A DNA stretch of 63,866 nucleotides, filler included, from Pseudovirgaria hyperparasitica (GCA_010093815.1; 5 parts of 5 records of this genome joined end to end with filler, not necessarily neighbours in it), one strand, 5' to 3'. Positions 1-63,866 are shown, counted from the first letter of the whole stretch. Notes: generated by a model not told the origin, from the letters alone. Made by a program: numbers and translations.

Positions 1-1254
1 GTCGCGATCGGGAGTCATAGTCCGATGTGAGCCTGGTCGCTATCGAACTTGGCCAAAAGCTTTGCTTAGGCATCTGTAGCATTGGCTTTGGCAGCGAGCC
101 CACGACCTGCTCTGCATGAATAAAGCTGCCCGTGTCGCTTTGTTGCACACAGTATGCTGCGTGCGCCCTGTGAGAGGTGGTGGGGAGGACCCTCTCTGCC
201 ACATTAATTCCGGAACACCACAACTGAAGCGAATTCAGCCGCAATTCCAAGCCACCACATCAATAATAAAACATTCTAAGTAGATAGAATTGTGGATAAA
301 GAGCACTTCCACTAATCTTAAAGTTATTAGATATCACTTCTTCATAATCTGGTTGAATATCCGCTGTTATCGTTGCTACCCTCCATGCCGCTTATGCTAC
401 CGGAAAAAATGTGTCGGTCAAGTCCTAGCAACGCTGCTACGCTTTAGCATTTCTTTACTGTTAGAAATCGAAGGAAGATTCATTGCGTATAGTTGGGCCC
501 ACCAAGCGCTCGACGTATGTCAATGGCTCGGTAGCCGCCAAGGGCGTCTCACGAAGAGCCCGCGTGCTTTCGGTCCCATCCCTCTGGGCCAAGGGCATAA
601 GCCACACTTGATACCCACATTGGCTAGGCCCGAGCCGCCGCACAGCACACGATTTAGAGGGAGAGCGCCATGATTCGCCCGGNNNNNNNNNNNNNNNNNN
701 NNNNNNNNNNNNNNNNNNNNNNNNNNNNNNNNNNNNNNNNNNNNNNNNNNNNNNNNNNNNNNNNNNNNNNNNNNNNNNNNNNNNNNNNNNNNNNNNNNNN
801 NNNNNNNNNNNNNNNNNNNNNNNNNNNNNNNNNNNNNNNNNNNNNNNNNNNNNNNNNNNNNNNNNNNNNNNNNNNNNNNNNNNNNNNNNNNNNNNNNNNN
901 NNNNNNNNNNNNNNNNNNNNNNNNNNNNNNNNNNNNNNNNNNNNNNNNNNNNNNNNNNNNNNNNNNNNNNNNNNNNNNNNNNNNNNNNNNNNNNNNNNNN
1001 NNNNNNNNNNNNNNNNNNNNNNNNNNNNNNNNNNNNNNNNNNNNNNNNNNNNNNNNNNNNNNNNNNNNNNNNCCTAATAGGGAATTTCGCTACTTCAACG
1101 GGTAGTGGACCATGGTCCTGTTCAAACAACATGGCGACGTTCACAGGGGGAAGATGGGAAAGAAAGGTTCACGGCAAAAGTCACAAACTATTGCGTCTGA
1201 TCATTCCATCTCTACATGGAGCGGTGACTGCGTTTGAAATGTATCTAAGCGATG

Positions 1255-2648
1255 CTACCCTCTTCGTCTCTGTCTCTTTAATTCCCATATGATCTGAACC
1301 AGCTGCTCGGTAAAAGTCTTCAAAGCATCAAAAGCAACTTTACATTCTCGTGGTGTCCGTGTAATGAGTTCCATATACAGGTCGCATCTCGGGCAGCCTT
1401 TTTCTCCCATGATCGCGCTCTTCTCCTCGGATGTAAACTGGGCGCACAGGAGACAGAAAAGCTCAGGGGAAGTTGTCGGGTCGGCATTATACTATTGGGG
1501 GTTCCGATTCCCCGAGAGGGTGCATAATTGCGATCTAATTGGTGAGTCTCAGCTCGGGAGATTCTTGAATAGACACGAAGGAACGCGAAGCTGACGCACT
1601 AGTGGCGAAGGCGAGACCCTATTCGTTAACCCATGATGAGCTCACGCGTTGGTGGGTGGTTGGGACGTTCGGGTTCCCCCCATTGGCCATTAATCCCGCG
1701 GCCACAGAGAGAACCACAAAGCCATGTGCCGCGTCGGTCAATCACTGCTTAATAGGATTCGAAGACCGAGACATGAGCATGGTTGACGTGTTAATATTTA
1801 CCCGTGTCGGCGAGCCAACTCCTCATGCCCCTAAACTTGTCATTTGTGTCATCACTGGCCTCCAGTCTCTGCGCCGACCCCGTTCCACGCATCTTTGTGC
1901 TCGCCTGCTGGTACTGGACCAAGCAAATAACTCGGGTTTGCCACGATTTCGTCCAGTACTGTCTTTTCCTTGCGGAGGTGGTAAAATCCGTTCTCGTCAA
2001 CGTTGTTGCTGACCTCGGGGAGCATCCTCAGCTACATTGGCTCTGTCCTTTCCCTCTCAAAACGCTCTCGACCCGCTCTAGTATCTCACAGATTACGGCC
2101 CCTCGCCACGAATTTCCCGCTCGGCACCACGTCGAACACGAAAGCGATTATCGCCACGCTCCTTTGTTCTATTCCTATCCAGATGGCGCAGATTCGACAC
2201 CCTAATGGACGCGCTTCCGCCGTGGCATGACCCAGATGCAGAGCGCCCCGTTCGTGCGGCGGTGCAGTCGAGGCAGCTCGTGGCTGAGGTCAGTCGGGTC
2301 GGGATGAGTCGCTACATAGTCGGGGTTCAAGGTGAGGCGCATGCTGCTCTTGCCGTCGAACTGGAAATTCCGTGTGTGCTTGAACCGAGAGGCCATCCAG
2401 GAGGGCTGATCCTGCGCCTCGATCAGAGCCATCACCTCCCACCAGATCCCTACCGCGTCGCCTCAACACTCCATCTGCCATGGGCATACACCGCGAGTTT
2501 GCCGTGCTGAGAGAAATTCGAGGTGGGTGCTGATGTGATGATAGACACCTGCGGGTTTGCTGGCTAGATTTCCAAAAACTCCGACGTGACAGGCTTCGCG
2601 CTGGCTCACCGGGTGGACGTTTTTGCGCAGAGACGACGAGGTCTGCAT
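1255..2648 (-). pseudogene. Degraded gene relic with a C-terminal CxxC...CxxC motif
   Basis: ORFs 2463..2648 and 2202..2435 are in the same frame, separated by one TGA. A further protein-like stretch ends FCLLC...GCPRC...ELKRQRRRG* near 1255. Several in-frame stops; family not recognised. Confidence 0.3.
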
Positions 2649-3546
2649 CAGGTGCTAGAGCGAGGGTGCCAGAACGAGGGCTGTAGCTAGGTAGATTCGG
2701 AGGCTACGTACTTTGCGAGTGGGTTGACGAGGTGCAGAGGCATCAAGAATCGTCGGCGATGTCGTTTCTCGGGCTTTGTGACAAGCTCTAAGAGTAGTTC
2801 ACCAATGATCAGAAACAGAGATCCTGCAAATGAAAATATCTATATAGGCGTCCATTTCGCCTGGCGACGCGTGTGAATCCACGACCTTCCCGTTGTTAGT
2901 CCCCCTCGTATGTGTGTCGGCGGCCTCTTTGTACAATGTCTGGCGGCTATGGTACCAGTACGGTGAGCTGAGCCGTACGGCCCTGACCAAGTTCAAACGC
3001 CCAACACTGGATCGCATGCTTACGAGAGGAGAATGTAGAATATTCCGAAGGTACTCTGTTGCGGATATGGGGACGTGTGGTCCGTGCGTAATCGAGGAGG
3101 CCTGGTTTCGCATTAGCTCTTCTGCCCTCGGCGTCGTGTGAACGAAACTCCGAGAGTTAAGCCATGGTGTGCCAAGACGCTCGGGCGCCTCGGAGTTGAG
3201 CCTAGTCGGAAATGTTGCGCCTGATTTGACAATCCTCTGCGGGACAGCCTTTAATTAAACGCGTGGGCGTACCGAATTTTTTCCAGTCTCATTCTGCGGT
3301 CGCATCTTCACATTCTACAACAACGTGGCATCTTCCTGTCAATCAAGCAACAAAGCTCTCACTCACCACGACCACGAGAATACGACTACGACGTACGCCT
3401 GCGAAACCGTCCGCGAGAAATACTCCAGCCCGGCTGCCAATCCGTCTTCGATCGACCCGTCACTCAACACATCCGAATGGCGGCGGCTACTGCCCGATTT
3501 GCGATCTCTGCAGCTTTGTTTCTGTTCTGCACTACAGAGACTCGCA

Positions 3547-4476
3547 ATGTCGGAGGATGGGAGCCCTCACACTCCTACGCGTTTCCAAAGAGATGTTGAT
3601 CGGGATTTCCAGGATCGGACACCCATCCAACAAAATTATGAAGCGCCCGAAGATACCTCCAAAGTTAACTGCGAGTCTCTCATGGACGAGAACTGGTGGA
3701 CTGGTGTAGACCCGGAGGATGTAGAACGGAGGCGGCGAGAGCAAATCCCGGAACCGCCATACCACAGAGTGCGTATTCACATGCGACTGGACATGATTAA
3801 ACGTTATGCCTCAAAACTTGGGCTATCAGATCTATTCAAAATGATAGATGGTCTGGATAGACTGTTATTTGACGCGGGCGCGGCAACCGACGACTTTGAG
3901 AATGCGCAACGGGAAATTCCTGAGACGGTGACAGAGTTTTGGGACCCAGAACACAGCTTCCACCACAACCGCAAAGAAGAGATCGAACGCTCGAGCTACA
4001 AATATGACGACTCGCCGCTTGCATCACCTACACACACTTCGATACCCCTCGATTCACGCTCGATCAACCGCTCCTCTCCATCCTCCAAGGCAGCTTCCAA
4101 GGATGTTCCCCGGGGAGTCTCCAATGCCCGTGTGCAGAAGAAGCGTCGTGGAATTCACAACGGGACAAGAAGAGAGCAACGAGGCAAAAGGACATCTGAG
4201 CGACGGCAGCCTCTTCTCCAGGCGAGGGAGGAAGAGACAGACACAGGCGTCTCCCTGGAGTCTGCTTCGGGCAGGGGGCCAACCACGACAACCTTGAGCG
4301 AGGAGACTGTCCCCTCTGCGCGAGCCTCACATGGACCGCGCCGATCTGACGGAGTCCGAAAGTCGACGCGGATTCAAGACCGAGAGCAAAAGAAACTCAT
4401 CATCGAAGAGAAACCGAAACCCACCATTGGAGGTTACAACCTTCGCCCCAAAAGTCGTCGCAATGTGACAAAATGA
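3547..4476 (+). CDS. Hypothetical protein with basic, low-complexity C-terminus
   Basis: Long uninterrupted ORF from the ATG at 3547 (MSEDGSPH...). Helical-looking middle and an Arg/Lys-rich tail (KKRR, YNLRPKSRR). Confidence 0.6.
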   Translation: MSEDGSPHTPTRFQRDVDRDFQDRTPIQQNYEAPEDTSKVNCESLMDENWWTGVDPEDVERRRREQIPEPPYHRVRIHMRLDMIKRYASKLGLSDLFKMIDGLDRLLFDAGAATDDFENAQREIPETVTEFWDPEHSFHHNRKEEIERSSYKYDDSPLASPTHTSIPLDSRSINRSSPSSKAASKDVPRGVSNARVQKKRRGIHNGTRREQRGKRTSERRQPLLQAREEETDTGVSLESASGRGPTTTTLSEETVPSARASHGPRRSDGVRKSTRIQDREQKKLIIEEKPKPTIGGYNLRPKSRRNVTK

Positions 4477-4965
4477 GTCAAGTGTGGTCGAAAATATCCC
4501 CGGCAGCGAGGCGTGGCTGGGAATCTCCGAGGCGTCGCGCGACACCCCTAGAAGTGCGGGCTTGGCAGCGGTGGGTTGCCGTTTCACCAACCGCTATGCA
4601 CCCCTCATTGGACACATACGCTCACCCTTGCCCCAAGCCATTTCTTCCTTCGCTCACACCCTCTCACCCTCCCCCTCCCTGATGCTTTAAGTGGCTCGAG
4701 AGAATCCGTCAACAGAGTCAGCCTATTAAGCCGGCCAGCCGTCCGCCCTATCCCCGGGGCTCTTTTGCTCTTTTCCGTTTCCACTCCTCCTGTTTCTCCT
4801 TCAGCAACTCTTCAAGTCATATTGGATTGGCCAATTCACAACCAATTCGCGACCTTTTCGCAATCTGTTCGCAAACCTCGTCGCAATCAAACCCCGACCT
4901 GCCTTACTCTCGATCGCACCGTGCTCTTTCCTGCATGTCTCTCTGAGACGAGGACCAAGAGAAAA

Positions 4966-7957
4966 ATGACATTGTTTGCATACGATGAGAATGCCGCTGG
5001 CGGCGAGGAACCTGCAAGCTCTGTCGCAGACACACCCCTTAAGCCCACTGACCTTGGCGACATCGCGGTGTTTATTGGTCATATCAAGGGCCGGGAAGCA
5101 GAAAGATTTGTCGCACTTAATCAAGAACACATCTGGAAACCGCCTCTCCGCGATGTGTCGCACGAGACCGACGACGAGATTGACGATGAGAAGCCGGAAC
5201 CATGGCGGGGAGGGATTCATACCGCTCTTGATGGTCCCATACTGTGTCATTCCTTTTCGAAGCTTCCTGAACGGTCAAACGGCTGGCGCCACGGCGCAGA
5301 GACAAGGAGATCAAGGAGAAAAGGCGAGAGGCCGTGCGACATGGTGTATCCCCTCAACGCCAAAAGTGGTATCAGCAGCTCGATGTTTCGCATCGACTTT
5401 GCGCCTGACCCCAACAAGAAGCCTACCCCAAGAATCACCCCGGAGATGCGCCACCCCCAACCCCCCATCCGCATCGAGAAGGGAAAAAGGACTCTCAGGC
5501 GAGGCTTCGGTCATAGCGAGACTCTTAACCAGCCAGTTAAGATATATCTCAACGATAACGACCCCGAATGTCTGAGTTTTTGGGTGTGGTCACCTATCCG
5601 CAACAAGGCCGAACAGAAGAAGTTCATCAAACACATCAAGGCCTTTTATGATCGTGGGAATTGCCTGGACGAGACATACTTTCCAGGCATTACATCCGCT
5701 GGCGGGTCCACCATGGCCCCGTCGCGTGCGGGCTACGAAACACGGACAGAACTGACTGGCATGAAATACGAGACACGGATAGGTCTGACTGGCACGGTTT
5801 ACCAGATTGACGGCAAAATGATTTCGCACGGTTCTTTCAGAGACGTGTATCCTGTCAAAATCATCAGTCAACCTGTTTCCAACCTAGTCATGCCAAAGCA
5901 GACCGCCACCCAGAAACGACTGACCGAGATGCTAAAGAAAGAGCCTGAAAAGTACCAACTCAAACCCTATCAACTGAGGCTGGTCGCAAAAGTGGTCAGA
6001 CTAGAGGGAGACGATAGTCAGTCGATGCAGGACTATAGAGAAATGCTGGAAAAAGAAGCTGAGTTCGTACAAAGTCACCCGCATGTGAGTATATCCATCT
6101 TTCTGTCTCCTATTTTTCTTGCTTGCGACCCTCGAGCAGACGCGCACCCTCTGGGCTGGTCCCTTGCTGACGCGATTGTGTTTTCACTAGTTTCACATCA
6201 ACCCGATCTGCGACATAGCCTACGAGCCCGGAGCTGATGACAGACCGTGGCTCATCGAACAACGCCAGGACTACTGCCTCGACGACGAGTGGCTACCCCT
6301 GACTATCGACAAGCTGGACATGGCTAAGCAAATCATTTGCGGCTTAAAGCACATACACGACCACGATTCAGTTCATCGCGACATGAAGGCGGCCAATATA
6401 ATGCTGGAGCTCGTAGAGTTCCACGCCGACGGCCTTGATCTGGGCCGATGGGTCGTCAAATTCACTGATCATGGCATGGTGGCGTCTACTGACCACATGG
6501 TGGAGGAAAGGTGTGGGTCGCCCTGGCATTGCGCGCCTGAGGTCCTGGATTCCAAGCGTTACAGCAAGCCAGCTGACATCTTCTCTACCGGCGTCGTGCT
6601 TTTATGCATGTTTGCGGAATACGACCCCAACCGCCAGCGATCCGACTGGTCGCCGTCCTCGTCTTCCGATGTACGACGATGGATGATCGAAGAAGTTGGT
6701 CCAATCATTGAGAAGAAATGCCCTCAGGAATACCGGGTTCTGCTCAAGGGAATGCTTGAAAAGAGGCCAGAGGCCCGGTGGAACGTGGATAAGTGCCTGA
6801 ATTTCCTGCTGAGAGAGGACCAAAGCCAAACAATTGCTCCGACTTTACCTTGGACAACAGAACCCTTTACAGAGGAACAAAAAAAAGAGAATCTCATGAG
6901 AAAGGAGGAAGCGCTTAGGCGCGATGGTGTGGTGGAGTCCGACGATGGGCTGTCCGACAGTGATAGAACCGTCACCCCAGCAGCTCCAGATCTGCTTGCA
7001 GACGACAGAGTTCTGGAGGATGACGTGCCGGCGACGCCCAAGCTCACTTGCCAGATGCGGCTACCCGTCACGCCTTGCCAAGGGCTCGCAGGGGAAGACG
7101 CACTACCTTCCGCGGCCTGCACGCCCGTTTTTGGCGACGGTGCTCCGGTTCGAGCCGTCCAGCAAGTGGCAGATCAGCCGGCATCTTACGATTTCAGCGT
7201 CATCTGGGACTGGCACGACCCAGAGGGTGTGAGCGGCTCTGGAATTCGCTGGAGCAACCTTCCACCGCCTCGGGTATCCACGAGCGAATTCTCCAAACCG
7301 CTTCCGAAGCCTGGGCTACAGCTACACCTTGGAATTACCGACCTCAACTGGGGTTTCATTTCGCGCCCACAGACCAAGGCACAAATGTTTTTGCCATCAC
7401 AGCAGTTGACCAAGAATATGACAAACGCGATTCAGAGCGCAGGGGACGAGGATTCTGAGGCAGAGACGGAGATATTGGATGGAAACGAAGAGCCTGGAGT
7501 ACCACCCAGCGCCCGCAACGACAGCGATTCTGAAGCAGAGACGGAAATATTGGATGGAGGCGAAGAACCTGAAGTAATACCCGACACCCGTGGCGACAAC
7601 GATGGTGAGGCAGAGACCGAGAGGAATGCTGAAGACGAGGAACCTAAAGAGGTCGCCGACGCCCGCGACAACAGCATTTCTAAGATAGAGACCGAGAGGG
7701 ATGTTAGAGACGGAGAGCCTGAAGCATCACACTTCAGCCGCAGAGTGGCCCAAACGAATGCGCCGACCAACAACGATCATGAGAACGCAGCACCGGACGA
7801 CTACAAACCCATGTTTCTTCCGGAGCTGGTTCAAAACAGGAAGCGCACTGCCTTAGTTTCGACACAGGCCAACAAGAGAAATAGACACAGACCCGACGTT
7901 TCCTTTTCCAAGCCAGTCGACTTGGGTGATGGTCGTTGGGCAAGGGTGATCCGCTAA
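4966..7957 (+). CDS. Ser/Thr protein kinase with degenerate FHA-like N-terminus and acidic repeat tail; exons 4966-6084 and 6191-7957
   Basis: Intron GTGAGT(6085)...GCTGAC...CTAG(6190) joins two ORFs in frame. Kinase motifs: HGSFRDVY, VAK, HRDMKAAN, DHG (for DFG), CGSPWHCAPE, DIFSTG. The N-terminal GWRHG...CD...GISSSMFRIDF resembles fungal FHA domains. Confidence 0.9.
7445..7725 (+). repeat. Four degenerate coding repeats of about 25 aa in the kinase tail
   Basis: DSEAETEILDGNEEP / DSEAETEILDGGEEP / DGEAETERNAEDEEP / ISKIETERDVRDGEP. Confidence 0.8.
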
Positions 7958-9080
7958 GTGCAGAGGCTTTCCGCACAACGATTTATGGCATATATAGAGG
8001 GCACAATGTAGGGGTTCATCACTTTGCTGTTCATGTAAATACCTCTATCGTGGTTTGGAGTTGGGAGCATGGGATGTGTTATTCTGGTTCCAGGCATTTA
8101 CAGGTTGCGTTTGCTGCATTTATCGCATCTAGACTACAGGTAGCATTTGATGAGCGGCATTTTCGAGGAGCAGCATTTGATGGAGTTGGAAGAATCAAAA
8201 TTTATTGCATTTGGTTACCAATACCATCTTTCTGGCAGATTCTGTCGCGCTTTTGCTCTGCACTTTGGCTTCAGTAGACTCAGACATGGCCCCCTCACGG
8301 GGCAGGCTGATGATGCCTGTGCACAGCTTGTTTGGGGCGAACGGGGTGGCGCAAGCGCCCGTAATCCGGCCATGGTGCCGCTGCTGCCAACCAATGCGAG
8401 GTCGCGCCAGCACGACGCGTGCCAGACACGCCGTGATTGGAAGACTCGTCGTGCTGGGACGCGTGCCTGTCTCGTGTCATCGCCAATCGTGTTTTCTTCG
8501 GCTCTCAGACGATCGCCGAGAAATCCCCCCTCTGCAGCCCTGCCCCAGCAACGGGCTGTCCCGTCCTCTCGTATCGCACTGGGTCGATGTGCACACGATA
8601 GCGTGATCCACCCGGCGGGCGGGCCTAATTGGCGGTGACGCGAGCCTGACATGAGGGGGATGTCTTCGCTCACTCTTTCCGGGCGTTTAATCATTTGCCA
8701 TGCTGCCAATCGACAACCCCTTTGCGCAGGCTCTGTGGCTCCAAGACACTACAAAAACATGTTTGTTCCCAATCTATGATATTTCTCTGAATGTACAAAC
8801 ATCTTTCACAAGTTTACAGGCTCTCATAAGGCGTACGACACCTTTCGACATAAGCCCGAGCATCTCCACCCATAGCCCGAACCCTGGATCTCTCACCGCT
8901 GTTCACGGCCTGCGCCCAACGGAGAAGGCCTTCTGGAACGGGCTAGTCTGTAGATCGTTGGTTGGTTGGGAGACCTCTTCGGATGAAGACATGCCCCAGT
9001 CCTCGGGTAAGCGTGAAAGGCGATATATCCTTCTATGGATGTTTTGGCGGCTGATCGGTCTGCGTTCCTTGTTTTAGAAT

Positions 9081-9242
9081 ACCGAGGCGATGCACTATAT
9101 ATGTGTAAGTAGTTGGATAGAAGCTGCATTTAAGTATATACGTACGTGATCGTTTGTCATCATTGCTCGTCTGCGTCGGAGACATAGCATTAGAATTCGG
9201 TGAGTATAATGTAGGATTCACTGCTGCGACTGCCAACGTAAG
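9081..9242 (-). repeat. ~160 bp inverted duplicate of 28434-28595
   Basis: Reverse complement is near-identical; both copies translate LAVAAVNPTLYSPNSNAMSPTQTSNDDKRSRT. Confidence 0.9.
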
Positions 9243-9245
9243 TCA

Positions 9246-10190
9246 CTAACTAACAACCCAGTCAAGGTGCTCTTTTATCTTAGCAACATTATCCTCAGAG
9301 AGTAGGGCAGTCCCGGTGACCTCAATCGTCACTATAGCTGGAGCAGCCGCATAACGTGTCGTGACGCCATCGTCTGCCGGGCTGTACAGAGGCGATGTGC
9401 CCTGGTGCACCAAGCTGGCAAGTGGCGGAGAGGGAGAGGGAGATGAAGCAGAGAAATGCTGCAGCGTAGCGTTCGGTCCGTCATCCGGTGGAGGTGCTCG
9501 GTAGCCGGGGATGGCCGGATCACCGCCGTCGGATGTGGTGCCGGAGCACAAAACAAAATGGATGTCAGCATCGATCGATCCGGCTGCGCATTGGCGTACA
9601 GGCTGATACGGGTTCTCTGTGCCTTTGGCTGGCTCAGGTTCAAAGTATGCATCCCATGGACAGAACTTGCTCTTGGAGCATTGCATCGCACCACATTCGC
9701 GACCATTAGTTCCGTAGACCTTGACGCCCTCGTCCCATCCAGGACACCCTCGACCAGTATGATTTTTGAAAAAGGTATCAACAACGCCAGGGGTACTTGT
9801 TGCACAATCCACGAAAGAGATGTCATAGCTTATAAACCAGTCTTTTCGATCGCCGACATCACGTATGCTATACTCCATTTGGGTTTGCTTGCCCGATTTC
9901 GTCTGGGCTTCGAAGAGCTTTATACTTGTTCCACACTGACAGCCCCTCTCGGGAATGATGACAGGAAAAGATATTTCATGGCCGGCTTTGAGTGCAATTC
10001 CATTCTCAGGATTAGGATCGTCAAATGCAGTCGTATGGTATGCATAAAAGTCCTTGACACAGTAGTTCCTAACAAACACCTTACCTTGAGGAGCGTCGGA
10101 CATTTCGTAGTGTGGGCCAACGCTGGAGTAGTATTCGGCCAATGTCTGTTCAATGAAAGCCATAAAGACAGCGAGAGCGAAGTCCATCAT
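9246..10190 (-). CDS. Secreted Cys-rich Bys1/thaumatin-like protein (copy 1, open frame)
   Basis: Hydrophobic N-terminus MMDFALAVFMAFI. Motif pattern VRNYC...GTSIKL...QMEY...YDISFVDC...DAY...IHFVLC is typical of Bys1/thaumatin-like folds. Ser/Pro-rich tail. Confidence 0.7.
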   Translation of the reverse strand: MMDFALAVFMAFIEQTLAEYYSSVGPHYEMSDAPQGKVFVRNYCVKDFYAYHTTAFDDPNPENGIALKAGHEISFPVIIPERGCQCGTSIKLFEAQTKSGKQTQMEYSIRDVGDRKDWFISYDISFVDCATSTPGVVDTFFKNHTGRGCPGWDEGVKVYGTNGRECGAMQCSKSKFCPWDAYFEPEPAKGTENPYQPVRQCAAGSIDADIHFVLCSGTTSDGGDPAIPGYRAPPPDDGPNATLQHFSASSPSPSPPLASLVHQGTSPLYSPADDGVTTRYAAAPAIVTIEVTGTALLSEDNVAKIKEHLDWVVS

Positions 10191-10456
10191 CGCGAACAAC
10201 TCTCTAGAAGTTATTACAGGGCAGAAAGGAAAAAGGCACGGCAGAACGATATAAGAGTATAGAGTACATTTTTAGAACAGACCCCAAAACTGGTCTGCTC
10301 CTACTTCGGGACAACGGCATCTCTAAAGAAGCCCCTGTTTCATAGTCGACTGGTTCTAGCCCAATTCTTGTATATAACACGACCGTATCTCAAGAAAGAT
10401 CTGCTGTCCTGATTGAAAACAAGCTCCCACTCATTTTCAGTTGCGCAAGTCTGGAA

Positions 10457-13400
10457 ATGCCGCCCTGCAAGCACTCCAGCTGGCTCGGCGCCAAGCGTGT
10501 CCAAGGGGAACCAACCCTGATAGAGACAGACAGGCTGAGCGCCTTGCTTAGTCTCCTACACAACCTAGATACTCAGTATCCAATTTTCTTAGTCACCATC
10601 GGTGATTCAGAGAAGGGGGCGGCGCTGCGAACGCTGTTTGGCTTCAAAGCCTCGTCCAAGGGCAGACGCAGCATCGACAGTATACATCTATACTTGGACT
10701 CATCAACCACGTTTACCGAACGGCCCTGGATTGTGGCAGAGGGAAGATCTCTCCAACTGATCCCGCACACAACCCAAACAGAGGCGGCAGGCCGTCCATG
10801 CCATCGCACAAACGTGCGGTCACTCCGACCTTGTGACGACCACATCGCGACCGATGTCTACGCACGGCTGTTACGGCAGTTCACAAATGTTATCTGTATC
10901 TTTGCATCCGATCTCGGTGGACTGACCAAGACAGCTCGAGAGGTGGTGCGATGGATGGAGCGTTGCCAACCAGCAGCACATCCAGACGGTCCTTGGCCAG
11001 CCCTCGTGGTGGTGACGGAACGGCCCAATGCTAAAAATGCCAAGCGTGATTTCCTTAGCCTTGTCCGCCAGCAAACATCCGTCGACATCCACAAGTGTAT
11101 ATCCAACCTCGAATTCGTCACGCTTCTACCACGTGGTACAATCTCACCTCAAGCTCGCTTCCGGCGCCTGAAGGAGCTCCTGCAGGAGCAGTCGCGTGCA
11201 ACTGCTCATCAGCGTGCCGATCGCGGATGCCTATACTCGGCGAGACACTTCTCCACTCTCCTAAACTCTGCCGTCGCCCACTTTGCTGAATCGTCCGCAG
11301 AGCCGCTCGATTGCGTTATCGCGTCGCGGGCTACTCGTCCGGTACCCAGTGACCTTGGCCAACACTTGGCTAACGTGTTTGCTCTACTCACATCCACATC
11401 ACAGTTAGCCGAGTTCGCTGTGCCAATGCTAGCATCATGTCTCTTTCTCGACAGCTACCCACCGGACTCGCATTGTAAGTAATGGATCTCTTTGTCTCAT
11501 ACCGAGTCTAACAACAAGCAAGGTTTTGAACCGAGTGAGGTTTTCTCGAAGCTCTATGCTCGAGCTTTCGATGGAGTTTGCCCGGACAGTCGCGTAATTG
11601 CCTTTTCCGATTCCGCTGACGTGCTACTACGCACTGGCCTCCTTCAGATGCTACAACAGCATTTTCAACGATACTTCGCGGAGCACACTCAGCCAGACGG
11701 ATTGTCCGCAGTTGCGATTCATCAGAGAAACCTAAAGCGATTCTGCGGTCGGTGGGGGGCCCTACGAAGCGAACGTACCTGCCTCAGCTGTACACTACGC
11801 ACTCCGCAGTATGCACTCGAGTGCAGCCATATGTTGTGCGAAAACTGCGTCGTTATACACGGCGAACAAGAGCAGCACCATCCATATCTATATCGTGTTT
11901 GTGTGTGTCCTCTTTGCCACATGGGAATGCAGCGGGAGATCCGAGTTCGTGTGCATCCACCGACGGCAGGCGTTAGTATCCTTTGCATTGACGGCGGAGG
12001 CACGAGAGGCATCGTACCGTTGACGATCATGCAACGCATCCAGGACTGTATCGACCTCCCAATCCCTTTCCAGCAATATTTCAAGCTCGCGTTCGGTGTG
12101 AGCTCCGGTACGTAGAGGCGAAGAAGTGGAATGGCTGCACTGACCACGGTAGGAGGGCTAATCATCATGAACATGTTTTTCAACGGCTCAACTATTGAGG
12201 AGTCCACTCAGCTGTTTAAGCAGATGGCGGTTGCCATCTTCAACCCGCGTAAAAGCTGGGGTCTGCCGGTACTTTCGCGTTTCTGGCGGTCCGTCATGAC
12301 AATCTTCGCCGATGGGCTGTATCCGGTAAAAGACATCGAGAGTGTGCTGAAGAAGGTCTTTCATCCAGGGCAAAGTATCCTAGGCGCATCCTTTGCGACA
12401 GCTGCAGGGACCAGGATAGGTCTGCCAGTGGCAACAGTGCACACACATCCAGCGTGTCGTATCTTCACGAACTACAACGGGGTTGGTGCGAGGCTTGCGA
12501 GTCCAACAGGTGCGTTCAGCTCCTTGCTTTGCCCCATCGGACCTAACTGCGCTGTGGTAGGTGAGCCCACCATTCGGGCGGAAGATGGATTTGGGAAGGT
12601 GCCGCAATGGGAAGTGTTCGTTAACCTCCCTCCTGTTTTTAGAACTCCCTACTAACCTTACTAAGCGCTCGTGCCATCTCTGCCGCCCCAGGGTCAGATC
12701 ATGATTTCCTACCTCATAGAAAGCACGACTTTGTACATGAACTAATGCCAGTCTAGATTCTTCCCAGCTGCCCACATCGACCAAGTCGGGACGTTCCAAG
12801 ATGCCGGGCCGCTCGAGAACAACCCCATTAGCCAGGCGCTGTCGGAGATGCGCGCGCTGTTTCCGTACGTCGCGGAGCCAGACATGGTCTTGTCACTAGG
12901 TACGGGCGAGCCAGCACCAGCAGCATACGAGGCCGACAAGCAGGACCGCCGTAGCCTGCGCAAGTCTGGCATGTTCACGAGGGCTCGCGATCTCCTTCTG
13001 GAGAAGATGCGTGACGGAACTGTGAGACGTGTATTGAACGGCATCCGCTCCGCGACCCAGACTGCGCAACGCATCCATCGCCTTAATGTTCATTTCGAAG
13101 GGTCGGAGCCGCGGCTTGACGATACCGCTATGATACCTTCGCTCGCGTCCCTGGCTGCAGGTGATGTGAGAATCTCGGGCGGCGTTGAGGCTGTGGCCCA
13201 CGCCGCAGTCGCGTCACTCTTCTATTTTGAGCTAGACAGAATGCCGCAAGGACCAGGGGAATCTCTAGAGGTCGCCGGCAGCATACGCTGCGTCTTGGGC
13301 CCGGCCGACGATGGTTTTGATGCGCTGATAAGGCGGCTCGCAGAGGGCAAGGCATGCTTTATGGTGGATGTGCGGCCTCTTCCCGGTGTGGTTGGCGACC

Positions 13401-13645
13401 GATCCTTCGCCGACGCTAGTGGAAGATTCTGCAAAAGAATCGAATTCGTGTCGCGTGGACAGTTCACATTGTGGCTCAAGTTGGATGATGCGACAACTCA
13501 CATCAGTGGCTCGCCCTTTTCGATTGACCGACTCATCAAAGCCCAAGGCCTGGACGCGCAATTTGGACGCGCTGATCACCAAAAGAGGAAAGCATCATTT
13601 GACCATAATAATGTTGGGCGACGCAAGAAGCAGAGAATTAGTTAG
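10457..13645 (+). CDS. Patatin-like phospholipase with RING-like Zn finger (copy 1, intact, 5 introns)
   Basis: Introns 11475-11522, 12108-12152, 12510-12560, 12616-12665 and ~12693-12757 splice to give DGGGTRG, GVSSG, ARAISAAPGFF and FQDAG..NNP. Zn finger CLSC..LECSHMLCENC..CPLC. Bipartite NLS-like end KRK...RRKKQR. Confidence 0.9.
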
Positions 13646-14329
13646 CGTCAATTTGTATATTATAGATATAGGGGTATATATAGTACGATGGTAATAGATA
13701 AAACTATTGTTGATACTACGGTTCGTGTGCGCGCGCGACATGCGTGCATCAACTGCCAAGCTTTCTCATGTGACTATGGACAAACATATGGAGTCAAAAT
13801 GCCGGCCGAGAGCGTGTCTGTCTCGGTCTTGGCTGGCGTTACCGAAACCTTGCTTTGCTTCCAGAGTTTGATTTCCTGGAACCGGTGCTATCACGAATAT
13901 AGGTTAAATACTACGTGGGCTTATTGTGCGACGCTGGCATCCTATCCGTATATCCATAGTTACATNNNNNNNNNNNNNNNNNNNNNNNNNNNNNNNNNNN
14001 NNNNNNNNNTTAATTAATTAANNNNNNNNNNNNNNNNNNNNNNNNNNNNNNNNNNNNNNNNNNNNACACTGTGAACTAATCTATGAAGATGATGCTCAGT
14101 ACCGTCAGACACACATCTGTTGTTTTCGTAGAACCTGACCCTCTTGACCCTCGTTTACGAGTTTAGTCTCCTCATTATCTGATAGTAACTCTGTTGGGCC
14201 ACGCGGCATATTCGCGGGACACTTGGGTGCCGTGCTCATTGCACGCGACGGCAGGAACACGAGTAGTGTTACTAGAACATCTATAATAGGACATCGCCTG
14301 ATAGCTTCCGGCTCCTGGATTCAAGAACA

Positions 14330-15304
14330 CTAACTAACAACCCAGTCAAGATGCTCTTCTTCAACCCGCTAAGCTATGAAGATCTTAGCAACATTATCCT
14401 CAGAGAGTAGGGCAGTCCCGGTGACCGCAATCGTCACTATAGCTGGAGCAGCCGCATAACGTGTCGTGACGCCATCGTCTGCCGGGCTGTACAGAGGCGA
14501 TGTGCCCTGGTGCACCAAGCTGGCAAGTGACGGAGAGGGAGAGGGAGATGAAGCAGAGAAATGCTGCGGCGTAGCGTTCGGTCCGTCATCCGGTGAAGGT
14601 GCTCGGTAGCCGGGGATGGCCGGATCACCGCCGTCGGATGTGGTGCCGGAGCACAAAACAAAATGGATGTCAGCATCGATCGATCCGGCTGCGCATTGGC
14701 GTACAGGCTGATACGGGTTCTCTGTGCCTTTGGCTGGCTCAGGTTCAAAGTATGCATCCCATGGACAGAACTTGCCCTTGGAGCATTGCATCGCACCACA
14801 TTCGCGACCATTAGTTCCGTAGACCTTGACGCCCTCGTCCCATCCAGGACACCCTTGACCAGTATGATTTTTGAAAAAGGTATCAACGAGGCCAGGAGTA
14901 CTTGTTGCACAATCCACGAAAGAGATGTCATAGCTTATAAACCAGTCTTTCCGATCGCCGACATCACGTATGCTATACTCCATTTGGGTTTGCTTGCCCG
15001 ATTTCGTCTGGGCTTCGAAGAGCTTTATACTTGTTCCACACTGACAGCCCCTCTCGGGAATGATGACAGGAAAAGATATTTCATGCCCGGCTTTGAGTGC
15101 AATTCCATTCTCAGGATTAGGATCGTCAAATGCAGTCGTATGGTATGCATAAAAGTCCTTAACACAGTAGTTCCTAACAAACACCTTACCTTGAGGAGCG
15201 TCGGACATTTCGTAGTGTGGGCCAACGCCGGAGTAGTATTCGGCCAATGTCTATTCAAAAAGAGCAATGAAAGCCATAAAGACAGCGAGAGCGAAGTCCA
15301 TCAT
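14330..15304 (-). pseudogene. Bys1/thaumatin-like gene copy 2 with premature TAG stops
   Basis: Near-identical to copy 1, but has TAG at 15251-15253 (CAG in copy 1) and a second TAG at 14369-14371. Confidence 0.8.
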
Positions 15305-15571
15305 CGCGACCAACTCTCCAGAAGTTATTACAGGGCAGAAAGGAGAAAGGCGCGGCAGAACGATATAAGAGTATAGAGTACATTTTTAGAACAGACCCCA
15401 AAACTTGTCTGCTCCTACTTCGGGACAACGGCATTTCTAAAGAAGTCCCTGTTTCGTAGTCGACTGGTTCTAGCCCAATTCTTGTATAGAACACGACCGT
15501 ATCTCAAGAAAGATCTGCTGTCCTGATATAAAAACAAGCTCCCACTCATTTTCAGTTGCGCAAGTCTGGAA

Positions 15572-18500
15572 ATGCCGCCCTGCAAGCACTCCAGCTGGCT
15601 CGGCGCCAAGCGTGTCCAAGGGGAGCCAACCCTGATAGAGACAGACAGGCTGAGCGCCTTGCTTAGTCTCCTACACAACCTAGATACTCAGTATCCGATT
15701 TTCTTAGTCACCATCGGTGATTCAGAGAAGGGGGCGGCGCTGCGAACGCTGTTTGGCTTCAAAGCCTCGTCCAAGGGCAGACGCAGCATCGACAGTATTC
15801 ATCTATACTTGGATTCATCAACCACGTTTACCGAACGGCCCTGGATTGTGGCAGAGGGAAGATCTCTCCAACTGATCCCGCACACAACCCACACAGAGGC
15901 GGCAGGCTGTCCATGCCATCGCACAAACGTGCGGTCACTCCGACCTTGTGACGACCACATCGCGACCGATGTCTACGCACGGCTGTTACGGCAGTTCACA
16001 AATGTTATCTGTATCTTTGCATCCGATCTCGGTGGACTGACCAAGACAGCTCGAGAGGTGGTGCGATGGATGGAGCGTTGCCAACCAGCAGCACATCCAG
16101 ACGGTCCTTGGCCAGCCCCTCGTGGTGGTGACGGAACGGCCCAATGCTAAAAATGCCAAGCGTGATTCCCTTAGCCTTGTCCGCCAGCAAACATCCGTCG
16201 ACATCCACAAGTGTATATCCAACCTCGAATTCGTCGCGCTTCTACCACGTGGTACAATCTCACCTCAAGCTCGCTTCCGGCGCCTGAAGGAGCTCCTGCA
16301 GGAGCAGTCGCGTGCAACTGCTCTTCAGCGTGCCGATCGCGGATGCCTATACTCGGCGAGACACTTCTCCACTCTCCTGAACTCTGCCATCGCCCACTTT
16401 ACTGAATCGTCCGCAGAGCCGCTCGATTGCGTTATCGCGTCGCGGGCTACTCGTCCGGTACCCAGTGACCTTGGCCAACACTTGGCTAACGTGTTTGCTC
16501 TACTCACATCCACATCACAGTTAGCCGAGTTCGCTGTGCCAATGCTAGCATCATGTCTCTTCCTCGACAGCTACCCACCGGACTCGCATTGTAAGTAATG
16601 GATCTCTTAGTCTCATACCCAGTCTAACAATAAGCAAGGTTTTGAACCGAGTGAGGTCTTCTCGCAGCTCTATGCTCGAGCTTTCGATGGAGTTTGCCCG
16701 GACAGTCGCGTAATTGCCTTTTCCAATTCCGCTGACGTGCTACTACGCACTGTCCTCCTTCAGATGCTACAGGAGCATTTTCAACGATACTTCGCGGAGC
16801 ACAGCCGGCCAGACGGATTGTCCGCAGTTGCGATTCATCAGAGAAACCTAAAGCGATTCTGCGGTCAGTGGGGGGCCCTACGAAGCGAACGTACCTGCCT
16901 CGGCTGTACACTACGCACTCCGCAGTATGCACTCGAGTGCAGCCATATGTTGTGCGAAAACTGCGTCGTTATCCACGGCGAACAAGAGCAGCACCATCCA
17001 TATCTATATCGTGTTTGCGTGTGTCCTCTTTGCCACATGGGAATGCAGCGGGAGATCCGAGTTCGTGTGCATCCACCGACGGCAGGCGTTAGTATCCTTT
17101 GCATTGACGGCGGAGGCACGAGAGGCATCGTACCGTTGACGATCATGCAACGCATCCAGGACTGTATCGGCCTCCCAATCCCTTTCCAGCAATATTTCAA
17201 GCTCGCGTTCGGTGTGAGCTCCGGTACGTAGAGGCGAAGAAGTGGAATGGCTGCGCTGACCACGGTAGGAGGGCTAATCGTCATGAACATGTTTTTCAAC
17301 GGCTCAACTATTGAGGAGTCCACTCAGCTGTTTAAGCAGATGGCGGTTGCCATCTTCAACCCGCGTAAAAGCTGGGGTCTGCCGGTACTTTCGCGTTTTT
17401 GGCGGTCCGTCATGACAATCTTCGCCGATGGGCTGTATCCGGTAAAAGACATTGAGAGTGTGCTGAAGAAGGTCTTTCATCCAGGGCAAAGTATCCTAGG
17501 CGCATCCTTTGCGACAGCTGCAGGGACCAGGATAGGTCTGCCAGTGGCAACAGTGCACACACATCCAGCGTGTCGTATCTTCACGAACTACAACGGGGTT
17601 GGTGCGAGGCTTGCGAGTCCAACAGGTACGTTCAGCTCCTAGCTTTGCCCCATCGGACCTAACTGCGCTGTGGTAGGTGAGCCCACGATTCGGGCGGAAG
17701 ATGGATTTGGGAAGGTGCCGCAATGGGAAGTGTTCGTTAACCTCCCTTCTGTTTTTAGAACTCCCTACTAACCTTACTAAGCGCTCGTGCCATCTCTGCC
17801 GCCCCAGGGTCAGATCATAATTTCCTACCCCATAGAAAGCACGACTTTGTACATTAACTAATGCCAGTCTAGATTCTTCCCAGCTGCCCACATCGACCAG
17901 GTCGGGACATTCCAAGATGCCGGGCCGCTCGAGAACAACCCCCTTAGCCAGGCGCTGTCGGAGATGCGCGCGCTGTTTCCGTACGTCGCGGAGCCAGACA
18001 TGGTCTTGTCACTAGGTACGGGCGAGCCAGCACCAGCAGCATACGAGGCCGACAAGCAGGACCGCCGTAGCCTGCGCAAGTCTGGCATGTTCACGAGGGC
18101 TCGCGATCTCCTTCTGGAGAAGATGCGTGACGGAACTGTGAGACGTGTATTGAACGGCATCCGCTCCGCGACCCAGACTGCGCAACGCATCCATCGCCTT
18201 AATATTCATTTCGAAGGGTCGGAGCCGCGGCTTGACGATACCGCTATGATACCTTCGCTCGCGTCCCTGGCTGCAGGTGATGTGAGAATCTCGGGCGGCG
18301 TTGAGGCTGTGGCCCACGCCGCAGTCGCGTCACTCTTCTATTTTGAGCTAGACAGAATGCCGCAAGGACCAGGGGAATCTCTAGAGGTCGCCGGCAGCAT
18401 ACGCTGCGTCTTGGGCCCGGCCGACGATGGTTTTGATGCGCTGATAAGGCGGCTCGCAGAGGGCAAGGCATGCTTTATGGTGGATGTGCGGCCTCTTCCC

Positions 18501-18761
18501 GGTGTGGTTGGCGACCGATCCTTCGCCGACGCTGGTGGAAGATTCTGCAAAAGAATCGAATTCGTGTCGCGTGGAAAGTTCACATTGTGGCTCAAGTTGG
18601 ATGATGCGACAACTCACATCAGTGGCTCGCCCTTTTCGATTGACCGACTCATCAAAGCCCAAGGCCTGGACGCGCAATTTGGACGCGCTGATCACCAAAA
18701 GAGGAAAGCATCATTTGACCATAATGATGTTGGGCGACGCAAGAAGCAGAGAAGTAGTTAG
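15572..18761 (+). pseudogene. Patatin-like phospholipase copy 2 with a +1 frameshift in exon 1
   Basis: CCCC at 16116-16119 versus CCC in copy 1 splits exon 1 into two ORFs. Otherwise colinear, with the same introns. A homopolymer sequencing error is possible. Confidence 0.75.
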
Positions 18762-19024
18762 CGTCAATCTGTAGATTATAGTTATAGGGGTATATATTGT
18801 GCGCGCGACGTGCATCAACTGCAAAGCTTTCTCATGTAACTATGGACAAACGGATGGAGTCAAAATGCCGGCCGAGAGCGTGTCTGTCTTGCTCTTGGCT
18901 GGCGTTATCGAAACCTTGCCTTGCTTCCATAGCCCGCCTAACCATGTTTCCTATGAGCGCCCTGTCATCGAGAATGAGGTGCAAGTTCTATCTCGGACTT
19001 TGAAACACGGTGTANNNNNNNNNN

Positions 19025-21384
19025 CTGAATCGTCCGCAGAGCCGCTCGATTGCGTTATCGCGTCGCGGGCTACTCGTCCGGTACCCAGTGACCTTGGCCA
19101 ACACTTGGCTAACGTGTTTGCTCTACTCACATCCACATCACAGTTAGCCGAGTTCGCTGTGCCAATGCTAGCATCATGTCTCTTTCTCGACAGCTACCCA
19201 CCGGACTCGCATTGTAAGTAATGGATCTCTTTGTCTCATACCGAGTCTAACAACAAGCAAGGTTTTGAACCGAGTGAGGTTTTCTCGAAGCTCTATGCTC
19301 GAGCTTTCGATGGAGTTTGCCCGGACAGTCGCGTAATTGCCTTTTCCGATTCCGCTGACGTGCTACTACGCACTGGCCTCCTTCAGATGCTACAACAGCA
19401 TTTTCAACGATACTTCGCGGAGCACACTCAGCCAGACGGATTGTCCGCAGTTGCGATTCATCAGAGAAACCTAAAGCGATTCTGCGGTCGGTGGGGGGCC
19501 CTACGAAGCGAACGTACCTGCCTCAGCTGTACACTACGCACTCCGCAGTATGCACTCGAGTGCAGCCATATGTTGTGCGAAAACTGCGTCGTTATACACG
19601 GCGAACAAGAGCAGCACCATCCATATCTATATCGTGTTTGTGTGTGTCCTCTTTGCCACATGGGAATGCAGCGGGAGATCCGAGTTCGTGTGCATCCACC
19701 GACGGCAGGCGTTAGTATCCTTTGCATTGACGGCGGAGGCACGAGAGGCATCGTACCGTTGACGATCATGCAACGCATCCAGGACTGTATCGACCTCCCA
19801 ATCCCTTTCCAGCAATATTTCAAGCTCGCGTTCGGTGTGAGCTCCGGTACGTAGAGGCGAAGAAGTGGAATGGCTGCACTGACCACGGTAGGAGGGCTAA
19901 TCATCATGAACATGTTTTTCAACGGCTCAACTATTGAGGAGTCCACTCAGCTGTTTAAGCAGATGGCGGTTGCCATCTTCAACCCGCGTAAAAGCTGGGG
20001 TCTGCCGGTACTTTCGCGTTTCTGGCGGTCCGTCATGACAATCTTCGCCGATGGGCTGTATCCGGTAAAAGACATCGAGAGTGTGCTGAAGAAGGTCTTT
20101 CATCCAGGGCAAAGTATCCTAGGCGCATCCTTTGCGACAGCTGCAGGGACCAGGATAGGTCTGCCAGTGGCAACAGTGCACACACATCCAGCGTGTCGTA
20201 TCTTCACGAACTACAACGGGGTTGGTGCGAGGCTTGCGAGTCCAACAGGTGCGTTCAGCTCCTTGCTTTGCCCCATCGGACCTAACTGCGCTGTGGTAGG
20301 TGAGCCCACCATTCGGGCGGAAGATGGATTTGGGAAGGTGCCGCAATGGGAAGTGTTCGTTAACCTCCCTCCTGTTTTTAGAACTCCCTACTAACCTTAC
20401 TAAGCGCTCGTGCCATCTCTGCCGCCCCAGGGTCAGATCATGATTTCCTACCTCATAGAAAGCACGACTTTGTACATGAACTAATGCCAGTCTAGATTCT
20501 TCCCAGCTGCCCACATCGACCAAGTCGGGACGTTCCAAGATGCCGGGCCGCTCGAGAACAACCCCATTAGCCAGGCGCTGTCGGAGATGCGCGCGCTGTT
20601 TCCGTACGTCGCGGAGCCAGACATGGTCTTGTCACTAGGTACGGGCGAGCCAGCACCAGCAGCATACGAGGCCGACAAGCAGGACCGCCGTAGCCTGCGC
20701 AAGTCTGGCATGTTCACGAGGGCTCGCGATCTCCTTCTGGAGAAGATGCGTGACGGAACTGTGAGACGTGTATTGAACGGCATCCGCTCCGCGACCCAGA
20801 CTGCGCAACGCATCCATCGCCTTAATGTTCATTTCGAAGGGTCGGAGCCGCGGCTTGACGATACCGCTATGATACCTTCGCTCGCGTCCCTGGCTGCAGG
20901 TGATGTGAGAATCTCGGGCGGCGTTGAGGCTGTGGCCCGCGCCGCAGTCGCGTCGCTCTTCTATTTTGAGCTAGACAGAATGCCGCAAGGACCAGGGGAA
21001 TCTCTAGAGGTCGCCGGCAGCATACGCTGCGTCTTGGGCCCGGCCGACGATGGTTTTGATGCGCTGATAAGGCGGCTCGCAGAGGGCAAGGCATGCTTTA
21101 TGGTGGATGTGCGGCCTCTTCCCGGTGTGGTTGGCGACCGATCCTTCGCCGACGCTAGTGGAAGATTCTGCAAAAGAATCGAATTCGTGTCGCGTGGACA
21201 GTTCACATTGTGGCTCAAGTTGGATGATGCGACAACTCACATCAGTGGCTCGCCCTTTTCGATTGACCGACTCATCAAAGCCCAAGGCCTGGACGCGCAA
21301 TTTGGACGCGCTGATCACCAAAAGAGGAAAGCATCATTTGACCATAATAATGTTGGGCGACGCAAGAAGCAGAGAATTAGTTAG
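19025..21384 (+). CDS. Patatin-like phospholipase copy 3 (5' end lost in a gap)
   Basis: Almost identical to 11286-13645; H-to-R change near 20939. Begins at an N gap. Confidence 0.8.
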
Positions 21385-21394
21385 CGTCAATTTG

Positions 21395-21820
21395 TATATT
21401 ATAGATATAGGGGTATATATAGTACGATGGTAATAGATAAAACTATTGTTGATACTACGGTTCGTGTGCGCGCGCGACATGCGTGCATCAACTGCCAAGC
21501 TTTCTCATGTGACTATGGACAAACATATGGAGTCAAAATGCCGGCCGAGAGCGTGTCTGTCTCGGTCTTAGCTGGCGTTACCGAAACCTTGCTTTGCTTC
21601 CAGAGTTTGATTTCCTGGAACCGGTGCTATCACGAATATAGGTTAAATACTACGTGGGCTTATTGTGCGACGCTGGCATCCTATCCGTATATCCATAGTT
21701 ACATCCATGGGAAAGCTTGGCGCCCGATGTTCGCCCATGTCACCAACACACACGATTTAGTATAATTAACATTTTTATCTATTACCGCCGTATAATACCT
21801 ATATAGCTATAAAAATTACT
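21395..21820. mobile_element. MITE-like element with long imperfect terminal inverted repeats
   Basis: Left arm GGTAATAGATAAAA...GCCAAGCTTTCTCATGTGACTATGGA mirrors right arm TCCATAGTTACAT...GAAAGCTTGGC...TTTTATCTATTACC. Related arms at 13655-13965, 18775-18850 and 46145-46240. Confidence 0.55.
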
Positions 21821-23699
21821 ATATATTAGTTCTATATAATCCTACGAGCCCGCGCTGGAAAGACCAGAGCTCAAGCAAGATGTTGCTTTCGGAGAGGTTG
21901 CCATGGCAGAAGCCAGCGTTGTGCAATTTGCAAATCAATTCTTGCAATTCCTTCCACTCCTCTCAAGTCGTGCGGTGCAAGCGACGTCAGACTTCCCATT
22001 CTGTAGCCAACAATTGTTTGCTTGTCCATTATTGCTTCACCTGTCGTAACAACTGGTAGGTGTTACTCTCGAATTTGGGGCAAAAGGTTGATTTCGTGAC
22101 GGATCAGGGCTCTGGGCAGCTCCGTCGGTTGAGCAAACTTCAGAACGGTATTTGGGCTTGTAAATTCTTGTCGAACACATGCATTCGAGCAAAATCTGAT
22201 AAGACGATAGTCTTTCCATAGCCTAGAAAGTGACAGGAAGTGAGGAATGATTGAGGCCAAAGGTTTCCATGCCCGTGAAAAGTCTTCAACAATATCTGGG
22301 AATTCAATATAACAAGTGTAGGTTCCACGCGTGGCAGTAATCAACGGCGGTGAAATCGGATGAGCTGTGGCGAATGGCGTACAACTCGACGATGTAGTCG
22401 GCAGGTTTTGTTGCATGATGGGTTCGGCGCGATCCACGGACATGGCCGGTAGTACCCTCACGCTCAGCTCTCTCATAGGAAAAGCGCAGCGCCGAGGTGA
22501 ACCAGGCTTCCACTGATTGCTCCGAGCAGCCCCTTGATGTTGAATCGGGACATGGGTTGTCAACTGTAGCTAGGTGATACTGTCACCTACCGTTTCAGAA
22601 TGGACTCCTCCTATGTGATAGTACGACTCTAAAGCGCATCCTTGCAAAACAAAATTATTGGCAAAGCCACGCAATGCCTCTCACTGCAATTTGCAAGTCG
22701 AAAGTTGAGATGCATAGAAGGGTCGATTTAGGTTGTAATTGTCCGCTCCTTTGGAAGTGATGGTGGCAGTCCATTTTTATACACACGTTGCTAGCATCTG
22801 GTCCATTTTCCAAGAACTCCGTCATGGGTGTGCTTCATGTACAATCACGTACAGAACCAACATATACAAATGCGTAAGTGGACTACGATTGACACAAGGC
22901 TGTAGAGAAGCTTATGGAAACTCTTGTCCAGCATTAGCGCTAACGACGCTGCGCTCATTAAGCTCATCAACAAACTTCAAAACTTCATAAACATAGATGA
23001 TGCATGCGCCTCCGGCCCTCGTGTGTCATCCGGGTCGACGACAGAAAATCTTGTACGTAGCATTACTACTGTCGCGTTCCACAGCTTTGCACGGGTCGGT
23101 TATCGCATTGCCCTGAGAATCAACAATCGAAAGCTTTTTCCCCTGCGATAATGCCGTGTTGATGCTTCTCAGAGCCTGTTCTGCTTGTACTCTTCGTGTG
23201 TCGTTTTCCATCGCATGAGCATAAGCATGCAAGTTAGCAATGACTAGAAGTTCTCAGCACTACGATCTATCTGATGAAGGGTACAGTACCGTCTTCTGGG
23301 ATGAGCACGCGCCAGTCTCTATTACTTAGTAGCAGGACAAAGACATCGGTTTGGGAAAGGAGCATGCCTGTCTCGCAAAAAATGACCTGCTTGATATGAG
23401 TTAGATCCAGGTGACGAGCTCTATTCATGGCGAACGTACTGTATAATTACGAACGATGACCTTCTTGATAGTCCACTCGAGTAGTGGATCATAAATATCC
23501 GTGAGAGTAGTGGTCGATACATCTCCAGTCATAACTAGGTCAGCTGAAACATTCGGAGGCCGATCGATTCTTCGTTTCTACTTTTGGGGGACAGCTCCAT
23601 TAGCAGCCCATGTGTGCTTATTGTGGTCAAAATGAAGCGCACCGTCCTCCTAGGAATGCTTAGTAGATACTTTGCAAATGGATAGCGTACACTTTACAT

Positions 23700-23990
23700 T
23701 AATTCTTTACACCGCCAACGTGTCAAAGGCCGTGAGATTGTGGTGACAGAAGAGGCCCGCTTGCATCTTGTATGGATACACAATCGCATATTCATCAAAC
23801 CTATTCCCCGATACCTTCTTTCGCACGACTTCTGGGACGCTTATCTAGATCAAAAGGCAGAATCGCTTGATTGTGATGGAAGCGACCTTCGCGCGGCTGC
23901 AGCTGGCTTCTTACGGACGTACTCCCACCTTAATCAGGTACGAATCAGACTTTCACCTTGCGCAGCAGGACAGCTGCCGCCTTATAACGA
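23700..23990 (+). pseudogene. DUF6601-like fragment, frameshifted
   Basis: LHRQRVKGREIVVTEEARLHLVWIHNRIFIKPIPRYLLSHDFW...AAGFLRTYSHL, then a frame change to IRYESDFHLAQ; matches the family pattern as I recall it. Confidence 0.65.
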
Positions 23991-24479
23991 AAAGCTCGCC
24001 GCTTCACACTATAGCTAATCGTGGTATCCAGCATCCAGCGCATCGCTCCTGTGACGCCGAAAACCAAGATCTCACCGATGCAAATGTGTTTCCTGCTGCT
24101 TACAGGCGTGCCAACGAGAAGGTACCAGTAAAGCTAGCCAATCGACGAGTTTCGTGGCTCTCAACATGCCTTTCAAAACGCCTTTGGTAGTTCTCCTCTT
24201 TGTCACCTTCGTGAAGCTCATCATCGGGAGAAATCAGAAATGACGCAGCCTCCCAATCACGGTCTTTGTTAGGAGCATGGACTGGGTCGGTATCATTTAC
24301 GATAGTAAAACACAGACGCGATTCCATCGTGCATCGATACTTACTAATCACAGTAACTGTGGGTCCGGTGTACGGTGCATTATTTGGAGTCATTGACTTT
24401 TTATTAGACGCGTATTGGCGACGGAGATTTAGATAGCTTGCTAGAATGTAGATTGGCGGATTTCAGGTACTCATCGATT

Positions 24480-25241
24480 TCAGTAGTGAGTAGCTGATCC
24501 AGGACCGGCCTCTGTACATTGCCGCAAATTCTTCAAACAGTCTGCCAGATCTGTGGCCTCTAAGTTTCGAAGAGTGGCACTTCTTTGAATCAGCTCAAGG
24601 ACCATGGTCATTTCTTCTGAGCACACGATGGTAGGACTGGATTTCAGATTTGAGGGAGGAGCAGACCACGCATTTGTTCGAAGTCTCTTAAGAGTGTTGT
24701 ACGCCGTTGTAGTGAGGTCTGTAATGAAAGGACACACTTTCATTACAAAGGAGACAGCGAATTCTTCTAGCTCCTTGGATCCAGGGTAGAGACCCAAAGG
24801 TATGTACCTGAACCACTCCTCCAGTATTTGAGCTTTATCGAACTCCTTAAATTCACTTGATTGTACACCGGGGCTCAGTATCGTGAGGAGCAAGTCAAAA
24901 AGGAGTTGGTGCGGCTCATCAGGAATGCGGCGATCAGACATATATCCTGGCAAGATAAACCAGATTTTGGTGTCTCTGACTTTAGGTGGTAACCAGATGC
25001 GAGTACATCCCTCGAGATACGCACGAGATACGACGTCCTGAGATGAGAGAAGTCGATTTGTAATGCTGATCGGGGAGTTCGGTGGGGCTACCGGTCCCTG
25101 AGGTTGGGATGAATGGCCCAGTTGAGACTCCTCCGCGCATGCATCTTCCATCGACCTTACGCCAATGTTGCATCCATCGTATTGTTGGTTGGAGGTCTCC
25201 GATATGGAAAGTAGAGTGGTCTCTGCCGAAAGGCTTTGCAT
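24480..25241 (-). CDS. Hypothetical protein
   Basis: ORF of about 250 aa with protein-like composition; no motif recognised. Confidence 0.45.
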   Translation of the reverse strand: MQSLSAETTLLSISETSNQQYDGCNIGVRSMEDACAEESQLGHSSQPQGPVAPPNSPISITNRLLSSQDVVSRAYLEGCTRIWLPPKVRDTKIWFILPGYMSDRRIPDEPHQLLFDLLLTILSPGVQSSEFKEFDKAQILEEWFRYIPLGLYPGSKELEEFAVSFVMKVCPFITDLTTTAYNTLKRLRTNAWSAPPSNLKSSPTIVCSEEMTMVLELIQRSATLRNLEATDLADCLKNLRQCTEAGPGSATHY

Positions 25242-25573
25242 CACTCCGGTACTGCCTTCTTTTCGATTATAGGGATGGCCATAACGCTGATATGCTTCGA
25301 ATAAACAAGGAGCTCCTTGCTCGACGTCTGCGCGAGACTCGCCCCATGATATATCGACACGAAGCCTCCAATTGGAAATGTTGTGTGCTAGGATGACGTA
25401 GGGTAGAAATGTCCAGAGTGCAGTGACGACTATATCAGCCTACTTCTGTTAGTCACAGAGTCTGAGACGGCCGACGTATGGAGCGGTGTAAGTGAAGATT
25501 CCACTTACGCAGCGAATGTATATGACCCATTCACGCCTGAATTGAAGCCATAGTTGGGCAATTCGACAGATGG

Positions 25574-26224
25574 CTATGGGGATGTAGATATACCGCGACC
25601 ACTGCAGTCGCCGCGCCTCGCAAACATCAATGGGGTCCAGTTGACGGGGATAGAATAAGGGCGTTGCGACGGCAGAGATCGCGCAGAAGATTGCGATGCC
25701 ATCTGCTGATGTAAAGAAAGCTGAAATCGTAACGGCAATCGCAGAGATCGCCTCAAGGAAGAAGACGTAATATGATTCCGATTTCGCGTCCCAGTGAAAG
25801 CCTCTAGTCGACCATCGTCGCTATAAATGTTAGCATGGCTCGGTGCGTAGCAAGCACCGGCGCATACCATGATGTATGAGATAAGATAGGATACAAGCTG
25901 GATACCTGAAGCAGACAATGACTCCCAGACTTGGGTGTGCGTGTTATTACAAGCAGGCCATGATTCACAGACCTGCATATTCATATTATCGTCTTTCAGG
26001 GCTCTCAAGCCTACAATAGAGAGGACCAACAGGCTGGTAGGTACACCAACAATAGTGAGCTCCCAACGCCAAGTAAAGGCGGACTCTGGCTCGAAAGCCA
26101 AGCTGGAATTTTGCGACACCCATCGCCGGTATTGAGGTGTCAATAGTCGCAGGAACCAGCTTAGCATGCATATGCATAGAGCCAATGCTGCGCAGGGTAA
26201 GAGAGGTGTCATATTGATAGCCAT
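25574..26224 (-). CDS. Hypothetical membrane protein
   Basis: ATG-initiated ORF with three hydrophobic segments; the 3' structure is uncertain. Confidence 0.4.
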   Translation of the reverse strand: MAINMTPLLPCAALALCICMLSWFLRLLTPQYRRWVSQNSSLAFEPESAFTWRWELTIVGVPTSLLVLSIVGLRALKDDNMNMQVCESWPACNNTHTQVWESLSASGIQLVSYLISYIMVCAGACYAPSHANIYSDDGRLEAFTGTRNRNHITSSSLRRSLRLPLRFQLSLHQQMASQSSARSLPSQRPYSIPVNWTPLMFARRGDCSGRGISTSP

Positions 26225-26452
26225 ATTGACTGTTAGAACACGGCCTTACAAGCCCCTCAACTTGGCAGGATAGGATCCGGATGCCCTGGGCTTTATAGCT
26301 ATGACGGGCTGTGCGAAATCTCTCGGAGATCTTGCTGCTCATACATTTGTTTCCCAAATTCATGGTGATGCGGACCTCAAATGGTATGTCATGTACGTCA
26401 CGCGGACTACTCGCGTACTGTTCGTGGAATGATCTGTATTGTACATAGCCTA

Positions 26453-26812
26453 TCATCCCTCTGTCACAATCACATCATCGGCTACCCTATCTCTTCTCTG
26501 AACCAATTTCAACTTCTTGGAACGGGGGCAAGTCTCGAATAGTTTTGGCGTTACGCGAATCGGAATGGGGTAATTCTGGTCCTGTTGGCCTTGTTAGTAC
26601 ATTCTCCCAGATGATCAGCGCCTTCATCTTACTAGCATCTTCAGATCTGTCAGCCAAGAGACACCGTCCTCGGAGTCACATATATAAATCTTTTGACCGC
26701 GCCTTATGACGATGAAGATATCTGCGCCATAACTCTTCTTGAAAAGCACGCCTTTCCGAAGAAAATTGTCTTTAGCCTTGCGGAACTTTTTATTGACCAA
26801 TTTTTGGCCCAT
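26453..26812 (-). CDS. Small divergent MADS-box (SRF-like) protein, ~102 aa; intron 26582-26632
   Basis: KKFRKAKDNFLRKGVLFKKSYGADIFIVIRRGQKIYICDS...W, then a GTAAGA...CTAAC...CAG intron, then DQNYPIPIRVTPKLF...*. Confidence 0.65.
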
Positions 26813-26924
26813 GCTTACGAGTCAGGTAGGGCTATTTCGCATAAAGTACCAAGTTGCGAAGTATACCCCAGGTAAAGAGCTCATCGGGAGTGACTTACGG
26901 TAATGTATGCTCAGTCACTAAGGC

Positions 26925-27150
26925 TTTACTGAGCCGCAGACATTACTGAGCCGCAGACATTACTGAGCCGTCACACCTTACTGCGCCGTCACACTTCACT
27001 GAGCCACTACAATATTCAGCGCTAATATCGTTACGATTGAAACTGAGTCGTGAGAGATTCTGTCCTGGTGACTAGTCGCCAGCTGATCATGAAACCACAT
27101 CGGCTTCCACCTGCCCTTTCCAGCGAAGATTTTCAGAAGTGGACTTGCCT
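26925..27150 (+). repeat. CTGAGCC-array module copy A: five 17-18 nt units plus a conserved leader and the ORF start MKPHRLPPALSSE
   Basis: TTACTGAGCCGCAGACA x2, TTACTGAGCCGTCACACC, TTACTGCGCCGTCACACT, TCACTGAGCC; homologous to copies at ~30.0 kb and ~38.4 kb. Confidence 0.85.
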
Positions 27151-27199
27151 AGGCTTCATATTGAAGTCCTGCCCCAAAGTAGACTGGCCTTTGCACAGT

Positions 27200-27480
27200 C
27201 GACAAGCCTTACCAAACCTGCGACTCGGTACTCTCTTATGGGTCATACTTGATAACAAGGAAGTCTAGAGTATGGACAACCTAGATCTTTTGGCGTTTAT
27301 AGACAGTCAAGGTTATCACAAGTGTGTTTAAGCATTGGGTGGAAAGGACGAGTACTCGAAAGAAGATGGCAACAGCCAAGTACCAGTTCAATACGGGCTA
27401 CTATCTTCTTGCCGTTATTACTGCGTCATCACAAGCTCCCATTCGTCCTTATAACTGTACCTGGCGGGCATATGATCAAA
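27200..27480 (+). pseudogene. Relic paralog of the 30963-31481 protein
   Basis: WVILDNKEV*SMDNLDLLAFIDS and VFKHWVERTSTRKKMATAKYQFNTGYYL align with WLVLDNDEIQEMGDADIVAFVES and VFRHCVSKDENTRKKKKTTSYRFSTGYYL. Confidence 0.65.
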
Positions 27481-28391
27481 CGTTTCTCTTTCTAGTCACC
27501 ATGCCTGTTATATGTAGGACTCCTGCTACATCTCTATAACTTACATTTCATCGCAGCCAGTCTAGAGACTTGCCTCGGAGTGATAGCAATGAATGGGAAC
27601 ACGGACTAAATTAAGCTGTTCAGACTACATGTATATTGCTCAGGTCTTACTTAGCTAGACTAGACAGGACTGTCAATCAACTTTGTCACGCTTTACTCTA
27701 CCGAAGTTCCCAGATTGAGAGGGCGCAGGCTCCACGTGCCTAACGCTGCGTGGCATTTCGCTGATAAACTGCATTATACCTTGCAGTGATGAGGGCGCGC
27801 AGCAAGCTCTTCACTCTCATGCCTAGTAAGATATGGGTCTGCGAGCCGCTGCGTGAACCGTTGAGCAATTGCTTTCACCGTAGAATACTGAGACTCGACT
27901 GAGCCACTCTGGGATCGACACTGGCAAGAACTTACTGAGTCTCTAACGTCGATATACAGAATGGGCCTCTTGCGCGCCCTTCTCCAGGACTCACGCCACT
28001 CGCGCCATTTAGGTCCACCCGAATGCGAATGCGGCAAGAAGATCCTACGTAGTTGAGCGGGAATATCTTTTGTCGCTTCAACGTTTTCATTGATCCTTCC
28101 TTCGTTGAGGTAGTACAAGATCCGGATGGCTTGGAATCCTAAGTTTCGACAAGACTAATGTGTGAAAGGGCGCGGGCTGCTACTGCTTTGGTTCCTGAGG
28201 CGATGAGATCGACAGGGCGCGCACTAAGTCCTCAGCATATCAATGTAAAAGGCTCAGTAACACGGCTTGCCGAGCCACATAAGTATCTCCTCATTCTCCA
28301 TCGAGCGGCTTGTTAATGATCTTCTTGGCTCACTGATCATCAGAAGAAAAAGTCATCTTTTGATAGTTCTCGCGGCAGCATTGAACCAAAG

Positions 28392-28595
28392 ATGAGAGCA
28401 CTTGCGTGTACGGCAGCCCTGGCAATGTCCCTCCTTACGTTGGCAGTCGCAGCAGTGAATCCTACATTATACTCACCGAATTCTAATGCTATGTCTCCGA
28501 CGCAGACGAGCAATGATGACAAACGATCACGTACGTATATACTTAAATGCAGCTCCTATCCAACTACTTACACATATATAGTGCATCGCCTCGGT
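28392..28595 (+). pseudogene. 5' fragment of a secreted-protein gene
   Basis: Signal-peptide-like MRALACTAALAMSLLTLAVAA and a probable intron GTACGT(28531)...ATAG. Part of it is duplicated, inverted, at 9081-9242. Confidence 0.5.
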
Positions 28596-29064
28596 TTCCA
28601 CGGATGCCATGGTTACCATCACGGGCGTCCACCCCCGGACAGTCATTGCTGATTCCATGTTCGGTGCCCTCGCACACTACTTCTAGACTCTCAAATTGAT
28701 CTTGGAAGGGAGTTAAACGATGTTTTCTGTGCGGGGAGGTCCTGGACAGACCTGAGCCGTCTTTGCTTTGTGTAATGTAATGATAGTTAAGATAGGAGGC
28801 TATCACACACAAAAAGAGACCAGCTGCATCAAGGCACCGTATATTAGATCCTGGCTGCATAAACATGTGAAATCGCAGGAGATGTCAAGAAACGTGAATT
28901 AGAGGCCAGTTTTCTTTTGTTATGCCCTCTCAACAGATATGGCGATTGTAGATATATACGAATCTTGCATATGTGTTGGTTTTTTAATAATGCAAAAGAC
29001 AGTGCAAGGAGTGCGAAGTGTGTTCACAGAGCACTTTAGTCTACCTCGCGGTATATTTGAACCG

Positions 29065-29380
29065 GGCTGTCAGTTCTAGTAGTAGAATTGAAGTTGAGTG
29101 AAGTTTAGTAGATAGTCTGTCTAGAGTGAAGAAATAGCGTAAAAATACGGTAAATTTAAGTCTATATAGAAGATTTTCGTACGCCTAGACGACTTTTATA
29201 TACCTAGATATATACTTAAGAGTACTAAGTCGTCTAAAACGTCTATTCGTTAAGTAACTATTAGTACTCGATGGAAGTTTTGGCCCGAAAAACCAGTTCT
29301 AGGCTCTAGCGTAGGTCATCGCAGAGGCGGGTCAGAATCTTAGTAGGATAAAGCTCAGGATTCGACTTTTTGGAATATCC
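29065..29380 (+). mobile_element. Partial copy of the 46240-46742 non-autonomous element
   Basis: Shares GAGTACTAAGTCGTCTAAAACGTCTAT...TCGTTAAGTAACTA and AATTGAAGTTGA with the 46.2-46.7 kb element; AT-rich. Confidence 0.7.
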
Positions 29381-29425
29381 TTGGACAGGAACTCTTTCGG
29401 CCAGAGCACTGCATTGTTTCAGCAC

Positions 29426-30022
29426 TCACTTTACCTCTGCTTTCTCTCCACAATACCACGTACTTAACCCATACGGCGCCATATTCACGGGTTTTGAAGG
29501 GTCGAGATTGTCAATAGAGCTTGAGCTGACTTGTACCGTACATAATCGGGAAGTACTAGTTATATTGATAGGACCTGACTTCTTTTCCAAGTCAAATGCT
29601 CGAGCATCCAGCCGAGTAGAACAGAGCTGGAGCTGATCTATCCAATACTCTTCCTGGGTAATACGAAGCTCGAGCAATGCTACCTGCTCAGGGAGTCCAT
29701 GATATGGGTCTATCTGGACGACCCGAGGCTCACATTCTCTCCAAGAGATATCTTCTGACGTGGTGTTCCATGTTGCGGTCGTCTCCTGCAGCGACTCCCA
29801 GTTTTCTTGTTGGAACTCGATTGGCCACGGAGATTGACATTGTCCCCTCAGAAGATCCAAGTCCGGCTCGAAGGAGTATTCATTGACGTCAGCGAACAAG
29901 TCGGAGGAGTTGCAGAATGCCTGGATCGTGTGAGTAATCCAAGGCAGACGTCGGAGATGGGGGCAAGTCCACTTCTGAAATGCTTCGCTAGAAAGAGCAG
30001 GTGCAAGCCAATGTAGTTTCAT
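29426..30022 (-). CDS. Hypothetical protein starting within CTGAGCC module copy B
   Basis: 198 aa ORF MKLHWLAPALSSEAFQKWTC...; the same N-terminus occurs at 27089 and 38344. The 3' end abuts a TE fragment and may be truncated. Confidence 0.5.
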   Translation of the reverse strand: MKLHWLAPALSSEAFQKWTCPHLRRLPWITHTIQAFCNSSDLFADVNEYSFEPDLDLLRGQCQSPWPIEFQQENWESLQETTATWNTTSEDISWRECEPRVVQIDPYHGLPEQVALLELRITQEEYWIDQLQLCSTRLDARAFDLEKKSGPINITSTSRLCTVQVSSSSIDNLDPSKPVNMAPYGLSTWYCGEKAEVK

Positions 30023-30153
30023 GATCAGCTAGCAACTAGTCACCAGGAAAGAATCTCTCACGGCTCGGCTTCACTCGTAACGATACTAGCGCTCAATAGT
30101 GTAGTGGCTCAATAAAGTCTGACGGCGCAGTAAAGTATGACGGCTCAGTAAAG
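29963..30153 (-). repeat. CTGAGCC-array module copy B
   Basis: Reverse complement aligns with 26960-27150 and includes three GGCTCA/GGCGCA units. Confidence 0.85.
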
Positions 30154-30962
30154 TGTTGCTTCAAGAATTCGTGCCTCTGTAGTCATGTTGTCTAGAAGAT
30201 GGCGATAAGCTCCTAGGTGGTACAAGAGTTTCTCAAAGATTCATATGCATGATGCACTGTACTTTCTTACTAGCGGACGCTGTGATTGATGGAGAACAAG
30301 CACTGTATTGTTTACTGAGTCCTCCGCGACAGTCGAAAGGCTCACTGCTAACCAGCTTAGTAGATCTTGTTACAGGGCCGTAAAGTACGAAGACTCGCCT
30401 AGAAGTCGGTCCACTGGTTGCCTGCTTACTGAGCCTTACAGAGACGCTTCCTGCGCGCCCTGTAGCTCTCATCACTGCAGGGATCAATCAACTTATACCT
30501 AGTACGATACATCAGCGAAATGGCACACAGCGTCGGCATGTGGGGCCTGCGCCTTTTCAGACTGCCTCTTCCGGACATCAGTATTTTCGAAACTTAGTAT
30601 TTAAAGCACTTTTAGTTGTACTTACGCCCGGCAGAAATCTGGAGGGTACTGACTTTCTAGCGTCCGCCTTGACAGCAAGATGCAGTCGCAAACGCCTCTC
30701 GAACCATTGTCAGCGACTTCCCTAGGAGCAGAAACAGAGTGTGAAGTCCTCTCAGATGACCCCTATGCTATCTACATACCCCAGCAGCTCAATTATTCCG
30801 GGTTGCCTTCTAGGACTTCGAACGAGGTCTGTGGCTCCTACTACCCAGATATGTCAGTAGCCGAAGATCCATAGAACCCAGTATCGGACGCATCAGTTGA
30901 CCTAGGGCAGCGATTGGACGGGTCAAATTAGCGGCAATCCAGCGACAAGCGTTCAATTCAAT

Positions 30963-31481
30963 GTGGATTGGAATATGCCTTTGGCCAATTACCCGCCAGC
31001 GTCTCATTCAGTCGCAGTACAGACGCACCATCGACGGCAGAGAGCGACTACTAGCTACGTGTGCGAGATACCTGTGGAGACAAATACTGGCTGGTCGCAG
31101 TGTTCTAAGCAGTTTCGGAAGGAGAATCGCTATCTACGACACTTTGGGTCACACCTGGTGCCAAGTAGCAATAGTCTCTACCTGCCATGGCTTGTGCTTG
31201 ACAACGACGAAATTCAGGAAATGGGTGATGCAGACATTGTGGCGTTTGTGGAGAGCCTTCGGTCGGACATGTTGAGCGCAAAGCAATGGAATAATTTTAT
31301 TACTGCTGTTCAGAAAGCGAAGCCTACCGAGGAGGCTATGAAGATTATCGTGACGGTGTTTAGACACTGCGTTAGTAAAGACGAGAACACCCGTAAGAAG
31401 AAGAAAACGACAAGTTATCGATTTAGCACAGGCTATTACCTATGTAATGGAATCCACGAGCCCTTCGACGGCAATAAGTAG
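30963..31481 (+). CDS. Small protein with an atypical C2H2 Zn finger and basic C-terminus
   Basis: YVCEIP...QCSKQFRKENRYLRHFGSH (C-x12-C-x3-F-x5-Y-x2-H-x3-H) and RKKKK. The start may lie further upstream. Confidence 0.6.
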   Translation: MDWNMPLANYPPASHSVAVQTHHRRQRATTSYVCEIPVETNTGWSQCSKQFRKENRYLRHFGSHLVPSSNSLYLPWLVLDNDEIQEMGDADIVAFVESLRSDMLSAKQWNNFITAVQKAKPTEEAMKIIVTVFRHCVSKDENTRKKKKTTSYRFSTGYYLCNGIHEPFDGNK

Positions 31482-32027
31482 GATCTGCATTGGCCGGAGA
31501 AGTTATTCAACAATTTAATCTCAGTTCCCACTCATCGTTCTTATTGTAATGACTCCAGATATCGGAGAGAGCAAGGTGTTAGACACGACTTGTGAATTAA
31601 GTTAGAGGAGGAATAGACGAAGTGAGAAATGTGCCTCTGTACATGAAGCTCACTCCGCTCATCCGACGATCGTCGATTCCCTGTGGCATTAATTGACGGC
31701 ACGATCATCTGAATTCCCGGAGATCAATGATGCTTCGACTCACTCTATTGGCCCTGTCCGCGTGCTCGGTACCAAAAGATCATCAATATGATCTCGCCTA
31801 ACAGCAGGAAGAAGTGGGTGATGTACATGGTCTCCGCTGGAGCTAGGGCTCAAACTTACGTTGTGATTATGGCTAATAGTATTGTGAGACTATAGGGGAG
31901 ACATAGTGCTGTGACACACTCCCAAGANNNNNNNNNNNNNNNNNNNNNNNNNNNNNNNNNNNNNNNNNNNNTTAATTAATTAANNNNNNNNNNNNNNNNN
32001 NNNNNNNNNNNNNNNNNNNNNNNNNNN

Positions 32028-34875
32028 GACTAAGCTGAGGGTAGTCATCTTGACGAGCTATCCAGAAGGCTATTGGCGCGTTGGCCCATTTACTATCATG
32101 GCCGACAGGAGGCTCACGTCGCCAGCGGATAAGCTCATCCTCAATAACCTCATACTGTTCTTCCTCGGGTAACTCGGAGTGCTGAGAGATGAAGCTATCA
32201 ATATCCGTGGTGATAGGGTCGTGATGTACCACTCACGGTGTTGTAGGTGATACCAATGTCTGTATAGGCTCCTCGCCAGTTGACTGTCTCTTATGCCACT
32301 GCCAATATTGCTTGAAGATAGACTCAGCATCTTCGAAGTCATCCCACGCGCTTCGACAGAAGGTCTTGAGGTTTGGATGAAGGTTTGTAGCAGCGTAATA
32401 CGCGGGAGACTCATTGAGTGCTATGAAGTATTTATTCATCTTCAGCCAGCCGTTGTTGATAGCAATAATCATGTGGTCTCCGTCAGCAAGTGTCTCCGTC
32501 GTCATCTCATCTTCATTCATCAAATCAGGGACCATATACCGTATTTTGAGTCTCTCGAAGTGCTCCATGAGGTAGGTAACAATAGGGATGACTTTCCAGA
32601 TAGCCCCGAACTCACTATTAGGCCTACGTCCCTCTAGGCGACGAGTAGCAACTCGGAGTGGTAGTAGTAACTCGAGGTATTGTTCTATCACGTCCCAATC
32701 ATAGTGAGTAAGGCCGCCAACCTGGACAAATAGAGGCTCCTGGCTCCGACTGTCGAGTCTCTTAGGAGTCTTCATTGGTGGAGCTATAGGAGACTCAATA
32801 GACTCATCATCATCAGCCTGAGTCTCAAGATAGCGCCTTGAACGCTTTCTTGAAGTACCAGGCTGGTAGCCTGATTGGGTGTGTCTGTTTCTCTCACGAG
32901 CTGCCTTTACGCGTATAGCTTCCTTACGCTTCATTTCTACCTCCTTAACTCTCTCACGTTGTATGACTAGGTTGATATAGTATTGAGAAAACTGGTTGAG
33001 GGCTTCTCTAAGCTTGATTGCTCGTTCGATCGCGGATATGTGGCTATTCCAGCGTGTCTTCACAGGTGTGATGACATCTAGTGGCTTAAAATGAGGGTCT
33101 ATAAGAGTAAACGTAAGTAATAGAATAAATACTGTAGAGTGACGTACCCGGCGTAGGTAGACTATTATTAATGTCTCTCTGAATGTCGTGGAATCGTCGT
33201 AGGCGTTCTGGTGTATTAATATGCCAGATGATGGCGAAAAGAGTACGAAGAGGCCCAAATTTACGCCATTCATCAATCAATATATCCTCATCTTTGGAAT
33301 CTGGTGCGTCTTCATAGGCGAGCTTATCCTTCCCAAATAGGATACTCTTTGCGACGAGGTTGATCATGTGACAGAAGCACCGAATACGAAGATTTGGGTG
33401 CCAATCGTCCTCATTACTAGCTCCTATCTGGAGTTCCTCACAGATATACTCTATAGCGGTATCGTTGTTTGACGCAGAATCGAGGACGAAGTAGCCGAGG
33501 TTCTTTGAATTGAGGTTGTATTGATTAAGCGTAGAGAGAGTGAGTTCGGCGTAATTTGAGCCTGTATGGGCACCTATTATCTCAGGTATATCGAGGAGGA
33601 AGTCGTGAAATTCGCCTAATATGGATAGTATATTTGTCAGCATCTTATTCCTCATAGACTCAACTTCATACTGGACTTATTACTCACCTTCTGCGCCTAT
33701 AAAATGGACACAATACCCCATAAGTGCGAATCTCTGTTGACGTGTCGTCCAGCCATCAAAGGAGACATGTATCCTTGATAATGCTCCAGCCATGGCCTCA
33801 GTAAGTACACCAATATTGGCTTGATGTGTACTAATAATATCGCGACGTAGTGTAACTCGTCCAACAAGCTGTTCTGCTGCGTGTGGATTCGCAGCTCGAA
33901 TCATCTCGATGAAGAAAGGACTCTCTATCTCCTTCAAGGCGTGGTTACTACATACAATCCACTTCAGTACCTTTCTCGCGAATGTATCTGCGCGGTAAGC
34001 TTCGATAATGGCGTTTGCCGTAGCCTAACTGACGCCAGGCCCATTGATGAGTCGCTGAAGCACAGAAGGAGTATTATCTACTACACCATCACGGGTAATA
34101 CCATGGACTTGGTCCATATGACGGCCAGCAGCTGAAGTCTGTTGAGTGGCGTGGTATATCCCCATAAGATGAAGCTTTTTTAGATCGTGACAACGGTAAT
34201 AAACCCAGTAGATTCGACCTGTTTTCTCGCGCTCAACCCTATACCCACGACGCCATAGCCAGCTCGGTTCACCACGAGTTGAGAGACGCTCAGTAGGGAT
34301 ACGATATCCGTGGAGACGCGTCCAGTCAGTAGTCTCATAGCCTTCGGGAGACTCGAAGTCAAAGCTAGTATTACTCAAGTCATCTCGACGAGCACGTGCC
34401 ATTATCAGAGTATCACCAGAAATAGGCACTGCTGGCAGTATATTGAGCGATTCGGCAGAGGAAGGTAGAACACGCATGTCGACGTGATGAACAAGGTTCT
34501 TCAGACAGGTAAAAACGCGTGCTAATGGATATATATTGGGAATATCTGACATTAGCAGACATAGCGTATATATGGCATATCTACTCGATTCGTAACCCTG
34601 GCCGATTCGAAGAGATTTCACGTCGCCGACCACACTCAACCCTAGAACCTGTCTACATTCGACTAATATGGGCATATACAGTGTCTCATATTACACGTCT
34701 CCGAGCAAACAACCTCCCTTACGTCGTAGAGTCGGGTATATATGAGAAACTCACCACCAGAACCTTACCAAAATCGACTAATATGCTATATATAGAGCCT
34801 CACGTTACATACCCGTCGGCAAAGTAATATCCGCCCTCTACGGACCCACATATTCAATCTAACACAAGCAATCTG
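32028..34875 (-). mobile_element. hAT-family DNA transposon; transposase from the ATG at 34402, two introns, two in-frame stops, 3' end in a gap
   Basis: BED-like SWLWRRG...C...H...H, SFDGWT, HTGSNYA, VLDSASNND, RCFCHMINL, TRWNS, YYAATNLHP and the dimerisation region FWIARQDDYPQLS. TAG at 34025 and TGA at 32233. The 5' end (CAG at ~34875) is tentative. Confidence 0.9.
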
Positions 34876-35497
34876 ACCAATCGTATTGAGATTGTACCGT
34901 CTTGGCACTCATTTTGAGGCGTGGATTGAGCTTGTATTCTCTATCAAAATTTTGGCCCAGATTGAGATTGCATAGATTCGGTTTGTATATGCCCATCTCT
35001 GGCCTTCACACACCAGTATAGCGCGCACTATCGATGGTAGAGCCGCCCAATACTTAAGCATAATCAGAGTGTAGATATCTACTAAAGGCAGGCAGAAACA
35101 TCTCTCTAGGGTCGTGGTATGCATCTGTTTTCGACAGCAGTCTATCTCAGAGATGATGCGCTCGATGTCTGTTGCTTTCCGCAGCATCTTTCAGGGCGAC
35201 ATTGTTGTTCGCAGGATCGTTCGTGTCTCACAACGACAGCAGACATAAATACACTGCACTGGTTGTGGTCCGGCCCATTTTTATTCCTGGTACCAAAAAT
35301 AGCCGTAATGTGGAAGGGCGCTCAAGACGCTTCACACATTGCGCCCCAAGAGATGATGGGGTGTCATACACATTCAGAATGCCTGCACCGCGAAGTCTAA
35401 ATGCACGCCTTAACCTCGTTGCCCTCTTCTACTGAGCTTCGTGCACCGTATCTAAACCCCTTCTCTTAAGTGTAACACTGCAGCATCTTCAAAAGTC

Positions 35498-37028
35498 ATG
35501 CTAAAGTTTGCTCTCCCAGTGATTCTGACCTTCTTAGGCATAGCGAGAAGCGTATCCCAGCAAGATGCTCAGTCACCTCGATTGGTCATGTACTATGATC
35601 AGTAAGCATATCCTGAAGCAACTTCAGGCGGCGCACAACACTAAACGGGCATCAGATGGCATCCGAATGCCTCGATGGATTTGATATGTTCCAAAGGAGT
35701 CACGCATGTTATATTGTCGTTCATGCTAAGCCACCACCTTAACAACGAAACATTCGATCCACTGTGGACGGCTAATGAACCTGGCCATAAATGGCATGTC
35801 AATGCATTGAAAAGCCTGAAAGTGAATTGCCCCGATGTCAAAGTCAGTCTTGCGGTTGGCGGATGGAACGACGACCCCGAAATCGGTTGGCGGAAGACCA
35901 TAGAGAGCGACGCTAATCTGTCTTTGTTCGTACATAATCTCCACAGAGTTCTCTATGGCGATTTCCCCATATTCGAAAACCATCAATTCGATGGAGTTGG
36001 TAAGCAAGTCCCTTCAAACTTCCTGTTGGAATGCTATTGATCGCCGTAGATATCGACTGGGAATATCCAGGCGGGAATGCTGTTGACTACAAGAGTAACC
36101 CACAGGCCGCAGACCGTTTGCTCGGCGAAACGGACGGTTACGCCAAGCTTCTTCAGGCTATTCACGCCGATCTATCACCAGACGGAAAACATTTGTCCAT
36201 TGCAGTTCCAGGAAGGCCTAGTGACATGCTCGTCTTCGAAGACAGTGCCAAGGCTAAAACGATATTTGAGTCCGTGGACTTCGTCAATCTAATGACATAT
36301 GACCTTTACAATCGACGAGATAACATCACCGCCCATCACTCCTCGGTGGAAGGCACCTTGGCTACGGCGAACGCATATCTCGAAAAGGGACTACTTCCGG
36401 GCAAGATCAATCTCGGGTTTGCACTGTATGCTAAGTGGGCTCATGTAAGCGGCATCTGTACTAAGCTGGGTGGGCTTGGCTGCGATACGTTTGCCCTGGA
36501 AGACAGCCAAGGAGCAGATACCTTTCAATCCGGCTCCATGACTTTCGAAATGAAGAACACGTTAGACGTCCCTCAGAGCTTCTCTGTGCCGGATGGTGGT
36601 CGCTGCGGCCCCGGTACTGGAGCCAAATGTAGTCCGGGCTTCTGCTGCTCCAGCAAGGGCTGGTGGTGTGTACGACGCCGTTGTTAATGCTCTAGAGAAC
36701 TAACTCAAGTTCTAGTGGCGACACTCCCGAGCACTGTGGCTATGGTAGATGCAATCCTCCATATAGCGGCTCCGACAGCTGCCAAGGTCCTGACCTCTGG
36801 AAATCCTGGAAAGCCGCGCTCGCAGATCCTATAGACGACAGTCATGCTGGTGGATACACCTACTTTGATCCGACTGATGCTCTATTCTGGACGTGGGACC
36901 CAATAAAGTATGTGCAGCTAAAGATAGATCGCATAGTAAAAGACAAATGCTTAGGTGGCGCGATGGCGTGGAGTTTTGGAGAAGAGAATGCAAGTCTACC
37001 GGACCATATCTCGGCCCTAAGCAACTGA
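35498..37028 (+). CDS. Secreted GH18 chitinase with internal CBM18 (hevein) domain; introns 35602-35655, 36000-36049, 36666-36715
   Basis: Signal peptide MLKFALPVILTFLGIA, then KVSLAVGGW, spliced FDGVDIDWEYP, NLMTYDL, CGPGTGAKCSPGFCCSSKGWCGDTPEHC and LGGAMAWSFGE. Confidence 0.92.
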
Positions 37029-37461
37029 CGCCGTCGACAAATCCTTCTAGTATCAGTCAGGTTGGTCAACCAACAGGCGTTGTAGTAAACGTAAACGCCG
37101 GCAGCGAGCCACTACAGCCTTCACCGTCGAAAGAGTACCAGATGGTGGAGTCGTAGACTTGGTGGTTACCCTAACAGCAGATTTTACGCCGCCTCCTGTG
37201 GTCACCATCGTAACTTGGATAACGCAGGTGGGCTAGCTTTGCATCATTGTGCCCTGATTCCCCCAGACATTATTGAGAGTCACATGGAATAGAAATGACG
37301 TGTTTTGACTTGCTGTAACACAGTTTCTGATAAGAACCTTCATAGGAAATTAATGAAGCTCTTCCCTCCTTGGCATGACTATCTCTATCTCTTACATGAA
37401 GGTGTCATCTGCCTCTCGACTTAGCGACTGCTCACGAACATTCGACCTCAATGTAGAGCAG

Positions 37462-37850
37462 TCAGATGCATCCGACTTGCCATTCCGATCGTGCTGTCTC
37501 AAGGGACTGTTCTGCCGTGTTGGAGCGTAGTATGCCTTGCTGATAACGGAACTGATCCTCGACGTGCTTGGCGCTCCAGAAGTCGTGCAACAAGTACCCC
37601 TGCGTGTGCAGATTGATTGGGTCCATCCTTTGGCCTTTCCAGCGAACCCGATACAATAGGTTATTCTGTATCTCTATATGACTTGGCTTCTTCCATGGGA
37701 AGCCATCTCTAAGACGCAGCTGGTGAATCAAGGGCAACACGCGACTAAGCTCCTTGCCACGCAGTATTCTCTGCTTGAATCGAACTCGATACGCTCTGCC
37801 ATCATAGCTTAGTATCTCCACCGGTTTGTTCCAGGCTCTATTGTATGGTT
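37462..37850 (-). CDS. Possible tandem chromo-like domain protein (last exon or relic)
   Basis: PVEILSYDGRAYRVRFK...LIHQL and KPSHIEIQNNLLYRVRWKG...LLHDFW resemble the chromodomain Y-x-V-R-W-K core. No clear ATG. Confidence 0.35.
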
Positions 37851-38289
37851 CACAAGTGGTACTAGATCTGTGGGTTGTAAGTGTAAATCAACAGAAGATA
37901 CCGAACGACTTACGGGGCCTCCTCACTGCATGCTTCAGAGCTCGACCAAGACATACGACTGGTACTAATCTGACTTGTGTACATTGTGGGAGTGTTACTG
38001 AGCTTTTGTGTCTTCGCACAAGTGTAGTTGATGCTAGATGCTACAGTGTCTATTTCATTTATTCTTAACATGCGTGAGGGGTGAAGCTTATAAATTAAAG
38101 TATGCTATCCATCTCCTCCCCGCTGGGTTGGCTACCAACGACTAAGCCGCTACGGAATTGACGCTGCCAAGAACCTACTGAGCCTCCTACCACAGTACGT
38201 GGACATGCAGAGAGCTTCCTGTGCGCCCTCATCACTGCAGTTTAACAGGTGAATGGCACACAGCGTTGGGCTTGCGCCCTTCCAACGTG

Positions 38290-38466
38290 GGAACTTCTGA
38301 AATTCTTCGCTGGAAAGAGCGGGTGGAAGCCGATGTGGTTTCATGATCAGCTGGCGACTACAGTTTCAATCGTAACGATATTAGCGCTGAATAGTGTAGT
38401 GGCTCAGTAAAGTGTGACGGCGCAGTAAGGTGTGACGGCTCAGTAAAGTCTGCGGCTCAGTAAAGC
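38290..38466 (-). repeat. CTGAGCC-array module copy C
   Basis: Four GGCTCAGTAA/GGCGCAGTAA units, the leader, and MKPHRLPPALSSEEFQK. Confidence 0.85.
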
Positions 38467-39319
38467 AGCCGCTGCGTGAATTGTTGAGCAAGGCGTTGTG
38501 CGGAAAGTTCTTGCAAGCTTTCGCAATCTTACAAGACTTACTCTCCTTTGTCGTGTCTCCCACAGGCTGAATATGAAGAATATTGAGGCTTTGAAGGGTT
38601 GGCAGCGGAGTACTCTATTCTTTCGAGTGACTGCGGCGCGGTCGAATGGACAGTCTCGCATGAGCCATACGCTGGAGATATATGATATCCATACCAGTGG
38701 TCTTGACTCCAGCATGAAGCGCTCTGTTGCGAGCATGGTTGCGTGTTTGTCTCCATTGACCTACATAAGTCTGTCATGGTTTAGTAGCATAATTTGTGTG
38801 TCGTAGTATCGTTACTGACTGGGCTTGGTCTGCACTCGTGTTAGACTCGAGGAGAGGCTCCTGCGAGCCTGATAGCACATATATACTGTCCCAGTATCTG
38901 CAATGAGTCAAGAGGCTTTGGCAGAGCCATGGTTGAACCAGGCGACACTATAGACTGACATGGTTTGGCTCAGATAGAGATTACGAGATAGCTTAGCAGA
39001 ATTTATGGCTCAGCATGGCTTAGCTGATTGGAGAGCGGCGATGACTTGGTGGATCTCATGGCTCAGTATCGTGGGTTTAACGGCTCAGTATCTAGACGGC
39101 TCCACTATATGTAGCTAGGTGAGCAGTTTGGCAGCTCATCTTGCCAGTGGCCCGAGAATCAACCCTCCAGTCCGTATACTGTCACCTACCGAAACTCGCA
39201 GCTTAATCTTTATGGCCGTTCTATTTGTTCATTGCCACATGTTATAGACGACATATGTACGGAGGGGCTGGGGATTGCTGTTGGCAGGTCGCACTACCGG
39301 TCTGGTGCGACTTTGCACA

Positions 39320-39666
39320 GGGCTGAATGTAGTCTCAAAGGACCATGTCGTCAGACTTTCTTGCGACACGACAATTATCTAGCACATTTCCGCACTCATC
39401 TCGTTCAAGATACACGGGGACTGTTCTTCCCGTGACTGAGCAATACAGAACTCTACGCAGACCTGATAGCCCTGGTGCCGGTGTTAAGGTCTGGGGTTGA
39501 CACGGCAAACATGCACAGGAACCACCGAAACACTGGAGTGTCATGGGAGAATCTAGTAGAGCGTGTCAGAGAAGCAAAGGGTGCCCTAGTGGCTGATCAG
39601 ATGCTTGTTACCATCTTGCGAGCTTGCTTGAGACATGATGCTCGTGTAGCGCAGTCGCTTTGGTAG
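39320..39666 (+). pseudogene. Diverged paralog of the C2H2 protein with an internal stop
   Basis: ECSLKGPCRQTFLRHDNYLAHFRTHLVQDTRGLFFP*L...LRS...WENLVERVREAK...MLVTILRACLRHD aligns with 30963-31481. Confidence 0.6.
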
Positions 39667-40324
39667 GTGTGAATGATGCTGAATGGTCCGCATTCTAGGC
39701 GCAAATAACTACAAGCGGGACTAAACATGTCTGACAAGGGCCCAGGCACCTTTACTGACGCCCCTACCGTTTGAAACATTTACATGGAGTCCATTCCGGA
39801 GGCGCTCGAAGGATCACAGAATTCGCTACAGGTCGTCCACGGAAGATGGGAAAACTCTCTGAGATGGCGTTAGTGATGGGTAGTTATTAGCTTGCTGCAT
39901 CGGAGGTTACAACTCCGAAGTGCGTGGGACGGGTAGAGCTTAAAAATTATATAGGAAAAATTGCCTTACTCTAGTCTATAAGTCTACATAAATATTACTA
40001 TAAAGCTTCTTTTTAGAAGAACTAATTAATGTAGTCTTTTTTCTTAATTTTTTAATATAGAAAGTAAGAGACTATATAGAAGTATATATAGGTATAATTA
40101 AGAAACTTCCTAGAGTCTTAATTATGGAGTTATTAGAGAAAATGTGCTCGTTACGCGCACGACACGTGCCAAGAGTTGCGCTGAAAAAGTTACGGACGGA
40201 TGCCCCTGCCTATGTTTACAGGCACATCAAGCCATGCAGAATACTCTGCTTCTTCTCCATATCGAGCGATTTCCGGTTTGCGATTCCGACAACTTAAGGC
40301 TCCGCGGTCTACTGATTGACTGAC

Positions 40325-40446
40325 GATAGCAACAGCCAAGTACCAGTTCAATACGGGCTACTATCTTCTCGCAAGAACTGGAGTCAACTGCGGTGAAGCA
40401 CAGCCCCCATTCGTCCTTCTCACTGTACCTGGCGGGCATATGATCA
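40325..40446 (+). repeat. Fragment duplicated from 27365-27480 (C-terminus of the C2H2 family)
   Basis: Shares GCAACAGCCAAGTACCAGTTCAATACGGGCTACTATCTTCT and CTGTACCTGGCGGGCATATGATCAA. Confidence 0.8.
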
Positions 40447-40864
40447 ATTTGTGGCAGGTCTTTGGGCTCACTTAAGCTATACTCAGGTGCAACGACTTAT
40501 AGTTAGTACTCTCGATATAGCATTGAAAGACTTCTGTGCGTGTGCGAGATAGACAGATCGTCCGACACCTGAGATTCCGTTACCGGTCGTGCAAAGGAAG
40601 TCCTCAGCCGTCTGTTTGATCGTAAATCGAGAAGAATGCCACCTATATCCCGACGTAGTCTCTTTACAATGTATCTAACAAGCTAGTAGGCTGCCTTAGG
40701 TCTACATCCCATACATTGTTCCATGGCCTTAAGGTGCATCTAACTAAAGCTTGTAGCGGAGATTGATTGACAGCATATGTCTCTAGCTTTGTTAATGTAG
40801 ACTCATAACCTAGAGATGTGGCGATAGCTTACTTACTGCTTCTGCAGGCAAGGCGGCAGCTGTC

Positions 40865-41038
40865 TCATTTCTTCGTAAGACGGAAGTATCTGTTCCTAAT
40901 CGCGTCTTCGCTGCGAGGGCGGTTGGAGAACTTTTCGTTATACAACTTTACAAGCGCCCCCCAACTTATGCTCGGATTCTTCTCTAACATTGTGATTAGC
41001 CAAGCATTTTCTTCCTCTGTCCAAGCAAGTCCGGGCAT
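40865..41038 (-). CDS. 57-aa Myb/SANT-like domain ORF (absent from the supplied ORF track)
   Basis: MPGLAWTEEENAWLITMLEKNPSISWGALVKLYNEKFSNRPRSEDAIRNRYFRLTKK*, showing the WT.EE...L...W....RS...IRNRY Myb signature. Confidence 0.75.
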   Translation of the reverse strand: MPGLAWTEEENAWLITMLEKNPSISWGALVKLYNEKFSNRPRSEDAIRNRYFRLTKK

Positions 41039-41269
41039 GTCGAAAGTAATGAGTGCTTAGCAGGTGTTGTATACATAACACCTGCGGGTACTGTACAGTA
41101 GACTGAAGGCTTTATAGGTTAACCGAGTCGTCCGTTTTGATAATTTTACATACACATGCACATGTACGGCGCAATATGGTAGTGATGCTACATTAACGAT
41201 CAGGGCTTGTACTTGCATTCCAGCTTAATGTCGCTATCTACTAGAAGGCTGTCTGTCAGAGGAGGAGCT

Positions 41270-41360
41270 TTTGCTGAGCCATGATTTTGCTGAGCCATGA
41301 TTCTGCTGAGCCGTGATTCTGCTAAGCCATGATTCTGCTAAGCCAGGATTCTGCTGAGCA
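41270..41360 (+). repeat. Tandem array of six 16-nt units (T(T/C)TGCT(G/A)AGCCATGAT)
   Basis: Read directly from the sequence; about 230 bp upstream of the Myb-like ATG. Confidence 0.9.
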
Positions 41361-43584
41361 CTTCCTCCTATGCTCTTAGTAGTAGCAATCAATCTTATTC
41401 TAAAACTTCGCCTGGGGTAGCCCAGGACTTTTTGCACCTACCGCGTATAGACGAGTGCCTACGTGCCTTTCGCCAGCTTAATAGCGCGGCAGACATTAAT
41501 TAGGCTCGCCGATGGTAGGGGGTCGGAGCCTGGTAATCGTGCCCCCCGTTCACCACATTCACGCCCGCTGTGCCACTTCAAGCTCTGCTACGCCCCTCTC
41601 AAAGTCCATTTCCTACAGTCTGTGATTGGACTGTTCGACAAGTATTGCATGCGGTTGCTGTACGCCTGTGCATCATTCTCCACCAGTCGCTCTTGCAAGA
41701 CCTCGATTCGCGCTCACGTGCATTAATTTAGGCCAATGCACGGGCTATGCAGACATCCTTAAAGTCCCTCGTTTCCCCTCCCGTCGGCAGAGGAATTCCT
41801 CTGCACATACTCGCTACCTGGTAAGGCCGGTATGCATCTTCCTAACCATTCGTCTTCACTTATTCTCTTGTAGCTTACTCGAACTTGCAGCATGTCGCAT
41901 GCACAGACTACACATACGTCTTCCGACGGCAAAACGTACACCACTGACGGGAAATATGTACTCGCCGACAATCGGTGGGAAGCACGTACGGGCTGAGCTC
42001 TACCAATATTAGTAGTTCTGCCAGCCAGTCGCAAACAACACTTGGACAGAGAGTTGGCGACCAACCGGGCAGCGAGCTGTGCCATCTATTGATGTACTAC
42101 CAGCTGTACGAGCTGCCAAGAATGATCATCCTTGGACGAGGGCTTATGTGAATTCTTTCGACCAAGTGAGGTCGAACCGGGTAGCACATCTCCAATGGGC
42201 TAAACACATTGGAGGGTGCGATAAGATGCAGTCAATCCGGCTTGCAACTCTGTATCTCATGGCAAGTTATTACTAGCATCTAATGCATGCATTTTTGACT
42301 CTACTCTTATTCATTTTTGCGGAAGCGTTATAGAAAGGCCGCGAGATTAGAGAGCACACAGAAACGAGATATTAGTATCGATTGACAGAAATAGTTAATA
42401 TAGTGCGGCACCTATCATCCTTATAGTCCTCTTTTAATGTAATTAATGAATTGGTTACATTCAAAAGCGTCGGCCGGTTCTCTGGATAGCGGTAGGGCTA
42501 TATGGAACCCAGTGTCGATTCCCATGACAGTTCTCGTTATCTACGATAGTCTTTGAAGGAGACCAGCGGGTTATAGACTCTTGAATGAGCATACATTCCA
42601 TGGCTGCGAGACGCATTCGTTTGGTTTCATAACTCCGGCGAACTGTGTCCCACTAGTCAGTGCTAGGCAGCTCGGTACTCATGTCCGTCCTTAAGCATTG
42701 ATTGGAGGATGGAGTAGGATAAAGTCGTGAAAATAGCCCCTATATGAGCCACTACATTCACAGAGAAAGTGGTAGACACACGAGTGGGATGACCAGCAAA
42801 GAGATGATGAAATGTTTCCGAGAGCACATGATGGCGCATCACCCCCTTACTTTGGGTCATCTTCTGTTTGGGCAAGTCATGTATAAGAAGCATTCTCACT
42901 TTGTTCAAGCGAGTACACCCATCTTTCTATGAAGGGTAGTCTGGCGACTTCGTTGTTCGACATCGTCTCGTGCACGTTCAGCCTTACGAGGGCGGCACAG
43001 CCACGTTCTGTGACATAGTTAGGTCAATGTACGGCCAAAGTCAAATGTTGTCACGCGCGACGCGTCAAGCACCCCTTCACCAACACCACGGTGAACAAGT
43101 AGCCGTACAGTGACAACAACTACATGCGGCATCGAAGCAAACAGGAGCGCCGCGCAAACCCTTGACGTCTGTCCAGTTACGTACAACCGCGTTTGAAGAA
43201 CATCTCGCACCGCAGAATGGAGGACCAAAGGGAATGGTCCTCAGAAGGCTCAGGAGTATTTTGATCGGAAGCTGGACGAGCTGCTGCGGTTTTGGCACGA
43301 TAGATTTGAAGAGCAGAAGAGCGGTTTTCGCACGGGCCCTCTTCTAAGAACCTTTTTAAGATACGACTAGCGCTCGCTTCTCCCAGAAGCCGCGCCTGAC
43401 CAAGCTAAAGCATACAGTTGAATCTCCTCGCTCAAAGTGGATACTGGACTTTGGACAATCTTCATCACAAGTACAAAACACACAGGACTAAGACAATGCA
43501 GCAACATCACAGTTTGTCGTGTTCTCCGTTTCTGCGCTCTCCGCTTCTACAGCTCTTCAAAGTCAGATAGCCCTCGTTCGATCA

Positions 43585-44710
43585 CTATCGGATACATGGC
43601 GGTATATCCTATCTTCATTAGATTTAGACTAAGAAGCCGAATGCACCTTACTTTGACAATTATTGACCCCGGCCGAATCATTGCACCCCTACCAATTGTC
43701 ACTCCAGGCAACACTGTGACATTCGCTCCGATTGCGCAATTTTCCTGGATGTTGATTTCTCCTCCTTGGGCCTTACTCTGAAACCCTCGCCGGCGCTGAG
43801 GAGAATCCGATAGAAGATACCCAGCCAATGTCACATTCGGGCCGATGACAGTGTCATTTCCGATACAGACCTTGCATGCATCAAGTATGGTACAATTAGA
43901 ACCGATCATAACGTTGTCGCCGATATGGATGTTGTATCCATAATCACACGAAAACGGGTCTTCAATGATGACACCGTGCCCCATCGTGCCTTGCACTGAC
44001 TCTGGATGATCCGGTCCGTAACGGATATCCGATGCGCACAGTACGGAGCGGAAATGCTCTGTGATAAGCTCCGGACAAGAGTTGGCGTAGTCGAATTGCT
44101 TCAGTCGCTCCTTGCACAGCCTGTGATCAGTGACCAACTGCATTGCAAAGAATGAATAACTTTGACCGTTTAGCATCTTAGTCTTCTCTGATGGCTGGTA
44201 TAGTGGACTAGGCGGTAGATCCGGAGGCGAAAGTCCATAGGGTATCAGAGATTGTGATCTTTCGGTGGTAGCTTGAGGTAAGAGCGCTCGATTCCTATGG
44301 CGCGAGAACTGACCATATCCTTCACAATCCAGATTCAATTGTCGACAATTCTCGCCTAGGAGGTTAGCCGGGCATATGGGACCAACATAACCTGAAGCGT
44401 ACAGCAAGGTTTAGCCTCGTCACACTGATTCACTCTTAGCGAAAGATGCACTGTAGTTCGGGCTAGACATACCTTTTTCTTTCTCCTACGACAAGTAGCA
44501 CAGCCAGTCTTGGTGCGTGGATAGAACTGCAAAGCTTTGAGAACTATCAGGCAATGCAGCTTGTGTCTGACTTACTCTCTTTTTCCGCGGATGCCTGGAT
44601 GGATTCTTACCAGTGCGGCCAGGATTCTTGATGGCTGGACAATTCAGGTCGCAATGCTCGACTGGTACGTTCTGATCGTTGAGCATCGAGTGTATAGTGA
44701 TTCTTTCCAT
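43585..44710 (-). CDS. Zn(II)2Cys6 cluster fused to a maltose/galactoside O-acetyltransferase-like (hexapeptide LbH) domain; 4 introns
   Basis: Introns 44527-44575, 44425-44472, 44356-44402 and 43609-43651 give RTKTGCATCRRRKKKCDEAKPCCENCRQLNLDCEGY, then SEKTKMLNG...PFSCDYGYNIHIG...IGPNV...IGANVTVLPGVTIG...KDIPP. Confidence 0.85.
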
Positions 44711-44849
44711 GATAGACTCTGTAGCGTTAGGTCATTTAATTGAAAGACAGCGGAGATTGTGCAGGATTAAGCTGTTATACTGACATGTTGTTCGACAATG
44801 TTGGTTGGTACGCTAAGGACCGTATCTGCTGTGCCTCCTACCGTATGCC

Positions 44850-45110
44850 AAGGCGGGTCTCCTCCCTCCTAACTATTATCTTTCTATCTCATCGAAGATC
44901 GATCGTAGTAGAGGCGCAATAGCGTTCGTAGACGGCTACACAACCTGGATCACGGGCCCATCTGCCGCGGAGAACACCGACGTTCTACAGAGGACGGCTG
45001 TGGCCAAAGTAGAGCAGTGGACACGTCGGAGCGGCGCGGTGTTCGAAGCGGACAAGACAGTCTTCGTGCATTTTACCCGCACGGAGAAGAAATTATCATT
45101 GATAATCCAG
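44850..45110 (+). mobile_element. LINE (Tad1-like) reverse transcriptase fragment
   Basis: GAIAFVDGYTTWITGPSAAEN...WTRRSGAVFEADKTVFVHFTR resembles the F-V-D-D region of fungal LINE RTs. Confidence 0.7.
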
Positions 45111-46239
45111 ATAGACAGAGTTATAGACAAGTAGCACTTCGGCTAGTCTTGAAGTTGTTGATTATCTGAGACCAGTCTCTGTAGACTGGGCCCAAATATG
45201 ATTCTTTCTACTCTTGCAGGCTGTTGGGTGTTATGTCGAGCGCGTTGTGAAAGGAGTTTGATATTGTCTTGAGAGCGGCAGACGTCCAGGTTCCAGGTTC
45301 CTGCACTGTGCAAAGATTGTGGCTGCGGCGCAATAACAGACCGACGGCTTATGATCATCCGAATGAAATTAGATCCAGAAGAAACATCTACGGTACTCGT
45401 CACATGGGTACTCCCTTAAGCCTATAAGTGGCCGGGTACGGCGAAGTCTGTTGGTTGGTGGCACAATTGCACTAGGTCGGTTTGGTGGCCAAAAATTCCA
45501 ATAAGTAAGTCATGATGATATCACTTGAGGTAGCGACCGTCCATTCAGAATGTGTTCCCGTGCGAGTGATGAGCATGTGAGCGATGGATTCATACGACCA
45601 TCCGGATTCATGGATGGATCCGTCTGTAACTTTTTCAGCGCGACTCTTGGTACGTGGTTCATCCTTGACTTGCTAAACCACGTAGGTTCTTTCTAAAGTT
45701 GCGGACGTAGTCTAATACTAGTAGAGGATGGACGATGAAGTCAAGAGGATATACATTTCCGAGTACAGTTAGACCTGGCCACTCCATTACACGCAATAGA
45801 CTTTATCGCTATCCCGATTCGCTCGTCAAGCAGTCTGCATTTACCAGGACACAGATCCTATCTCTTGGGACCACGCTACATCTTACGTACAAAGATGTGT
45901 CTCGAACTCGATCAAAGCTGTCTACATTGATTCTTCGATTCCCTTTCTGCGGAATGTACTGAAAAACCATCGGACTATTCAGCACATTGATGTCAGGAGA
46001 CGACTAGGTAGTTCGAGTGCTTGGTACAAGCTATTCTGCCTCCAAGTGTCTCGCTCTTTTATGGTACTAGGCAAGTCATTGATGACTTGTTAATTACTGT
46101 ACATCCTTCAACCATTACAAAACTTGAACTAGGCTATATCCGATTATCCATAGTTACATGAGAAAGCTTGGCAGACGGTGCACACATGTCGCGCGCGCAC
46201 ACGAACCGTAGTATAAATGATATTTTTATCTATTACCGC

Positions 46240-46742
46240 CAGACTTCCTATCAAACAATCAGTTCAATTCTGTGCCTATATTTGAAGTTGAACTGAAGTA
46301 CTTCATATAGTCAAAATATAGCATATTTAAGGCTATATAGATAATTTTCGTATACCCTTTCGTACACCTAGACGTATACTTAGGTGTATTTGAGTACTAA
46401 GTCGTCTAAAACGTCTATATTCGTTAAGTAACTAATTAATACTCGGCGGAAGTTTCTAGTATAGACTCGGCGGTATAAGCTCGGCTCAGGATCCATGGAA
46501 TATCATTTTCCCGGTATGCCTTAATGTCTAACACCCTAGGTCACCTATAGCCTACCCATCTAAATATACGAATATACTAAGCATATATATACTTCAGTTC
46601 AGTTCAATTATTTGCAGTTCAATACTATCTTAAATTGAAGTTGAACTGAAGCGTCAGTTCTTGGCAAGAGGCCTCAACTGAACTGGACTGACCAGTTCTT
46701 GAGGCGGTCGAATTGAAGTTGAACTGACTGATAGGAAGTCTG
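46240..46742. mobile_element. ~500 bp non-autonomous element with 14-bp TIRs, probably hAT-derived
   Basis: CAGACTTCCTATCA...TGATAGGAAGTCTG, many internal CAGTTCAA/TTGAACTGA motifs, and TTACCGC on both flanks (offset by 4 nt on the right). Confidence 0.8.
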
Positions 46743-47072
46743 AAATTTACCGCCGTATTATCCCTCCATTATATATAAACCTATAATAATAATAATAATA
46801 TTGTATAACTAGGTAGAGTAGTACTCTACAGGCCTATGCCTCCTCTAGTCTAAGCTACTATATAAGAAGAAACCCAAGAGGGGAAAACTTCCTTATGTCG
46901 ATAATTACATCTCGTTAAACCTTTGTTTCTTCTAAAGTATACAGCCATAGGGTACACCTATTGGCCTACAGCNNNNNNNNNNNNNNNNNNNNNNNNNNNN
47001 NNNNNNNNNNNNNNNNTTAATTAATTAANNNNNNNNNNNNNNNNNNNNNNNNNNNNNNNNNNNNNNNNNNNN

Positions 47073-50000
47073 ATAACGATTTCTTATAATCTTTACGCCG
47101 CGATAGAGGATTAGCTTTATTCTCTCTTCTAGCTTTATATAAGATTTTAAAGTTAAATATTAATATCTACTTAGCCTAACGTACTTATCGGCGATTAAGG
47201 ACCTTAGTTAATATAAAGTAATATAGATTTACGTAATCTAATAATAATTCGATCTAATATACGGAGCCTTCTAAATAATATTACTATTACTTAAAACTCT
47301 TAATAATTATAAGTAGTTTCTAGTCGTACGTGTTATAACGCGTCTCTATATCTACTATTTTATAGAAAAAGAAAGTAACCGGGTGCTATTATACCTTATC
47401 TTTCGTATCTTTATACGGTTAACTAATAATTCTAGTAATTATAAATCCTAACACGTTAGTTTCGACCCGAATATACTTCTTAGAATTAAAATACCTAAGA
47501 ATCGGCGTAGTTATAAAGTAATTCTTTAACGATCGGAACGCATCTCGCGCTTCCGGCGTTAACTATATCTCGACCGACTTAGCTTTACGCTATACTCGCC
47601 TATCTATAGGGGTTTTACTACTATTCTCTATAAGTTTATTAAGCGGCGCCATAATTCGTAAGAAGCCTATAATAAATTTACGATAATAGTTTACGAAACC
47701 TATAAATATTCTAATTTAACGTATAGTAGTAGGTTCTAGCTATTCTATAATAGTCTTTACACGCTCCGGCTTCATTTTTAGGCCGCTATATATTATAATA
47801 AAGCCGAGAAACCTAACTTCTTATTAGTAAAACTCGCATTTAGATAATTTTACGTAGAGTTTATACTACCTTAGACGATTTAGTACCGATTTCACGTGTT
47901 CTTTATAATTCTATATACTATTAGAGTAAATTAGTATATTATAAAGATAAACTACGTAAATCACGTTAAGTAATTCTACGAGTATAGTATTAATATATCC
48001 TTAAAACGCTTCTGGCGCATTTATTAGCCCGAATAGTATAATAGTATACTTAAAATAACTATATCTAGTCCGAAATGTGGTTTTCTACTTATCTCCGCAA
48101 CGAATTTAAAGCCGGTAATATATATCTCGTAAATCTAGCTTCGTAAAGTACTTTACCTTTATTAATTAGTCTAAAGATTTACTAACTAGTGGTAATAGAT
48201 AACGATTCTTCTTAGTTACCGTATTTAGTACCCAATAGTTAACGTATAGACGTAAACTTCCGTCTTTCTTCTTTACAAAGAGAATAGGTATACCGGCCGA
48301 TAACGTACTACGATGTATCTAGCCTCTTTTAAGGTATTCTTTAATATATTTATAAAGAACTTTAAGTTCTAGTCTTAAAAGTAGGTAAAGTAGGCTATAA
48401 GGGACGTCTACTCCCTCTTCGAGCTCGATCTTTAGCTTATACGGCCCGTGATTAGGGAGAAGTAACGTATCTCCTACCGAAAACACATCCGTATACTACG
48501 AATATATATTAGATAGCGTGTCTTCGCCCCGATTATTACTATCGTTCTTATCTTTATCGACGATTAATAAGGATATAAGATAGATTAGTAATAATTAGGT
48601 CCGTACGGCGAGGTTCCATGCCTTCTTACTAATAGTTATAACTTACTAGTATAATTTACTATAGTATTATTAGAACGTTAATGTCTCCTTCTAAAAATCG
48701 AGAATAGAGTTTAGACGTCTAAGCTAAGGTATCCCTAGAATTATATTCTATTAGCTAATATTAGCCACGATAAATTTATTAGATATCTACTATTTTATTA
48801 TCTTCGAGTCATGAACTTCGTAATTTATTATAGCTTTACCTAAAGCTCTAACTTTATATCTATTAACTACGATAGTTCGGCTAACTTTACTAAGATCGTA
48901 TGATAATCTATACTCCTTTACGAGAATTGACGAAATATAGTTATCTTCTATACTAGTGTCTACAAGGGCCTATATAGTTTTATTACTATTTACTATAGGT
49001 AATAATACTTTTAGTAATATTAGGTCTTTACTTGCCGGAAGGCGCTACGGCTTCTTCTAAGTATATATAATTTAGCTAAGAACGCGGTTAGGTCTCGTAT
49101 ACTAGTCTATTCTTTTTTCGGATTCTTATAGTTAGGCGAAATATATTCTATTTCTCTATACTTATAGTAACGAAGTGCGCTATAATCCTACTATTTTACG
49201 ATAGGCGTTATATTTAAGTCTATACCTTATTCTTTTCCGTGTTAAGAAGCACCGCCTTAATTATTTTGGTATCCTCTTAACGCGTTTCTACCCTAATTTA
49301 TACTCTTCTAGCGCTAATTATAGTAAGGTTACTCTTAATCGAATGTATTCGATTAACCTCGTTTCTAACCCGTATAGAGTTCGTCGGTTTTACCTAGAGA
49401 GCCGCGTTCCTTAAGAATACGGTAGTATTTATTAGCTTTCTTCTCTAATTTGTATAGATAGTTAAAACTTAATAATACTATTCCTAGTCTTTCGCGGATT
49501 AACGGAAGTAGTACTTCGCGAAACTAGAATATATAAATATTTTTCTATAGCGTAGGGATATTATTCTATAGGTTTTAGAGGTATTATAGTAGTTAAGTAG
49601 ATATCTAGTTCGGTCGTTATACCACGCTTCTTAACTTAGATAGTACCTTTCTTTCACGTTCTCTATCCGTTCCGAGGGTATTTAGTATAAATATAGCTAA
49701 ATATTCCTAGGTTATCGTAGATAGTGGCTGTACTTCCTTCTATCTATCCTATTAATCGCGGGATTATAAGTCTAGGTATTATTCTCCAAATAAAATGCGT
49801 TATACTTTAGTAGAAAAGAGTAGAGGGTTATTAAGGAAGTACTTTTCGTAGTCTCTCTTCTAGTCTTTCTACTCCTTTTAGTTCTTCTCTATAAATATAG
49901 TTAGGTCTTTAGATTTTAGTATACCTAGGGAAGAAGTAGGGTAAATCGGTAACGAAGCGGCCGGGTATATAGTAGATTATTATAACTCTAATGGTAGGTA

Positions 50001-50800
50001 AACTAATTCCGCCTGAATTAGTATAGAAAGTCGTCTACCTACTATCGTTCGGCGTAGTTCTTTAAGAGACTCCTTAAGTTCTCGTCTCTTTGCGAGGAGT
50101 TTCGCGCGTTCTACCTATTCTTTAAGAGTTTAAATCTCTCGAGCCTAATTCGCGACGTATTCCTAAAGTTCGGCAATAGTTTATTATAATACCTCGCGTG
50201 GCTCCGCCACGACTCGTTATCCGGCTTTATATTATTAGAAGTTACTCGGTATATCTACTATTTCTTCGTCTAAAAGCTCCGTAATTTAGTCTAATATTTC
50301 TACTTCTTAGTTAGAAACGGCTAGGATTAATACTAATTATAGAGGATCCCTATTATTTAATATAGTGTTACTTATCCCTATAGTAGATCGTGTCGACCTT
50401 CTCGGTTCTAGTTAGACTATCTTAACTATAGTACTATATAGGGAGTAATTCGAATATAAGAATAGGGTTATTAGATAGTAGTATAGTTAGATAGAATAAT
50501 AGGGTGTATTCTATTATAGAACGAATTACTACTAAACCCTTTCGGTAGGAATCTAAGAGTATATATATAAAGGGACGCCGATCTATCTAGTACGTAACTA
50601 TTTACCGCCCTTCACGTTACCTTCTAACCCTGTTAGCTAAGGTACGTGTAGGTTAGGTTCTATCTAAGGCTAAGTTCTAATAGATATCTTTAAATAATTC
50701 TTATCTTACCTATATTAATAATATATTAAAAGCTATTAATCTACTCTAACCTAGGCCGGGCTTAAATAATCTAGCTATATATTATTATAGTTATTACTTT
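47073..50800 (-). mobile_element. RIP-degraded Ty3/Gypsy retrotransposon (gag-PR-RT-RNaseH), truncated at a gap
   Basis: Minus-strand relics LYVKLSKCEF, FLGF and [18 protein letters not shown]; abundant TAA/TAG stops and TpA excess. The right boundary is approximate. Confidence 0.85.
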
Positions 50801-50829
50801 GTATTAGCGTACGTATATAGTAGTACTAA

Positions 50830-51760
50830 TTCTATAACTTATAGTATCTATATAACTAAGAAGTATTATTATTTATAGGTATCTTAAATAGATTTAAAAG
50901 ATTTTATATAGATTTACTTATATCTATATAGATTAATATTAGGCCTTATCTAAATACTACTAATAAGAAGTATAGTACTAATAATTAGAATTCTTTAGAA
51001 ATATTCTTCTATAAATTATATAAATATAATATACTTTTTAGCTAGAAGTATAATTCTATAGAGATTTATACTAATCTAGCTAAAGCTACCTTAGCTATAA
51101 TTACTATAATTACTAGGTAATATTATTTTTCTTAAATTATTATAGATTCTTACTAATATATATTAATTTCTTTAATAGTACTAAGATCTCTACTACTTCG
51201 GACTTTTTTCTATATACTAGTAATATTAAAATTCCTAGAAAGAATTCTAGAGAAAAGGCTAAGATTCTTTTCTTATATATATTAAAGAGCTATAAAGTTA
51301 GAGAAGATAGCTCTAATATAGAAGTTTCTATACTAAAGGTAGATAGTTCTATACTAATTATTAAATCTTTTTACTAATTTATATAATTTCTAGTATATCT
51401 ATATTACTTTATTCTTCTATACTCTAGTTTCTACTACTCTATAGATTTCTATAGAGGAGTTTATAGCTATAAAGTATATTATATAGAATTTATAGTATTA
51501 GAATAAAAGGCTAGAGACCTATATTATAAAGCTCTATACTATACTAACTAGAAATTAGTAGAAAGAATTAGATACGCTTATAGTAGTAATTAGTACTTCT
51601 AGCTCTACTTTAACTTAATTAGTTTAGATCTATACTAATTAGTACTAATATATTTCTTTTATCTAGTATTTTTAGTTTTTAGTTTTAATTTTAAAGTAAT
51701 CTTACTTTCTCTAGATAGATTAGTATAGGTTTATATAAATCTATATAGATCTTTATAACT
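50830..51760 (-). mobile_element. Heavily RIPed fragment of the element also present at 60343-61963
   Basis: 51495-51760 is a direct repeat of 60343-60610, differing mostly by transitions. Confidence 0.7.
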
Positions 51761-51980
51761 AAAGCTTCTTACACCTCTACGGACTAAAACTAGTTAATCT
51801 AGGGTAATATAGTAATTTATATATATTAAATGATAGAGTATACTAAGTATAATAATCTCTAATATATATATATATAGTATATAGTATATAATAATACTAA
51901 TATATAAAGAAACTATATATATATACTTAAAGACTCCTTAATAATATAAGTATAGACTATATCTAATAAATACTAATATA

Positions 51981-52299
51981 CTAACCCCCTTTTATTAGTT
52001 AAGGGTAGCCCTTAACTAATAACTATAGCGGCCTTAGATATAGCTATACCCTAGTATATACTAGAAATACCTCTACTAGTATAATAGAAACGGCTATATA
52101 GTAATATTAATATAGATAGTTAAATACCTATCTAAAATATAGAAACTAACTAAGAGTAAGAGATACTATAGATAACTAAGTCTAAGGGGACTCTAAGAGA
52201 GGAGACCCTTATAGATAAAATTAAATACTAGATAATATATATAGAGAAAGATACGGAGAAAGAGAAGAAGACCCTTCTCTATATATTCTAGAACCTTAT
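51981..52299 (+). mobile_element. 5' fragment of the LINE family seen at 62064, cut by an LTR
   Basis: Aligns with 62064-62381 (CCCCCTTTTATTAGTTAAGGGTAGCCCTTAACTAATAA...). Confidence 0.8.
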
Positions 52300-52537
52300 T
52301 ATTAGGACGGGAACCACAATGGACCTATATAGACTATTCTAATCCATGTAGCCACGTAGTGGCTAGAGCTGGGTTAAGTTAGCTAAGTTAAGTAAGGTCA
52401 CTATATAAGTGGACCGTATAAACCGATTCCTGCTCGTTAGGAATCAACCTCGTATAAGAGTAAGATTACTCTATAAATACATTCCTATGTCTCTCTATGA
52501 ACTATTAGACTACTATCCCACGTCTTTACTCTTTATA
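52300..52537 (+). repeat. 5' LTR
   Basis: Direct repeat of 60105-60342; TA...TA ends consistent with RIPed TG...CA. Confidence 0.9.
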
Positions 52538-55500
52538 TTTTAATTTCTCTCTATATAGTATGACGGTAGCTTATAGAGATAGCTCCTACTACGCGCTATA
52601 ATACCCGTGGCACTACCTTATACGAGAGACTCTCTCCAAATCTAAATAAAGAGAATAGTCTCCCTACGACCACCTCCACTAATAAGTATACCCTATAGGC
52701 TATTACACTAATAACTAGTACGGTATTCCGTATAACCGTAGAAGATTACCTAGATAATAAGGAAGGAGTCTATTATACTCTATCGCGGTCTAGTTCATAC
52801 TATACTAGACCTATTCTTACTATAAGACTAGACTCTATTAACGTTAATAAATTAATTCGTTAGAACCGACTAACGTTAACCACGCCTTACGACGACGTGT
52901 ATACCAAGCTATACGCGGAGAGGTAGCGTTAGGCTTAGCTTAAGTAGTAACTTTGCGAACTCGACGAAGCGTAAGAACGAACCGCTAGACTTAAAGCCGC
53001 ACTACGCGCTTTAGTGCTAGTAGTAACTAATCTACACTAATATGGATTAACTTAAGCCGAAACAGTCCAACTAAGTCTATTACTATCCTAGTTACCTCGG
53101 CCTAAGAAACCACCTTACTTCGACGGTAAAACCAGGAGAAGCTTTCACGAATAGACTTACTAGTATAGCCGATTCTTCTATCTATTCACGAACGATAGTA
53201 ATAAGATTAGGTTCGTATAGAACTACCTAGACCTAACGCCATCTAAACGTTAGATGGCATATTAAATTAAACACCCTAAGGATGTATATAACTAGGACAT
53301 GTTCACCGAATTCCTTCTTTAATACTTCGGTGATAGAGCCGAGCGACGCGAATAGGCTTAGAGCCATATCTTTAAGACTTAATAGCGAGAGAGATAATCC
53401 CCGTTACAACTCCTCGAATACCTCCGACCTCTTTAGAGAGAAGCCGAGAAAGATCGCATGGTTTAATAATATAACGACTTTAAAAGGTCCCTTAACCCGA
53501 GTATAAAGGAACGCATCGACCTTATAACGTCTACCTCTACCGACCTTTAGGTACTCGCGAATCTTATAGAACGACATTAGTATATAATAAATAACTAACG
53601 TCGTATAGGCGCACGACTATCCCTATTAATCTAATCCGATATAAAATCATCTAAAGAGGACTAGTTTAGTAATAGATCGCGCGGAATACCTCATGGGCGC
53701 TACTACTCTACGAACTTAAGAAGACGAGGCCCGTACCACGGATCTTTCTACTAGTCGATATATCGAGACGTGAGAAACGACTTATATAAATAACCTAAAG
53801 TTACCTACTACACCTATGGTAGGATAGGCTATATAGCACCCGAGTGCCGCTTAGGGAAACTACTAAATACTAATATAGATACTAAGTTAGTTATATACTA
53901 TAAGTACTAGTAGCTAGGATATATCGCGCCTAACTACCCGGTATACGATATAAAAAACTAACTATCTATAAGGAACCCTCGCGACTTATAGACGTAACTA
54001 AAATAGAGGGATAACCAGCTAACTAGTATATTAAACTATAGGCTAGGCCTATTAAGGTCCCTCGTGGATAACATTAGACCGTAATACTTAATAGCGGTTT
54101 AGCTACTAACGTTATATCGACTTAACAAGCACGAGAACTTAACGTCGACATTTAAGTACTAATAGGTGCTACCTTCCATGGTATCGACGGTCCCATTAAA
54201 TCGTAGGGTACCTATACTATTAAATATAGCATCTAGGACAGCGGGGGGAAGTGGAAACCCTACTACTTAACCTTTATTATGGTAGATAGTCCCTTCGACA
54301 TGATCCTCGGTATACCGTAGCTCGAAAAATATAACCCGAAACTAGACTTTATCTAGAAAACAGCTGGCTAGCGCATGTACCCACTATAATAGAACCTAGT
54401 ATAGCTAGTCGACGACGAATAATTCTAGAAGGACTACGAAAAGGCAATCTCCGCTATCTACATCCTCTTACTTACTTAAAATAGAGAGCTTAGTATTAAA
54501 GTAGATAAAAACCTACTACATTAGTATAAAATATACTAATATATCGCGTTAGCGATCGACTCGTCCGAATTACCTTAATACTAATCTACTAACCTTACTA
54601 TTAACCTCGAAGACGGTTAATAACCCCTACACGGACCTATCTACCCTCTATTAGAACCCGAGCTATAGGTCCTCCGAGAATACATCGAAAAGAACCTTAC
54701 GCGAGGATAGATTAGATCTAGTATATCCCTAGCCGGAGCTCTAATCCTCTTTATAAAGAAGAAGGATAGGAGTCTCCATCTATATATCAACTACCGTAGC
54801 CTAAATAATATTATACGAAAGAATCATTACCTACTACCTCTTATCTCCGAGTCTATTAATAGACTAGGGTGTATAAAGATCTTTACTAAGCTCGATCTAC
54901 GCGACGCCTACTACCGCTTATATATTAAGAAGGGCGATAAGTGGAAAACGGCGTTTAGGACCCGTTATAGATACTTCGAGTATATAGTAGTCCCTTTTAG
55001 ACTAACTAACGCGCTAGGAACCTTCTAAGCGTATATTAATAACGCGCTAGTAGGTCTACTCGATACGACGTGCATCGTATATCTTAATAACATCCTTATC
55101 TTCTCTAATAACGAAGAAGAATACATCTAGCACGTACGCGTAGTCCTAGATAGGCTAGAAAAACATAAGCTATATATTAAGCTATCTAAATGCGAGTTCC
55201 ACTAGGACTACGTTAACTTCCTTAGCTTCGTTATTACTAATTAAGGTATAACTATAGAAAGGGATAGGGTTACTACTATTATGGACTAGCCTAAACTAAA
55301 ATCGGTTCGAGATATACGTGTCTTTATTAGATTCGCTAATTACTACCGAAAATTCGTTAAGCATTTCTCCCGGCTAGTAGCACCGCTTAACGCGCGTACT
55401 ACTACTATAGATTCATCTATTACGGTCCGCGGTAGATAGAAATAGTATAATATTAAATTATAGCCTATAGAATTATTAGAAGGCGAAAGGGCCTCCTTCG

Positions 55501-58500
55501 AGAAAATCAAAGAGGCATTTATAACTACCCTATTACTAGTATACTTTAATCTAACTAAACCTATCTATATTAAAACCGACGCGTTAGAATTTATAATCTT
55601 AGATATTCTCTCCTAGCCTAGACTAACTAAGTCTAAAAAGGTCTAATAGTATCTAGTTACGTTCTTCTCACGCAAAATAGTCGATATTAAGACTAGATAT
55701 ACTATCTATAACTAAGAGCTACTAGTAATAGTAGAGTCGTTTAAATAGTAGCGATATTATCTTAAAGGTACTATATATAACGTCGAGTTACTAACTAATT
55801 ACTATAACTTAAAGGGGTTTATAAGTACGATAGTTTTAAACCGTTAATAGGTCTAATAGGCTAAGTAGCTTACGAACTTTCACTTTATAATCTACTATTA
55901 ACCTAGAAGTATAAATATAGCTAATAGAATATTAAGAAGACCTAACTATAAAGAAGGCGCCTAGGATCATAGTAGCCATAGGGTCCTAGAGTAGCTATAG
56001 GCCCAACTCTTAAGGACGAGGTTAGATTTTAAGTTATTAGGCGATTAGCGAGATGCTAACGTCGATACCGGTAATCGAATCTCTAAGACCGAAGCCGGTA
56101 ACTAAAGACGCGGTACCAAAGTCCCTAGTAGGCCGTTTATTAGCGCTATCGGGAAGGGCGATAATGCCTAGCGTAAATATCTAATTAACCTCACCTAGTT
56201 AATTATAGATCTATAGAAGATAGACCCGATAGTTTTAAAGTTACATAAAATATAGTAAGATAGGTTATTACGGACTAAAGTAGACTATAAGTAGACCTTC
56301 GTGGACGGCTTACTTTACTATAATAGAAAGTACTATATACCGACGGGTAACGCGCGATTTAACGTAGTTAGCCGATACTATAACGCTAACCTAGTAGGAC
56401 ACTTTAGATATATACGTACCCTAAGCTTAATTCGTTAGTACTATTTTTAGAAAGATATACCTAAGTACATCAAAGAATAGATAGCTACTTATCCGATTTA
56501 TTAAAGAACGAAGGCCCCTAGGCATAAGCCATATAGGAATTTATAGCCTCTTTCAGCCCCCCTCTTTATATAGGAAGACATTACTATAGACTTTATAGTT
56601 AACTTACCTCTAAGCGAGATACTTAGAATAAGTTATAATTCTATTCTTATTATCGTGGATAGACTTATAAAGATATCTAGGTATATCCTAGTATAGAAGA
56701 CGATTACATCTAAAGAACTAGCGCAGGTATTCTAGAACGAGATTATTAAGGTCTATGGTATACTAAAAAGGATCGTTACGGACCGAGGAAGTACCTTCAC
56801 GTCTAAATTCTAGACGTTATTCTACGAAATAGTAAGTATAAATAGAAACATATCTATAGTATTTTATCCTTAGACGGATAGCTAGATAGAGCGATAGAAC
56901 TAGACGCTCGAGGCCTACCTACGCGTATTCTATAATTTCGAGTAGGACGACTAGGCCTCCCTACTAAGTATAGTAGAGTTCGTATATAATAATAGTCGTT
57001 ATAGTATAATAGATATTATACCTTTCTAGGCGAACCTCGGACGCAGTCTAAGGATAGGTTTTAAGCCTTAGACGGTCTAATTTAATCGAATAATAGACGT
57101 GAACGTCCACGCTTAGGAATTAGCAATTAAAATCTTCGAAACCGCACGTAACTATCGCGCTATAATCTAATAAGTAAACGACTCGTATACGAAGTACTAT
57201 AATAGATTAGCTAAGGATTAGACGTACGAGGAGGGCGATAAGGTCCTTCTTAACGTCTATAATATACGAACGTCGCGAGTAAATAAGAAGCTCGATTATA
57301 AAATGGCTAGTCCCTTCCGAATCAAACGTCGTATCGGTATAAGAGCCTACGAGCTCGACTTAGGAAGCGATATAAGAATCTATAACGTGTTCCACGTCTT
57401 ACTACTCGAAAGATTTCGACCTAACGTGTATGGCCGCATAAACGTGTAGTTATACTCTATTATACCCTAAGATAGACTAGACGTGTTCGAAGTAGACTAT
57501 ATTATTAAATATAGAATCGATAAAGATAGTATTTAGAAATATAGAATCCGTTAGAAGGACTATACTAAGGACGAGGATACCTAGGAACTAGCGGTATATA
57601 TCTTAAGTTCTATAATAGCTGCGTATAAGTAAAAGATATAGAATAGCGTATTATTAATATAAGTATAGCGACGTCGCGGTCGTTATAAAAAGAAGAAGAA
57701 TACCGTAGAGAACGAAGTACTAAACTAGGAAATCTAGACGCGCACTAGGAAAACTCTATATAGCAGCCCTATAATTTAAGCGTCGTACGGTTACTAGACG
57801 CGAAGAAAGTATAAATAACCATTTTAGGAACGTAACGCGATATACCATAATAGAATAACATAGAAGAGTCTAGAATAGACTAATATAGACCATTATACAC
57901 GAGAAAAACATAGGACTAAGAACCTAAAAAAAGGTACCCTACTATAGAATTAAACTCTTAACACGAAATATAAAAGGTTAGAGTACCCGAACTAATAACT
58001 ACTAGGCCACTAGTTCGGGTACTCTAATAGAATTTATAGAGATAAACTAATTTATATATGGTGCCTACACTTAGGTAACTTAAGGAAAATTAGAATATAG
58101 AAACTAATAGTTATAAGCTAAGCGAGCGCATACATAATATCGTTAAGTTAAGAATTAAATTACTAGAAACTAGCCGATAGGTATCTAAACGGTCTAAAAA
58201 GGACTAAAATGGATAAAAGCTAGGTAAATAGAGCCGGCGCGCACTACCTATAGTAGATCTAGAATATATAGAGCCAGGCATAGAGATAACATATAGAGCC
58301 AGAACCATAGAGCTACTCCTCTATCTTATTATCCGTCCTAATCTCTAGTATAGTTCTCTCTAACTATACGATATAGCGGCGGAGGACGACGACCTTAGCC
58401 TCTAGAGTAATAACCCAATCCGTTAGAGCCTAGAGAGAAGAGCCTTAAGCGCCGGAGCGTAGCGACTAGATCTAAAGTTAGCTAATATAATCTAGAATAA

Positions 58501-60104
58501 TCTAGAAGGGAATATATACCCTCTTATGAGGCGACTTAGAGGGAGAAATAGTAGACCTCTTACAAGATCCATTAGTAGCGCAAGACGGACAAAAGGGGAT
58601 AGAGCAAATCCTCTCTACGGCCTCTATAGCTAGGATAGACTCCCTAGAATAGGTAGCCTAGGCGCTAGGGATCTTGCGGCGGCTAGAAAAATCAACGGGT
58701 GTTAAAAACAATTAACGTGCTTATAACTTACACTTTAATAACCTCTAGGAAGAGCTTATAGCGCTCCCTAAACTCCCTCTATATAGTAGATAGACGGCTA
58801 TAAGGACCCCCGAGGGTCTCACGGACGCGAAGGTTATTATATATATCTTATATATATATAGGAACCTAAGAATATATTAGCGCGGACCACTTTAGATTAT
58901 ACTAGATTAAGATAGCCTATTATACTTACCTATAGATAAATCTTACTAGTTACGGTATAGCGGCGGTAGCGGGTAGATAGAGTAAAGATAGGGCGTATAG
59001 GCCCATCGCGGTTAGTAGAGTAGTAGCTAATACTAGAGTCAGAGCGAAAGAGATATTTAGAGCCGGCCGTATAGCCCTTAATATACTTATAGTATATCGA
59101 ACCGTAGTTCGCCGTTTTTCTATGGCGTAAACCACGACCACGTTTAGTATCCTCGGCGACCTAGGCCTTATTATTAGTAGGCTAGGGTTTAGAGCGAATA
59201 TTAAGGTCCTAAAAGAACCTAGAGTAACTAAATCAGTCTATATTAGACCGGAAGGAAGAGCGGTAAGGCGGCGGCGTAGGTAAGCGCGAGAGCTCGCGAT
59301 TATTATCTATAACGAGATCTTCTTCATCCTCTAGAGGAGGTAGAGTAGACGGCGTGCGCTTTAGAGCGAGAGGAGAACCTATAACCACTTTATCTATAAG
59401 TTTAGTACTAGGATTACCTAGATTAGAGCGACTAGTAGCTATATTAGTAGCAGAGGCAGTAGTAGTAGTAGCCCTAGCTACTCTCTTCTCCGACTTAGAG
59501 CGCGCCTTCGTACTACCGCGATAGGTAGACTTCTTAGCTAGCGTAGCCGGGGAGGAGGCGATATCTTTAGAGCGAGTCTTACAAGAGGAGAAGGTAGGCT
59601 TAGAGATAGGACTAGTATTAGATATCTATATATATATATTAGCTAGAGATCTAAGGAAGGAATATTTATCTACCCTTAACGGCGATTAACGAAGCTAAAT
59701 TAGTAACTATAATAACGCGAATAGGTTATATAGGACCGGTTCTAATAAGAATAGACCACTATAGACCCTTCTAAACCTAAACTAGGGAAGATAGTATATA
59801 AATTAACAACTTACCTTAAGAGCGAGGTAGATATACTAGAGAATAAAATCAAAGGCGAGCGAAGCTAAATATATACTCGACTAAAGTAGCGATTATATAT
59901 CCTAGGTAGTAGCCACGAAGTAAGGGATAAGCGCGTACATAAACTAATAAAAGTAAACTAGAATCTCGAGTTCACCTATATTAAGGATAGTTATAACGTT
60001 ATAGAAACTTAGTTACGGATATATAGATACACGATAGATTATAGAGACTTAGAATTATATATACTTAAGTACTTCGGGGCGAAGCATAAAAAGAAGAAGG
60101 ATAT

Positions 60105-60342
60105 TATTAGGACGGGAACTATAATGGACCTATATAGATTATTCTAATCTATGCAGCCACGTAGTGGCCAGAGCTAGGTTAAGTTAGCTAAGTTAAGCGA
60201 GGTTACTATATAAGTAGACCGCATAAACCGATTCCTACTCGTTAGGAATTAACCTCGTATAAGAGCAAGATAACTCTATAAATACATTCCTATGTCTCTC
60301 TATGAACTGTTAGACTACTATTCTACGTCTTTACTCTTTACA
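60105..60342 (+). repeat. 3' LTR
   Basis: Direct repeat of 52300-52537; ends in CA and is preceded by a purine tract. Confidence 0.9.
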
Positions 60343-61963
60343 AGCGTCGGAACGAAAGGCTAGAGACTTATATTATAAAGCTCTATACTATACTAAATAA
60401 GAACTAGCGGAAGGAATTAGATATAACCATCGCGGTAATTAGTACTTCTACTCCTACTCCGACTTAATCGGTTTAGATCTATACCAATCGGTACTAATAT
60501 ATCTCTTTTATCTAGCGTTTTTAGTTTTTCGGTTTTAATTTTAAAGCGATCTTACTTCTTCTAGATAGATTAGTACAAGTTTATATAGATCTATATAGAT
60601 CTTTATATTTTCTTTTAGCTTTCTTAATTTTATCTTTCTTTAATAATAACTTCTTTAATCTCTTTAGTAATCTATACCAATCTATACTAATCAGCACCAA
60701 TTTTCAATGTCCATTTCTCTTAGTAAATTATTTTTCTAAGTCTCTTTTTTAGTTAAATTTTTTAAAGTTCTAAGTTCGAACTTTCTAAGGAAGTTTCTTA
60801 ATTCCTTAGAATGTCTTAAAGATCTATATCTCTTTTACCTTCTTCCTTTTAGGCGGCCGTTCTCGGCGCCGAACTATACTAAAAAACGTTAAATTACCGT
60901 ACTTTAGTATAATTCTCTACGATTCCGCGGCTTCCTTTACTAACCGCTACTTATATACTAATATCGCTACTTTACTAATATTTATTATAGGTTCCTAAGT
61001 ATCTTCGTTAGAATTATATCCTTTCTAATAAATTTTATATAGCTACGTGCTATCTTCGGCGTGTTACTAGCTAAGTATCTACTTAACTTTATAGATATCT
61101 ATACCTTCTTACGTAACTACTTTATATAGTATCTATTTAGAACGATCTAGTAATAATAAGGCATGAAATAGCTTAAGAAGCGTAATATAGAATATATTAT
61201 ATATCTTTAACGTAGGAGGGAGTTATAACTCGTACGCCTAGTTATTAATTACACGAGTAATCTTATATAGACCTATTATTATATAGTTAAGCTTCTTCTT
61301 TAGCCTAATGCTATAAATATTCTTACTATTTAGTAAAACTTTATCCCTAACATTAAAGATTATAGGTTTTCTACCCTTATTATAGTGCGATTTACTATAA
61401 TTCATAGTATCTTATAGTAACTTTATAACGCTTCTTTACGTTTAGAATAGTTCTATAGTAATTTCTATTACTTTAACGTTAGGTCGTTCTACTTTAAACT
61501 AAATCCCTAAGAACTACACATTATAGTTCCAACCGAAGTTTACTTCAAACAAACTCACGTAAGTTAACATATATCAGCTATTATTATACGCGAATTCCGC
61601 GATATAGACTAACCTTACCTAGTTATCCTACTTATAGTTATAATATACGCGTAAATACGCCTTAACTATCTAATTCTACCGCTCTATCTATCTATCTATT
61701 TATAGATAGAACGTAGTACTAAGTTTCCGCTTAATTCCTAGTATATAGTAGAAATCCTTCTAAAATTTAGACGTTATCTATAGACCTCTATCTAAAACTA
61801 TACTATTTAGTATACTATAGAGCCGGACTACGTTACGGAGTAGTATATCTATAAGATCCGGTACTTAGATTATCTTTCTTATAGGGATATAGTATAATAT
61901 CTTCGTAAATCTATCTAGAACTATAAGTAAACTATTATAAATATACCTAGAATACTTACTTAG
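60343..61963 (-). mobile_element. RIPed Gypsy element: integrase and 3' region
   Basis: Minus-strand relics KLSTTFY...ER.N...AYLRVYINY...AEFAYNN; truncated by a gap. Confidence 0.8.
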
Positions 61964-62063
61964 NNNNNNNNNNNNNNNNNNNNNNNNNNNNNNNNNNNNN
62001 NNNNNNNTTAATTAATTAANNNNNNNNNNNNNNNNNNNNNNNNNNNNNNNNNNNNNNNNNNNN

Positions 62064-63866
62064 CCGACCCCCTTTTATTAGTTAAGGGTAGCCCTTAACT
62101 AATAAATATAGCGGCCTTAGGCACTAATATACCCCGGTATATACCGGATATACCCCTACCGGTACGATAGAAAAGGCTATATAGCGATATTACTAAGGGT
62201 AGCCATATACCTATCTAAAACGTAGAACATACCTAAAGGCGCACGCTACTATAGATAGATAGAATAAAGGGGACCCCGAGAGGGGAAACTCTCCTAGATT
62301 ATATTAACTACTAGGTAGCACGTATAGAGAAGGAAGCCGGAGAGGGCTAGAAGACCCTCCTATATATATTCTAGGACCTTATCTAGAATCTAAAGGGAAT
62401 TACGGAGGAGGAGAAGAAGATATAACTAGGAGGACCGGAGGGTAGGCTCGACCGAATAGAGGCTAGCCTACGTAGAATCTAGGAGGAACTTACTTAAGGT
62501 AAGCGCCCTAGTATATAGATATAAATAGTAGTAATACCGGAAGCTATACTACGGGCCCCCCGGACCGGCGACGTAGCGTATAGTATATACGTCGTAATCT
62601 AGGATAAGGATACCCTAGCATAGGTCTAGCGAGTATCCCTAAAGGATATAGTAAGTAAGATTAATAAATAAAAGGGAATATAGTTAAATATCGTTGCTAC
62701 TAAACTTATACTAGGAGGAGTAGTACTTACCACGATAACGAATATCGCGTAGTAGACTATCTCGCGCGATCTAAACGCGATTAGTAGCATCTTTCTAGGC
62801 GCCTCTATTAGGGCGGCTATATACCTAATATAGGTATACTTAGTACCCGTGCGGGGATAGGCTATTAGAGCGGAGAATATTACGTGTATAGAATAATCTA
62901 ATACGCGAAAATACCTAGGGATTAAGATCGTGAAAGCGTGGTAGAAGAACCTATAGGCGATTAAGACGACGGCGAAAAAACACTCTACTATAATTATAGA
63001 GCTCCGAGACCCCGCCCTCGTATAATATATTATATAGGAGGGATTCCTAGTAGAAGGAGAGCTCCTTATGGCCGAGCCATGGGATAGGGCATAGGTAATA
63101 ATATAGTGCTTTAACTATTAAGGGTATAGATACACTATATAAAGGTACTTATAGAAGACTAAGTACAGATAGTACCGTAGGGACCACGCTATCTAGGAGT
63201 ACCCTTATAAACCGCGAGGAGACGGGCTAAGAAATAGGGATATAGTATAGTATTTAAACTACGACGGGAAATACCCGTTATAGTTATTAATATATATAAA
63301 ATATAAATAGATTATAGAATATATTCGTACGATAAAAGCGAGAGGCGCGAGAAAGTTATAGAATATAATATCTACCTCGGGCCCTTCCTTTATAACACCT
63401 CTAACCTCCCCTCTAGAAGGTAGTTAGGCGGGATAGTAGATTATCCCGAAGACGATGGGACGACTAAAAGATATAGTTAAAGCCGCTACCGCGTGAGGAT
63501 AGTCGCGCCTCTAAGGAATAAGTATATAGATATATATACTCTCTAGTACCTAATAAGGGACTAGAATATACTCCGAATTATATAGATAAATATATAATAT
63601 AAAAGAGAGAACTAGGCGACGCTCCTTAAAGAGACTAGGGCTATAATACTCGCTATCTAGGAACTCTATAAATACTACTAGACGAGTAAACCAACCACAC
63701 ACCCCGGATACTATACTATATACCCTCTAGGACTAGAAAGACGAGTCCTCTTCTACATTTATAGGTTAATACCACTCTTATTATAGTTATATACCGAGCG
63801 CGATAACCTTAGGATAACACTACACCTATAAATAGATATAGGCCCCCTATATATATATAATATATA
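62064..63866 (+). mobile_element. RIPed LINE-like element: ORF1 with zinc knuckles and the start of the ORF2 endonuclease
   Basis: Near 63105-63200 the sequence reverts to CFNCQGY.H...C....CRWC.GDH when RIP changes are undone. ILAIQE (read as ILAI*E) occurs near 63650. Confidence 0.7.

Follow-up and report, generated by a model that had tools for sequence, protein, structure and literature searches.

Two protein-coding genes that lie head to head, with their ATG codons separated by a short interval, raise the question of whether they work together or are simply neighbours. The genes considered here are found in a window of 63,866 nucleotides from Pseudovirgaria hyperparasitica (GCA_010093815.1), by which we mean the whole stretch of DNA analysed. 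Self-BLAST and sequence inspection reveal that this window is composed of five scaffolds joined by an artificial linker of the form N44 + TTAATTAATTAA + N44. A first-pass annotation had described the pair as a secreted Bys1/thaumatin-like gene and a RING-patatin gene, duplicated as a unit with 266 bp between their start codons, and had suggested that they form a co-regulated module of the effector/guard or antagonism/immunity type. The spacing and most other anatomical points are correct (Table 1). We nevertheless think it reasonably probable that the arrangement is a lineage-specific juxtaposition within a segment that spans at least 4.6 kb and was amplified recently, and that the two genes in the window are functionally independent neighbours.

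Table 1. Coordinates of the two genes, their copies and nearby elements, counted from the first letter of the window.
Feature	Position	Strand	Details
166-bp repeated element	9077..9242	.	abuts copy-1 left end; inverted copy 28434-28598 (98.8%); self-BLAST
Bys1-like / thaumatin-fold gene, copy 1	9246..10190	-	single 314-codon ORF
Interval between the two ATGs, 266 bp	10191..10456	.	minus ORF starts 10190, plus ORF starts 10457
GTPase-fold / RING-like / patatin gene, copy 1	10457..13645	+	976 codons, six exons
Patatin-gene exons	10457-11474, 11523-12107, 12153-12509, 12561-12615, 12666-12692, 12757-13645	+	GT..AG joints in X2, X3
N-terminal domain, exon 1, 339 aa	10457..11474	+	predicted GBP/atlastin/RNF112-like large-GTPase fold; AF2 + Foldseek
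RING-like C3HC4 finger, residues 426-471	11780..11917	+	pattern match
Patatin phospholipase core	11990..12808	+	interrupted by four introns; DGGGTRG 496-502, GVSSG 531-535, DAG 696-698
Artificial scaffold linker N44 + TTAATTAATTAA + N44	13966..14065	.	identical construct at 31928-32027, 46973-47072, 61964-62063
Copy 2 of Bys1-like/patatin pair, other scaffold	14330..18932	.	self-BLAST + hand-aligned ends
Copy-2 Bys1-like ORF	14369-15304	-	9-bp insertion, stop at codon 18, 23-bp indel at 3' end
Copy-2 patatin gene	15572-18761	+	1-bp insertion at 16116 (exon 1, in C run)
Third, partial copy	19025..21704	+	after 10-N scaffold gap; covers patatin gene from inside exon 1 through stop at 21384, + 320 bp

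The identity proposed for the smaller gene is well founded. Its ORF is 100% identical to residues 1-314 of P0001, a 340-aa model matched at 100% identity and coverage. Neither the 314-aa ORF nor P0001 matches any Pfam family, even at E<=1, and the gathering score of PF04681 (Bys1) is not reached. A phmmer search with the protein returns 42 proteins at E<=0.001 (best foreign matches 1.4e-35 and 5e-35), and 36 of 41 aligned homologues match PF04681, the best at 3.6e-23. The family profile ranks MoHrip2 (PDB 5fid) first, at 1.1e-7, followed by thaumatin and osmotin. Likewise, a Foldseek search with the AF2 model places 5fid at the top (6.8e-7, TM(target) 0.76), with thaumatin, osmotin and other thaumatin-like proteins at 4e-6 to 1e-4. 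This model has a pLDDT of 76.6, and its core (37-214) mostly reaches 86-98 per 10-residue block, with block 131-140 at 77. On the basis of transitive homology and predicted fold, we assign the small protein to the Bys1 family as a divergent member with a thaumatin-like fold.

MoHrip2 is a secreted elicitor of Magnaporthe oryzae with a thaumatin-like beta-barrel, as described in PMC4960229. The window protein differs from these relatives in lying under every Pfam threshold and in carrying an extra C-terminal tail of ~95 residues, most of which is disordered. From N- to C-terminus it consists of a hydrophobic leader, a core rich in beta structure (approximately 37-214), a Pro/Ser-rich tail at 234-297 that is disordered, and a final helix. 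Residues 3-24 are hydrophobic, are modelled as a helix and line up with hydrophobic leaders in homologues. This leader suggests that the protein is probably secreted, in which case it would reside outside the cell or in the cell wall.

The larger gene is transcribed and spliced. Contigs of two RNA-type runs (X2, X3) carry its five GT..AG joints, which are absent from the DNA runs X1 and X4. The spliced copy-1 frame is open for 976 aa plus a stop, and homologues have 920-990 aa. The description as a RING-like and patatin protein is also supported. PF01734 matches P0003, the annotated model of copy 2, at 1.2e-15 (58.6 bits; cut-off 27.7), and the residues of the catalytic motifs (DGGGxRG, GxSxG and DAG) are invariant or nearly so in an alignment of 11 homologues (A2). 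The A2 profile matches iPLA2beta (6aun; 3.5e-15), CBASS CapV (8zr9; 4.5e-14) and patatin Pat17 (1oxw), with values extending to 3.8e-10, and the window family has the same glycine-rich loop, GxSxG serine and DxG aspartate. In contrast, the accessory domains differ from those of the window protein, with iPLA2beta carrying ankyrin repeats and none being known in CapV.

The RING-like finger matches a C3HC4 pattern, and six of its residues (C411, C414, C425, H427, C430 and C433 in P0003 numbering) are invariant in A2; 3 of the 11 aligned gene models lack the final two Cys ligands. Pfam RING models match the protein at E 0.008-0.1, under their cut-offs, and the A2 profile reaches the RINGs of TRIM5 (0.0044), TRIM34 (0.0062) and BIRC7 (0.0074). 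Judged by these motifs, the large protein is a RING-like and patatin protein with an intact catalytic set, for which lipase activity would be expected.

For the N-terminal 339 residues, an AF2 model built from alignment A3 (pLDDT 83.7, pTM 0.83) yields 117 PDB matches at E<=0.001 in Foldseek, headed by GBP5, GBP1, GBP2, atlastin-1/3 and RNF112 (GBP5 7e59 at 4e-7; RNF112 9jjx at 2.4e-5). The domain is thus predicted to have the large-GTPase fold of the dynamin superfamily, as found in GBPs, atlastins and RNF112 (Foldseek E 4e-7 to 1e-4, TM 0.38-0.49). PDB entry titles indicate that RNF112 (neurolastin) likewise combines a large-GTPase domain with a RING finger. However, sequence identity to these proteins is 9-12%, they have no patatin domain, and the canonical G1 P-loop GxxxxGK[ST] is absent from the window protein and from its family consensus. 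The corresponding region has the family consensus LIGNxxKxxAL (IGNxxKS), in which G49 is invariant and K53 nearly so, and it reads IGDSEKGAAL in the window. A conserved D-x-G-G stretch (D152, G154, G155) is also present. The protein begins without a hydrophobic leader, and its conserved C-terminal domain ends in a basic tail. The family to which the gene belongs is conserved in Pezizomycotina and combines a GTPase fold, a RING-like finger, a patatin domain whose Ser-Asp dyad is intact, and this C-terminal domain.

That patatin domains take part in fungal regulated cell death, as the first-pass annotation maintained, agrees with PMC12881547, where the patatin activity of Neurospora crassa PLP-1 is needed for this process. 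The PLP-1/SEC-9 system resembles the present one in placing a patatin domain in a multidomain protein with a genetically linked partner gene. In contrast, PLP-1 is an NLR with an N-terminal patatin domain, whereas the patatin domain of the window protein is central, behind the GTPase-fold domain and the RING-like finger. Moreover, the partner there is a SNARE, whereas the neighbouring gene is Bys1-like in the window and a small zinc-ribbon-like one in relatives. Pfam searches at E<=1 with P0003, P0004 and P0005 recover patatin and sub-threshold RING and ArfGap matches only, with no NB-ARC/NACHT domain and no TPR, WD or ANK repeats, and therefore we rejected an identity as a PLP-1-type NLR.

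The pair does recur, and at nearly the coordinates first proposed. Self-BLAST aligns 9277-13681 with 14382-18797 at 98.03% identity (76 mismatches and 3 gap openings in 4416 columns), and hand alignment across end indels of 23 bp on the left and of 44 bp and 6 bp on the right extends homology to 9244-13866 and 14330-18932. As had been noticed, homology ends almost at the stop codon of the Bys1-like gene (9246-9248), the limit at 9244 being 2 bp past it, and the flanks of the two copies are unlike on both sides. The repeated segment spans both genes, and thus they were copied together; the phrase ‘duplicated as a unit’ is accurate to this extent, and nothing further follows from it. Given that a linker lies between copies 1 and 2, the copies must reside on separately assembled scaffolds, and that of copy 2 is 17,862 bp long. 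As assembled, the copies are distributed over small, unconnected scaffolds. Copy 2 is damaged in both genes, and the public model P0003 avoids the frameshift in the patatin gene by means of an extra intron. The 1-bp insertion responsible is present in no contig of the four runs X1-X4, and it may therefore be an assembly error. A further partial copy, annotated as P0002 (97%), is located on a 5,702-bp scaffold. The linker, the third copy, the P0002 copy, the damage to copy 2 and the N-terminal GTPase-fold domain were all absent from the first-pass annotation. Substitutions between copies 1 and 2 (52 transitions and 24 transversions) run in both directions, and hence there is no RIP signature.

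A sharply bounded, multi-copy block might belong to a mobile element or have been carried by one as cargo; either would account for both its copy number and its abrupt ends. The repeated element next to the left end, with its inverted second copy, would fit such an origin, as would the composition of the window from small, repeat-rich scaffolds. However, we judge this to be unlikely. Neither terminal inverted repeats nor long direct repeats mark the ends of the block, target-site duplications were not found, and no transposase, integrase or recombinase family was matched by 17 of the 22 flank ORFs of at least 130 aa (1-9200 and 21700-31927), the other five having been omitted as overlapping longer ORFs. 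The sole Pfam match among the 17 was a protein kinase.

It is more doubtful still that the duplication is an assembly artefact, in which one locus was assembled repeatedly as alternative haplotypes or unmerged overlaps. Certainly, the copies occupy small scaffolds that are joined solely by the linker, and the suspect frameshift of copy 2 falls in a C run. In addition, the third copy starts immediately behind a scaffold gap, matches the end of copy 1 at 99.89% identity (3 differences in 2680) and does have the appearance of a single locus represented twice. Against this explanation, copies 1 and 2 are set apart by 76 mismatches, several indels and different flanks on either side, and P0002 represents another annotated variant on a third scaffold. 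Copy number was estimated from DNA unitig depth, which within the pair is 1349-2309 in X1 and 1077-1827 in X4, compared with 300 and 273 for flank unitigs, or ~4-8 times the flank depth in these two runs. Loose contig ends at 9242/9244, 9444, 10286, 11427, 13681 and 13743 show that further copies with other break points exist, and those at 9242 and 9244 are present in all four runs. Furthermore, more than two variant combinations occur, some contigs carrying combinations unlike either assembled copy.

The relationship between the two genes can be judged from other fungi, and conserved divergent linkage had been named beforehand as the check on which the proposed module could fail. We took 76 related metagenome loci (641,080 bp), in which the best tblastn segments show 22-49% identity, and compared their six-frame ORFs with a Bys1-family HMM. 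Testable loci were those that contained the patatin N-terminus together with 1200 bp or more of upstream sequence, 24 in all. At E<=0.01, a Bys1-like neighbour was found in none of the 76 loci and hence in 0/24 testable ones, and with filters off and E<=10 the 76 loci gave only noise of 7.4 bits or less. The linkage on which the module idea depended is therefore not kept in these relatives, and the proposed module is not supported.

What most relatives have in its place is a different divergent gene, which encodes a small, zinc-ribbon-like, His-rich protein. Among the 24 testable loci, 17 have this Cys/His-rich ORF upstream and in opposite orientation (15 of 21 without three near-duplicate loci), and it is present in three more loci with shorter flanks. 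It is characterized by the features CxxC...CxxxxC, HHYHH, AELPG and PPPV..KP, and its HMM matches 22 loci. ATG-to-ATG gaps of these pairs are 211-447 bp in 13 loci, compared with 266 bp in the window. As a control for general synteny, the largest downstream ORF family is common to only 2 of 19 loci. Thus, the expectation of a head-to-head partner is correct for the lipase family, although the partner is another protein, which the HMM did not detect in the six frames of the window (ORFs of at least 20 aa, E<=0.01). In a phylogenetic tree, the window lipase protein falls within a well-supported group of 14 rows, and the partner accompanies 11 of these. The end branch of the window protein measures 1.66 against a median of 0.29.

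The interval between the two window genes presumably serves as a shared divergent promoter region. Contigs from X2 and X3 span it without a break; for example, X3 record 18 extends from 9847 to 11474 and continues across the intron-1 splice. The two runs represent one RNA-type sample, taken under one condition and carrying no strand or level information, whose contigs cover both genes and the interval, and the two genes may therefore be co-regulated. The distance between the ATGs is similar to that in the conserved pairs. The promoter side of the former partner may have passed to the Bys1-like gene, which would then be co-expressed with the lipase gene. Values of pN/pS between the copies, ~0.47 for the patatin gene (16 synonymous and 23 non-synonymous changes) and 0.48 for the Bys1-like gene (5 and 8), rest on small counts and are compatible with some constraint on both genes, which counts against the reading favoured here.

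We consider it very unlikely that the two proteins cooperate, as effector and guard or in antagonism and immunity, under the control of this promoter: despite their close head-to-head placement, joint RNA-type coverage, intact linkage in at least two assembled copies, the part played by patatin in PLP-1-dependent cell death and the family's habitual use of such a slot, which may make the slot functionally meaningful, the absence of Bys1-like neighbours from the 76 related loci, the copying of both genes within one block, the lesions in both genes of copy 2 and the different compartments suggested by a leader and extracellular-type fold on one protein and a leaderless, basic-tailed form of the other all argue against it.

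Under the favoured reading of a lineage-specific juxtaposition, a Bys1/thaumatin-fold gene would have come to occupy the partner's slot in the Pseudovirgaria hyperparasitica lineage at a similar ATG-to-ATG spacing, and the two genes would be independent neighbours that happen to have a short divergent promoter region in common. The patatin protein would then be a regulated intracellular phospholipase A-type effector, whose activity or location could be set by its GTPase-fold and RING-like domains. More tentatively, and with somewhat less than even confidence, we suggest that the GTPase-fold/RING-like/patatin gene and the small zinc-ribbon-like gene constitute an undescribed conserved two-gene system of Pezizomycotina. 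The small protein might regulate or inhibit a ubiquitin-linked lipase effector or serve as its substrate, and this might take place in cell-autonomous defence or cell death. If so, the Pseudovirgaria lineage would offer a natural partner swap, in which the small gene was lost, a Bys1-like gene came to lie on its promoter side, and the lipase gene was then amplified and evolved fast.

The first-pass annotation read the divergent Bys1-like and patatin genes as one functional module, which, if true, would have meant a new fungal effector/guard pair, and the data do not support this reading. Using the family alignment of the large patatin protein as the query against JGI metagenome contigs, we collected 76 loci (641,080 bp, with flanks of up to 10 kb) that encode relatives with 22-49% identity in the best tblastn segment. 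When every six-frame ORF was scanned with a hidden Markov model of the Bys1-like family, only the window's own two copies matched. Even with filters off and at E<=10, no foreign match scored above 7.4 bits. The patatin N-terminus was matched in 31 loci, 24 of which have at least 1200 bp of upstream sequence, and a Bys1-like gene is present in none of these 24 testable loci. The annotation had suggested looking for conserved divergent linkage; as far as the data reach, homologs of the two genes are unlinked elsewhere among the 76 loci. Nothing we found indicates joint action of the two window genes, and their products probably belong to different compartments: the small protein has a hydrophobic leader and a fold of extracellular type, and the large one has no leader and a basic C-terminal tail. 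As proposed, the pair is ordinary: the pairing is local, and it sits in a repeated, partly decayed block distributed over small scaffolds.

A different small gene accompanies the patatin gene in its relatives. All-against-all comparison of upstream ORFs revealed one family that, in 17 of the 24 loci, lies just ahead of the patatin gene and is invariably read from the other strand (15 of 21 when the near-duplicate loci L015, L038 and L046 are dropped). A model built from this partner matched 22 loci in all, including three with short flanks (L021, L022 and L056), a downstream case (L035) and a weak fragment (L027), and it found nothing in the window. The two ATGs are separated by 211-447 bp in 13 loci and by 1.1-1.8 kb in two, compared with 266 bp for the window pair. 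Partner proteins of 129-202 amino acids share an invariant CxxC...CxxxxC arrangement (C28, C31, C56 and C61) along with R35 and R58, and further carry an HHYHH stretch, at least one AELPG..GR.ELP motif and a PPPV..KP end. Pfam returned no family above cut-off for eight partner proteins, only weak zinc-finger matches, and the ESM Atlas gave no usable match; in named genomes the partner is listed as a 'hypothetical protein', for example a 191-amino-acid protein of a Cadophora species. As a synteny control, the largest ORF family shared within 4 kb downstream reaches only 2 of 19 loci. Retention of a head-to-head gene amid an otherwise unconserved neighbourhood is unusual in filamentous fungi. 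A ferric-reductase/NOX-like gene (Ferric_reduct plus FAD_binding_8) lies 2-4 kb upstream in six loci, in either orientation, and the Pyrenophora gene model P0006 has a ferric-reductase/NOX-like part fused to the patatin protein.

A maximum-likelihood tree of the N-terminal domain places the window protein inside a well-supported group of 14 rows, and the partner lies upstream in 11 of these. The window protein has a very long branch (1.66; median 0.29), and its exact placement is unsure. Given this nesting among partner-bearing rows, absence of the partner from the window would most simply be a derived loss or replacement. A complex prediction that combined the L003 partner with the N-terminal domain and the C-terminal region, run without alignments, scored 0.00 and counts neither way. 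Our literature search found no paper on the GTPase-fold/RING-like/patatin combination or on the small partner.

Coordinates of features in the window, in the spliced copy-1 protein and in the related metagenome loci
Feature	Position	Strand	Remark
Piece A	1-13965		390-N gap inside
Piece B	14066-31927		17,862 bp; 10-N gap inside, 19015-19024
Third, partial copy	19025-21704		after the 10-N gap; 2680 bases with 3 differences from the end of copy 1 (99.89% identity)
Large gene, intron 1	11475-11522	+	joint in X2/X3
Large gene, intron 2	12108-12152	+	joint in X2/X3
Large gene, intron 3	12510-12560	+	joint in X2/X3
Large gene, intron 4	12616-12665	+	joint in X2/X3
Large gene, intron 5	12693-12756	+	joint in X2/X3
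Patatin motif DGGGTRG	residues 496-502		spliced copy-1 protein
Patatin motif GVSSG	residues 531-535		spliced copy-1 protein
Patatin motif DAG	residues 696-698		spliced copy-1 protein
Partner ORF	L003:9098-9670	-	head to head with the patatin gene
Equivalent partner ORFs	L001, L007, L010, L012, L013, L021, L024, L025, L026, L028, L031, L033, L036, L037, L038, L045, L046		
Ferric-reductase/NOX-like gene	L003:5862-6689		
Ferric-reductase/NOX-like gene	L007:1068-1844		
Ferric-reductase/NOX-like gene	L014:5289-6044		
Ferric-reductase/NOX-like gene	L028:3889-4704		
Ferric-reductase/NOX-like gene	L038:6501-7316		

The large gene is transcribed and spliced, because its five GT..AG joints are found in runs X2 and X3, which must therefore contain cDNA, and in neither of the DNA runs X1 and X4. 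Runs X2 and X3 represent one sample whose kind is unrecorded, and their RNA type is known solely from these joints. When the six exons are joined they form an open frame of 976 codons. The annotation had called the product a RING-patatin protein, and the patatin half of that name is secure. Patatin is the only Pfam match (PF01734 at 1.2e-15, on the public copy-2 model P0003), the motif residues are invariant or nearly so among 11 homologs, and the family profile matches iPLA2beta (3.5e-15) and CapV (4.5e-14) as well as the patatin Pat17. Judged from sequence, the patatin lipase of this family is apparently active. The other half of the name is better given as RING-like: residues 426-471 fit the C3HC4 RING pattern, with six ligands invariant in the 11 homologs, Pfam RING models remain below cut-off, and matches of the family profile to the TRIM5, TRIM34 and BIRC7 RINGs have E values of 0.004-0.007.

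The N-terminal exon (339 residues) matches no Pfam family. An AlphaFold2 model of this domain from a 25-sequence alignment (pLDDT 83.7, pTM 0.83) retrieved GBP5, GBP1, GBP2, atlastins and RNF112 first in Foldseek, with E values of 4e-7 to 1e-4 and TM scores of 0.38-0.49, and the domain is thus predicted to be an immune-type GTPase fold like that of GBP, atlastin and RNF112 proteins. The domain lacks a canonical P-loop; the family has IGNxxKS at this site and the window protein IGDSEKG. Since Pfam detects no NB-ARC, NACHT or repeat domain, the large protein is not an NLR of the PLP-1 type. It is taken to be a regulated phospholipase A-type effector, whose closest functional parallels would be PLP-1 and regulated patatins such as CapV; in PLP-1, patatin activity is needed for cell death (PMC12881547). 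Full-length relatives of about 920-990 amino acids, annotated merely as lysophospholipase-like or hypothetical, occur in Leotiomycetes, Dothideomycetes, Sordariomycetes and one Geoglossum genome. Eight full- or near-full-length relatives are 37-44% identical, and the most distant is 28% identical.

The small gene was correctly recognized as Bys1/thaumatin-like, even though its own ORF has no Pfam match at E<=1. A HMMER scan of 1.84 billion representatives yielded 42 proteins at E<=0.001 (best foreign values 1.4e-35 and 5e-35), and Pfam Bys1 is matched by 36 of the 41 aligned homologs. The family profile finds the Magnaporthe elicitor MoHrip2 (5fid) at 1.1e-7 and osmotin at 0.012. AlphaFold2 predicts a confident beta core (37-214), a disordered segment (234-297) and a terminal helix, and this model best matches 5fid (6.8e-7, with a target TM of 0.76) and, after it, thaumatins and osmotins. 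A thaumatin-like beta-barrel is described for MoHrip2 (PMC4960229). From its hydrophobic N-terminus and the leaders of its homologs, we infer that the protein is secreted. The public model P0001 adds a 3' intron to give a 340-amino-acid protein; no joint in the run contigs supports this intron, and we therefore retain the 314-codon ORF.

A construct of 44 N's, TTAATTAATTAA and another 44 N's occurs four times (13966-14065, 31928-32027, 46973-47072 and 61964-62063), so the window comprises five assembled pieces rather than one stretch of genome. The length of piece B equals that of the longest contig given for P0003, and P0001 lies on a contig of 18,786 bp, so that the window begins within the latter scaffold. 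The P0001 and P0003 proteins are ascribed to Pseudovirgaria hyperparasitica, a Dothideomycete. The reported spacing of 266 bp between the two ATGs is borne out by the ORFs at 9246-10190 (minus strand, 314 codons) and from 10457 (plus strand). Likewise the pair does recur: self-BLAST aligns 9277-13681 with 14382-18797 at 98.03% identity (4416 columns, of which 76 are mismatches, with 3 gap openings), and alignment of the ends, which crosses indels of 23 bp on the left and of 44 and 6 bp on the right, widens the homology to 9244-13866 and 14330-18932, in agreement with the coordinates first reported. Homology stops at the stop codon of the small gene (9246-9248) and the sequences beyond are unrelated, both as described. 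That copy 2 is on a different scaffold from copy 1 was invisible to the first-pass annotation. Judging by the scaffold join in piece B, copy 2 would lie upstream of a unit resembling copy 1. Outside the window, a 5,702-bp scaffold carries an annotated further copy of part of the small gene (P0002, 97%).

We found no terminal repeats on the repeated block. Of the 22 flank ORFs that reach 130 amino acids, 17 were compared with Pfam, and the sole match is a protein kinase (6191-7954), just upstream of the pair. Within this ORF, four 75-bp tandem repeats at 7451-7750 (61-100% identical) encode an acidic repeat on the C-terminal side of the kinase gene. A 166-bp element at 9077-9242, from which the last exon of P0001 is taken, abuts the left end of copy 1 and has an inverted copy at 28434-28598 (98.8% identical); near the latter, 27774-28154 (minus strand) has a peptide stretch in common with the C-terminal extension of P0002. 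Among the later small scaffolds, 46000-52000 and 60000-62000 are strongly AT-rich (GC 0.21-0.37), contain internal repeats of 77-92% identity (51506-52535 versus 60102-62382) and may be RIP-degraded repeats.

Contigs of the four public runs, aligned to 8500-13965, hint that the pair is multi-copy. One long unitig over the left flank has a depth of 300 in X1 and 273 in X4, and the listed unitigs inside the pair have depths of 1349-2309 and 1077-1827, roughly 4-8 fold the flank when read per unitig within one run, given that summed depth does not equal copy number. In agreement with this hint, loose contig ends at 9242/9244, 9444, 10286, 11427, 13681 and 13743 mark further copies with different break points, and certain contigs combine variants in ways seen in neither assembled copy. 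For example, X4 record 26 has five of the nine copy-2 differences within 10685-11427, and X4 record 24 has the 9-bp insertion of copy 2 but also 12 differences, two of them new.

Copy 2 is partly decayed. In its Bys1-like ORF, 9 bp are inserted in frame, codon 18 is a stop (CAG>TAG) and the 23-bp indel alters the last codons. Exon 1 of its patatin gene has one additional C in the C run at 16116, a 1-bp frameshift that P0003 (15572-18761) hides with an extra intron, leaving about 40 residues of the GTPase-fold domain out of frame and departing from the homologs. This insertion is absent from every contig of the four runs and so may be an assembly error. A candidate premature stop in this gene (TAG, 17640-17642) falls in intron 3 and is harmless. 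Between the copies, the patatin gene shows 16 synonymous and 23 non-synonymous differences (pN/pS 0.47), the small gene shows 5 and 8 (pN/pS 0.48), and 20 of 524 non-coding sites differ. Substitutions go both ways and comprise 52 transitions (A>G 18, G>A 14, T>C 11, C>T 9) and 24 transversions, and RIP is therefore rejected as the source of this divergence.

Contigs of X2 and X3 cover 9277-13681 unbroken. One X3 contig starts within the small ORF at 9847, spans the 266-bp interval and exon 1 (to 11474) and crosses the intron-1 splice, so either the transcript 5' ends overlap or a long upstream transcript exists. The whole interval is transcribed; the contigs are unstranded and do not give the strand over the small ORF. 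As these data come from one sample, they say little on co-regulation of the pair.

In the window, the Bys1-like gene occupies the position, and roughly the spacing, of the family's usual small partner. Local juxtaposition of the Bys1-like and patatin genes would have come first, after which the block with both genes would have been amplified and partly decayed. The interest of the large gene lies in a conserved fungal family in which an apparently active patatin lipase is combined with a RING-like finger and a predicted GTPase fold of immune type. Its head-to-head partner has been kept across deep divergence when the rest of the neighbourhood has not, which makes the two genes a testable unit, and because the partner is missing from the window, this lineage could serve as a natural contrast.

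Follow-up and report, generated by a model that had tools for sequence, protein, structure and literature searches.

Why do arrays of CTGAGCC stand beside genes for small DNA-binding-like proteins in this DNA of Pseudovirgaria hyperparasitica? An earlier note on the window (the whole stretch of DNA that was analysed, 63,866 nt, with pieces of one genome joined by filler) had read the arrays and the MADS-, Myb- and C2H2-like genes near them as an element-encoded regulatory circuit. Our analysis shows that three of the four arrays are copies of one duplicated module, and a regulatory circuit is therefore not demonstrated by the arrays.

CTGAGCC arrays and the unit A module

CTGAGCC is the top 7-mer of 22-47 kb. 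It has 26 occurrences where 7.3 +/- 2.9 are expected, and 0 of 100 shuffles reach 26; the decamer TTACTGAGCC, with at most one mismatch, has 24 sites (4.5 +/- 2.0 expected; 0/100 shuffles). Twenty of the 26 CTGAGCC sites are concentrated inside 4.9 kb in total (26900-30700, 38100-39100 and 41250-41370). Array detection with Tandem Repeats Finder recovered all four arrays claimed before (Table 1), and the spacings given for two of them proved accurate: 113 nt separate the MADS-like ATG at 26812 from the start of array 1 (claimed, ~110 bp), and 233 nt separate the Myb-like ATG at 41038 from the start of array 4 (claimed, ~230 bp). The array at 30100-30153 is present, but CTGAGCC is exact in only one of its three units. 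As for the looser clusters, the one at 38965-39090 holds four exact sites, whereas that near 28250 is a single site. The orientation of the motif relative to the downstream gene varies.

Table 1. Features of the region, in window coordinates.
Feature	Position	Strand	Details
MADS-like gene	26453-26812	-	exons 26633-26812 and 26453-26581; 51-nt intron; identical to P0065
Array 1	26926-27005		period 17, 4.6 copies (Tandem Repeats Finder)
Unit A copy c27	26926-27149	+	5 tandem 17-18-nt units (26926-27013), ~85 nt leader, ATG 27089, ~20 codons MKPHRLPPALSSEDFQKW
Decayed C2H2-like paralog starting in unit A	27089-27420	+	in-frame stop, frameshift, internal deletion
B-cores (within 27792-28260)	27792-27836, 27932-27980, 28214-28260	-, +, -
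P0001-family gene fragment	29514-29914	-	93-94% amino-acid identity
Unit A copy c30	29962-30154	-	3 units; most diverged copy, 87-89% identity
Array 2	30113-30154		period 18, 2.3 copies (Tandem Repeats Finder)
B-core	30426-30461	+	5' of C2H2-like gene
C2H2-like gene	30680-31478	+	exons 30680-30853, 30912-31478; matches cluster P0071/P0072
Artificial linker	31928-32027	.	44 N, TTAATTAATTAA, 44 N; joins two scaffolds
B-core	38175-38229	+	abuts unit A copy c38
Unit A copy c38	38293-38465	-	4 units, 27-nt internal deletion
Array 3	38401-38465		period 18, 3.7 copies (Tandem Repeats Finder)
Irregular cluster	38967-39088	-	4 CTGAGCC sites; context between the two array types (ATACTGAGCCATGAGAT, CTGAGCCATAAATTCTGCTAAGC)
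Distant C2H2-like paralog	39115-39663	+	33/104 residues identical, E 2e-10; in-frame TGA at 39433-39435
Module C	40322-40447	+	3'-end fragment of c27-type copy; 81% identical to 27362-27479; encodes TAKYQFNTGYYL
Myb/SANT-like ORF, 57 aa	40865-41038	-	Pfam Myb_DNA-binding 19.6 bits, cut-off 24.4
Array 4	41272-41359	+	period 16, 5.5 units of GCTGAGCCATGATTCT (Tandem Repeats Finder)

Arrays 1-3 are not independent. They belong to copies of a module of ~200-225 bp, unit A, in which the array is followed by a leader of ~85 nt, an ATG and the first ~20 codons. Over a block of ~200 columns the three pairwise identities are 87.3% (165/189), 96.3% (156/162) and 88.9% (144/162); the flanks are unrelated on either side among the three copies, and the inner end adjoins three unrelated sequences. 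All three copies share one order of variants (a GTCACACC unit, a TTACTGCGCC unit and an ACTACA unit), and array length changes at the outer edge, where GCAGAC-type units number 2, 1 or 0. The earlier impression of one core with different spacers over four arrays thus shrinks to two array types, since arrays 1-3 are one copied module with the same unit order. The decamer is off consensus at 2 of 50 positions in the c27 array, where the spacers are of three types, and conservation is higher in the core than in the spacers of both c27 and c38. Counted by eye, c27 and c30 differ at ~6 of 53 array positions and at ~18 of 136 in the remaining unit A, a comparison in which no constraint on the array is visible. 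The window, unit A included, gave no Rfam match at gathering score and no tRNA, so nothing places unit A among known RNA families or tRNA-derived SINEs.

Each copy has its own surroundings. The c27 copy and the MADS-like gene share a divergent intergenic region of 276 bp. At c30, the usual first 61 codons of the P0001-family gene fragment are swapped for unit A, giving a chimeric 198-aa ORF at 29426-30022, and the 64-aa ORF of c38 continues into the B module. The MKxHxLxPALSSE ORFs had been listed as a gene set of their own; they are not a separate set, and their common part is only ~20 codons. The c27 frame opened in unit A reaches homology with P0071 residues 149-173 and 201-235 (tblastn of P0071: 27233-27307, 11/25 identical; 27306-27407, 18/35; joint E 1e-9). 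On sequence grounds, unit A represents the 5' end of a C2H2-like family paralog that has decayed, and this places the MKxHxLxPALSSE ORFs and the C2H2 paralogs in one family.

The genes next to the arrays

The C2H2-like family is lineage-specific, multicopy and partly decayed. The P0071/P0072 cluster has four members at identities of at least 90%, on four contigs (28,059, 17,862, 62,323 and 47,538 bp). The label "C2H2" given to the family finds no support in Pfam zf-C2H2 (PF00096): no zinc-finger family in Pfam matches the 30680-31478 gene or its paralogs even at E <= 10, and the Cys/His spacing is noncanonical (C-X12-C-X12-H-X3-H in P0071 and C-X5-C-X12-H-X3-H in the 39-kb paralog; canonical, C-X2-4-C-X12-H-X3-5-H). 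The Atlas lead "C2H2-type" scores just 0.83, and P0071 matches Phage_int_SAM_4 below threshold (14.2 bits, cut-off 27). The MKPHRLPPALSSE start resembles the MPLANYPPASHS stretch of P0071, over a length too small to weigh.

The MADS-like gene is real, adjoins array 1 and has relatives that reach the SRF-TF profile, but its label does not extend to a complete MADS box, since the N-terminal DNA-contacting part is absent. P0065 is a protein of 102 aa with the source name "MADS-box domain-containing protein". Neither it nor the window ORF matches SRF-TF (PF00319) at E <= 10, whereas the homolog P0039 (42% identical) scores 32.7 bits (cut-off 26) over profile positions 12-48 of 48 and P0063 scores 23 bits (cut-off 26). 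All 15 matches of the family profile to solved chains are to MEF2 or SEP3 (E 0.012-0.042), and the profile aligns to MEF2 residues 18-62 only. Like MADS-box (SRF-TF) factors, the family has a helix and beta-hairpin part that is recognisable in relatives (P0039); unlike them, the window protein misses the Pfam profile and the family is without ~17 N-terminal MADS-box residues; the N-terminal arm is missing, as is the first half of helix 1. The structure model, of low confidence (pLDDT 48.6), has residues 2-28 as a helix and 33-46 as a beta-hairpin.

The Myb-like ORF adjoins array 4 and gives a three-helix model, but its Pfam score (Myb/SANT PF00249, E 0.001) is under the gathering cut-off. The AlphaFold2 model (pLDDT 88.4) has helices at 8-20, 26-36 and 44-55. 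Its top Foldseek matches are Myb2, c-Myb R2 and TRF (TM 0.64-0.72, E > 1), with none at E <= 0.001, and each of the nine sequence hits among solved chains (best E 0.0032) is a Myb or TRF domain. The ORF is absent from the annotated proteins, and no homolog was found among proteins of 31-100 aa.

Other motif contexts, scaffolds and copy state

The motif lies mostly in gene-upstream DNA and is found also in sequence that cannot be aligned with unit A, namely array 4, the 38965-39090 cluster, the upstream region of the P0071 gene and the B-core modules; BLAST found no other similarity among these four. In array 4, three units carry CTGAGCC, two CTAAGCC and one CTGAGCA, so that the core varies in 3 of 6. 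The 38965-39090 cluster precedes a C2H2-like paralog of 31-38% identity. Upstream of the annotated C2H2-like gene there are two motif sites, at -245 and -359, and an extra TTACTGAGTC at 30312. A B-core consists of TTACTGAGYC, 20-40 nt and then TGCGCGCCCT; an inverted pair of them (27932-27960/28232-28260; 29 nt, 76% complementarity) has the motif at both outer ends. The motif is present in at least four unalignable contexts, mostly 5' of genes, and a cis-regulatory role is plausible, as far as sequence can indicate. By eye, the 39-kb cluster contains one CCGTTA.

The idea of one "element" with "cargo" does not survive: no ends are defined, and the span 26453-41360 crosses the artificial linker between two small, unplaced and unlinked scaffolds, with the piece at 14066-31927 measuring 17,862 bp, which is also the length on record for the contig of P0065 and P0072. 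No recombinase or transposase domain was present in the 118 of 176 frames scanned at 22-47 kb, and the sub-threshold Phage_int_SAM_4 match of P0071 is the one trace of a mobilising enzyme. The region is multicopy. In the DNA runs X1 and X2, 2132 and 888 contigs align across 15 kb, about half of them at <99% identity. Summed contig depth at 38016-38514 is 9905 (X1) and 5886 (X2), and difference-free contigs have depths of ~290-640, although neither depth equals copy number. Loose contig ends at 38293, 40325 and 40447 continue like c27 at 27141-27157, 27339-27364 and 27480-27509, one of them with a base difference, and thus more c27-type copies exist. The Myb-gene-to-array stretch has a ~96%-identical paralog in X2 and also in X3 and X4. 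The sole ground on which X3 and X4 are taken as RNA is a 46-nt CT..AC skip at 37867-37914, found in both and absent in X1/X2; contigs cannot reveal transcription starts.

Origin and role of the arrays

The arrays are most likely a promoter-proximal minisatellite spread by duplication. More specifically, we favour, with moderate confidence, the reading that CTGAGCC arrays with 17-18-nt units constitute unit A's promoter-proximal tandem repeat, unit A being the 5' end of one C2H2-like (P0071/P0072) subfamily, that the decamer TTACTGAGCC is the family's own putative cis element and that the co-location with MADS-, Myb- and C2H2-like genes comes from duplication. We infer that the decamer forms a homotypic site cluster for a putative DNA-binding protein, and the three kinds of ORF near the motif probably reflect block duplication in repeat-rich DNA and not a dedicated circuit. 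Unit A was copied three times to give three arrays, with the c27 copy still attached to a decayed family member, the c30 copy fused to a fragment of an unrelated gene and the c38 copy truncated. The shift in unit number at the outer edge (2, 1 and 0 of the GCAGAC type) fits replication slippage, and array 4 and the 39-kb cluster may constitute a second, related motif context. Tandem repeats in yeast promoters and homotypic site clusters in fungal promoters offer a comparison: here, too, a short head-to-tail unit lies ~100-250 nt from the start codon, unit number differs among copies and the core of c27 and c38 outlasts the spacer. Unlike in those promoters, the whole promoter module here is a multicopy, decaying repeat.

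Neutral minisatellites would require less, with slippage in repeat DNA, transport by duplication, no function and a common core descended from one old repeat. Array divergence between copies that is close to that of the remaining unit A (by eye), decayed cores in c30 and array 4, the multicopy state on small unplaced scaffolds and a 39-kb cluster resembling a decayed array, intermediate between types, are consistent with this. However, the motif also stands single or paired at B-core edges and 5' of the P0071 gene, in contexts otherwise unalignable, the c27 and c38 cores are better preserved than the spacers and 20 of 26 sites fall within 4.9 kb; we consider neutrality rather unlikely. A class II transposon or a MITE-like derivative is likewise an unlikely source: unit A and the B-cores would be its terminal or subterminal repeats, TTACTGAGCC a putative site for a transposase or accessory protein, and c27 and c30 the ends of one gene-fragment-capturing element. 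Across 2.8 kb, the two copies do form an inverted pair with the arrays outermost and with 193-nt arms of 88% complementarity, the 29-nt B-core pair carries the motif at both outer ends, the unit A inner end abuts three unrelated sequences and the copies are multicopy and decayed. Moreover, the subterminal repeats of En/Spm contain a 12-bp motif bound by TnpA, and Ac also has subterminal repeats; as in these, a short motif recurs here in direct and inverted copies, unevenly spaced and close to a repeated module's edge, and in an inverted pair with arrays outermost. Unlike En/Spm and Ac, the region yielded no transposase (118 of 176 frames, 22-47 kb), no clean terminal inverted repeat and no target-site duplication at either candidate pair (by eye; three unit A copies examined), and unit A bears a gene start, with its ATG in frame with a homolog of a host-type gene family. 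B-cores occur both inside and outside the c27/c30 pair, their own inverted pair is only 76% complementary, and a hAT-like remnant (32236-34690) belongs to the other scaffold, where two genes and 3.6 kb separate it from c38. In Fusarium, mimp elements are MITEs in accessory-gene promoters, and unit A resembles them as a small repeat family 5' of lineage-specific genes in repeat-rich DNA; in contrast, it is without inverted ends, and the B-core inverted pair is weak (29 nt, 76%).

That the arrays are putative multimeric sites through which local MADS-, Myb- or C2H2-like proteins auto- or cross-regulate a mobile or accessory block is, in our judgement, highly improbable. Array 1 does fall within the 276 bp from which the MADS-like gene and the c27 family member diverge, and array 4 precedes the Myb-like ORF by 233 nt. 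The three-helix model of this ORF is confident, and a paralog (~96% identical) of its gene-to-array stretch recurs in X2, X3 and X4; the MADS-like protein has relatives that attain the SRF-TF profile. However, CArG boxes and canonical Myb sites are absent from the arrays, the MADS-like family lacks the N-terminal arm together with the first half of helix 1, the "C2H2" label is without profile support, the Myb-like ORF is unannotated and has no homolog among 31-100-aa proteins, the proteins are split over two unlinked scaffolds, and duplication of unit A accounts for the co-location. A regulon reading is also quite improbable: TTACTGAGCC would be the common operator of a small regulon that this mycoparasite carries on a multicopy block, accessory or mobile, and three unrelated minimal DNA-binding-like proteins behind decamer clusters would regulate one another or the copy number of the block. 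The MADS protein among them would be N-terminally shortened, the Myb protein a single repeat and the third a one-finger protein whose tail resembles the integrase SAM-like N-terminal domain. If true, a transcription-factor circuit complete in itself would have spread via duplication.

Apart from these readings, the window arrays resemble bacterial REP-like arrays in metagenome contigs, (TTACTGAGCCGCGACC)n and then a GCGACCGCAAGGGAGCGGTGC hairpin, which have an identical decamer in tandem and 6-9-nt spacers that differ by locus, although the search pattern itself required the decamer. The similarity is limited to the array and carries no sign of ancestry or mechanism in common with the window arrays. 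The REP-like contigs are mostly of high G+C, which we took as a bacterial sign.

CTGAGCC arrays and unit A

The window contains 26 copies of CTGAGCC where 7.3 +/- 2.9 are expected, a count reached by none of 100 dinucleotide-preserving shuffles; TTACTGAGCC, allowing at most one mismatch, has 24 copies where shuffled sequence gives 4.5 +/- 2.0. Within 22-47 kb no other 7-mer is as frequent as the heptamer, and 20 of the 26 sites fall within three sub-regions that together span 4.9 kb. The earlier note had placed tandem arrays at four positions, and Tandem Repeats Finder recovered all four. It had also described two looser clusters; the one at 38965-39090 holds four exact sites, whereas the other, near 28250, consists of one site.

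The window is made up of small scaffolds joined end to end, and features across a linker are not genomic neighbours. The four linkers are identical, with TTAATTAATTAA between two runs of 44 N. One of them lies inside 26453..41360, the interval for which a possible element-encoded circuit had been suggested. Therefore, this interval joins two small unplaced scaffolds, and a single element is not established.

Self-comparison of the window revealed that arrays 1-3 belong to three copies of one module, unit A (c27, c30 and c38, respectively). Alignment of the copies showed a common order of blocks, in which the array is followed by about 85 nt, an ATG and about 20 codons (MKxHxLxPALSSE...); beyond the module, both flanks are mutually unrelated. 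Identity is 87.3% for c27/c30 (165/189), 96.3% for c27/c38 (156/162) and 88.9% for c30/c38 (144/162). Moreover, arrays 1-3 share the order of their variant units, with a GTCACACC unit followed by a unit of core variant TTACTGCGCC and then by an ACTACA unit, and the sole difference among them is the count of outer GCAGAC-type units (2, 1 or 0). Arrays 1-3 were inherited by copying and later altered by slippage at the edge; they are not separately kept site clusters.

RIP was rejected as the cause of copy divergence: across 26.4-46.3 kb the RIP indices lie in the normal range (1.08-1.20), and the substitutions between copies comprise 14 transitions versus 10 transversions. Unit A was also rejected as a SINE, as a tRNA scan found no tRNA-like head and no clear polymerase III boxes were seen by eye. 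Rfam and tRNA scans of the whole window gave no match.

Positions of arrays, modules, genes and linkers along the stretch
Feature	Position	Strand	Details
Array 1	26926-27005		period 17 nt, 4.6 copies
Array 2	30113-30154		period 18 nt, 2.3 copies
Array 3	38401-38465		period 18 nt, 3.7 copies
Array 4	41272-41359		period 16 nt, 5.5 copies
Unit A, c27	26926-27149	+	
Unit A, c30	30154-29962	-	
Unit A, c38	38465-38293	-	
B-core	27792-27836	-	AGGGCGCRCA at 27792-27801
B-core	27932-27980	+	AGGGCGCRCA at 27971-27980
B-core	28214-28260	-	AGGGCGCRCA at 28214-28223
B-core	30426-30461	+	AGGGCGCRCA at 30452-30461
B-core	38175-38229	+	AGGGCGCRCA at 38220-38229
MADS-like gene	26453-26812		two exons
P0071-like piece	27233-27307		11/25 identical; joint E 1e-9 with next
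P0071-like piece	27306-27407		18/35 identical
Chimeric ORF	29426-30022	-	198 aa
C2H2-like gene	30680-31478		
Distant P0071 paralog	39346-39639		33/104 identical, E 2e-10
Module C	40322-40447		
Linker	13966-14065		
Linker	31928-32027		
Linker	46973-47072		
Linker	61964-62063		

The gene family carrying unit A

The C2H2-like gene, which is annotated, falls in the cluster of database proteins P0071/P0072, a group of four members at least 90% identical that are spread over four contigs. A tblastn search of the window with P0071 recovered its own gene, a distant paralog at 39 kb that is interrupted by an in-frame TGA, and two pieces just downstream of the unit A of c27. The frame from the unit A ATG (27089) leads straight into the first of these pieces, after which a stop codon, a frameshift and a deletion disrupt it. 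Because the c27 frame joins unit A to P0071-like DNA, the MKxHxLxPALSSE ORFs and the "C2H2 paralogs", previously treated as distinct gene sets, form a single family. Unit A constitutes the 5' end, promoter included, of one decayed subfamily within this C2H2-like family. Module C is a fragment of the c27-type 3' end.

The other two copies have different continuations. In c30, unit A substitutes for the first 61 codons of a gene of the unrelated P0001 family, whose three other genomic members are P0001, P0068 and P0069; the chimeric ORF joins 36 residues from unit A to residues 62-175 of this family, over which identity is 93-94%. In c38, unit A continues into a B module. At its tail, the P0001 family is similar to a coiled coil (DUF7310 at 21.9 bits, under the cut-off).

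Contigs of four coded sequencing runs, X1-X4, were mapped on 32028-46972, the side that holds c38, array 4 and the Myb-like ORF. Some contigs of the DNA runs X1 and X2 match without any difference, indicating that both runs come from the same strain. A total of 2132 contigs (X1) and 888 contigs (X2) were placed, about half of them below 99% identity. Summed contig depth, which is no copy number and was taken solely as a sign of many copies, is 9905 (X1) and 5886 (X2) at 38016-38514, 10384 and 4677 at 40012-40510, and 1995 and 1172 at 41010-41508, which contains array 4 and the Myb-like ORF; difference-free contigs have depths of about 290-640. The loose ends at 38293, 40325 and 40447 have the same continuation as c27, either identical or differing once, and thus further c27-type copies exist. 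X2, X3 and X4 also contain a paralog, about 96% identical, of the segment that reaches from the Myb-like ORF to array 4 (about 40784-41318).

X3 and X4 are probably RNA runs, and they are read as such only because of an intron-like skip of 46 nt at 37867-37914 (CT..AC; GT..AG on the minus strand), found in 3 and 2 of their contigs, respectively, and in none of X1 or X2. The skip probably marks an intron in a gene expressed from the minus strand at around 37395-37887. The contigs cannot locate transcription starts.

Neighbouring proteins and readings of the arrays

The product of the MADS-like gene is identical to the database protein P0065 and has no SRF-TF match in Pfam, whereas P0039, a 42% identical relative, passes that profile (32.7 bits vs a cut-off of 26). 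A profile built from seven family members matched MEF2 or SEP3 chains in 15 of 15 PDB matches (E 0.012-0.042), with an alignment restricted to MEF2 residues 18-62; therefore, neither the N-terminal arm nor the first half of the DNA-binding helix is present in the family. The structure model of the MADS-like protein (pLDDT 48.6) was too poor for a fold search. Most of the 63 matches to the MADS-like ORF fell several to one long protein, a class discarded as spurious; the three of them inspected (P0004, P0013 and P0021) carry beta-propeller or DUF6242-type domains.

The 57-aa Myb-like ORF scores below the Pfam Myb cut-off (19.6 vs 24.4 bits) and has no homologs among proteins of 31-100 aa. Its model is a confident three-helix structure (pLDDT 88.4) whose top fold matches are Myb domains (TM 0.64-0.72), none at E <= 0.001. 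The C2H2-like family gives no zinc-finger profile match even at E <= 10. An Atlas look-up of the 168-aa C2H2-like ORF returned weak leads only (0.83 or less), and the match of P0071 residues 155-191 (window ~31200-31310) to Phage_int_SAM_4, an N-terminal SAM-like integrase domain, is too weak to interpret (14.2 bits vs a cut-off of 27).

Outside unit A, the motif recurs in a B-core of about 50 nt, in which TTACTGAGYC is followed after 20-40 nt by TGCGCGCCCT. The second motif of the B-core, AGGGCGCRCA, has five exact matches in the window, all inside B-cores and at 20-40 nt from TTACTGAGYC. The P0071-type ATG is preceded by two CTGAGCC-type copies, at 245 and 359 nt, and the 39-kb paralog by four at close range. 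Array 4 precedes the Myb-like ORF by 233 nt, confirming the reported distance of about 230 bp. The 39-kb cluster combines the contexts of both array types. BLAST and self-comparison found no alignment among the motif regions outside unit A beyond the motif itself.

Taken together, we consider it somewhat probable that the arrays are a promoter-proximal minisatellite of a duplicated gene-start module in a multicopy, decaying gene family, in which the decamer is probably a cis element of the C2H2-like family. Recurrence of the motif in regions that cannot be aligned is the best remaining argument for the decamer as a candidate functional site. Against such a function, the c27 and c30 arrays are by eye roughly as diverged as the remainder of unit A, just one of three cores in c30 is intact, the core varies in three of the six units of array 4, and motif orientation relative to the genes is inconstant. 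We judge a neutral minisatellite unlikely, though worth keeping in mind.

That the arrays are the end of a transposon seems rather improbable: in c27 the module is the start of a gene frame. The earlier proposal made the arrays part of a local transcription-factor circuit; it has array 4 upstream of a Myb-like ORF on its side and, on the other, two joined scaffolds and a C2H2-like family with no zinc-finger match, and we regard it as very improbable. If the decamer of the duplicated gene-start module is truly an operator, it would offer an easy handle on the control of a lineage-specific multicopy family in a little-studied fungus parasitising rust fungi, and would bear on whether DNA is bound at all by truncated MADS-like and single-repeat Myb-like mini-proteins. 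For now the case calls for caution, since seemingly independent clusters of binding sites may all derive from a single duplicated promoter module, and scaffolds without linkage may end up in the same scan window.

Searches elsewhere and other parts of the stretch

A metagenome scan for two adjacent decamers found at least 119 loci, which by BLAST resemble the window in the array alone; no relatives of unit A were among the matches listed. Since the scan pattern required the decamer, these loci are uninformative on the fungal module. Among the matches listed, 44 of the 119 form one repeat family, presumably bacterial, with a short hairpin after the array (for example L001, L005, L026, L034, L054, L061 and L069). 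Its tandem units consist of TTACTGAGCCGCG and a spacer, and the last unit leads to the hairpin ACCGC-AAGGGA-GCGGT and a T-rich tail. The spacer varies by locus, and that of L026 repeats the sequence immediately before the array. An Rfam scan of 12 metagenome loci matched no family.

Literature containing TTACTGAGCC concerned topics unrelated to fungal repeats, and literature naming P. hyperparasitica held nothing relevant, in both cases among the matches listed. Passages of PMC7082219 describe this species as a mycoparasite of rust fungi and do not deal with these repeats.

Elsewhere in the window, 9246-13645, 14369-18761 and 19387-21384 are near-identical copies of one ORF block; for example, hardly any difference separates its 265-aa ORFs (12848-13645, 17964-18761 and 20587-21384). 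Part of this may be assembly redundancy, because one copy pair sits across a scaffold linker. The scanned ORFs of the block (9246-21384) have no Pfam match. The scaffold at 47073-61963 is AT-rich (34% G+C) with a strong RIP-like bias ((CA+TG)/(AC+GT) = 0.19, TA/AT = 1.69).

Three consecutive long frames at 32236-34690 (-) resemble what we take to be a decayed hAT-type transposase, and have no Pfam match. The adjacent bins, 34523-35520, have the top summed contig depth of the scaffold, its far end excepted. At 35645-37025 (+) lies a chitinase-like gene of glycoside hydrolase family 18, seen as three separate frames.
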